In this document: piece by piece, positions 1 to 41,119 of the stretch
Position numbering within the stretch: position 1 is the stretch's first letter
How the letters are laid out: every line of letters begins with the position of its first letter
NCBI GenBank assembly: GCA_965644295.1
Contig: CBFFRP010000061.1
Location: forward strand, 1 to 41,119
Direction: 5' to 3'
From: Paraphysomonas bandaiensis
Taxonomy: Eukaryota; Protista; Chrysophyceae
Length of the DNA stretch: 41,119 nucleotides
Program-made: the position numbers and the translations under genes
Notes under the pieces: generated by a model
Told to the model about the DNA's origin: nothing
The model's input: the letters and a program-made list of their open reading frames with translations, nothing else
Database searches by the model: none

Positions 1-284
1 AAATGTGAGTGCATACAATGCGATATCAATACAATGATGACATGCAGTGCAAGGCATAGTGTTGTGTACATGCAAGCATACATATAATAATATACACAAT
101 ATGTATCACAAGCAAGAGGTCTCACTCTTCCTAGCGTAGCCCAGATAAATGCAGCTTGCTCCCAACCATAGCTAGCAATCACATGCCCAGGAAGAACAGT
201 TAACGCCAAGGCGTTACACTACCATTTCTCACTCTCTCACACTTCCAAAGCAGACATACTATAGTTTTGCAGCCCCGCTGCACA
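1..284 (-). mobile_element. 5' (U3) end of an LTR related to element N, interrupting the copia-1 RT; continues beyond the left window edge
   Basis: 1-218 aligns by eye to ~37480-37693 (shared ATATAATAATATACACAATATGTATCAC, AGCAAGAGGTCTCA, CTTCCTAGCGTAGCCCA, GCGTTACA). 219-284 resembles 37694-37753 (purine tract plus TGTGCAGC-nnn-GCTGC). Copia RT homology stops at about 285. Confidence 0.8.
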
Positions 285-1928
285 ATGCCGTGCCCCTTTT
301 GCCACTAAATCCATTGCTTCCGCCGGTAGAGGACTCTTCCGTACCTTTCGCGGTGACCCAAGATACTTTTCAAACTTTTCTAAGATCTTAGCCGCATATA
401 CTGATTGGTCAAGACGAATATACTCTGGCGTTCTTGTGACTCGAACATTCAGAAAATGTTCCATCTCGCCCATATCCTTCATATCAAACCGGGCACACAG
501 TTGAGCTTTAATATCCTTCACTATGTTGACATCACGACCTAACACTAGGATATCATCCACATATATCGTTAATAATATCAATTCATCGCCCTTATACTGA
601 TAATACAAACACGGGTCTAATACACATGGTTTAAAATGCATAGATCGTATGAATTTATCCAATGTTTTCCACCACGACCGCGGGGAACTCCGAAGCCCGT
701 ATAACGACTTCTTCAGCTTAAAGCAGTACCCCTCAGGCAGCTGAAAGTCCGGAGTTGCCTTCATATATACGTCCCCCTCTATATCTGCATATAGAAATGC
801 GTTAGACACATCCAGTTGATGAATTACCATGTTCATCACGAAAGCTATGGCGATTAACAGTCGCACTGTTACCCCCTTAACAACGGGTGCGAAATGGTTC
901 GCCCAACCACTCGACTGCTGTCCACAACCGATTGCTACAAGACGAGCCTTATATCGGCGGACCTCTCCCTCCTTATCGTACTTCTTTCCATAGACGTACT
1001 TGGAGTGCAGTGGGACGACTCCGTCCGGTATACGAGTCACCTCCATGGTATCTCGCTTCGCCAAACCCTCTCGCTCTACACGGCGAGCTCGTCTCCACTC
1101 CCTGTGCTCGGCACTCTCCAAGGACTCACGATGTGTCTGAGGCACTGTCGACTCTTCCGCTGACATCCACACTGAGTCTGCCTCCTGTAAAAGGTCACTC
1201 ACATCACTCTCATCACTCAAATGATGGATTTGTCCTAACACCGACACATTCGTTACTGTCCTTGGAGTTCTTGCGCGTTTGCCGTGCGGATGATTCTCGG
1301 CAGGGGTCCCTTCCCCCGAAGGTAATGCTGAGTCAGCCTGGGGCTGCACCTGCCCACTTTCCGACTGCTGTGGCACCACTCCGCTGATACCGCCGTCACG
1401 GTTGTCAGTAACTCTGGCCCTAACCACCCTCTGCGCAAGATCCTCTGTCATCTTCTTGATGTCAGCAATATGAATAGGAGTTTTATCCTCCACTTGAACC
1501 TGGTTACCAGTAACCAACGACCGGTATCCCACAATAAGTCCCTTCCTTATCACCACTCTGTTAGTCTTGTATAGCAGACCACCATCCTCATGGTGCTTTC
1601 CGATAAGATACTCAAACTCACCCGGTTGACGAGCCTCGGGATCTATAGCCACTTGAGCCTCCTCCAGCTCTCTATAATAATCCTGAGACCTCTCAGGTAC
1701 CGATTCATCAAATAATACATGTACAGAGTGTACTACGGTGTCCCCCACTAGCACCTTGTATCCTTTTCGATCAGCTGGATACCCTATGAAATAACCTGTC
1801 ATTGCTTTGTCCTCCCAGTCCTTCCTCCTGTCGGCCTTGGGTGTTAGCACATATGCTTTGCACCCCCATTTCCGTAGCCACGATAGACTGGGAACGCTCC
1901 CCCCTGGGACACACTCATATGGAGACAT
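237..1928 (-). pseudogene. pol: copia-1 pol 3' part: integrase C-terminal SH3-like region, extra domain, and RVT_2-type reverse transcriptase truncated before RNase H
   Basis: WGCKAYV...GYFIGY, YKARLVAIG, QLDVSNAFLYAD, KLKKSLYGLRSSPRSW, IYVDDILV, FDMKDMGE. The last ~15 codons run into the inserted LTR. Confidence 0.93.
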
Positions 1929-1952
1929 CCATCCTTGCCACGTCCGAGTTGG

Positions 1953-3162
1953 TGTAAAGCCGTGGGCTTTTATAACACCCTTTTACACGTTTTATGACAA
2001 AATCATCATAATAATATTGATAACTATATTATTGCAATAACGATATGATAACATAATATGTAGGGTATATGTAGCTGGTTTTGTATGAGATTGACAACAA
2101 AAGACAGATTATTATTAGGAGAGCAAGACAGCAGAGGCTAATAGGATTTACCCTCACTACTAGGGTTTACCCTCGAACACACGTTTTCTTTGGTCTACGC
2201 GATAGCTACCCGTTGGTTTACGCCTATATCCATACGGTAGTCGGTGTCATAGCGTTTTGAGTTAGGAAGCATTGATTGGTACCGCATGTGCGATATTCGT
2301 AGTCCATTCATCATTATGAGAAGCTTTCTGATGGTTTTGAACAGCTCTATGTGCTTGCTCATCGTTCCGGACTATGATATACGATTATTTTCCCATTGCC
2401 ACTCTCCGTTGATTTTCTCCGGAATGGGGAGGAATTCGTAAGGTGCCATTGGACGTAGATGTAGAGGTGTCATGGGCATGTTAGTGATCTGAATATGAGT
2501 GTATTTGTATGGTCCAGTCTAAAGTACACACTCTTGCAAGGAAATGATATTTAACCGTTCGATTGTAAGCTTTTGAACCCGATTGCATTTTGTCGGTATT
2601 ATGCATGAGTTGGCGATTGTGTATTTCACGTTGTCATGAAATGTGCTTGCAATTTTTGTGGATTCGAATATTGTCATTTTGGGTGTTTGTGGCTCGAAAA
2701 TCGGCGATTTTCTGCAATTCTCAAAAAATTGGGGATTTTTGGGGTTTTGGGACTCAAAAATCGGAGGTTTTTGGAAAGGACCTATTTAGGCGTATTTCAG
2801 GGCGTTTTTGACTATAAACGATGTAGGATATGAATCGTATGTAGTGTAGTACATGTATGAGCATATTGTACGGTTGTGGTTGCATTCAATGTCCTGTGTA
2901 TGAGGAGGAGTCTTTAGACTAGGGGTCTGTCTTTTGTTTCGCTTGTAACTTAGTTTTAATAATAATTCTCTATGAAATTAACATAGTTGGTTGACTGATC
3001 TGTCTATTGGGAGCTTTAGATTGCAGGATACAGGGGAGCTTGTGTTTCTGGCTGTTGGTTTCTTAAAGAGTTATTATTATAGCATTCTGTTTTGTTGTTT
3101 CGATAAACAACCATTTCATATCTTTTCAGTGATCTTAGGTTGCAAGACCTGAGTTGTTCATA
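1953..3162 (+). repeat. Gypsy A 5' LTR (TGTAAAGCC...GTTCATA)
   Basis: Direct repeat of 8673-9883 with only a handful of substitutions and indels. Confidence 0.96.
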
Positions 3163-3173
3163 GTAAATTTACT
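3162..3173 (+). promoter_or_regulatory. Palindrome AGTAAATTTACT at the primer-binding-site position of gypsy A
   Basis: Overlaps the last base of the 5' LTR and is its own reverse complement. No TGG complementary to tRNA CCA follows the LTR. Confidence 0.85.
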
Positions 3174-3230
3174 CACGGTAAAACACGTAAGTGAAGATAT
3201 CATTATTGTAGATTATAGATATATATCGAA

Positions 3231-4700
3231 ATGTCTGATTCGGAGGGTCCTGTTGGTTCATCTGAGTTAGATGAAGTTAAGGAAATGTTACGGGGAATTG
3301 CTCTCAATTTGGAGAACGTCACTAAGTTGTGTGTAGCAACTGCCAGTAGGGTAGATAATCTGGAGTCCAGAATGTCTATTAATGAAGAAGTTTTAGTTAA
3401 TGAGCTGGAGGAAGCTCAGAAGGAAGTAGATGAGGCCATCCGTGACCAGCGTGAAGAGCAGCAGGGACATACCAGAGAGAGTGGCAGGGCTGCCGACGAC
3501 AAAGGCAAGAAGAAAGAGCGAAGGACATCTGTATTCATGAGGGAGGCTGAGTCTTCAGAGGGAATGGAGGTTCCAAAGCATGTCATCATCAATGTTGAAA
3601 AGCCATCCCATAAGCATATTTTTCTGGATTCGATGGAGCTTAGTGATTTTACAAAGTTTATCATCCAATGGTTTGAATATGAACAGATCAATGGGATTAA
3701 GCTTGAGCCAGCCCAGATAGTTAGCAGGCGTGTTCGGAACCTGCTTATGTTCAACAATAGCTTGACGGATAAAATGTTTGTTAAGTTGAGTGCTCAGAAA
3801 TTCTGTGAGCTGATGGCTAAGGAGACCAAGGTGTTGTCCAAAGTGGAGTTCATTGAGACTTTACGATACGCGCTGAGATATTTTAAGCCACTGGATTGGA
3901 AATCAGTGCGGCCGAATACACATGAGCTGTTTTTTCAAGAGATTTTGAAGCGAAAGAGTATTTTTATGCGTACGTTTACTATCATGATGGAGGCCAATAG
4001 TACTAAGTGTCCGCCGGTTGGAGGAAAAGAGTTTGGATCGGCTCAAGTATTTTTGGAGTTGATCGACGAGTCTTACAACAAACGAGTTCTGGCTGAGATT
4101 CCAAGGGTGACGGATACTAATTATGGTAATGTTGAAGAGTTTCTGGATACATACGTTTCCAAGGCGAGTGAGCATTATGAGGCGTCCAAGAACATCAGAT
4201 TGGTGCCTTATGAAGGGTCCGATTTCAGTAGGAAGCAAATTCAAAGGAGTTCGAGGAATCGGGACAATGGATACGTTGCAAAGGAGAAACCGAAATCTTT
4301 AAACAACGTGCAGTTTGCGGACCGAGTTGAGGATGATTTCTACAGTGATTTAGATGACAAGGAGGTTGACCCGATAGTTGTGGTCAAGGATGACGGGATG
4401 TCAGATGATGATTTCGAGAATGAGGTTGAGGAGATGTTGCTCGGCGAACCAGAGTCTGATAAGGAAGCTATAGAACAGGTGATGAACCTGGAGAAGACTG
4501 TTAATCCAACCCGTGGTTGCGTTGCGTATGCGTTGTATGGGAACTGCTACAAAGGGAAGGAATGTAAGCATGTCCAGGGTCATAATGGAGCAGTTGCAAC
4601 GGAAACCCGGAAATGGATGATGAAGAAGCTGTCTCAGATGATGGCAGATGATTCCAAAGGGCCGCGAAAGATTTTGCCGAGGCCTGGTGGAGTGACTTGA
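3231..4700 (+). CDS. gag: Gypsy A Gag-like protein (489 aa) with N-terminal coiled coil and C-terminal CCCH-type finger
   Basis: First ORF after the 5' LTR; CVAYALYGNCYKGKECKHVQGH; homologous to the family B ORF at 34277-36085. Confidence 0.88.
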   Translation: MSDSEGPVGSSELDEVKEMLRGIALNLENVTKLCVATASRVDNLESRMSINEEVLVNELEEAQKEVDEAIRDQREEQQGHTRESGRAADDKGKKKERRTSVFMREAESSEGMEVPKHVIINVEKPSHKHIFLDSMELSDFTKFIIQWFEYEQINGIKLEPAQIVSRRVRNLLMFNNSLTDKMFVKLSAQKFCELMAKETKVLSKVEFIETLRYALRYFKPLDWKSVRPNTHELFFQEILKRKSIFMRTFTIMMEANSTKCPPVGGKEFGSAQVFLELIDESYNKRVLAEIPRVTDTNYGNVEEFLDTYVSKASEHYEASKNIRLVPYEGSDFSRKQIQRSSRNRDNGYVAKEKPKSLNNVQFADRVEDDFYSDLDDKEVDPIVVVKDDGMSDDDFENEVEEMLLGEPESDKEAIEQVMNLEKTVNPTRGCVAYALYGNCYKGKECKHVQGHNGAVATETRKWMMKKLSQMMADDSKGPRKILPRPGGVT

Positions 4701-4703
4701 CAA

Positions 4704-7700
4704 ATGTGCGAGGCTAATGGTTCGCAGGATCACGAAGAAATATTGTACGGTTTGAATGATCCTGAGACTGTTAGTCGAGTTTTCCTCAGAAATTTGATGA
4801 ATGTCTGTAATACGCGAGAACGAAAAGACTTGACATTGGCTCATTCTGGGGGAAGCATTGTATGTGATGATAACTATATAATATCTGTGCGTGGAATATT
4901 GTTCGACACTGGAGCCCTAACATCTAACTTCATTTCCAAGGATTTGTTTGAGACGTTTAGAAATCATGTGTGTGAAAACAAAGTCATAAAAAAAGAAACA
5001 GTTATAGGATTTGCCGATAAAACGTCGAGAATGAAGTGTAGTTTTGTAGTGAAATTAAAATTGAGGTTTGAGAGAGAAGACTCCAAGGGAGAGTTCGTGT
5101 TATATGACGGGGATTTCATTGTTGCTGATATGGGTAGCAACGATATTATTATTGGACTTCCGGCTATCGTTAAGGATCTATGGGATTATTTTCTATTTAT
5201 GCTTAAAGGAAGGACTATTGAACGAATTGAATCAGAAGTAAGTTTTATTAAAAGGCGTGAGGACGATGTTACCGAGGATGATTTGTTGTTGAATGCGGTT
5301 GAAGAATTATTGCAGCCGTGGTGTGACAGTAGTAGGGAGGTAGCACCTGAAGAATTGGATGTTCCGGACCCTTCGCAGTTCGGATTTGCCTCAAGTTTTC
5401 TTGGAAAGACTAGAGAGGAAGCTTTGAGCGAGTTCGAGGATATGTTTGGTGAGCACGTGTCTCCAGAGTTCTCAGCAGCGCGACCGGTGCTGGAGTTATT
5501 GAGGACTAAGGGAGTAGAGGTATTTGTTCCAGAGCGGTGGGAAGGTATAAAAGGAGTGGATCCGTTGAACATCAAGTTCGCTGAGAATTTGCCTCCTAGG
5601 ATCAAGCCGAAGGCAAGACCCGTAAATCCTAGATTATATGAGGATGCGGAGAAGGAGTTTAGGAGACTGTGTGGTTACATCTATGTTCCTAGTAGGTCGC
5701 CATGGGCTTCTTGTTTGGTGATCGCGCCAAAAGCCACGAAACCTTTTATTAGGATTTGTGGGGATTACGTGCAAATCAACAAGTACATTCCAAGTCCACA
5801 CTATACAGTTCCTAATGTAAGACATGAGTTGGATCGTATTATTGGCTATAAGATATTTATGGACATTGACCTCACGAATGCGTTCCATCAGATCAGGTTG
5901 CATGAGAACACATCTGAAAAATTGTCAGTTCAAACACCGTGGGGCCAATTTCAGCCTTTATTCCTTCCGGAGGGAGTGTCTCCAGGGATTAGTGTGTTGC
6001 AAGAAGCGGTAGTCAAATTGTTTGGAGATCTGGAATGGGCGCTGTGTATATTTGATAATGTTCTGTTATTGGCACATGATTTTGATGATGCGTATAAGAA
6101 GCTGGAGATTTTCCTGGATAGATGCATTGAACATGGAGTTGTGTTGAAATTTGCAAAGACCTGGTTAGGATTTAGGGAGATCAAGTTTTTTGGCTATTTG
6201 GTAAGGCACAATAGTTTCGAGCTCACGGACGATAGGAAAGAGGCTTTATTGAAGATTCCTTTTCCAGAGAATGGAAATAGATGTAAGAAGATTAGATCTT
6301 TGTTGGGTCTGGGAGTATTCTTTGCTCCATTTGTTCAGAATTACTCAGATTTGGTTAAACATCTTACGGATATGACTAAGAGTAGTTTTAATTGGGAAGA
6401 AACGACATGGCAGCACGATTATAGGCAGGAGTTTGAAAACTATAAGAGTGGTTTGCAACAGTCTTGTGCTTTGTTTTATCCGAATTATGATCTTGAGTGG
6501 ACACTTAGGACAGATGCTAGTGACTATGGAGTGGCAGGCATTCTTTTCCAGACTGTTGAGGGAACTGGGTCTAGTCCGATTCAACAGCAAACTATTGCTA
6601 TCTGTTCCAAGAAATTGTCAGAGCAAGCCTTGAAGTGGTGTACTATTGAGAAGGAGGGTTTTGGTATATTCTATTCAGTCAAGAAATTTTCGTTTTATCT
6701 GAGAGGAAAGAAATTTACAATCGAGACGGACCACAACAACCTTGTGTGGATGGAGGCATCAGAAGTTGCGAAGATAATTCGATGGAGAATTTATTTGCAG
6801 GATTTTGACTTTTTGATTCGTCATATCCCAGGGAAGAACAATGTGGTTGCGGATTGCTTGTCAAGATTGCTGTATTTGTCCGGATTTGTGGACGAAAGTG
6901 ACGATTTCGACTCAGATGAAGTGAACTTCGTGACACTGCATAACATCTTTGAAAAAGACGATTTTGAGGACGACGTTCAAGAGATCGCGCCGCCTACGGA
7001 GGTACAGAGGATAGATTATTATCAGGCTATCAAAGAGGTTCACAACGCGCAAGCAGGACACTGGGGTGCGAAAGAGACGTGGAAACGTCTGTGTAGGCAA
7101 TTTCCGGGACACGGCGTGCCTTTCAAGGTGGTTGCAGACTTCGTGGACGAATGTATCAACTGTCAGAAGAATAGGCGAGAGCTGAAGCAGCGATTGATTC
7201 CTATTACTAGACATTTAAAACCGCCTCATTCCAGGAGTGCTTTGGGAATTGACGCGGTTGCTATTACACCTGTTTCTAAATCTGGTTACACGCATATTGT
7301 GGTCATGGTTAATTTGTTTACGAAATTGGTGTACCTATATGCGGTGAAAGGAATGACAGCTATCAATTTAGCTACAGCAGTGTGGAAGTGCTGGTGTACA
7401 TACGGGCTCACGGATATGATTATATCAGATATGGGTCCTGATCTCAAATCAGAACTTTTCGCAGAACTGGTTAAGTTGTCAGGACTTCGTCATGTTTTTA
7501 GTATTGCCAACAGGCACGTCAACGGATGTGAGCGTATTATTAAGGAAGTGGTTCGTCACATCCGGGCTATTTGTTTTGATAAGAGAATCGAAGCTGATGC
7601 TGTTTTAGAGGACGAACTGTTACTTGCTTCTATCATGTTCATTCTGAATACCCACGAGAGTAGTGAGACGGGGTATTCTGCATTCGAACTGACGTTTGGG

Positions 7701-8642
7701 TCCCAGGATTCCATTTATAAGAATCTTCTGGCCGCCCAGGGGAGAGACAATGATCCGTCTCATCAGCTGTTGAAAAGGCTGAACGATTACTTAGCTCTAG
7801 TTCGCCAGATATCAGCAGATTACCAGAAGTCTCTAGTTGAGAAACGAGCGGAAGCGGGTTTGGATCCTGCCAAACAAAACCAGTATTGTCCAGGCGATTT
7901 TGTTATGTTCGACGCTGGTGCTAAACCACATCCGAAATTATCCTCGAGGATGAAGGGTCCTTTCGAAGTGGTACGGCAATACAAGAATGATGTTCAAATT
8001 CGAAATCTTCTTACCGGGGGAATTCGGGAATACTCTGTCTCTGATCTTGAGCCATTTTTCGGAGATAAGGAATCGGCTATTGAGGCGGCGATGCGAGACC
8101 ATGAACAATTTAAGGTGGAGGAGATTCTTTCATATACGGGAGATTCACGAACCAAATCTACGATGGTCTTCAAGGTGAAGTATGCGGACGGCGATATCTT
8201 GGACATTCCATGGACACCGGATATTCAGTGTGAGGCATATTACGATTTTTGTGAGTCTAGGCCTTACTTGCGACACCTCGCGTACGACTCGTTTACGGCG
8301 AAGCGTTTTATCTCTTCAATGAGGAAGGAGAATATCACAACAGTTTCGGTTGGAGATACTGTCTATGTTGACCTCAGGTTCTATGGTGACCTGTGGTACG
8401 AGAGTCTTGGTTTACCGGATTATGCCACGGCCGCGTATGTCATGGAATTCACGTACACCCATTGGTATCACAAGAATTCCAAACGCAAGATTAGCGCCCG
8501 TTTTAATCTCAACGGTTCCAACTATGCCTTCGACAACTATTTGGTCTATTGTTGGGGGTCCCAGAAGGATTTTGACCCTGCTCGCATGATTTTGGTTGAT
8601 GCGTCGCTCGCTGCGGCTTATCCCAAAATTATTCAGGAGTAG
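4704..8642 (+). CDS. pol: Gypsy A Pol: protease, RT, RNase H, integrase, GPF motif, chromo-like domain, C-terminal extension
   Basis: LFDTGA; SPWAS, ICGDY, DIDLTNAFHQI, IFDN; TDASDYG, EKE, TDHNNL, NVVADCLSR; H-x5-H...CINC, GIDAV, ISDMG, NGCER; KGPF. In frame with gag across a TGA. Confidence 0.95.
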   Translation: MCEANGSQDHEEILYGLNDPETVSRVFLRNLMNVCNTRERKDLTLAHSGGSIVCDDNYIISVRGILFDTGALTSNFISKDLFETFRNHVCENKVIKKETVIGFADKTSRMKCSFVVKLKLRFEREDSKGEFVLYDGDFIVADMGSNDIIIGLPAIVKDLWDYFLFMLKGRTIERIESEVSFIKRREDDVTEDDLLLNAVEELLQPWCDSSREVAPEELDVPDPSQFGFASSFLGKTREEALSEFEDMFGEHVSPEFSAARPVLELLRTKGVEVFVPERWEGIKGVDPLNIKFAENLPPRIKPKARPVNPRLYEDAEKEFRRLCGYIYVPSRSPWASCLVIAPKATKPFIRICGDYVQINKYIPSPHYTVPNVRHELDRIIGYKIFMDIDLTNAFHQIRLHENTSEKLSVQTPWGQFQPLFLPEGVSPGISVLQEAVVKLFGDLEWALCIFDNVLLLAHDFDDAYKKLEIFLDRCIEHGVVLKFAKTWLGFREIKFFGYLVRHNSFELTDDRKEALLKIPFPENGNRCKKIRSLLGLGVFFAPFVQNYSDLVKHLTDMTKSSFNWEETTWQHDYRQEFENYKSGLQQSCALFYPNYDLEWTLRTDASDYGVAGILFQTVEGTGSSPIQQQTIAICSKKLSEQALKWCTIEKEGFGIFYSVKKFSFYLRGKKFTIETDHNNLVWMEASEVAKIIRWRIYLQDFDFLIRHIPGKNNVVADCLSRLLYLSGFVDESDDFDSDEVNFVTLHNIFEKDDFEDDVQEIAPPTEVQRIDYYQAIKEVHNAQAGHWGAKETWKRLCRQFPGHGVPFKVVADFVDECINCQKNRRELKQRLIPITRHLKPPHSRSALGIDAVAITPVSKSGYTHIVVMVNLFTKLVYLYAVKGMTAINLATAVWKCWCTYGLTDMIISDMGPDLKSELFAELVKLSGLRHVFSIANRHVNGCERIIKEVVRHIRAICFDKRIEADAVLEDELLLASIMFILNTHESSETGYSAFELTFGSQDSIYKNLLAAQGRDNDPSHQLLKRLNDYLALVRQISADYQKSLVEKRAEAGLDPAKQNQYCPGDFVMFDAGAKPHPKLSSRMKGPFEVVRQYKNDVQIRNLLTGGIREYSVSDLEPFFGDKESAIEAAMRDHEQFKVEEILSYTGDSRTKSTMVFKVKYADGDILDIPWTPDIQCEAYYDFCESRPYLRHLAYDSFTAKRFISSMRKENITTVSVGDTVYVDLRFYGDLWYESLGLPDYATAAYVMEFTYTHWYHKNSKRKISARFNLNGSNYAFDNYLVYCWGSQKDFDPARMILVDASLAAAYPKIIQE

Positions 8643-8653
8643 CTACGGCATCC

Positions 8654-8672
8654 GGGGGGGGAGAAAGGGTAA
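8654..8672 (+). promoter_or_regulatory. Polypurine tract of gypsy A
   Basis: G-run followed by AGAAAGGGTAA directly before the TG of the 3' LTR. Confidence 0.92.
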
Positions 8673-9883
8673 TGTAAAGCCGTGGGCTTTTATAACACCC
8701 TTTTACACGTTTTATGACATCATCATCATAATAATATTGATAACTATATTACTGCAATAACGATATGATAACATAATATGTAGGGTATATGTAGCTGGTT
8801 TTGTATGAGATTGACAACAAAAGACAGATTATTATTAGGAGAGCAAGACAGCAGAGGCTAATAGGATTTACCCTCACTACTAGGGTTTACCCTCGAACAC
8901 ACGTTTTCTTTGGTCTACGCGATAGCTACCCGTTGGTTTACGCCTATATCCATACGGTAGTCGGTGTCATAGCGTTTTGAGTTAGGAAGCATTGATTGGT
9001 ACCGCATGTGCGATATTCGTAGTCCATTCATCATTATGAGAAGCTTTCTGATGGTTTTGAACAGCTCTATGTGCTTGCTCATCGTTCCGGACTATGATAT
9101 GCGATTATTTCCTCCATTGCCATACACCGTTGATTTTCTCCGGAATGGGGAGGAATTCGTAAGGTGCCATTGGACGTAGATGTAGAGGTGTCATGGGCAT
9201 GTTAGTGATCTGAATATGAGTGTATTTGTATGGTCCAGTCTAAAGTACACACTCTTGCAAGGAAATGATATTTAACCGTTCGATTGTAAGCTTTTGAACC
9301 CGATTGCATTTTGTCGGTATTATGCATGAGTTGGCGATTGTGTATTTCACGTTGTCATGAAATGTGCTTGCAATTTTTGTGGATTCGAATATTGTCATTT
9401 TGGGTGTTTGTGGCTCGAAAATCGGCGATTTTCTGCAATTCTCAAAAATTGGGGATTTTTGGGGTTTTGGGACTCAAAAATCGGAGGTTTTTGGAAAGGA
9501 CCTATTTAGGCGTATTTCAGGGCGTTTTTGACTATAAACGATGTAGGATATGAATCGTATGTAGTGTAGTACATGTATGAGCATATTGTACGGTTGTGGT
9601 TGCATTCAATGTCCTGTGTATGAGGAGGAGTCTTTAGACTAGGGGTCTGTCTTTTGTTTCGCTTGTAACTTAGTTTTTAATAATAATTCTCTATGAAATT
9701 AACATAGTTGGTTGACTGATCTGTCTATTGGGAGCTTTAGATTGCAGGATACAGGGGAGCTTGTGTTTCTGGCTGTTGGTTTCTTAAAGAGTTATTATTA
9801 TAGCATTCTGTTTTGTTGTTTCGATAAACAACCATTTCATATCTTTTCAGTGATCTTAGGTTGCAAGACCTGAGTTGTTCATA
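8673..9883 (+). repeat. Gypsy A 3' LTR
   Basis: Direct repeat of 1953-3162, followed by the TTGG TSD and resumed copia sequence. Confidence 0.96.
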
Positions 9884-11489
9884 TTGGCATTCGTCGCACA
9901 ATGTAACATGCAGTTTGATAAGCATCAAACCAGAACGACTTTGGAAGTCCAGATGCCGTCAACATCGTCAGTGTCATCTCCCCAATTGTTCGGAATTTCC
10001 TCTCAGACACCGCGTTGAGCTCTGGCGTGTCTCGTGTTGTATGTGACACCCGAGTCCCATATCGCTGCAACAGATACTCTCTTATCTGCTGACTAATAAG
10101 TTCGGATCCTCCATCGGCATGATACTCCACTATACGGTTCCACCCCTCGTACTTCACTAAGTGGACCTCGCACAAGTGTCGTAGACATTTGAACACCTCC
10201 TCTCCGCTTCGAGTCCTCAATCCATATTCCCATATCATCTTTGTTGCTAAGTCCGTAAATAGGAGCACGTACTTATACCCTTGTCTGGATTCACAATTGA
10301 GGTAGACTGAGATGTCCGCTGTCACTCGTTCCAGAAACCTGACTGCGCTTAGCTCTTCGTTGTCCCGTGATTTGAACGAATGCCTGGTTATCTTCGCCTT
10401 GGCACACCATTTACACAGGGGTTTCTTGCAACTCTTCTCCTTTGCCTTCGAAAGGTGATGTCGTTGTAGTCCTGATCCTCTGAATAACATGTGTCGGTGA
10501 GCTTCTATTAACTTCGATTTCGAGACATGTCCAGTACGCTCATGTAAGCGATCCAACGCATCTTGTCCTGTATTATCCGACAAATTTACCTCCTCCATCT
10601 GATTGCACATAGACACATTTGGCAGATTTAACACCTCCATCAAGTCCACATACGGCATTCCTCCATGCTCATCGTACTCTCCAGTCAACACCTCGTTTCC
10701 AGAGTCCAATTCCACGATTTTAGGCTTTCGAAGCAGTTGTAATCCGTATCCCATTGATCTCAGCATTCCTCCTGACACAATGTTCTTCACCGCTTCTTCA
10801 CTAACTCTGATGTCTCTCCATTCCCCGAATGTACCAGCTCCCTGTGTCTCCAATTGAGAACCCTTTCTAGTTAGTTGGATTGCCCCAAACTCAGGAGTAA
10901 ATGACTCCAGTGCAATTTTATCCTTTACTATAAACAGTCTTTTACTTGCACAACTGTCCAGATATACACGAGGTTCTTCCGACGTATCCACCGATAGCAA
11001 AACCTCTTCTCCAAACATATTCGCTTCATCATCCGACGACTCTCCGTCGTTGACGTATTTCTTCCATTCTGTCTCGAATTTCCTGTTCGATTTTCGAGGA
11101 TTCTCATTATCCGGGTTTTTTATGTTCTTCCGTTTTTTCGACTTGCACTGTCGGGCTTTGTGACTAAAATCTCCACAGATATGACAACCAGTATAATCCT
11201 TTGATCCTGGCTGCTGCACACTCTTCGAAGCCTTTTCCTTTGTCTTCCCTTTTCTTTTGAACTTATCCATTTTTCTTTGTCGTTCCTTAGCATAACAATT
11301 CGCTGCTACATGTCCCTTCTTCCGACAAAATGAACAAACCACTGGCTCCTTCGACGCTGTAAAATTGATCTCTTCAGACTTGTCTCCCTTTAGTTTCTTC
11401 AGCTGCGTCATAGCCTCGTCATACTCTTCACAAGCCTCTTTCACCGAATCAAATGTAGTTGTTGCTTTAGGCATCATCGCTACCGACAT
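9879..11489 (-). pseudogene. gag-pol: copia-1 gag-pol 5' part: two CCHC knuckles, protease, GAG-pre-integrase, integrase core
   Basis: CSFCRKKGHVAANC, CHICGDFSHKARQC, YLDSCAS, LHERTGH...CKWC, TADIS...HADGG...NAVSERKF. The frame stays open upstream to about 11575, where homology ends. Confidence 0.93.
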
Positions 11490-11774
11490 CCATAAATCAT
11501 GTAATTCCTCTATCTGCAGCGCTGCTTTTATCTTTGCTAATTTACTTGCCTCTGTCTGCGGTTGTCTTAGTATATAGAATCTTCAGATCTCAACAGTGAC
11601 TGCAATATGAACTTTGTACATGTCAACTAACGTTCATCTTTATATATTACTTCAAACTGTCATATAGTGCCATGAAACAAGATTATTTTTTCAACAGAAT
11701 CGATATCTATCTACCTGACTTTCATATTCTCATCAACCCCTGTTGAAATATATATACGTGATGGGGACCTCACT

Positions 11775-13720
11775 ATGACAGTAATAAATAGAGCTTATGT
11801 TTACGCTTACGCTTATTTCTCTGGCGGCCCTGCACGGAATCGTAGAATGTCATATACGTACGAGATTTCCACTATGGGCATCATCAAGTAGAACGAGATA
11901 AGCAGATAAGCAGCCTCGAATATACTCATACAAAAAGGTTTAAAAACTTTGCATGTCGTTATAGTTGTCGTGGTAGTAGTTTACTAATGTCCTCCTCTGC
12001 TGCTCCGATCTCGTTCATCTCTATGGCTTTGGAGACTAGTGCGTTCATAATACACGACCATTTACTCCAATTTACCCGGTCAGTTTTAGATAAATCGAAG
12101 CCTTTGATTCTTCTGTAGGGAAAGTTACTTTTATGAGGCTCTCGCCCCCACCATAGATCCCACAACAGCCCTCTATAATGGAAATAAATGATGGCGCCCC
12201 CCCCAAAAGTGGAATAGAGCATTCTCTCGTGATGTGGATTGCTCTTCTTGTGTAGGAATTCACTCTGCATTTTGTGATGTATATCTTGTTCTAATTTCTG
12301 CTAGAAGTGTAAAATTATCTATAACATAATGCTTCCGGTAAAGTAGTATTCATTTCTTTCATATCACTAGACAAGTTTCAACAACGAAAAGCGATTAGCT
12401 AGATTCACATAGGGTTTTACACCAGTTGTGATGAGAAGCAGGTAGAATATCTTTCCATTCTTCAACTGATACTGCCGGACCATTAGTGTCATCGAAATGA
12501 GGTGGAAGGATAGCAAAGTCAGAATCACTGCTTGATATACCTGTAGCTGCCCTGCCAACAAATTGATCTCCACCTACTCCTTCAAATATGTATCGACTCT
12601 GAACGGGTCCTAAACTCTATCCAACTCGCAACCATATACTAATAGCAGGACCACCAGGGCAATTAGCTAAGGCCGTTGCCACACCTTTCCTGAACAATTG
12701 TGTCCCTATCTTATGTCTATAGATAAAATGGCTTCAGTAAAAGTTTTAAGAACTTTTGATAACCATTTTTCAAAACGGTCTTGAGAACTTCTTGGGTTCC
12801 CAAAGAGACGCCTATCAGAGCCTTCACAATGAGAGCCTTGAGTAAATACCCATACTGATAATGCCAAAATGGGACATATTATAGGGTGCTTTGGATTTGC
12901 GTATATATGACGCGGAAATCGATTGTTTCCTTCTTGGTTATTTTTCTGTTTGCCAATATAAATAGGTCATTGCATCCTCCCAAGATATGTTGTGATCGTA
13001 CAGTATATGTGCAACAGTTACAGATCTTGCTATCAAATTCCAGCATAGCAATAAATAGGACAAACAAAATGTATGTAGTCCAAAGTCATGATCTTGCTTA
13101 TAGCAGCTTTCTCTGCAAGAAATATACACCCTTTCATGGTCATTGCAGCCTTGTCTTCCCGTGAAGGTAACAAGCCACGCTGCTAAAGGTCAGCAACCTT
13201 TCTCTTGAATCCCTCGAGAGTTTCTTTAAACATACTCTCTATATCCGGTGAAGGGGTCATTCTCTTCTCCGTGTACATATTTTAAAGAGCACTTCGATGT
13301 CCATTAACGTGTGCAAACGAGTAATATTGTGGAGAGTCATAGTACAGACCAGTGCGACTGTCGATATTAAGAAGCACATGAGCCATGAACTTTTCCATTA
13401 CAACACGTCAGGTATTGGAAGTATTGGTGATACTTATCTCTTTCCAAGCATGCAGGGTAATTCTCATCAAGACAATGCGAAAATGCCTTGATCCTATCTG
13501 CATACTGCCTGCGGGTACTATCCGTTAACCGCATAGTATATATTACAGTATATTTTTGACTGGTCCTGCCTACAGGACACTCCCCGCATAGACAAGTCTC
13601 AATTGCACCATTTATTTTCTCATAGAACACTCGTGCATTGACTTCTGGTACCAATTTAGCGCTTATATTGCAAATTATTAAGTGAGATAATCCTTCGATA
13701 TTATAGTCTGTCATTAATCT
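11775..13720 (-). pseudogene. Crypton (CryptonS-like) tyrosine-recombinase DNA transposon, frameshifted, with stops
   Basis: Manual minus-strand translation across frames: STRRQY..., LLLCWNLIARS, KNNQEG...PRHIYANPKHPIICPILAL, IGTQLFRKGVAT, IWLRVG*SLGPVQSRYIFEGVGGDQFVGR, LWDLWWG...PYRRIKGFDL. Ends approximate. Confidence 0.85.
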
Positions 13721-14437
13721 TCGATTTTTTTATAATAAAAAGTTGAATTTTCGCAATAAAAATGCCGTTTTTTAACAAATTCTCAGTGTCAAAAGGTGTT
13801 TTTTTTTCAATTAATTAAAGAACGCTGGAGTCAATTATATATATATTTAATTGATACGCGTCCCTGGCCGCAACCCATGCTGACCCTCTCACTAACATCT
13901 CCACTCTGCAATTCGTTCAAAGAAATATAACTGACCGCATAATTATCATCATCTGTGCAATCTTATCAAACTTCTGATTATTAGTATGAGCTACACTACT
14001 TAGGGTTATTAGCTTGGGTTTTTCATGTATGTTGGGAATTACAGTAATTATGCTGAAGCACTACGCATTCTGGGGTACATAACATGATACTTTTCTACCA
14101 TTTGTCATTCTGTGCATACTTTGCCATGCATAATGCTATCCTAAAGGTCACCTGCACGAGCAACTTTTCTGAACATAACACCGACCACACTCAAAGGCAC
14201 AAACACTTCCTTATCTTGCATGCTTGGAATTGAAACTCGAACCCTATCCTGGTCTTCTCTAATGTTCATTTCATCTAATTTTTTCCCATATACGATGTGT
14301 AACTAATTAAGGTCAATATTCATTATAGCCATACATTTCATTGCGACTATTTTTTGCCCTGTAAACCATCTGTAAATCAATACTCCGCAATGTAAACGAC
14401 TGTATAGTCCACTGTATAAGTCAACCACACAAACATT

Positions 14438-17400
14438 TTATTTCATATTTAGCAGAGTATAATCTCTCCACTCGTTAAGTCCATCCACCCATCTGCAGAT
14501 AGGAAACCCTTAAAAGTCTTACAAGTACTTAAAATCCTTACCTTAGCCCATCTTCGTGTGATATGGCCTTCAGTTTGTAGTTCCTCTCTTGTGTTTCAAT
14601 GTTGAATCTTGATGAATCTATGCTCCCTCCCTGTCAAATGCATAAATCTCAGATACAATTGCTTAATACTCACGCACTTACCTCGTTGGGTATATCCACT
14701 GAGAGGATTTGCTTAAGATCTATCGTTACAGATGGTTTCTCATCGGGTCTGACAAAGCGATGTCAAAAGAATATACGGCAACACTGCACACACCTGTCAG
14801 AGCTATAGTATGCCAGCTCAGCAGTGGCGGGCAAAATTCTAAAGTAACGGCGCTGCCATTGAGAAACTATGCTCCCGTGCTTCTTTTTCTCAAGCCAGCC
14901 CTCCAGTGGATCCGGTTTCTTAAACAGTTCATCCGAACTGGTAACGCGCACAGGAGGCAGAACTTTGTCTTGTGGTAAAAGTGAACTGCTCTCATTATAG
15001 CTGGAGACTTGTCCTATACTATCCGGTACAGCTGTAGCAATAAGGGGGTTCATAGTGGGACTGATCGGGCTGGATTTGGGCACACCTAAAACAGCCTCCT
15101 CATCTTCAACGCAGAGGTCGCTGATATCCAGGTGATCCGCCTCATCGTAAAGTGATTCTACGTACAGTCAAACAACCACTTACAAACATAGTGGATAAAA
15201 TACGCAGCACACATCACACCCACCATGCTCTGCAGCATATGCCTTCCACTCCTCAAGTCCGGTTATCCATATTGCTGCATCCTCGTCTGTCTGAAATCTT
15301 AGCTTGATCTCGCCATCTACGAGCTCTATGTTGACTCTATTGTTGTCTTTGCCTTCCAGATGCAGGAACGAAGTCACATCTCGAAGGTCAAGTCTCTCGT
15401 CCATCTCCTTCTCCAGCCCAGCATCCCGATAGAAGTATAAAGTTCCCGGCTCCTCAGCGACCATGTACCGGCGTTGCCAAGCACCAACACTAAGCCCTCT
15501 AGTTTTGCTTTCCTTCCGTTCACCCCATCCCTTCAAAACTGTCAATGATTATCACACAACCCTATACATCATGTTCTGTAGCTCTTACTGTTTGGCACAA
15601 CGTCTTCCTCCTCGTTATCAGCTAGCTCCAGGTCCTGTAACTCCTCCGATCCATCATACTCTGCAATTTCTGTTATGATACTTCATTGATATACGCATGA
15701 TCCACCTCTTCGCCGCCAGAAGCGGAGTGAACTGAAAAGTGACTTCACAGGCACTGGTAGTGCTGCCACGACAGAGGCGACACCTCCCTTTGCTGTCTCA
15801 ATGCGAGCCTTGAGAGAAGCACGCCGTGCAGAACGCTCCATAAGCCGCTTGTGTCTTGCAAGTTGACGGCGCCCCTCTCTCAGCTGATCCTCAGTGAGGA
15901 TCTCTGAGCCGAATTGAAACTTTTCTAATTTAAGAAATACCAACACACGGTTGATAGTGTTGGTTGCAACAAGGACAGATATGCAAAATATGATAATGGG
16001 GAAGACTGAGTTAAAACTGTCGCCTACGGTAGTCATCTAGTCAGCATAAATCCCTGCTACACTACATTGCGTCACAACGTACTCACCAACAACCGGAATA
16101 ACCTGGATCTGGTAAAAGCGCGCAAAAGCAGTCAGTTTGGTAGATCCATCCATTCCTTCAGTCCACACTCCAGTCTTTGTTCCATTTTCAAAAATCCATC
16201 CAAGGTAGAAGAAGCAGAGAGGGGCAGCGAACTTAGCACATACCCTAGCGTTAACTGAAAGTGAATTGGGGGCAGTTTTCTGTCCCGGCAACAGCTCCAT
16301 CATATCAGCAATTCGCATCTGAAATATCGACCACTGCACATATATAGAGACAATGAGATATTCACGAGAGGCAGCGAGATATCCGTACCATGGCAACGTA
16401 TGTGGTGTACACAAGAGTAAGCAATACGAACAAACAGATCCACGCCCCAGTGGCATCGTTATCGTGCACGGCATGATAGTACACACTGATCACTCTAGCA
16501 ACATTCGGCATGGTACCAAGTATACCCAAGTAGGAGAAAACAGATAGGCACGATGCCATTACCGCCCCTGCCCGATACAACAGGGGCTTGTATTTCACCT
16601 CCCACATATACTCAGCCTCAGACGACTCGGCTGTGAAAGACCACTGAATGCGACGCACTCCGTCTTCTCGACACATCGCAGCAATAATGTCTTCGTACCT
16701 GTATGCACTCACTTTGGCTTCTTCAACTTTGCCTTGGGCCATGACGAAGGCATTATTGAGGTAGTATAGCCTTCCGCGGAGCTTGGCAAGGGAATTGATT
16801 GTTACCTTATTGTTGGAATCCACGGCGACCTTCCCTAAAGTCGACGAGGAGAATCCGTGCGGACATTCTAAAAAAAGAAAGAAATTGACGTCACAACATA
16901 GCGCAAAAAATCAGCGATGTAAAAAATAAAATAATGCAGGAACATATAGCCCTCAACTCACCTTTGACCAGAGTATTCACTGCACCATTTATATCTGGGT
17001 CAGACAAAGCTTCCACCTGTACACACCGACATACAACATTCGCCATGAAAATTAGGCAGAGTTTTGACGTACAAAATATATCGCACCGCTTCTTGAGTCT
17101 TGAGGACGTCAGCAACCGCCATCCCCATGTTTATATTGGCCTCACCAAGGGCTTTGTATCTGTAAGCTGCTTTTTGTTCCATGCGATTGAGTTCTCGGCG
17201 AAGATCTCCCTTCTCCCAAAGGTGTATCGGGAAGGCCACAAGGCCATACCCCATAAATACCATCAGTATTATCAAATAGCAGGTGTTGCTGATGAGTACT
17301 ATAGTCAACAGCAGCGCCTCTCCATCAGGCTTCACCACTCTCTCACCAACTAATACACCAAAAAAAATCGCCCCAAAGACGACACCCGCGATAGTCTGCA

Positions 17401-18013
17401 ACCCTAGCGTCCTGCATGTAGCATATAACCTATTCCACACCGTAAATTGGCCTGAAGTGGCAAACAAGTATATTAAATACAATATGATTCTTTCGTTATA
17501 ACATAGGGGTACAGACATCAGACCTTCTCGTAGGTACTGCTCCTGTACAATCATCAGGAACCCTCCTAGGATGGAGGCCGGAAGAAAAAAACACGTGTAC
17601 ATTGTAACGAGAGCTGCGAACCAGTGACATAAGTGATGATATTGGACAATGTCAAGCCATACTTGAGCTGTTTTCATCATAATTTTCACTCAAGCGATGA
17701 GATCTTCGGCTAATTACAGTAAGGGAAACTGGTAATGTAGAGGTGAGATAGAATCCACTTCATAAGCATTATATTACCATCCAAGGGTACAATGAGTAGC
17801 AGACCGATTGAGCAGAAATACGCAAGAAATATGGATACATACTGCAACAGTACAGTGTTACAAAGCAACTGGTAGACATATTTTATATCATCTTACAGAG
17901 TGCCAGGGGAAATTTTTGGGGTTGGCATAGAGCCGTATAATATAGATAACAAAAACAACTAAGAATACCCATAGTAATGTTAAATAGGCGGGAACGTTCA
18001 CTTCTTCTGCCAT
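14438..18013 (-). CDS. Multi-exon host gene: LMBR1-family (LMBRD2-like) multi-pass membrane protein with two C-terminal PH domains
   Basis: Exon 1 at 18013-17897 reads MAEEVNVPAYLTLLWVFLVV...; LLLIVPLD, ISNTCYLIILMVFMGYGLVAFPIHLW, KTAPNSLSVNARVCAKFAAPLCFFYLG, FNSVFPII; PH1 LKGWGERKE...WQRRYM...WITGLEEW; PH2 LEGWLEKKKH...WQRRYF...RWVDGLNEW; stop at 14440-14438; short GT-AG introns. Not every internal splice site was resolved. Confidence 0.87.
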
Positions 18014-18642
18014 GAGGTAACACAGTTATCAAATCGTGGCTTTCAAAGAGCCGTTTCAGAGTTAATTCAATTTGTATATCAAAACTATAACACCTGTGAT
18101 ACTTGGCTAGCACAATTAAAAGCTCATCATCTTAGACGAAGGGCTGTGTGTAAACAGTTTGCATGGAAGAGCTCAAACAGTCAAACATACTATAAACTAA
18201 CAATCTCAGCCAAAGCACATGTGAACACATCGCTCTAATAGTACAGAGTATACTGGTATACTCCATCGGACTACAGTTCGATCATGTGTTTGAAAGTACA
18301 GCAGAGTGTGTACAGTACTCTGTATGTACGAGTATGTACAGTGCTTTGTATGTAAAATAAATGACCACTGTTTTTTCCGCCTCCACAGTTTCCATATACA
18401 GTATATACCATACTTTATTGGTACAGTATATCCATGAATATGTGCTGTATATACTGTACATATATATACAGCAGTACCAAGAAATAGTCGGTTATTTGCT
18501 TGAACTCCATGAATTGTAGAAACAGATTGTGGAACGCATTTTATTCTCTATGTCCGCACGACGATACTTGATAGAGATTGACTTTGATTTATTGTCTGAT
18601 CTTTTTTAGTGAAGGGAGCTCCTTAGTGAGTCAACTATTCCA

Positions 18643-19899
18643 ATGAAGCGTAGTGCCTCGACAGCAACTCAACTCAAGCCAAAACCATTAGCCCCGACAG
18701 AATGGTTCTGTCACTGTTGCATGGCCAGGAATCACCACACACAACATGAATGTCGCGTTTGTGGGAGGCCAGATACGTATGCCCTGGCTCCACATCTTCC
18801 CCTTCATGACATCGGTAGAGTAGTTTTACGACCGTGTCAAATAGGCACACTCTTACCTGAGCATCATATTCATGATTACAACGAAATGAAGTGGACGGCG
18901 CTACATTCCTGTGCTGCAATAGGTAATATATCTCTCGTGACAGAGCTTCTGGATCGTGGAAGTGAAGTTGAAGCTGCAACTGAAGAAGGATTCACCCCTT
19001 TGCATTTAGCGGCTCACTCTGGCTCCATTGAAGTAGTAAGCATTCTCGTTGTACGCAAGGTGAATATTAATGCTCAAACCTTTTTTGAGAAGAATACGCC
19101 TCTCCACATCGCTGTACAGGAAGGTTGGAGGGCGGTCAGCCAATATCTGATTGATATGGGGGCGGATGTAAATATTGTGAACGCAGTTGGTAGAGCCCCA
19201 ATGCACATTGCCGCTGCCACCGGAAGAGTAGATATTGGACGTTATCTTCTAAAAAATAAGGCAAACTTTACTTTGCTCGACTACCAGGGATGGACTCCGC
19301 AGCAGGTAGCTGAGTACCACAATCACTTTGAATTTCAAGAGTTGATGATGCGTGCTGCATTGAAAGACAGCCAGCACAGTATTACAGAAATCGTTAAAGG
19401 TGAATGGGACACAGTTCTTTGGAATCAAGTTGTACGAAGTCGAAGAGAACGGGAAGATGCTTTAGTCAAAGACCAACAGGCTTACGGAATAGCGCATTCT
19501 GTTATTCCTCGATTGCAAAACGACATATCACCGTCGTGGAGTACGAACGACAAGCAGCAACTTCCTTCTGAAATGAATGTGACTAACGTGTCTATTACTC
19601 GACCTCAAAACTCTTCACCTCCTCACGATTCTCCTAAAGGGCACTCTTACTCTGAAGGAAATAGCTTACACTCCTCTCGATCCAGTAGAACTCGTGTTCC
19701 TAGGCTGGACAAGAGTTATGATACGCCTTTGGTAGCCCCACCCCCAGTCCTTTCACCGCTGAGCACAGGATCAGTGACGTCTATTCACACAAGTAACTCA
19801 CAAGGAGGGACAGTACTGTCGTCCCTATCAGGCACAGGATATAGCATTGTCACATCAAAGCACGCAGCAGCCGCACACAGAAGTATGTGTAAGAGCTAA
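18643..19899 (+). CDS. Ankyrin-repeat protein with N-terminal RanBP2-type zinc finger and Ser/Pro-rich tail (418 aa, apparently intronless)
   Basis: WFCHCCMARN...ECRVCGRP; WTALHSCAAIG, FTPLHLAAHSG, NTPLHIAVQEG, RAPMHIAAATG, WTPQQVAEYHN. Confidence 0.9.
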   Translation: MKRSASTATQLKPKPLAPTEWFCHCCMARNHHTQHECRVCGRPDTYALAPHLPLHDIGRVVLRPCQIGTLLPEHHIHDYNEMKWTALHSCAAIGNISLVTELLDRGSEVEAATEEGFTPLHLAAHSGSIEVVSILVVRKVNINAQTFFEKNTPLHIAVQEGWRAVSQYLIDMGADVNIVNAVGRAPMHIAAATGRVDIGRYLLKNKANFTLLDYQGWTPQQVAEYHNHFEFQELMMRAALKDSQHSITEIVKGEWDTVLWNQVVRSRREREDALVKDQQAYGIAHSVIPRLQNDISPSWSTNDKQQLPSEMNVTNVSITRPQNSSPPHDSPKGHSYSEGNSLHSSRSSRTRVPRLDKSYDTPLVAPPPVLSPLSTGSVTSIHTSNSQGGTVLSSLSGTGYSIVTSKHAAAAHRSMCKS

Positions 19900-20354
19900 G
19901 TATGGTGTGTCTTCCGCTGCATTTTATTCACACTATTGTCATTTGTTCGTGTAACAGCACTGACGTTATGTTGTTCCATACGTAGTGGGTTTATATAGTA
20001 GTAGTTGCGATGGGTTCGTCATTCATATTACGTTATTCAATATACAACGCAAAGAGTTCAACCTCATGATTGTGCTGTGCCATCCCTGTTGTGTACCTAC
20101 AACCTACAGCAATATATGCATTGCTCATTGCTTATGTGTGTTAACGCAACTTATAATATATTCCTCTTTACTTTGTGCAAACTTTCGGTTAACAACTTGC
20201 GAAGTATTTTCGAGAACTAAAGGAGTCTAATATATATTGCTCCGTGGAATTAAAATTTCGACTTGGGCGAAAAGCCAGGGTTTTAAAATTTGGACAAGGG
20301 ACGATACTCCTTATCCTTAGGTTAATTGTCGGTTATCTTCATGATGCTGAAAAC

Positions 20355-21730
20355 CTAATATATGTATAGGTGGAAAAATTTAATTTTGGCCCTTTTTGGC
20401 CCTCGGCCCGCTAGGGCCCTCGGCCCGCATTTGGCCCTCTACTACAACTAACAATAATAACAATAATTCTTAATTAAAAACACACACAACACACACTACA
20501 ACCACAAGCAACAATAACGCACAAAGCAAAGGGCAGTATTACGCACAAAGCAAAGGGTCAAATTTAGCAAGAGTTATTAATATCTTAAGCAAGAGCAACT
20601 TTATACCAAAACATTTTTCGGAGCTGGGGGCTCCCCACGCTTCGACTCTACGAGCCGGCGTCCACTGCCCCCAGGCCCCCGCCCCTAAACAACGCCGGGG
20701 CCGGCCCCACCGGCCCTATTCCGGCGTTTGGCGCCGGTCTGAGCCCTGCCGGCGGCAACACAGCATGTCTCAATCTCCTCGGTGAAAGCACAGTCTTCGG
20801 CTGTCACTGTAGACTCCTTGCCACATCCAGTGTATTTCACTATCTCCTCAATTGAAATACAATCATCAGTGGGTACATCGACAACATATCCATTCTGCAG
20901 TCGGCACTGCTCGCGATAGCCAACGATGGACCCCTCGTAAAATCCAACTCTCACCACCTCGTACATGCACCCATCCTCAGGATCATAGTGGCTCTTCCCA
21001 ATCAAAAACTTGTATTGGTTGAGCTGCGCAAACTTAGTCCTTTGGACTGACCTGTCCATTTCAAATGCAGCGTAGTCCTCTGGCAATGTGAATTGCTGGA
21101 ATGGCAGATGTTTCGGCCGGGATGCATGACCCCTGAGAATTTTGTTTCGAAGTTCGACGTATTCTTGACTTAGCTTCCGAATAGTACTCACATATAACAC
21201 CACGGAAGGATGCGCAGTGGGAAAAGCCTCGTTCAGCTTTCTGTTAAACCTTTCCAGTGGATTGTTGGTTCTATTAATCAAGCGGGATGTTGATGACTCG
21301 TCTGTTACAATGCCATGCACATTCCAATCATTAGGATCGTACGAGAGCATCCAGGTCTTCACGAAGTATTTCCAGAATATGTCAAACTTGGCTCGGTGAA
21401 CACCTTCGTCAAAATGTTGGCGCACATATGGTATCCCTTTAGGCTCAATATCTTCAATAGGAATTGTTAATAGAATCGCCTGCTTGATGACAAAATTATT
21501 AATGAATTTGTATTAAGTTTTCAAAAAGTCGAAATTAAAAACTAATCACATTAGTTTTTTCAAAACTCGAAATCTTTAAAAGACAATAACTGAAATAATA
21601 TAACAAATCAAAATCTTCAGGAGGCAAAAACTGAAAAAAATTAATTTTAGAGGGCCCGCGGGGGGCCGCGGGCCCGCGAGGGCCGAGGGCCCTGGCGGGC
21701 CGCAAAAAAACCTTATCGTATAGGTATAGG
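20355..21730 (-). mobile_element. Internally deleted Mutator-like (MULE) DNA transposon with GC-rich imperfect inverted repeats
   Basis: Left arm GGCCCTCGGCCCGCTAGGGCCCTCGGCCC...GGCCCTCTA (~20388-20441) is the inverse of TAGAGGGCCC...GGGCCGAGGGCCCTGGCGGGCCG (~21648-21702). Exact termini and TSD not resolved. Confidence 0.7.
20685..21490 (-). pseudogene. C-terminal part of a MULE transposase plus an extra C-terminal domain
   Basis: KGIPYVR, FWKYFVKTWM...WNV, NRTNNPLERFNRKLN...HPS are typical of MULE transposase C-termini; the N-terminal DD part is missing. Confidence 0.78.
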
Positions 21731-22089
21731 AATGTGGCCCACAAGCAAAATGAAGCTGGGTTTACTGGAGTGTTACTATGCTTCGGACTGTTGGAATACG
21801 TATGGTTCTCTAAGATAGTACTGTAGAATACGTTAAATACAATGTGAAAAGCAGTAATACGTAGTCAATAGTCTAAGGTGCTATATAGCTAGAACTGTGA
21901 AACTGAAGTATTATATCATGACGATTCAAGATACGGAAGTTGAGCAGTGGTTGACATGAACGTAATAATTTATCATGTTGTTGACATATGTTTCACGACA
22001 ACGCACACAATTGTGTATACAATTATAATAACGTAATCTATCTAGTTTGACTAACTTAAACTTCTCTTGAAACGATCTTAATCATCTGA

Positions 22090-23691
22090 AAATGGTCAAT
22101 ACTCAATATGGTAGCGAATGCGGAGGAGAGAAGGAGGATAGAGCTGATGTTCCATGGTTCGACGAGAGCAACGTTGAGTAATGGATCGAAGACTTTGAGA
22201 CGTTCCTTATATGAGAAAGGAGCAGAGTGAGGTGGCTCTAGAAAGGCCACCAGAGGAAGAGGATTTCGGAATTCAACCCCTGAACAGTCTTGAGACCAAG
22301 TCCTACAAGGAAGCAGTGGACAACTATTGGAAGGCGAATGCAATTGCCTACTCATCATACTGCAGAGAGGCGGTGAAGCGATCTCCGAAGGCTTTGCAGA
22401 AGTTTCATCTGAAGCACAAGGAGTTTAAGGCAGCTGAAGGAAGGATTAACAAGTTCAGCGCCAGAGAGATGGTTAGCACTCTGAAATCGTGTTTTGAAGG
22501 AGGAAAACAAAACAAGATTATAGTGTTCTGCTCGCTCAGTTTGGATCATTCAAGATGAAGCCAGGGGAGACCGCAAAAGAGTATGTACTGCGTTTTGAGC
22601 TGCTTCTCCGTGAACTTCAGGCGCATAACCAAACGGTAACGGAAGAATCAAAAATTAGTAGGCTGAAGGAGGGAATTATCAGTGATGAATATGACGGTTT
22701 GAATTATGCTCTGTATTTAATGCCTGATGATGTACCATACGAATTGTTATCCAAACGTATCGAACAGTTCGACGACACCAAGTATTGGAGGAAAATCATA
22801 GAGAATAAGCGCAAGAGCACGGAGGAGCTGAATCATATTGAAAAGCCTCGAAAGAAAGAGAGAGTATCTACAAAGAGGATGTGTTCTTATTGCTCTAAGA
22901 AAGGTATAATACACAATCATAATACAGAACAATAATGTAGGAAGAAAAAGGGGGAAACGAAGGGACAAAGACCGGGCAGTAAGGAATATACAGGATGCAG
23001 AGTATGCATATCCAAAAACCATCGCGCGAACGAATGTCCCCGAAATTCCACTGGAAAGACAAAGAAACCCCAGAAATCTGGGAAAGTCTTCACGTTCGAA
23101 AATATCCGCAGAGGAGGAACCGAGTCTGACTCTGAGTCCGAAGCGAAAATGATTTATGACTGCGCTGTTGATATATATGCTAAAAGTTATGCATGTTGTA
23201 TGATTGAAAATGACCACTACTATACATACATAGATACATGCTACTCATCGTCTATGTTTTTGATAAATTAAATGATCAGCAAATACTCGATGAATCAATT
23301 CCATCAGATAGAGTTATCAGAGGCTCCAAGAAAGGACCTGTGATCAAAGTAATGGCAACAGGAAGGGCAAACGACTGGAAGGGTATCGAATACTCCAAAG
23401 ACATCAACCGGTTTCTGTGTTCGGGAAAACGTTTGAACGATATGAGTTATGAGTAGTTCATCGTTTTTGGAATGGAATTTGAATTGTGGATCACAACACT
23501 GGAGCGACCGTATTGGAGGGACCCATCCATCATGCTTTAATGGTATATATATTTATGACTGAGGTCCCTACGCAGAACTTACTGAGTCTGCCAGATGTAT
23601 CCAGCTGTAGTAGGGGTGCACCAGAAGCAAATTTGACTGATGAGTTGGAGCTGCTGCATATAGGAGAGTGAGCCATTTCAACAAAGCTATA
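22090..23691 (+). pseudogene. Decayed Ty1/copia element (copia-2): gag, zinc knuckles, protease, start of GAG-pre-integrase; cut by the gypsy A' LTR
   Basis: MKPGETAKEYVLRFELLLRELQAHNQTVTEESKISRLKEG, CSYCSKKG, GCRVCISKNHRANEC, YIDTC, DELELLH; colinear with copia-1; several stops and frameshifts. Confidence 0.8.
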
Positions 23692-24785
23692 TATGCAAAA
23701 CTTAGGTTTTGAAACCTAAGATCACTGAAAAGAAATGCGCTTGTTTGTCGAAACAAGAAAACAGAATGCTTATTTAACTTATCACAGCCAGAAATACAAG
23801 CTCCCAAGTACCTCGCAACCTTAAGATCCCAAAAGGCATATCGATTAACTTAGCTATGATTAGTTAGATATAAAAAGAGAGTGAGAAGAAGACAAGACGG
23901 ACAGACCCCTAGTCACAAGACTCTCCTCCTCATACACGGAACATTGAATACAACCACAACCGTACAATATGCTCACACATGTACTACACCACATACGATT
24001 CATATCCTACATCGTTTATAGTCAAAAACGCCCTGAAATACGCCTAAATAGGTCTTTCCCCCAAAACCGCCGGTTTTTGAGTCCAAAAACCCAAAAATCC
24101 CCAATTTTAGATTGAGTCGCAAAAAACCAAGATCCCCAAGTCTAGAGTCTTGTATTTTCGAGACATATATAAAACCACCAATTTATGAACCACAAAAAAC
24201 TCAAAAATGGCAGTATTCGAATCACCAAAAAATTGCAATCTCATTTCATGGCAATATTATAATCTCATTCCAACCGTTAAATGCATAATACATATCAACT
24301 GTGCACAATATTCACAGAGAATGTTACACATTCATACTTGTACCAAATTATCCCCCATGCCATCCTTACGCATCAGACCTAAGGGCTCTTATCAATTTGT
24401 GCACCGACCTGAGAAATTCTATGGTGAGTATATCAGTGAGAAAATATTCGTATATCGGAGTCCGGAACGATGAGTACGCTCACAGAGTTACTCAAAACCA
24501 TCAAAGGACTTCTCATACCAATGTGTGGTTAACGAATATCAAGACAAAATTACCAAACTGTACTCTAAACTCCAGTAAGCCGCTTCGTCGTCAATGTCTT
24601 CTCTCTTGTAATAATAAAACAAACTACTACATTCATTCACTTCGTTTGCATTATAAACCAAGCTACACAACATCATCCTACATAATAATATACCTATTGT
24701 TATATTGTAATGATTATCATAATATATATCATAGTGACATCATTAAACATTGTCAAAGGGTGTTATAAAAGCCCACGTTATTACA
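23692..24785 (-). repeat. 3' LTR of a diverged family A relative (A')
   Basis: Reverse complement matches the gypsy A LTR at both ends (TGTAA...GTGGGCTTTTATAACACCC; ...CAGTGATCTTAGGTT...CATA). PPT GGGGGAGAAAGGGTAA lies immediately outside 24785. Confidence 0.9.
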
Positions 24786-24818
24786 TTACCCTTTCTCCCC
24801 CCTCCAGATGCCGTGTAG

Positions 24819-26122
24819 CTACTCCTGAATAATTTTGGGATAAGCCGCAGCGTGCGACGCATCAACCAAAATCATGCAATCAGGGTCAAAAACAATAGAC
24901 CAAATAGTTGTCGAAGACATAGTTGGAACCGTTGAGATTAAAACGGGCGCTAATCTTGCGTTTGGAATTCTTGTGATACCAATGGGTGTACTTGAATTCC
25001 ATGACATACGCGGCCGTAGAATAATCCGGTAAACCAAGACTCTCGTACCACATAGAACCTGAGGTCAACATAGACAGTATCTCCAACGGATTCTGTTGTG
25101 ATATTCTCTTTCCTCATTGAAGAGATAAAACGCTCCGCCGTAAACGAGTCGTACGCGAGGTGTTGCAAGTAAGGCCTGGACTCACAGAAATCATAATATA
25201 TGCCTCACACTGAATATCCGGTGTCCATGGAATGTCCAAGATATCGCCGTCCGCATACTTCACCTTGAAGACCATCGTAGATTTGGTTCGTGAATCTCCC
25301 GTATATAAAGGAATCTCCTCCACCTTAAATTGCTCATGGTCTCGCATCGCCGCTTCAATAGCTGATTCCTTCTTATCTCCGAAAAATGGCTCAAGACCAG
25401 AGACACAGACAGTATTCCCGAATTCCCCCGGTAAGAAGATTTGAATTTGATAATCATTCTTGTATTGCCGTACCACTTCGAAAAGACCCTTCCTCCTCGA
25501 GGATAATTTCGAATGTAGTTTAGCACCAGCGTCGAACATAACAAAATCGCCTGTGGACAATACTGGTTTTGTTTGGCAGGATCCAAACCCGCTTCCGCTC
25601 GTTTCTGTACTAGAGACTTCTGGTAGTCTGCTGATATCTGGCGAACTAGAGCTAAGTAATCGTTCAGCCTTTTCAACAGCTGATGAGACGGATCATTGTC
25701 TCTCCCTTGGGCAGCCAAAAGGTTCTTATAGATAGAATCCTGGGACCCAAACGTCAGTTCGAATGCAGAATACCCCGCCTCACTACTCTCGTGGGTATTC
25801 AGAATGAACATGATAGTGGCAAGTAACAGTTCGCCCTCCAAAACAGCATCAGCCTCAATTCTCTTGTCAAAACAGATAGCCCGGATGTGACGAACCACTT
25901 CCTTAATAATACGCTCACATCCGTTGACATGCCTGTTGGCGATACTAAAAATATGACGGAGTCCTGACAACTTAACCAGTTCTGCGAATGAAAAGTTCTG
26001 ATTTGAGATCCGGACCCATATCTGATATAATCATATCCGTGAGCCCGTATGTACACCAGCATTTCCATACGGCTGTCATTCACCGCATATAAGTACACCA
26101 ATTTCGTAAACAAATTAACCAT
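24819..26122 (-). pseudogene. pol: Gypsy A' pol remnant (integrase core to C-terminus), frameshifted and 5'-truncated
   Basis: Near-identical peptides to gypsy A Pol (MVNLFTKLVYLYAV, FSIANRHVNGCERII, AAAYPKIIQE*) spread over several frames. Confidence 0.93.
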
Positions 26123-26659
26123 AAAGCAAACTATTTTCAAACTTGGGAAAAAATAATTCCCAAATATTTTCATTAAAATGATTTCTAGTTGAATATACAT
26201 ATTTTAAGATGAAAAAAGGATATACAGCAGCTTGAATGTTGATAAAAGTAAGGTAATATTATCAAGCTGTTTTTAGGTTCTTAACAAGTTTATTACTTTA
26301 TTGTTATTGTTGCATGCAAAATACAATAGACAATAATCATTAAACAATAATAATGATTGCAAGCTATCTTCTTTCTTCAATTTGCAGTTATCATCAATTA
26401 CTGAATTTTGATGAGCAAGCATAACAAGAGTACCTTCATCAACAAATTTCTTCAATCCCTTCGTTCTCCTCTGTAGTTCTTCTTAAGAACAACGTATGCT
26501 CAAGCAAAACAGAAACTGATCTATAACGTTTTAAAAGGATTTTAAGTGCACGCCAGCGGGCTGCTACACTGTTAAGCTCACCAGCGGGTGATGCTCCTCA
26601 ACTCAGACGCAAACCGCGAAAGAATTTAAATAAATCGTTATTTAAAACGTGTAATAGAA

Positions 26660-27640
26660 AAGTGAGTAACATGCTATACAACTCTACAGTAACACACACA
26701 TACAACATCATGTTCAGCATTTATTTCACTTCAGCACACAACACACCAGATCAGAAGTATTTTATCCGGTACGTATGTACAGCTTCAACACTCCGTGTAT
26801 ACACTGAAAGAGTAGAAACTGAATATGTAACTGAAAACTGAAAATACAAAAACACTCTGTACGTGTTAGAGAGTACAACAGAAGAGTAACATATAATACT
26901 ACTACCAACGCAGAAAATAACCAGTACTGCGTTACACTACCCTCTTCCCCCCCAGCTGAAGAAATTAGATTATGAATACAGACTGTGATTCTTGTCTTCA
27001 AATACTTAAATCGGCCATTCTAAGTATAAACAAACAAAATCATATTTAAACAGATATTGAGAATAAACTAGATAGACAAGGTAGTACTATAATAGAAATA
27101 AAACAATATTGGAAATATTATCATATATAATAGAAGAATAAAACCTGTTTACAAGAGTATATCAGGAAAACTCTTGCAAAACTCCGCATTGACAAGCACC
27201 ATAGTACATGAATTAAAGTCAAAGCATAGTCCATAGCAGTAAACATCATACGCACTACTCCATTCATATGCACTATCGAATAGTGGACAGTATAAATCGA
27301 TGCGTAGACGGCGTTTGCCCATCGTTTATAACGGCATAATACTACATAGTTTGTGACATATAATAGCAATCCGGTAATGATAATGCGTCGTAGAAATCTG
27401 CTCCCCAAGCTCGTATGTTGATATACACCTCTTGGCCTGGTTGAACTCCATCAATCTGCTGTTTCCGCATTCGTAGTCGCTGTTCTTTATAGCTTCCTTA
27501 GCAGAAAATAAAAGTGGAAACAACGCAGGAACGTCTTTACAATACTGCTGAAAAGCCCGTGCGGTTGCAAGATCAGAATTATATGGAATCCACACTTGTG
27601 AATCATCACTACAGGGAGGATTCGAAATAAACGACAGTCT
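26660..27640 (-). mobile_element. Remnant of a third related gypsy family (C): Pol C-terminal extension, PPT and LTR start
   Basis: About 27640-27300 encodes VWIPYNSDL...FQQYCKDVPALFPL...VQPGQEVYINIRAWGADFYDALSLPD...NYVVLCRYKRW, homologous to the A/B Pol tails. PPT GGGGGGAAGAGGGTAG (26937-26953) is followed by TGTAACGC at 26936. The far LTR end was not found, so the left coordinate is approximate. Confidence 0.7.
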
Positions 27641-28719
27641 GATGTATGCTAAGTTAAGCTAGTTAGCTAGCTAGATGCTCTAGATTGATTCATATGAACA
27701 CTAATATAAAATGCTATCTTGAAATACATGGGCGTTGCTTATTCTAATTTACTTGTACAGTTATACATAAATTACCCAAAAAAATCATGATTTTTACGAT
27801 ATATATATATATATATGACACAATTTTGAAAATAGCATATCTATACGAAATAATCGAATTAAAACTAACGTCATCCACAGCGCAAACAAAACACAATGAC
27901 ATAACAGTGACTATTCTGCGGTAATATTTATATCTTTCGATACATATATCGCGTAAATAGATATACAAGTACAACTAAGCCAATATCAGATATATGTATT
28001 CCCGATATAAAAAAATTTCAAGAAAATTGAATGAAAATGATAAAAATGATATTGCACCTGTGTAAAGTGCTAAAAAAGCTATCTTGATCCGACTTCCCGT
28101 TGCTTATTTGAATTTTCTCCGATTTCTACATATCACCAAAAATTACGTCAAATATATGCTATACGCACAGACAGGTATATAGATACAAGCATCACACAGA
28201 CCTTTATACTGCCTCCTTACAATTCCTTCTTCTGGTACTGATCCCACTAACACTACTGGACTCTATTTCATCTTCTGGTAGCCATTCCTCATAAATGAAG
28301 AACGATTAGATGGTCATAAGTCGATGTAACCGCCAAACCTGTTGAAATATCGTAAAAGTCGATTTAAGTTGAGTTTATGATACGCATTGCAATAATTAGT
28401 GTAGTAGATGTAAAGAGAACATGTTTGCAATGACATTTAATAAAATTTTATCAATTACAGATCAAAAAATGTTGAACGAAGCGGTTACATTATACATAAT
28501 ATATGTGCACTATGTGCTATACAATACAAAGGTGTTATTGACTAATTAAAGTACTTACAATCGACAATCAACCGAACTTCTGTCACGTTTTCCAGTAAAA
28601 ATAGATGCAGAATATACTGCACCAGTGTCTGTCAACTCCTGATTGCATAGAAATGAATGAGGAATAACAATATGTATTATTATGTATATATACTACCTTC
28701 ATATATTATCGCAACTGGT

Positions 28720-29091
28720 ACTGCAGGATTGTTCGAACACCGTCATTATCGACCTCTGAACCTCAGACATCCCTCTGCCGCTGTAAGTGAACTGTACAAC
28801 AACCTAGCTGATATTAGGGTTCTTCACCAAAGCACCAATCTCACTCCTGCGGTACAACTTCATTAGCATTTGTACCGTCGTTGCTACAGAGCAAATCTTA
28901 TATAGGTAAAACTTCAGTGTCATATCGAAAAATAGAGGTGAAAGGTGCGAAGTTCTTTGCTGTGGGAACAGTAGCCCTCTCTGATACAGCTCAACGAATT
29001 GATAGACTGACAGCACTGAGCCTTTATACTTCACTACTTCGGGGTCTCTCCTCCCACTCATCGGCTATGGTGCCTATGAGTGTCAATGACT
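28720..29091 (-). pseudogene. Possible gag remnant of family C, interrupted by the gypsy B insertion
   Basis: GSVLSVYQFVELYQRGLLF...TVQMLMKL weakly parallels gypsy A Gag TKVLSKVEFIETLRYALRY...TFTIMMEA; same strand as, and upstream of, the family C pol remnant. Confidence 0.35.
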
Positions 29092-30115
29092 TATGACGCA
29101 ACCCGGTTTGATAACCAGAATCACGGCTCGCAGTACAGGTATACCACACAAACACGCAAGTGTAAGAACAATGTATTATTAATGCTATGACTACTCTAAG
29201 CAATAACCTAATGCCCAGTTAGTGATTTCCGCCAGAAATCACCACGCAGGTAACACCGCCAGTGCAACAAGATCGTTGGCACCAAGCACTTCGGTTAAGC
29301 CTAAACAAGTGCATAACACCATAGCATACATGTTACACCCACTCCTACTCCTCAACAACATCACAACACCCTGCAACGTCATCACTACCCACAGAAACGT
29401 GTTTATTCTATAAACTGAATACACACAGCAACCTAGGAGTAACGTATAACCGCGTACTAATAGTACACTACATCCTACGTTTTACTTTCTACCTAAATAC
29501 CCATACAAAAACAGTATATCGCCACTTTGGTGTATTTTAGCATTCAAGAACCCAAAACCCCCAATATCCAGGTTATACGTAAATACAACCCTGCATACCA
29601 CGTATTGCATGTCACAATTGATTCCCCACTGAGTCTGGTATGAACACTCGTGCACCTCGAGTATATAATATCCATTCTCCGTTGATGTGATATGTACTTG
29701 CCCCCCTATAGGGTAGTATGGGTAATGCCAGTAAGTATTCCTATGGAAGTATACACTGCAACTGCTACACTGGAATACTGACCCACATAACTTTATTATA
29801 AATTTGTGGCAGGTTTCACATTGCGTGAAGTCACCATCAGCAGATCATAGTGTACATCCTCATCAGCAGATAAAAAGTGGACATCACACCTGAACGTTGA
29901 TTCCGTGTGTAAGTACATCACAGCTCATTACCCCATCCATCATCTTAATGAGTATAACATAGAATATGCATCCTAGACATGGTATAGGGTCCTGATAATA
30001 TAATGTTCTTGATATAGGGTCCTAAACTAATATCACAGGGTCCTGAATGGGCAATGCATGCAGTTCTGGTACTATAGCCACGTAGATAGGGCATAGGAAA
30101 TGCCACGTGGTCACA
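29092..30115 (-). repeat. Gypsy B 3' LTR (start either 30115 or 29927)
   Basis: The U5 end ...GCGTCATA is fixed by the repeat. Two PPT|TG candidates: AAGGGGGGGAGGCAG|TGTGA (30115) and GATGGGGTAA|TGAGC (29927). The partner LTR is cut by the window edge. Confidence 0.75.
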
Positions 30116-30418
30116 CTGCCTCCCCCCCTTCGTTTTTGTGAGAAATCCATGGTCGCACACATGTCAATGGGACTAGGTTTGAAATAGCCATCAAAACGAA
30201 CCACCATGGAGTATTATTATCATATTATAGATGTAATTCGGAGAATACTGAAAAATTTCACATCGTAAATTGTGGAGTAGGAACACTTTATACCGACTGA
30301 TTAACTTGTGGAAATTTGCTGGCAAAATCCTCGTCTACCAAGACCATTGTGGAAGAATCGAATTCTTTATGGGCAAAACAATGGATATGGTAATTATCAA
30401 GTCGGAAAGTTTGTTTAG

Positions 30419-33400
30419 TCAACACATTTTTAGTTGAGAGTATCCGTTTGGAACTTTATGATACCAATGTGTGAAGACAAAACGTGCCACATAAGTAATC
30501 AAATGAGAATCCGGTAACTCCAGGCTTTCATACCACAGGTCCCCGAAAACTCTTAAGTCTACATAAGCCTCATCACCTGGCTGAAAACTAGTGATAGGCT
30601 GTTTACGGATTTTTGCAATATATTCCTTTGCCTCTTTAACCGGATAAATAAGATGATATAAATATCTTTTCCTAGAACAGAAATCGGCATATGGAATAGA
30701 GTCAAAAATATCCTTACTGAATGGAATGTCACGAACATCACCATCCTGAAACTTCACAGTAAAAACTAGAGAGGTTCTGGTGTCTCTATCACCTCTGTAG
30801 TATAGAATCGTGTCAATCACATGCTGTTCATGGTCTCTGCAAGCCATGTTATACGCTGTGTCGTGATCGCCCGCAAAAAGTTTAACCTCACGCACATCGA
30901 CTTTCACAACTTGTCCTGTCACCAAATGTCTGCAATCAATGTCATTTTTATATTGAGATATGACTTTGAAAGGACCCATATAACGGTGAGACATCTTAGG
31001 ATGGACTTTAGCACCCTTGTCGAACAAAACAAGATCTCCCGGCTGATATCTGTTCTGCTTGTCGACCGGTATACCTTGGCTAGCCCGCTCTTGCACAAGA
31101 CGCTGTTGATAAGCATGCGAAGCTGCCCTGAGCTCACGAAGGTTATCATTAAAACGTTTAAGTCGTGCATGCGCATCCTGGGAAACAGAGTCAGTGTCCA
31201 CGTTAAAATAACGCTTGTCCTCCGATCCAAAAGTTAACTCAAATGGTGAGAATCCCGTCTCAGATGACACCTCAGAGTTAAGAATGTGTTGGACACTGGC
31301 GATCCAGCTAGGATCTTCAAAAACATCCTTGCGCTCTTGACGCTCGCTAGCATCATATACTAGAGCTCGTAGGTGACGTACTACCTCACCTATGATACGT
31401 TCTGAGCCATTCGCATGCCGGTTGGCTATACTGAACGTATGGCGCATTCCCATGTATTCCGTTAGCTGTTGGAATAGATCCGAAGTTAAATCCGGACCCT
31501 GGTCCGAAATCACGACGTCCGTGTGACCGTAATAGGACCAATACTTCCACACAGTATTCGCTAAATTCAAAGCCGTTACTCCTTTTACTGGTTCCAGAAA
31601 AACGAGCTTTGTGTGAAGGTTCACTATCACATTGATATGAGTGTAACCGTCCTTGCCATGTGGAGTAATCTCCACTGCATCAATTCCAATAGCACTGCGA
31701 GCCCCCGGTGGTTTTAGGTTGCGCACTATGGGAATAAGTGCTTCCTTCATGGCTAACCGGGTTTTCACGCAAGTTGGACAGTTGGATATATATTCTGCTA
31801 CTACCTGATATGGTATTCCATGCCCTGGAAAACGTTTATTGAGACGAATCCAAGTAGCTTTCCCTCCAAGATGACCTACGCGAGAGTTGTGTACCTCACG
31901 CAAGCATTCCTCACGAGATATATTCATGGAAGGTTGTTCTTGGTCACCGAGATCCGACGGGTCCATAAAATTTCCTAGGAATGAGAAATACTCAGAATCC
32001 TGACAGTCCTCTCCCAGAAAATAGGCATCATCCCACATAGAATCATCCAAGAACATGCCCGACAGATAAGCCAGTTGGTGTTCCCTGGATAACCAGTCTG
32101 CCAACCAATTCTGTGCTCCAGAAATATGTCGGATTTTAAAATTGAATGATTGCAAGAATATTCTCCATCTAACAATTTTTGGTACCTCAGACGCTTCCAT
32201 CCAGAGCAAATTGTTATGGTCAGTCTCTATAGTAAACTGTTTTCCAACTAAATAGTACGCTAATTGTTTAACCGAATAGTAGATACCATAGCCCTCCTGC
32301 TCTATAGTAGCCCATTTCATTGCTTGCTCTGAAAACTTTTTAGATATAAAGGCAATAGGTTGCAATTGAGCTTCTCCTGTTGGTAATATCTTCCGTTGAA
32401 GTAGTACCGAACCTATACCAAGCTCACTTGCATCCGTCCGTAAAATCCACTCTAACTCATAATCAGGGTAGAAGAGCTCACAAGCATCTTGTAAACCTTT
32501 TATGAAACGTTTGTACTCAGCTTCATAATCATGACGCCAAGTAGATTTATTCCAATTGAAAGATTTCTTAGTGAGGTCCGTTAAATGACCTACTAAGTCA
32601 GAATACTTTGGCGTGAAGCTGGAAAAGAAAACTCCCTTGCCTAGCAGAGATCTAGCTTGTTTAGTCGATGATGGCATGGGTATGTTTGCCAACGCTTCCT
32701 TTTTATCCGGACACACTTCATACGATTTGTGTTTGCATACATATCCGAAAAAATTAACTTTCTTAAAACCAAGCCAGCTCTTAGCCATTTTCAACTTGAT
32801 GTTTCTCTCCAGACATCTGTCAATAACTCGTTCCAACTTTTCATAAGCATCCTGGGGATCGTTGGCTAGTATTAGCATATTATCAAAGATAACGATAGCC
32901 CAGTCTGAAAAATCGGCAAATATCTCCCGAACCACCTCTTGCAGAACACCAGTAGCAGGCGCTATACCCTCTGGCATGAAATTAGGTGCAAACTGTCCCC
33001 ATGGCGTTTGAATGGACAATTTCTCGGAAGTTTCCTCATCTAAAGGTATTTGATGAAACGCATTTGTAAGATCTATATCCAAATAATATGGAAAATTAAT
33101 GATCTTGTCAAGTTCATGTTTGACATTGGGAATAGTGTAGTTTCCCACATGCATATGATCATTGATCTTAACGTAATCCCCACAAAATCGAATGTAAGGA
33201 GGTGTGGCCTTGGGCGCTACTACAAGACAAGAAGCCCATGGCGACCTACTCTTCCGGTAAAAATACCCACACAGACGACGAAATTCTTTCTCTGAGGCTT
33301 CCCATAGCTTCGGATTAATAGGCCTCGCCTTGGGTTTGATCCGATCCGGAAGTGTATCTTTCCACTTAATTTTTAAAGGTTCAACACCTTTTACACCAGA

Positions 33401-34261
33401 CCACTCATCTGGTACAAAGACTTTAACCGCTTTAGTTCGTAGGAGATGCATCACATTTGTTTGTTCCTTCATCTCACTACTAACATGGGTCTCCAACAAC
33501 TGCTCATAGTCTTTTAAAGCTTCCGCTCTAGTCTTTCCTAAGAATACCAAAGCTTCTTTAAATTGAACCGGCAATTCGGAATCCTCTTCCTCCGGTGCAA
33601 TTTGAGTACTCGCTTTAGACCATGGTTCCACTATTTGTCCATGCTCTAAACCAGACAAATCATCATGAGTCGAAATCTTCTTGGTATCACTTTCTATCTC
33701 ATAAGATGTTTGTTCAAAAGCATGCCTCATCAATTCACACATAAAGGGATACAAAGTACCAGTAAGTGCCGGCAATCCAAGTATGACATCATTATGTTTC
33801 ATGTCAATAATTAGGAAATCCCCTTTGAACTGATACTGTTTTCCATAAGGGTCAGCCAACAAAAGATTGAGTCTGACTCCTTGTGTGACTGTTTTTATAG
33901 TAGTACTATCCGCCAATACTACTCTATGATTCGCATCGTATAAAAATTCGGGGTTTAGCTCTGGCATTAAACTCTCAACCAGACCCCTAGACACATAGTT
34001 GGCTGAAAGCGCTCCCGTATCGCAAAGTACGGTGATCAATTTTTCCGAATTCTCTCTCAAATTATTGTTCATTATTAGCCTAGCTACAGTATGTGCTGAT
34101 GTCATTCTTCGCGTATTAGGAAAGCAAGCATACAGCTTAGCTTGCCCCTCGGTTTGCACAGAACACAATGCCGCCGTGAATGTAGACTCTTCAAATTGTA
34201 AGCAACAATCGTCATCCCCGTCACACCCATTAACTACACTGACATCCTGCGCTCCCCGCAC
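30419..34261 (-). CDS. pol: Gypsy B Pol (PR-RT-RH-IN-chromo-like-extension); a 1-nt frameshift near 30455 moves the homologous tail (stop at 30288) into another frame
   Basis: LCDTGA, DIDLTNAFHQI, IFDN, TDASELG, TDHNNL, ADWLSR, GIDAV, ISDQG, NGSER, MGPF. The other frame continues SKRILSTKNVLTKQTFRLDNYHIHCF...MVLVDEDFASKFPQV, matching the A tail. Confidence 0.94.
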   Translation of the reverse strand: MRGAQDVSVVNGCDGDDDCCLQFEESTFTAALCSVQTEGQAKLYACFPNTRRMTSAHTVARLIMNNNLRENSEKLITVLCDTGALSANYVSRGLVESLMPELNPEFLYDANHRVVLADSTTIKTVTQGVRLNLLLADPYGKQYQFKGDFLIIDMKHNDVILGLPALTGTLYPFMCELMRHAFEQTSYEIESDTKKISTHDDLSGLEHGQIVEPWSKASTQIAPEEEDSELPVQFKEALVFLGKTRAEALKDYEQLLETHVSSEMKEQTNVMHLLRTKAVKVFVPDEWSGVKGVEPLKIKWKDTLPDRIKPKARPINPKLWEASEKEFRRLCGYFYRKSRSPWASCLVVAPKATPPYIRFCGDYVKINDHMHVGNYTIPNVKHELDKIINFPYYLDIDLTNAFHQIPLDEETSEKLSIQTPWGQFAPNFMPEGIAPATGVLQEVVREIFADFSDWAIVIFDNMLILANDPQDAYEKLERVIDRCLERNIKLKMAKSWLGFKKVNFFGYVCKHKSYEVCPDKKEALANIPMPSSTKQARSLLGKGVFFSSFTPKYSDLVGHLTDLTKKSFNWNKSTWRHDYEAEYKRFIKGLQDACELFYPDYELEWILRTDASELGIGSVLLQRKILPTGEAQLQPIAFISKKFSEQAMKWATIEQEGYGIYYSVKQLAYYLVGKQFTIETDHNNLLWMEASEVPKIVRWRIFLQSFNFKIRHISGAQNWLADWLSREHQLAYLSGMFLDDSMWDDAYFLGEDCQDSEYFSFLGNFMDPSDLGDQEQPSMNISREECLREVHNSRVGHLGGKATWIRLNKRFPGHGIPYQVVAEYISNCPTCVKTRLAMKEALIPIVRNLKPPGARSAIGIDAVEITPHGKDGYTHINVIVNLHTKLVFLEPVKGVTALNLANTVWKYWSYYGHTDVVISDQGPDLTSDLFQQLTEYMGMRHTFSIANRHANGSERIIGEVVRHLRALVYDASERQERKDVFEDPSWIASVQHILNSEVSSETGFSPFELTFGSEDKRYFNVDTDSVSQDAHARLKRFNDNLRELRAASHAYQQRLVQERASQGIPVDKQNRYQPGDLVLFDKGAKVHPKMSHRYMGPFKVISQYKNDIDCRHLVTGQVVKVDVREVKLFAGDHDTAYNMACRDHEQHVIDTILYYRGDRDTRTSLVFTVKFQDGDVRDIPFSKDIFDSIPYADFCSRKRYLYHLIYPVKEAKEYIAKIRKQPITSFQPGDEAYVDLRVFGDLWYESLELPDSHLITYVARFVFTHWYHKVPNGYSQLKMC

Positions 34262-34276
34262 GCAATGGTCCTTCCA

Positions 34277-36085
34277 TCAAGGTCGGGAATCACCGAAGCG
34301 ATCCCTTCTCAAGATAGAAGTTGGATTGGTTCTACCAGTGGAACCATCCTCAGCTTTCAGGAAAGCATTGAGCTTATCCCTCATCTCAACAGCCGAGGTT
34401 CTCAAGCACTGAGAATTGTGGTTGTATTTGCACTGTGGCTTGTTGCATTTCCCATACAACATCTGCCTCAGGCAACCGAATTTCTCAACTCTCGAACTCG
34501 TATCACCAGCAGGTTTATCCTGAGAAGAAGCCATAAAAGAAACCTCTTGCTCATTAACAACTGCTGTAGGATCAGGTTCCAGATCCTGCGATGAAGTAAC
34601 GTCCTTGGCTGAGCCACGACGTAAATCAATGTTACCCTCTTCATCATCTGAAGAACTGGGGTATTCGAGATTTATCTGCTCCGGACCTCGATCAAAATCC
34701 GAATCATCAGAAACATATCCATCAATGTGAGTGAGAGCATGTGAATCTCTGTTATTCCGATGATCATAGTCCTTGTAAGAAGTAGACCGCATCGGAGACG
34801 GATGTTTCTCATTATTCTTGGAAAACAAATCCCTTTTCCGTTTGTTGTACTCATCAAGTTTGTTTTTAGCCTCAATGTTAGCCTCAAACGGTAACTGACG
34901 AGCTGCTAAGCAAATCTGATAATGATCTACTAAAATGGCCGTAAATTCATCGAAAAACTCGTTCATCGTGTCAAACTGTAGTTTATTCATGCACCCAAAG
35001 ACATAACGAACATAATCCCTATCGTTCAAGTTTTTGAATAGTCTTACGAGCCCATATTCTTTGTCATCTACTCTTGGACACCAATCCTTATTAAACTCCA
35101 ACATAATGGATAACATGGTTCGAAACAAATCAATAAGTTTCAACTGTTGGAAGTAAAACTGTTCGAACGTCACAGTAGTCACTTTCTTCCACTCCATAAT
35201 CTTTATGTGTCTAAGAGAATCTCGTAGCTCCTCATAGAATCCCACACAATTAAAAACCCGAGTTTCCTTTGCAATTACACGCAGTAAGTCGGACAAATCC
35301 ATCTCTGAAATCTCCGCATGACCGAGATGATACACTTCTCTTAGATGATCTCTTAATTCTCCAGAGACAACCTTTTGTAGACGCACAGTGGTCTGTTCCT
35401 CTTCTTGAAAATCCAAGATTTGTTTGACAGCTCTAGCCACTTTAGAAAGCTTAAGTTCATTGATACGAACTTTGCAAGTTCTTTCCTCACGCATTACAAC
35501 AGTCTGTTGCACATTTGGAAGGTTGGCATTCTTCTTCAATTCCCTGAACAGCTTCCCAGGTTTCTTGCCTCCTAACAAAGCTTGAGTTCTAGTAGGGAAT
35601 TCTGAAGCCACCTGCTGATCACCATCTTCCTCAGCATTGTCATTTGACTGAGCAGTAGTAGTATCTTCCTCCTCCAACAATTCTCTTACAGACTCATCCC
35701 GCCAAGGAGTGCGATAGTGTTCCGCTAAATTATGCAGAGTAGAGTATCTCCTTGTATCACGTTTCTTTACCGGTTTCGGCAACGTGTCAGGAACTGTAGG
35801 TGTTCCTTTCGTAACTGATACATCTGCCCCTGGGATATTTTGATCTTCCCTTAAAATCGTGGGGCTCTGCGCTCTAGAGCCGACAGGTGTACCTCTACGT
35901 GAGGCTCGCTCTTCGAGTCGCGTGACTCTCAACGTTAAGTCATCTATTCTCGTATCGAATTTCCTTTCCAAGGCATCGAAACGTGCAAGAATGATTTCGA
36001 GCATTGAAGGCTCTAAATCATCCTTAACACTGCCTTCAGAACCAGAGTGGCTCTTAGGGCTACTCCTACCAACAGGAGTTTGCAT
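34277..36085 (-). CDS. gag: Gypsy B Gag-like protein (602 aa) with CCCH finger
   Basis: Upstream of and in frame with pol; CLRQMLYGKCNKPQCKYNH; IAKETRV...F.E.LR and CP....KEYG blocks shared with the A Gag. Confidence 0.88.
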   Translation of the reverse strand: MQTPVGRSSPKSHSGSEGSVKDDLEPSMLEIILARFDALERKFDTRIDDLTLRVTRLEERASRRGTPVGSRAQSPTILREDQNIPGADVSVTKGTPTVPDTLPKPVKKRDTRRYSTLHNLAEHYRTPWRDESVRELLEEEDTTTAQSNDNAEEDGDQQVASEFPTRTQALLGGKKPGKLFRELKKNANLPNVQQTVVMREERTCKVRINELKLSKVARAVKQILDFQEEEQTTVRLQKVVSGELRDHLREVYHLGHAEISEMDLSDLLRVIAKETRVFNCVGFYEELRDSLRHIKIMEWKKVTTVTFEQFYFQQLKLIDLFRTMLSIMLEFNKDWCPRVDDKEYGLVRLFKNLNDRDYVRYVFGCMNKLQFDTMNEFFDEFTAILVDHYQICLAARQLPFEANIEAKNKLDEYNKRKRDLFSKNNEKHPSPMRSTSYKDYDHRNNRDSHALTHIDGYVSDDSDFDRGPEQINLEYPSSSDDEEGNIDLRRGSAKDVTSSQDLEPDPTAVVNEQEVSFMASSQDKPAGDTSSRVEKFGCLRQMLYGKCNKPQCKYNHNSQCLRTSAVEMRDKLNAFLKAEDGSTGRTNPTSILRRDRFGDSRP

Positions 36086-36162
36086 CTTCCACCTTAGTTG
36101 CTGTTACACTCTTTAGTTTATATACCCACACGATTTTTCACCTCAGAGTTACGCAGCTCCCT

Positions 36163-37693
36163 TATAGCTAACCCGAGGTATAACACCGGGTGCAGCCACT
36201 ATATATGAATAATAAGGAAATGTAAGAAAGAAGAAAGGAAAAGAAGAAGAGGAATATGTTTGTTATTAAGCCTTACAACAGCTCAGGCACCCCCAAGCTC
36301 TTATAATTAGACACCTCTAACTACGTGTTAAGGTGTAAGGCACTCTAACATAAATCTGAACAGCAAGCAGAGCACAAAATAACTCATAAAGAACCACTCA
36401 TGTTCTACAAGCTATCTAGAAGCACACAATAACATCTAGAACAATATTCTACAAAAGATTGTACAAGATTTGGTTGATTATGTGGACATATCAGTTTTCT
36501 GGAACACTCCCGTAGAATGCTATGAAGACCAACTCCAACCAACAGAGTCTCCAGCACACCAAAATGAGAATATTGTCCAATCATATGCTTGTACTCAACA
36601 ATATACCGTCACTGTACTATAGACCATATACAGATATACAACAGCACAATACTGTATACTCAGAATCATATACAGCATCATACAATCGTATATACAGAGG
36701 AGTACAAGGTCTCATACATCCCGCATACCAGAGTAGCATCCAGGAGTATACAGCAAATACAGCAAATACAGCATACGACAAAAACAACAGTTGAGAAGAG
36801 ACTGAAGATGATGATGCTCTTAACGCTCATTGCAGATACATGCCAACGCTCCATAACCAGTAAGAGATAGACGATGACACTTGGCACCCTAGTCAAGTCC
36901 ATAATGACAGACGTCCGACGCAAGTCACGGCTCCAAACATCATGAACACGAGAAGTTAGAGTCCGCTGCGCTCCACAGGAATATGAAGACCACACAGAGA
37001 GTACCAATGGCCTCATGACAAGATGAATGGACCCTCAGGTGATACAATGTGTACATATACCATACATACGTCATATTCATGTCATGTATACATGCAGATC
37101 GTGCTTATGACAAGACTTGGATCTTATACAAGCACGAGCACTATATGCCATACAGTATGCAAGTGATAAGAGTGTGATGATGGATATAGATGGTAATACA
37201 CATACATATAGAGATAGAAGAAGGTATGGATGAATGTGAATGCACTATATTGATATCTAATTCCCTCTATCTGCAGCTAGAGAAGAATTAATACCAACAC
37301 AGCATAGAGATATAAGTGTGAAGTGTAGTTAGTATGTATGCAATGATATATATGATGTATAATGTATGTCATATATGTGTGGTGTGAGTGATGTATGGTG
37401 AATGCAATATGGATATAATACGCTATGTATGAGGTGTGAGTGTGTGGTATAGGTGATACATGCATAACACTACTTCAATACAAATGCAATGATAATAATA
37501 AGCAGTGCAATCACATAGTGTAGTGTACATACAAGCATAGATATAATAATATACACAATATGTATCACCAGCAAGAGGTCTCAATCTTCCTAGCGTAGCC
37601 CATATAAGTATCCAACCATAGCCATAGCACTCACCAGTAGATAGACATCCAAATCTCACTCACAGGAGTATAGTTGAACGCCACAGCGTTACA
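36163..37693 (-). repeat. Element N 3' LTR
   Basis: Repeat of 38804-40335; minus-strand termini TGTAACGC...GCTATA. Confidence 0.94.
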
Positions 37694-38083
37694 CTACCTT
37701 TTCCACCTCTCTTACGTAACCGCTGAAGAACAATTTGGCAGCACGGCTGCACATTACCCTCTCTCATCTCTCTCTCTCATAGTTGTTATCAAGCAATATG
37801 AACAGTCCATAGAACTCCCACACAAAAATCCCTAATGACAAGTCAAGCAAAATCATGCCCTGATGAATCTTCTAGTAGAAAATGCTCCATGATACCATAT
37901 GCTCCCGATCTCCTCTTCATAATATCTGTTAAAAATCTCTAGCTACTCAAACTCAGTAGGTGATGCACGCGCTGCAATGTAGGGGATTCCGGGGTATGAG
38001 AGTCATTGCTCCATGCACACCAAAAATCAGAGCCAGTCCGCCTAAGTCGCATCTAGAGGCTCTGTAACAGCCCAAATTGTGAA

Positions 38084-38704
38084 TCAACACTCTAGTCTGA
38101 CCCAAGGTGGCGGCCCAGGACCATGTTCCTCAAAAATTGCCATCACCCAAGTATAAGGCCGGATAAATCCTGGAATATTCTGGAAATCACCCATTATTCC
38201 CTGTATAGAGTCAGGGCCGACGGCCTTCTCAGTTGAGACCGAGCTGGACCTCCCGGAACTGGAACAAATCATCTCACGTTGAGAGGACCGGAGCTGCTGT
38301 ACCCCTTGAACTCGGACGTGGATAGGAAGCCGTTTAGCATTAGAAGTGGTTGTCTCTGTCCCTGGAATTGACACCCGCGAGGCGGCATTGCCATCCTCCT
38401 GAACCATAGATGCCTTAGGTTCCATACAAAGCTCCTGCTGAGGTGAACAAAACTCTTCTTGGATCTGTTCGGCCATTGCGGTGGTAGTGACCTCTGGATA
38501 AGAAACAGGCATAGCTGATGAGTTCTCTTGCATCTGTTCAGATTTCCTTATCTCCCCACATATCTTGGAGACTAAGACAAGTAGACTGATCATGTCTTGA
38601 GTTCTCTGAGAGATCCTCTGAAGACGTTGATCCAGTCTTCGTTCCAGTCTATCAAAAATCTCCTCCACATTCTTAGAGAACGTAGATATGCTGGCCAGTT
38701 CCAT
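38084..38704 (-). CDS. 206-aa ORF of unknown function inside element N, at the gag position
   Basis: ATG about 100 nt after the 5' LTR, sense to the element; N-terminal heptad-like stretch (VEEIFDRLERRLDQRLQRISQR) reminiscent of the Gag N-termini of A and B; no other recognised domain. Confidence 0.55.
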   Translation of the reverse strand: MELASISTFSKNVEEIFDRLERRLDQRLQRISQRTQDMISLLVLVSKICGEIRKSEQMQENSSAMPVSYPEVTTTAMAEQIQEEFCSPQQELCMEPKASMVQEDGNAASRVSIPGTETTTSNAKRLPIHVRVQGVQQLRSSQREMICSSSGRSSSVSTEKAVGPDSIQGIMGDFQNIPGFIRPYTWVMAIFEEHGPGPPPWVRLEC

Positions 38705-38792
38705 GTGACGGGGACTATTGTCTTAACTTGACGTAGATATATCCTTCCAATAATGTTATCAAAATCTGCAGATTTCAAAGCTGCTTTTCGCC

Positions 38793-38804
38793 AGTAAATT
38801 TACT
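38793..38804 (-). promoter_or_regulatory. Palindrome AGTAAATTTACT at the PBS position of element N
   Basis: Identical to the gypsy A motif and in the same register relative to the LTR end. Confidence 0.85.
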
Positions 38805-40335
38805 ATAGCTAACCCGAGGTATAACACCGGGTGCAGCTTATAAACGTGAATATATGTATGTAGATATAACAATAGAAGAAAGTAATTGAGAAGATCAATG
38901 ACGTTATTATGCCTTACAAACAGCCCAGGCACCCCCAAGCTCTTATAATTAGACACCTCTAACTACGTGTTAAGGTGTAAGGCACTATAACATAAATCTG
39001 AACAGCAAGCAGAGCACAAAATAACTCATAAAGAACCACTCATGTTCTACAAGCTATCTAGAAGCACACAATAACATCTAGAACAATATTCTACAAAAGA
39101 TTGTACAAGATTTGGTTGATTATGTGGACATATCAGTTTTCTGGAACACTCCCGTAGAATGCTATGAAGACCAACTCCAACCAACAGAGTCTCCAGCACA
39201 CCAAAATGAGAATATTGTCCAATCATATGCTTGTACTCAACAATATACCGTCACTGTACTATAGACCATATACAGATATACAACAGCACAATACTGTATA
39301 CTCAGAATCATATACAGCATCATACAATCGTATATACAGAGGAGTACAAGGTCTCATACATCCCGCATACCAGAGTAGCATCCAGGAGTATACAGCAAAT
39401 ACAGCAAATACAGCATACGACAAAAACAACAGTTGAGAAGAGACTGAAGATGATGATGCTCTTAACGCTCATTGCAGATACATGCCAACGCTCCATAACC
39501 AGTAAGAGATAGACGATGACACTTGGCACCCTAGTCAAGTCCATAATGACAGACGTCCGACGCAAGTCACGGCTCCAAACATCATGAACACGAGAAGTTA
39601 GAGTCCGCTGCGCTCCACAGGAATATGAAGACCACACAGAGAGTACCAATGGCCTCATGACAAGATGAATGGACCCTCAGGTGATACAATGTGTACATAT
39701 ACCATACATACGTCATATTCATGTCATGTATACATGCAGATCGTGCTTATGACAAGACTTGGATCTTATACAAGCACGAGCACTATATGCCATACAGTAT
39801 GCAAGTGATAAGAGTGTGATGATGGATATAGATGGTAATACACATACATATAGAGATAGAAGAAGGTATGGATGAATGTGAATGCACTATATTGATATCT
39901 AATTCCCTCTATCTGCAGCTAGAGAAGAATTAATACCAACACAGCATAGAGATATAAGTGTGAAGTGTAGTTAGTATGTATGCAATGATATATATGATGT
40001 ATAATGTATGTCATATATGTGTGGTGTGAGTGATGTATGGTGAATGCAATATGGATATAATACGCTATGTATGAGGTGTGAGTGTGTGGTATAGGTGATA
40101 CATGCATAACACTACTTCAATACAAATGCAATGATAATAATAAGCAGTGCAATCACATAGTGTAGTGTACATACAAGCATAGATATAATAATATACACAA
40201 TATGTATCACCAGCAAGAGGTCTCAATCTTCCTAGCGTAGCCCATATAAGTATCCAACCATAGCCATAGCACTCACCAGTAGATAGACATCCAAATCTCA
40301 CTCACAGGAGTATAGTTGAACGCCACAGCGTTACA
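38804..40335 (-). repeat. Element N 5' LTR
   Basis: Repeat of 36163-37693. Confidence 0.94.
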
Positions 40336-40609
40336 CCCTTGGCTTCAGAGACTAACACAGATCGACAAGGAGGGAATTTAAAATTCGCTCACAGGTCTCA
40401 ATGAAATAACTCAAATCCAGTCCCAAGTCCCCCGGAAGAAACTGACAAATCCACAGACCTGCGTAAGTATCCACCAAGACACCAAGACACCACTCAACAC
40501 ACTGACACAAGACACCCCTGCACAACGCACACAAGCAAGGCACACAGACAGGTCTATCTAAATGATGTGTATCAAGAATTACTCACAAGAATTCTTGTGC
40601 GAGCAAATA

Positions 40610-40623
40610 AGTAAATATTTACT
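40610..40623 (-). promoter_or_regulatory. Palindrome AGTAAATATTTACT at the PBS position of gypsy B
   Basis: 14-nt perfect palindrome overlapping the last base of the 5' LTR. Confidence 0.85.
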
Positions 40624-41119
40624 ATGACGCAACCCGGTTTGATAACCAGAATCACGGCTCGCAGTACAGGTATACCACACAAACACGCAAGTGTAAGAAC
40701 AATGTATTATTAATGCTATGACTACTCTAAGCAATAACCTAATGCCCAGTTAGTGATTTCCGCCAGAAATCACCACGCAGGTAACACCGCCAGTGCAACA
40801 AGATCGTTGGCACCAAGCACTTCGGTTAAGCCTAAACAAGTGCATAACACCATAGCATACATGTTACACCCACTCCTACTCCTCAACAACATCACAACAC
40901 CCTGCAACGTCATCACTACCCACAGAAACGTGTTTATTCTATAAACTGAATACACACAGCAACCTAGGAGTAACGTATAACCGCGTACTAATAGTACACT
41001 ACATCCTACGTTTTACTTTCTACCTAAATACCCATACAAAAACAGTATATCGCCACTTTGGTGTATTTTAGCATTCAAGAACCCAAAACCCCCAATATCC
41101 AGGTTATACGTAAATACAA
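40623..41119 (-). repeat. Gypsy B 5' LTR (U5-side 497 bp; remainder beyond the window)
   Basis: Matches 29092-29588. Confidence 0.93.

Follow-up and report, generated by a model that had tools for sequence, protein, structure and literature searches.

A perfect palindrome at the primer-site position of a Ty3/gypsy-type retrotransposon clade: a candidate for priming by paired element RNAs

In the genome of Paraphysomonas bandaiensis (Chrysophyceae), three LTR retrotransposons, referred to here as Gypsy A, Gypsy B and element N, carry a perfect palindrome directly behind the 5′ LTR. They are located in a stretch of 41,119 nucleotides that was analysed at its full length and is hereafter called the window (NCBI GenBank assembly GCA_965644295.1, contig CBFFRP010000061.1, positions 1 to 41,119 of the forward strand). 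We established directly where the site lies, that it is ubiquitous in the clade to which these elements belong, that its symmetry is maintained despite sequence turnover, that no other partner was present among those searched, and how the RNA around it is structured. We propose that the palindrome is the primer-binding site (PBS) of a Ty3/gypsy-type clade that does not use a host tRNA, and that two element RNAs pair through it, one of them being cut to prime; to this reading we assign an even chance of being correct. The limits of the LTRs in the window were determined by repeat alignment and from target-site duplications (TSDs), and the features are as follows.

1953..3162, plus strand: 5′ LTR of Gypsy A, TGT...ATA, 1210 nt (repeat alignment, TSD TTGG)
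3134..3153, plus strand: U5 hairpin of Gypsy A, 8-bp stem with G-U pairs and a GCAA loop, just 5′ of the palindrome
3162..3173, plus strand: 12-nt palindrome AGTAAATTTACT of Gypsy A, whose first A is the final base of the 5′ LTR
3231..8642, plus strand: gag and pol of Gypsy A together
3231-4700, plus strand: gag of Gypsy A, CCCH-type finger
4704-8642, plus strand: pol of Gypsy A, PR-RT-RNaseH-IN, RT motif IFDN
8654-8672, plus strand: polypurine tract of Gypsy A, directly before the 3′ LTR
8673..9883, plus strand: 3′ LTR of Gypsy A (repeat alignment, TSD TTGG)
29092..30115, minus strand: 3′ LTR of Gypsy B
30419-34261, minus strand: pol of Gypsy B
34277-36085, minus strand: gag of Gypsy B
36163-37693, minus strand: 3′ LTR of element N (repeat alignment, TSD AGGG)
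37694-38803, minus strand: internal part of element N, a single 206-aa open reading frame (ORF), without pol
38762-38775, minus strand: equivalent in element N of the second leader palindrome, AAATCTGCAGATTT
38777..38839, minus strand: primer-site domain of element N, a stem AAGCTGC/GCAGCTT around the U5 hairpin (38812-38833) and the palindrome
38793..38804, minus strand: 12-nt palindrome AGTAAATTTACT of the non-autonomous element N
38804..40335, minus strand: 5′ LTR of element N (repeat alignment, TSD AGGG)
40584..40599, minus strand: second leader palindrome or hairpin of Gypsy B, CACAAGAATTCTTGTG, more GC-rich
40598..40664, minus strand: primer-site domain of Gypsy B, a U5-leader stem TGCGAGC/GCTCGCA around the U5 hairpin (40628-40655) and the palindrome
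40610..40623, minus strand: 14-nt palindrome AGTAAATATTTACT of Gypsy B
40623 to the window end, minus strand: 5′ LTR of Gypsy B

The LTRs of all three elements read TGT...ATA, and the last A of each LTR is the first base of its palindrome. The 4-bp TSDs, the LTR pairs and the PR-RT-RNaseH-IN order are those of Ty3/gypsy elements, and the Pfam domains RVT_1, RT_RNaseH, Integrase_H2C2 and rve were found in that order in both Gypsy A and Gypsy B. An earlier reading made from the letters of the window (the sequence-only reading) had described the three LTRs as unalignable by eye. This was overstated, since they share TGTRA..GTGG starts, the U5 hairpin and ATA/ACA ends, and the pol proteins of Gypsy A and Gypsy B are 49% identical. 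The U5 hairpin stem of Gypsy A showed paired changes across relatives. Element N is inserted inside the Gypsy B leader (nested; element N occupies 36163-40335), and its 206-aa ORF faintly resembles the N-terminus of the Gypsy B gag. The same reading had noted that this pol-less element keeps the site, which is indeed the case, with the 206-aa ORF as its only one and pol absent; retention under these circumstances suggests that the site is required in cis. Gypsy A is itself inserted in a Ty1/copia element (window 1-11489), whose minus-strand pol is thereby divided into two parts, 237-1928 and 9879-11489. In the Gypsy A leader, ACGTAAGTG at 3185-3193 resembles a consensus 5′ splice donor and is shared by the leaders of A-like families and by L082, the relative with 70% identity; this sequence conservation suggests that a spliced subgenomic RNA may be made.

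All three palindromes were confirmed at the positions where the sequence-only reading had placed them. Shuffling of the window predicted 0.18 matches to the 12-mer (with at most one mismatch) and 0 matches to the 14-mer, compared with two and one observed, respectively. We searched the 62.5-Mb genome assembly, using the reversed pattern as a control. ATAGTAAATTTACT gave 47 strand matches genome-wide versus 2 for the control, the 12-mer after a non-A base gave 59 per strand versus 4-5, and the 14-mer was present at 39 loci versus 1. The 14-mer lay directly behind an LTR end in 38 of the 38 loci that were fetched, and the 12-mer did so in all of its fetched loci except 5. These 5 loci without an obvious LTR junction equal the control level in number, and examination of the non-LTR 12-mer loci for tRNA and Rfam genes detected none. 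In total, the 12-mer was found in at least 10 LTR families and the 14-mer in 4, and the bases behind the LTR were GTAAAT... in all families. One single-copy non-LTR locus, L198 (G000 C115:78384-78396), contains the 12-mer as the core of a 22-nt perfect palindrome (AATCT...AGATT); no tRNA was found at this locus, and Rfam gave one sub-threshold miRNA-like match only.

Copies were also retrieved by their flanks alone, and thus without selection on the palindrome. The palindrome was intact in every flank-retrieved copy of family A (19/19) and of family B2 (23/23). These copies varied just outside it, with T or C at the second-to-last LTR base and C, A, T or an indel directly after the site. The 14-mer was unchanged through four diverged families within this one genome, which argues against a host primer that rewrites the site in each cycle.

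The search for a pairing partner covered 29 distinct tRNAs, a partial set derived from 63 scored candidates (the best tRNA loci of the genome). A complementary host tRNA had been named by the sequence-only reading as evidence that would speak against tRNA-independent priming, and none of the 29 distinct tRNAs recovered in this partial set had 8 nt or more of complementarity (0/29). With respect to the same partial set, no TGG-type or tRNA-like PBS was present behind the LTR in the fetched families. An internal (half-tRNA) match was likewise absent among the 29 distinct tRNAs, the nuclear set being incomplete and intron-split genes being able to escape. A tRNA-Met type PBS, sought as a control in the copia element of the window, yielded nothing usable. 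We also considered the tRNA-Tyr anticodon arm, in which GUA and AA followed by a UUUAC stem would give GUAAAUUUAC, and found no support for it: the organellar tRNA-Tyr matches GTAAAT only, and the genomic TGTAAATTTAC sites are mostly one unrelated repeat and not tRNA. Contig C669 of G000, which is AT-rich, carries dense tRNA gene clusters and is probably an organelle genome, has GTAAAT in the anticodon loop of its tRNA-Tyr with no further match to the palindrome.

A host RNA primer, either a tRNA fragment or another small RNA, could nevertheless bind a site that is palindromic by coincidence. Half-tRNA priming is known in copia lineages, the same 12-mer is common to many families and to hosts of different samples, as is typical of tRNA sites, and the 12-mer at one non-LTR locus lies inside a 22-nt palindrome. 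However, we regard this explanation as very improbable in view of the more than 20 palindromes found in relatives and the stability of both the 12-mer and the 14-mer in one genome. In addition, no tRNA match was found among the 29 distinct tRNAs of the partial set, the tRNA-Tyr anticodon arm was not supported, every fetched 14-mer locus is an LTR junction, and the non-LTR 12-mer loci contain neither a tRNA nor an Rfam gene.

Partners within the element were sought in the LTR and in the leader. Neither the site nor its flank had a complement of at least 7 nt in the LTRs of Gypsy A and element N, and the complements in the Gypsy B LTR comprised the U5-leader stem and two chance 7-mers only. In the upstream LTR region of 21 relatives, the longest complement averaged 6.9 nt versus 7.3 nt in shuffles. 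As no LTR complement rose above the shuffles, the Tf1 arrangement is excluded, and the complementary transcript 5′ end, which the sequence-only reading had listed beside the tRNA as possible counterevidence, did not appear either in the LTRs of Gypsy A and element N or in the 21 relatives. Downstream of the site (60 nt, 38 distinct loci), the longest complement was 5.08 nt versus 5.09 nt after shuffling, and the leaders gave no match to Rfam families or ribozymes. Among the candidates searched, the sole complement of the site is the site itself.

Assemblies from ENA, JGI, Logan and NCBI contain pol homologues in abundance, with identities ranging from 32 to 70%. GTAAATTTAC was located directly behind the LTR in contigs with 70%, 52%, 45% and 42% pol identity, and in two relatives (L083 and L084) the TSDs put the LTR end at ...CATA, with the palindrome running from the terminal A as in Gypsy A and element N. 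A metagenome scan provided 80 loci of 32-53% identity, 21 of which contain GTAAATTTAC or the 14-mer core; most of the remaining loci have another AT-rich palindrome, which is likewise perfect and precedes the start of gag by 3-130 nt. A perfect palindrome of at least 12 nt was present within 200 nt upstream of gag in 42 of the 52 testable loci. The same criterion was satisfied by 7.6% of background windows from the same loci and by 4.4 of 52 in first-order Markov simulations (binomial p ~6e-38, for loci that are not independent and gag starts that are ORF predictions). Most of the exceptions among the 52 have the 12-mer farther upstream. Given the non-independence of the loci and the predicted gag starts, the robust figure is the number of distinct palindromes. 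More than 20 different perfect palindromes, AT-rich and differing from one another by symmetric changes, occupy the site among the relatives; examples are CAATATTAATATTG, AGTATTAATACT, AGTATCGATACT, AGAAATATTTCT, AGAAACGTTTCT and CAATAACGTTATTG, as well as CAATAATATTATTG, TAATAAATTTATTA, AATATTAATATT, ACAATTATAATTGT and AACAATAATTATTGTT. The conservation of the palindrome across the clade, which the sequence-only reading had proposed to examine genome-wide, was thereby borne out, symmetry being kept in the 42 loci of relatives as in the 19 family A and 23 family B2 copies.

The arrangement of these variants in the pol tree indicates how they changed. AGTAAATTTACT is scattered through a large subtree with the variants nested within it. 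AGTATTAATACT, a sister of AGTAAATTTACT lineages, is separated from them by four changes that form two symmetric pairs, AGTATCGATACT adjoins the AGTATTAATACT/AGTAAATTTACT lineages, and CAATAACGTTATTG and AGAAACGTTTCT are sister to a AGTAAATTTACT lineage. Since the variants are nested among AGTAAATTTACT lineages, the changes in the palindrome were symmetric. The 14-mer has two origins, one in the lineage of the window's Gypsy B and the other in L106/L107. Because just one event, in which the AT at the centre is duplicated, can produce it, it is alone weak evidence for symmetry, and the distant variants carry the argument. The proposal of the sequence-only reading that symmetry itself is conserved therefore holds on the strength of the more than 20 symmetric variants in relatives, but the central TA of the B variant, on which it had been based, counts for little. 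Active relatives with an asymmetric site had been named as a further counterexample; an asymmetric site at the U5 boundary was sought among the relatives and none was found, the more than 20 sequences all being perfect palindromes. One apparently asymmetric case, GTAAATTTATTTAC in L160, was rejected, as it sits within the pol coding region and not at the PBS position.

One sequence, AGTAAATTTACT, is strongly conserved across pol proteins that are only about 40% identical. Judged from the sequences, this conservation exceeds the needs of pairing and hints at sequence-specific recognition, or possibly at a conserved trans factor. The palindrome could also be a DNA-level site for a dimeric protein, whether a host factor or an element protein, and be unrelated to priming, given that palindromic DNA is typical for dimeric DNA-binding proteins. 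We give this explanation very little credence and consider it extremely improbable: a protein-binding site seldom imposes a constraint on each of its central bases, the sequences vary among lineages in one host, and the position is exactly that of the expected PBS, with no alternative PBS.

LTR pairs in the clade are 99-100% identical. The clade is large, expressed and recently active, and is spread through marine and freshwater microbial eukaryotes. A marine plankton metatranscriptome contig runs unbroken from U5 (2966, in the LTR) via the site into gag and beyond 4952. The assembled contigs showed no start, end or strand-switch joint at the site, and they indicate only that marine plankton RNA libraries contain the element, whether as a transcript or merely as sequence. 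In three relatives (L081:5662-6522, L083:9386-10165 and L084:9047-10036), an ORF of 259-329 aa in antisense orientation occupies the interval from the pol end to the following gag, apparently inside the LTR; the ORF of L084 matches a SET (methyltransferase) domain.

Folding calculations bear on how the site might pair. Folded alone, the palindromes gave 0 to -2.7 kcal/mol, whereas their homodimers gave -7 to -17 kcal/mol. The central 2-4 bases are self-complementary in every variant (TTAA, ATAT, ACGT, TCGA, AATT), and the loops of the genuine hairpins in the vicinity, such as GCAA and ATCA, are ordinary and not palindromic. The near-unstable monomers and the invariably self-complementary centre favour a full duplex of two RNAs over a hairpin. 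The sequence-only reading had allowed for both pairing of two genomic RNAs and folding back of one; the first of these is favoured by the homodimer energies (-7 to -17 kcal/mol) and the second is disfavoured. In the minimum-energy fold of Gypsy B and element N, the palindrome is placed in a three-way junction that is closed by the U5-leader stem and adjoined by the U5 hairpin. When nine copies drawn from four 14-mer families were aligned, the U5-leader stem, the U5 hairpin and a further leader hairpin were supported, with 9 of 27 pairs kept despite changes on both sides. The layout of this junction is that of retroviral and Tf1 primer-site domains.

The folds also bear on an intramolecular alternative, in which the palindrome would form a hairpin on one RNA and either allow snap-back priming after a cut at its 3′ edge or serve as a signal for a primer-independent or protein-primed start by the FDN RT. 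A palindrome hairpin of 4-5 bp is predicted within the three-way junction for Gypsy B and element N, the active-site box of RT is altered throughout the clade, and the corresponding site of the fungal GalEa elements was read as a hairpin (PMC5445492). We nevertheless consider this alternative unlikely. The monomer hairpins are near-unstable (0 to -2.7 kcal/mol), and the would-be loop, that is, the central 2-4 bases, is self-complementary in all of the more than 20 variants, unlike the non-palindromic GCAA and ATCA loops of the genuine neighbouring hairpins. Moreover, a downstream partner is absent.

A second palindrome or hairpin, richer in GC, lies 10-20 nt downstream of the primer site in Gypsy B and element N and has covarying equivalents in other families; it is a candidate for a separate dimerisation or packaging signal. 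Its presence bears in two ways on the possibility that the palindrome at the U5 boundary serves dimerisation or packaging only, like the retroviral dimerisation initiation site (DIS) or PBS-linked palindromes, and that priming relies on a different molecule. In retroviruses and Ty1, genome dimerisation is driven by palindromes, and these elements possess a second leader palindrome, but the same downstream palindrome would make a purely dimerising role of the first one redundant. Furthermore, a primer must anneal at the U5 boundary, where nothing else is conserved: the bases directly after the palindrome vary even inside one family, and behind the LTR of the fetched families there is no TGG-type or, judged by the partial tRNA set, tRNA-like site. 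A role in dimerisation or packaging alone appears quite unlikely to us.

Under the preferred reading of priming by paired element RNAs, two genomic RNAs would pair via the palindrome and form an AU-rich duplex of 12-18 bp. One strand would be cut at the 3′ edge of the duplex, by the element's own RNase H if Tf1 is an analogy, and the resulting 3′-OH would be carried by a terminal U that pairs with the final A of U5 in the partner RNA. Extension of this end by RT into U5 and R would produce minus-strand strong-stop DNA. In HIV-1, the terminal ribonucleotide of the tRNA primer is retained at primer removal. If it were kept here as well, the finished LTR would end exactly with that A. The U5-terminal A (or CA) forms the beginning of the palindromes, and such retention would explain why they always start at the last LTR base. 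RNase H normally does not cut RNA-RNA duplexes, Tf1 being the sole precedent, and a template RNA that was cut would lose its own primer site, so that the model works only if cutting is asymmetric or a second template stays uncut. We infer the dimer, the cut, the cutting enzyme, the priming and the need for an uncut template.

An inverted structure was observed at L001:496-648 (G000 C120) and, in identical form, at L002 (C265). It consists of the U5 end, the palindrome, about 25 nt and a 13-nt centre, followed by the mirror image with a second palindrome and the inverted U5 end; the arms are 70 nt long and 83% complementary. The structure could be a by-product of snap-back or of primer read-through. 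The 16-nt form ATAGTAAATTTACTAT was considered as a mark of such inverted U5-palindrome-U5 junctions and rejected, as in L004 it is merely the longer palindrome of an N-like copy, and L003, another candidate junction, proved to be two facing elements.

Two protein features accompany the site. The RT catalytic box is xFDN (IFDN, LFDN, once AYDN) and not YxDD, both in the window (6048-6059) and in all 50 relatives (L082-L178), and the loss of the box tyrosine may be linked to the unusual primer. The Gag finger of Gypsy A (4518-4583) has the form C-x8-C-x5-C...H, which is of the CCCH type and not a CCHC knuckle. If dimer priming is correct, genome dimerisation and initiation would be one event, the elements could be independent of the host tRNA supply, the retention of the site in non-autonomous elements would be explained, and the odd FDN box would gain a functional context. 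These elements will be overlooked or wrongly scored by LTR annotation tools that demand a tRNA PBS.

Several known systems resemble this clade in part. The half-tRNA copia types (copia, Osser, Bianca) also have a non-TGG site directly behind the LTR, but in their case it corresponds to an internal part of tRNA-Met or tRNA-Ile and lacks palindromic symmetry. HIV-1 DIS, MMTV/MPMV pal and Ty1 PAL are short perfect palindromes of the 5′ leader able to pair two genomic RNAs. In those systems, however, the tRNA PBS is separate and the palindrome is usually placed in a hairpin loop, whereas the palindrome of the Gypsy clade abuts U5 and occupies the PBS position. The Tf1/sushi group (the clade of Tf1, Tf2, Maggy and Tcn1) is similar in being tRNA-independent, with the element's own RNA as the proposed primer, in the length of the duplex (11 bp in Tf1), and in having a U5 hairpin beside the site, which was found in Gypsy A, Gypsy B and element N with compensatory changes in the B families. 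By analogy, the 3′-OH would again come from a cut by the element's RNase H at the edge of the duplex. In contrast, the partner of the PBS in Tf1 is formed by the 11 nt at the start of its own transcript, a complement that the LTRs of the Gypsy clade lack, and Tf1 sites are not palindromic, whereas the only partner found for the Gypsy clade site is another copy of itself.

The closest counterpart is found in the fungal GalEa copia elements, which lack a tRNA PBS (Donnart et al. 2017, PMC5445492). Their "Conserved Hairpin Site" is a sequence of 9 bp that follows the 5′ LTR, becomes a palindrome when the terminal LTR A is counted in (ACTGATCAGT, ACTAATTAGT) and whose variants change at symmetric positions; GalEa LTRs start with TGT, QTDD replaces YVDD in RT, and the gag finger is CCCH (PMC5445492). 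According to the authors, GalEa priming fits no known model (PMC5445492). The idea of a palindrome at the PBS position thus has a published precedent. In our survey of the literature, the coverage of which was incomplete, no description of a palindromic primer site in Gypsy, diatom or protist elements was found. The Gypsy clade agrees with GalEa in lacking a tRNA-type PBS, in having a palindrome directly after the 5′ LTR that includes the final LTR A, in the TGT starts of the LTRs, in the CCCH-type gag finger and in an altered RT box (QTDD in GalEa, FDN in the Gypsy clade). It differs in its Ty3/gypsy layout, with RVT_1, RT_RNaseH and IN after RT, whereas GalEa belongs to Ty1/copia. Its palindromes are AT-rich and 12-18 nt long, compared with 10 nt in GalEa. 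The CHSeq2 partner, which lies 12-41 nt downstream with a conserved A/A mismatch and defines the GalEa site, is absent from the Gypsy clade, and the hosts are aquatic protists and metagenomes, as opposed to Pezizomycotina. Membership in the GalEa family was rejected because of the other superfamily, the longer palindromes and the missing CHSeq2 partner. Minus-strand priming has so far been shown experimentally for host tRNA (whole or half) and for Tf1-type fold-back of the transcript 5′ end. If dimer priming is true of the Gypsy clade, the fungal GalEa site, unexplained since 2017, probably works alike. It is conceivable, with a likelihood that we place a little short of even, that the two groups represent a third priming mode, in which two RNAs pair via a palindrome located where U5 ends and one of them undergoes a cut, dimerisation being coupled with initiation, and that this mode, accompanied by an FDN RT and a CCCH finger, arose at least twice, in the Gypsy clade and in the fungal GalEa copia elements.

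What the first reader, a model, noticed from the sequence alone, without database searches (positions are those of the whole stretch)
1953..9883. Coherent non-canonical Ty3/gypsy lineage: priming site, RT, integrase, Gag finger, termini and gag-pol junction all deviate together
Seen: families A and B are clearly divergent (weakly alignable Gag, unalignable LTRs) yet share the palindromic PBS, IFDN RT motif, DD(33)E integrase, CCCH Gag, in-frame UGA, ...ATA LTR ends and a long Pol tail. A has intact ORFs, near-identical LTRs and a TSD. A', C and N show further members and a parasite. Inference: an old, still mobile lineage with a modified replication mechanism, rather than decayed copies. I do not recognise this combination from described clades but cannot search.
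Basis: partly seen in the sequence, partly recalled or inferred. Interest (0 to 1): 0.88.

Follow-up and report, generated by a model that had tools for sequence, protein, structure and literature searches.

The report
Diatom gypsy retrotransposons with palindromic primer site
An intact, recently active Ty3/gypsy-type retrotransposon of a silica-forming alga belongs to a large aquatic lineage that has a short self-complementary sequence where the tRNA primer site normally sits and an altered catalytic residue in its reverse transcriptase, which suggests an undescribed way of starting reverse transcription.

Summary
Window 1953-9883 is a complete LTR retrotransposon. It has 1.2-kb LTRs that are 99.1% identical and a 4-bp target duplication (TTGG), confirmed by uninterrupted paralogous sites. 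Gag and pol are in one frame, separated by UGA. The genome holds 14 or more near-identical copies with intact pol and at least six further families.

Four traits span the whole clade, which covers hundreds of 50%-identity clusters in marine and freshwater metagenomes:
- A perfect 12-14 nt palindrome (A-GTA..TAC-T) lies exactly at the LTR/leader border and keeps its self-complementarity through two-sided changes.
- RT motif C reads [I/L/M]FDN where Ty3 has YLDD.
- Gag carries a CCCH finger and no CCHC.
- Pol ends in IN-CTD, a chromodomain-like module and a lineage-specific barrel.

Three other traits mark only sub-lineages: the in-frame UGA (other members are fused), DD33E (others have DD34E) and ...TA termini (half have CA).

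Pol and gag dN/dS is about 0.1, and metatranscriptome contigs cover the element.

Best explanation: minus-strand priming at the palindrome by self-pairing, not by tRNA and not by Tf1-type cis priming. This is inferred, not shown.

Each deviation has a precedent elsewhere (GalEa CHS, nematode YVDN, Saci-2 CCCH). The host group suggests the poorly described diatom 'GyDi' cluster, but I could not test that. Verdict: a new variant of a known kind.

The parts
1949..1952 (+). Target-site duplication TTGG, left copy
   Evidence: paralogous copia copies have a single TTGG.
1953..3162 (+). 5' LTR of element A (TGT...ATA)
3134..3153 (+). Predicted U5 stem-loop just upstream of the LTR end. Equivalent hairpins with different sequences occur in most families.
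   Evidence: MFE folds. Inferred only.
3162..3173 (+). 12-nt perfect palindrome AGTAAATTTACT spanning the last LTR base and the leader; the presumed minus-strand priming site
3231..4697 (+). gag (489 aa)
   Evidence: No Pfam hit. Atlas neighbours are Retrotrans_gag and zf-CCCH clusters.
4518..4583 (+). Gag CCCH zinc finger C-x8-C-x5-C-x5-H
4698..4700 (+). In-frame UGA between gag and pol (context UGA C), followed by a predicted hairpin
   Evidence: Unchanged in a metatranscriptome contig.
4701..8642 (+). pol: PR (DTG at 4899-4916), RT, RNase H, IN and tail; stop TAG
6045..6068 (+). RT motif C, CIFDNVLL (IFDN in place of YxDD)
7041..7538 (+). Integrase: HHCC finger and catalytic D, D-x33-E
7860..8069 (+). 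IN C-terminal SH3-like domain (GPF module)
   Evidence: Model residues 44-113 match PFV, MLV and RSV IN CTDs at Z 6.2-6.7.
8103..8264 (+). Chromodomain-like module
   Evidence: Model residues 125-178 match cpSRP43 (Z 6.2) and HP1 (Z 5.5). Atlas neighbours are rve+Chromo clusters. No Pfam Chromo hit.
8310..8639 (+). Lineage-specific C-terminal small beta-barrel (Tudor-like, weak support)
   Evidence: pLDDT 94. Best Z is 5.8. It occurs in 777 clusters, at the C-terminal end in all but a few of the 150 listed hits.
8654..8672 (+). Polypurine tract, then TAA, before the 3' LTR
8673..9883 (+). 3' LTR of element A
9884..9887 (+). Target-site duplication TTGG, right copy
29092..41119 (-). Element B. 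3' LTR 29092-30115; pol 30291-34276 with a frameshift near 30455; gag 34280-36085; palindrome core 40611-40622; 5' LTR from 40623, cut by the window end.
36163..40335 (-). Nested non-autonomous element N. It has 1.53-kb LTRs (98% identical), TGT..ATA ends, palindrome core 38794-38803, duplication AGGG and a 206-aa orphan ORF at 38084-38704.
23692..26131 (-). Degraded A-like fragment (A'): pol 3' part and an LTR piece

Best explanation
Element A is a functional, recently transposed Ty3/gypsy-type LTR retrotransposon with domain order PR-RT-RH-IN, living in a silicifying stramenopile, most likely a diatom. It belongs to a large and old aquatic clade.

In this clade the tRNA primer-binding site is replaced by a 12-14 nt perfect palindrome that begins with the last base of U5. 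The 3' LTR ends exactly where the palindrome starts, so minus-strand DNA synthesis must start at the palindrome. The palindrome differs between lineages but always stays self-complementary, so the selected property is pairing of the site with a second copy of itself.

Most likely two co-packaged genomic RNAs pair at this site, or one strand folds back on itself. An RNA 3' end created just after the palindrome (always before a T) then primes copying of U5-R. This would be a trans or fold-back variant of Tf1-type self-priming.

Gag-Pol is made by read-through of a leaky UGA in this sub-lineage and as one fused ORF in another. The RT works with D...D-N instead of D...D-D. The tandem IN-CTD, chromodomain-like and barrel tail probably tethers integration to chromatin.

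Shown here: the anatomy, conservation, covariation, purifying selection and recent activity. Inferred: the priming mechanism, the read-through and the role of the tail.
For: Structure and borders.

Activity:
- The genome has 19 full-length matches at 99% identity or more. Of these, 14 have an open 1313-aa pol frame.
- Some copies have 100% identical LTRs.
- Marine runs from 13 studies hold the element, and contigs from two metatranscriptomes cover most of it.

Selection: dN/dS is 0.07-0.11 for pol and 0.10-0.11 for gag.

Palindrome:
- I found 36 distinct junctions with 5 core variants. Each has A before and T after the core.
- In 21 aligned sequences, 100% of 126 cells pair. Two pairs change on both sides, and 0 of 500 shuffles reach the observed covariation score.
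- More distant relatives carry different palindromes at the same place. One is checked against its 3' LTR.
- The 13-mer occurs 97 times in the genome against 8 for the control.

Not tRNA: the sequence after the palindrome differs in every family.

Not Tf1-type: no LTR segment is complementary to the site beyond chance.

FDN: present in 125 of 125 scored relatives and aligned to Ty3 YLDD.

CCCH: present in all genome families and in 17 of 21 fused relatives.

UGA: found in 7 of 7 genome families and 8 metagenome loci, never TAA or TAG, mostly followed by C. One of seven host SIT genes ends in TGA.
Against: There is no direct evidence for any primer. All RNA data are assembled contigs, which cannot show RNA ends, and the libraries may contain DNA.

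A trans-cleavage model has to explain two things that are untested: how the template keeps its own priming site, and how the long RNA primer is removed.

The invariant AGTA/TACT edges could instead pair with the 3' end of a host RNA.

Downstream read-through structures are clear in only 2 of 6 families.

The chromodomain and barrel assignments rest on Z scores of 5-7.
Confidence: 0.6

Rival explanations
1. The palindrome is a dimerisation, packaging or protein-binding site that merely abuts U5. The real primer is a host RNA, such as a tRNA fragment, whose 3' end pairs only with the few invariant bases (AGTA) next to U5.
For: The outer bases A-G-T-A...T-A-C-T are invariant in the main group. 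Retroviral dimer-initiation sites are palindromes (discussed in PMC5445492).
Against: More distant relatives have unrelated palindromes at the same border, for example CAATATTAATATTG and TAATATCGATATTA, so no shared 3' primer end exists. A dimerisation site does not have to start at the exact last base of U5, yet it does in all 36 junctions.
Confidence: 0.2
2. Classical Tf1/sushi-type cis self-priming: the first bases of the element's own transcript fold back onto the site and are cut off as the primer.
For: Chromodomain-bearing Tf1/sushi/Tcn1 elements lack tRNA sites and self-prime (PMC6317226). A U5 hairpin precedes the site here, as in Tf1.
Against: The best match in any LTR to the complement of the site has 4-6 mismatches in 16, no better than in shuffled LTRs in 6 of 7 elements. 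Tf1 sites are not palindromic.
Confidence: 0.07
3. A GalEa-type 'conserved hairpin site': the palindrome pairs with a second, nearly complementary box a few dozen bases downstream on the same RNA.
For: Fungal GalEa copia elements have a palindrome that includes the final A of the LTR, at the same position (PMC5445492).
Against: No downstream partner box beyond chance was found within 70 nt in 20 elements. GalEa belongs to a different superfamily.
Confidence: 0.08
4. The deviant motifs reflect decayed, non-autonomous copies that are mobilised by another element.
For: The B copy in the window is damaged, and non-autonomous N exists.
Against: dN/dS is about 0.1. FDN and CCCH are invariant across hundreds of clusters. 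Many copies have intact frames.
Confidence: 0.01

Closest known systems
Ty3 of Saccharomyces cerevisiae and Ty3/gypsy (Metaviridae) in general
   Same: LTRs and a short target duplication. Domain order PR-RT-RH-IN. RT-RNase H is the best PDB match (E 1e-35). HHCC and an rve-type integrase.
   Different: Ty3 uses a tRNA-iMet site, YLDD, a CCHC nucleocapsid, a +1 frameshift and DD35E (established knowledge). This clade has a palindrome, IFDN, CCCH, an in-frame UGA or a fused ORF, and DD33/34E.
GyDi, the diatom-specific Ty3/gypsy cluster (Maumus et al. 2009, PMC2806351)
   Same: Same superfamily and same host group. This is probably the same clade.
   Different: The paper text I searched, and the one supplementary file held, gave no hit for primer-site or GyDi structural details. 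I could not obtain GyDi sequences, so identity is unproven.
Tf1/sushi/Tcn1 self-priming chromoviruses
   Same: No tRNA site. Integrase followed by a chromodomain. A U5 hairpin.
   Different: Their site is complementary to the transcript's first 11 bases and is not palindromic. That complementarity is absent here. They keep YxDD.
Fungal GalEa Ty1/copia 'Conserved Hairpin Site' (PMC5445492)
   Same: A covarying palindrome that includes the final A of the LTR, in place of a tRNA site. Its mechanism is unexplained.
   Different: Copia superfamily. It needs a second box (CHSeq2) that is not found here.
Nematode belpaoviruses (Bel/Pao) with YVDN (bioRxiv 10.1101/2021.11.23.469668)
   Same: The second aspartate of RT motif C is replaced by asparagine in an active lineage.
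   Different: A different family. They keep the tyrosine. No link to a palindromic site is reported.
Saci-2 (CCCH Gag) and CsRn1-like elements (PMC2582038); gammaretroviral stop-codon read-through
   Same: A non-CCHC Gag finger. Gag and pol in the same frame, separated by one stop.
   Different: Animal hosts, tRNA sites and canonical RT. MLV uses UAG plus a pseudoknot (established knowledge).

Membership tests
Ty3/gypsy LTR retrotransposons (Metaviridae) | Pol domain order PR-RT-RNase H-IN between LTRs | tested here: met
   Pfam hits in order RVT_1, RT_RNaseH, Integrase_H2C2, rve; DTG upstream.
Ty3/gypsy LTR retrotransposons (Metaviridae) | RT closer to Ty3/gypsy than to retroviruses or caulimoviruses | tested here: met
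   PDB search: Ty3 1e-35, CaMV 2e-28, MLV/XMRV 1e-12. No tree was built.
Ty3/gypsy LTR retrotransposons (Metaviridae) | Usual RT motif YxDD (typical, not strictly defining) | tested here: not met
   IFDN aligns to YLDD and is conserved in 125/125 relatives.
Chromoviruses | Chromodomain C-terminal to the integrase | tested here: inconclusive
   The fold matches cpSRP43 and HP1 chromodomains at Z 5.5-6.2. Atlas neighbours are rve+Chromo clusters. No Pfam Chromo hit. I did not check the aromatic-cage residues against an alignment.
Chromoviruses | Placement inside the chromovirus branch in RT/IN trees | not testable with these tools
   No named reference sequences (GyDB, REXdb, Repbase) were available.
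GyDi (diatom Ty3/gypsy cluster) | Diatom host | tested here: inconclusive
   The genome has several silicon-transporter genes and occurs in marine runs. The species name is coded.
GyDi (diatom Ty3/gypsy cluster) | RT clusters with GyDi1/GyDi2 of Thalassiosira pseudonana | not testable with these tools
   The accession numbers are in a supplementary file that is not held.
Tf1/sushi self-priming elements | Site complementary to the 5' end of the element's transcript | tested here: not met
   No complementary segment in any LTR beyond chance. The transcription start itself is not mapped.
GalEa-type Conserved Hairpin Site | Palindrome that includes the last A of the LTR | tested here: met
   36 of 36 junctions.
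GalEa-type Conserved Hairpin Site | Second complementary box 12-41 bp downstream | tested here: not met
tRNA-primed LTR retroelements | 10-18 nt after the LTR complementary to a tRNA 3' end (TGG...) | tested here: not met
   The site starts GTA. The bases after the palindrome differ in every family. Host tRNAs were not scanned genome-wide.

The most novel reading that the evidence does not exclude
A whole clade of aquatic Ty3/gypsy elements starts reverse transcription by a mechanism not yet described. Two co-packaged genomic RNAs pair through a palindrome at the U5 border, and one is cut to prime the other. The reverse transcriptase active site (D-N instead of D-D) has co-evolved with this RNA:RNA primer. 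The same logic would explain the unexplained palindromic site of fungal GalEa copia elements.
Probability: 0.3. Interest if true: 0.8.

Novelty: new variant of a known kind. Interest (0 to 1): 0.6.

Why it matters
Almost all LTR retroelements and retroviruses prime with a host tRNA. The only well-studied exception is Tf1-type self-priming. This clade is large, active and under selection, and its priming site is defined only by self-complementarity, with natural compensatory variants. It also carries an asparagine at a catalytic position of the reverse transcriptase.

The clade offers a tractable system to ask how such elements prime: there are many identical live copies, transcripts occur in the sea, and diatoms can be transformed. 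The answer would also bear on the unexplained palindromic site of fungal GalEa elements.

On the practical side, annotation pipelines that look for tRNA sites, TG..CA ends and YxDD will probably mis-score these elements, which are abundant in diatom genomes and plankton metagenomes.

Tried and rejected
- Tf1-type complementarity between the LTR and the site: none beyond chance.
- GalEa-type downstream partner box: none.
- UGA as a sense codon in the host: one of seven silicon-transporter genes ends in TGA, so UGA probably terminates host genes too; this rests on that single gene.
- Reinitiation at an ATG after the stop: an ATG lies close to the stop only in family A.
- Transcription start and poly(A) site from reads: all runs are kept as contigs. 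The break at 2943-2966 coincides with a T-run length difference between the two LTRs (2953), so it probably reflects that variant rather than an RNA end.
- N's 206-aa ORF against the Gag proteins: no significant match.
- Pfam on Gag and on the Pol tail: nothing significant.
- Foldseek on the C-terminal barrel: no hit at E <= 0.001.
- Literature: no paper for IFDN or for the palindrome sequence in a retroelement context.
- A reference phylogeny was not possible, because no named reference sequences could be obtained.
Full report
**Anatomy of element A**

Direct repeats at 1953-3162 and 8673-9883 are 99.09% identical. The element interrupts a Ty1/copia pol gene: RVT_2 lies at 237-1928 and rve at 9879-11489, both on the minus strand. 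Four other copies of that copia read ...CGAGTTGG|CATTCG... without an insert. So the insert is exactly 1953-9883, the duplication is TTGG, and the LTR really runs TGT...ATA.

A purine run (8654-8669) precedes the 3' LTR. The internal part encodes Gag (3231-4697) and Pol (4701-8639) in one frame, separated by a single TGA. Pfam finds RVT_1, RT_RNaseH, Integrase_H2C2 and rve in that order, and a DTG protease motif lies upstream.

**The deviant motifs are real**

- Alignment to the Ty3 RT structures puts C-I-F-D-N opposite V-Y-L-D-D. The motif A aspartate and the RNase H acidic residues are kept.
- Alignment to PFV integrase places the catalytic D, D and E with 33 residues between the last two.
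- Gag ends with C-x8-C-x5-C-x5-H. Family B and its relatives have the classical C-x8-C-x4-C-x3-H. No CCHC knuckle occurs.

**Host and copy number**

The genome (62.5 Mb) carries several silicon-transporter genes, and earlier scan notes suggested a stramenopile. A diatom is therefore likely, but the species name is coded.

A 700-aa piece of Pol finds 408 candidate loci:
- 19 full-length matches are 99% identical or more, and 14 of them have an open 1313-aa frame.
- At least six further families are 57-62% identical to A, and most of their copies also have open frames.

Several elements have 100% identical LTRs. Every junction where both flanks could be read cleanly shows a 4-bp duplication.

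**Selection**

Between families, synonymous sites are saturated while dN is 0.08-0.49. Where dS can be measured, dN/dS is 0.07-0.11 for pol and 0.10-0.11 for gag.

**Breadth of the clade**

The protein database holds at least 447 relatives with E <= 0.001 among the 8000 candidates scored. The best 120, at 43-73% identity, come almost entirely from unnamed marine and freshwater assemblies.

Traits that span the clade:
- Motif C is IFDN (122), MFDN (2) or LFDN (1) in every long hit my pattern could place.
- The C-terminal domain of Pol defines 777 clusters at 50% identity. In all but a few of the 150 listed hits it sits at the C-terminal end, consistent with Pol tails and their fragments.
- The CCCH finger is present in 17 of 21 fused Gag-Pol relatives.

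Traits that vary within the clade:
- The D-E spacing is 33 in the nearer relatives and 34 in the more distant, fused ones.
- Among metagenome loci, 23 have a fused gag-pol and 8 have an in-frame TGA (6 followed by C, 2 by T). None has TAA or TAG.
- All seven genome families use TGA, while pol ends in TAA or TAG.
- One of seven host transporter genes ends in TGA, so the host probably reads UGA as a stop; this rests on that one gene.

Stable hairpins follow the stop in families A (z -2.1) and C507 (z -3.3). They are not clear in the other four tested. Read-through is therefore likely but not shown.

**The priming site**

In 36 distinct junctions the LTR is followed at once by a perfect palindrome. 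These junctions come from 16 genome regions and 20 loci from other assemblies. The cores are:

| Core | Count |
|---|---|
| GTAAATTTAC | 21 |
| GTATTAATAC | 5 |
| GTAAATATTTAC | 5 |
| GTAATTAATTAC | 4 |
| GTATCGATAC | 1 |

The last LTR base is always A and the base after the core is always T, so the full palindromes measure 12-14 nt.

On an alignment of 21 sites, all 126 cells pair. Two of six pairs change on both sides, and no shuffle in 500 reaches the observed covariation score. More distant relatives carry unrelated palindromes at the same relative place, such as CAATATTAATATTG and TAATATCGATATTA. In L069 the 3' LTR confirms that the palindrome begins with the terminal CA of the LTR. In the genome, the 13-mer around the site occurs 97 times against 8 for a control.

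LTR termini are TA in 18 junctions, CA in 17 and AA in 1. The ATA end is therefore a sub-lineage variant.

**Why this is the primer site, and what it excludes**

In LTR retroelement replication, everything between R and the 3' end of the annealed primer becomes U5 and is copied into the 3' LTR. This is established knowledge. The 3' LTR stops exactly where the palindrome begins, so the primer's 3' end must anneal at the palindrome.

- A tRNA is unlikely. The site starts GTA rather than TGG. The bases beyond it differ in every family. The inner bases change while keeping self-complementarity.
- Tf1-type cis priming needs a complement at the transcript start. No LTR segment matches better than in shuffled LTRs.
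- A GalEa-type partner box downstream is also absent.

What remains is pairing of the site with another copy of itself. The pairing could be between two genomic RNAs (12-14 bp) or a weak fold-back. An RNA 3' end made just after the palindrome would then act as primer. This mechanism is my inference, and I give it about 0.6. A predicted U5 hairpin ends a few bases before the LTR end in most families and has a different sequence in each. This recalls the U5 stems needed for initiation in Tf1 and Rous sarcoma virus.

**The Pol tail**

A model of the last 303 residues (pLDDT 87) has three small barrels.

| Model residues | Assignment | Support |
|---|---|---|
| 44-113 | Retroviral integrase C-terminal domain | PFV, MLV, RSV at Z 6.2-6.7 |
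| 125-178 | Chromodomain-like | cpSRP43 Z 6.2 at 1.8 A; HP1 Z 5.5; Atlas neighbours are integrase+Chromo clusters |
| last 110 | Tudor/MBT-like barrel | pLDDT 94 when modelled alone; best Z 5.8; no Foldseek hit |

Pfam sees no chromodomain. A chromatin-tethering role is plausible but is only inferred.

**Expression and spread**

Runs from 13 studies (2015-2025) hold element A. Fourteen DNA runs, mostly marine metagenomes, hold over 90% of its sampled words. Two plankton metatranscriptomes hold 57-71%. Their contigs cover most of the element at 99% identity. One 2.1-kb contig spans the LTR end, the palindrome, gag and the unchanged UGA. These are assembled contigs and the libraries may contain DNA, so this is supportive evidence, not proof of transcription.

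**Other elements in the window**

- B (minus strand, 29092 to the window end) shares every trait but is damaged. It has a frameshift near 30455 and carries the nested element N in its leader. Intact B copies exist elsewhere.
- N (36163-40335) has 1.53-kb LTRs, TGT..ATA ends, GTAAATTTAC, a purine tract and the duplication AGGG. It has no pol, and its 206-aa ORF resembles no Gag. It is a plausible parasite of this lineage.

**Comparison with the literature**

- A diatom-specific Ty3/gypsy cluster, GyDi, was named in 2009. My searches of that paper found no description of these features.
- Fungal GalEa copia elements have a covarying palindrome that includes the LTR's final A. Its authors say no known model explains it.
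- Nematode belpaoviruses carry YVDN.
- Saci-2 has a CCCH Gag, and CsRn1-like elements can have gag and pol in the same frame.
- Chromoviruses of the Tf1/sushi/Tcn1 group self-prime.

Each deviation therefore has a precedent. I did not find their combination in one Ty3/gypsy clade, nor a palindromic site in this superfamily, in the searchable literature. I could not query Repbase or GyDB, and I could not build a reference tree.

**Verdict**

This is a new variant of a known kind, of moderate to high interest for the biology of reverse transcription.

Noticed in passing
window 237-1928 and 9879-11489 (minus strand): Element A sits inside a Ty1/copia element. The flank of that copia has at least 40 copies at 99-100% identity in the genome (173 candidates), so this copia family also looks recently active.
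   Followed up: partly
window 36163-40335 (minus strand); ORF 38084-38704; LTR-like piece at window 44-148: Non-autonomous element N has 1.53-kb LTRs and a 206-aa ORF that matches neither Gag nor Pfam. A 106-bp piece 92% identical to its LTR lies at the window start.
   Followed up: partly
window 40584-40599 (minus strand), 11 nt downstream of B's palindrome: A second perfect palindrome of 16 nt, CACAAGAATTCTTGTG, lies in the B leader. Related families have a similar near-palindrome. It could be an additional dimerisation signal.
   Followed up: no
window 3134-3153 and the equivalent places in other families: A predicted stem-loop in U5 ends a few bases before the LTR end in most families. Its sequence differs between families, which suggests structural conservation.
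   Followed up: partly
G000:C70:1-17000 (L028+L043) and L011: Tandem arrays in which consecutive internal regions share one LTR. The unit is 6143 bp and 99.9% identical in C70. A comparable arrangement occurs in an unrelated NCBI assembly.
   Followed up: no
window 3161 joined to 7006 in run X1 (table 5): One DNA contig joins the LTR end directly to the integrase region, skipping 3844 bp. It may be a deletion derivative or an assembly chimera.
   Followed up: no
window 18643-19899 (+): An ankyrin-repeat gene of 418 aa, the only clear host gene among the ORFs I scanned in the window (not all were checked).
   Followed up: no
G000:C499 (L016+L031) and G000:C661 (L027+L042): A family with canonical TG...CA LTR ends. 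In these copies most or all of gag is missing: one has a single 1304-aa ORF, the other only a 150-aa remnant upstream of TGA.
   Followed up: no
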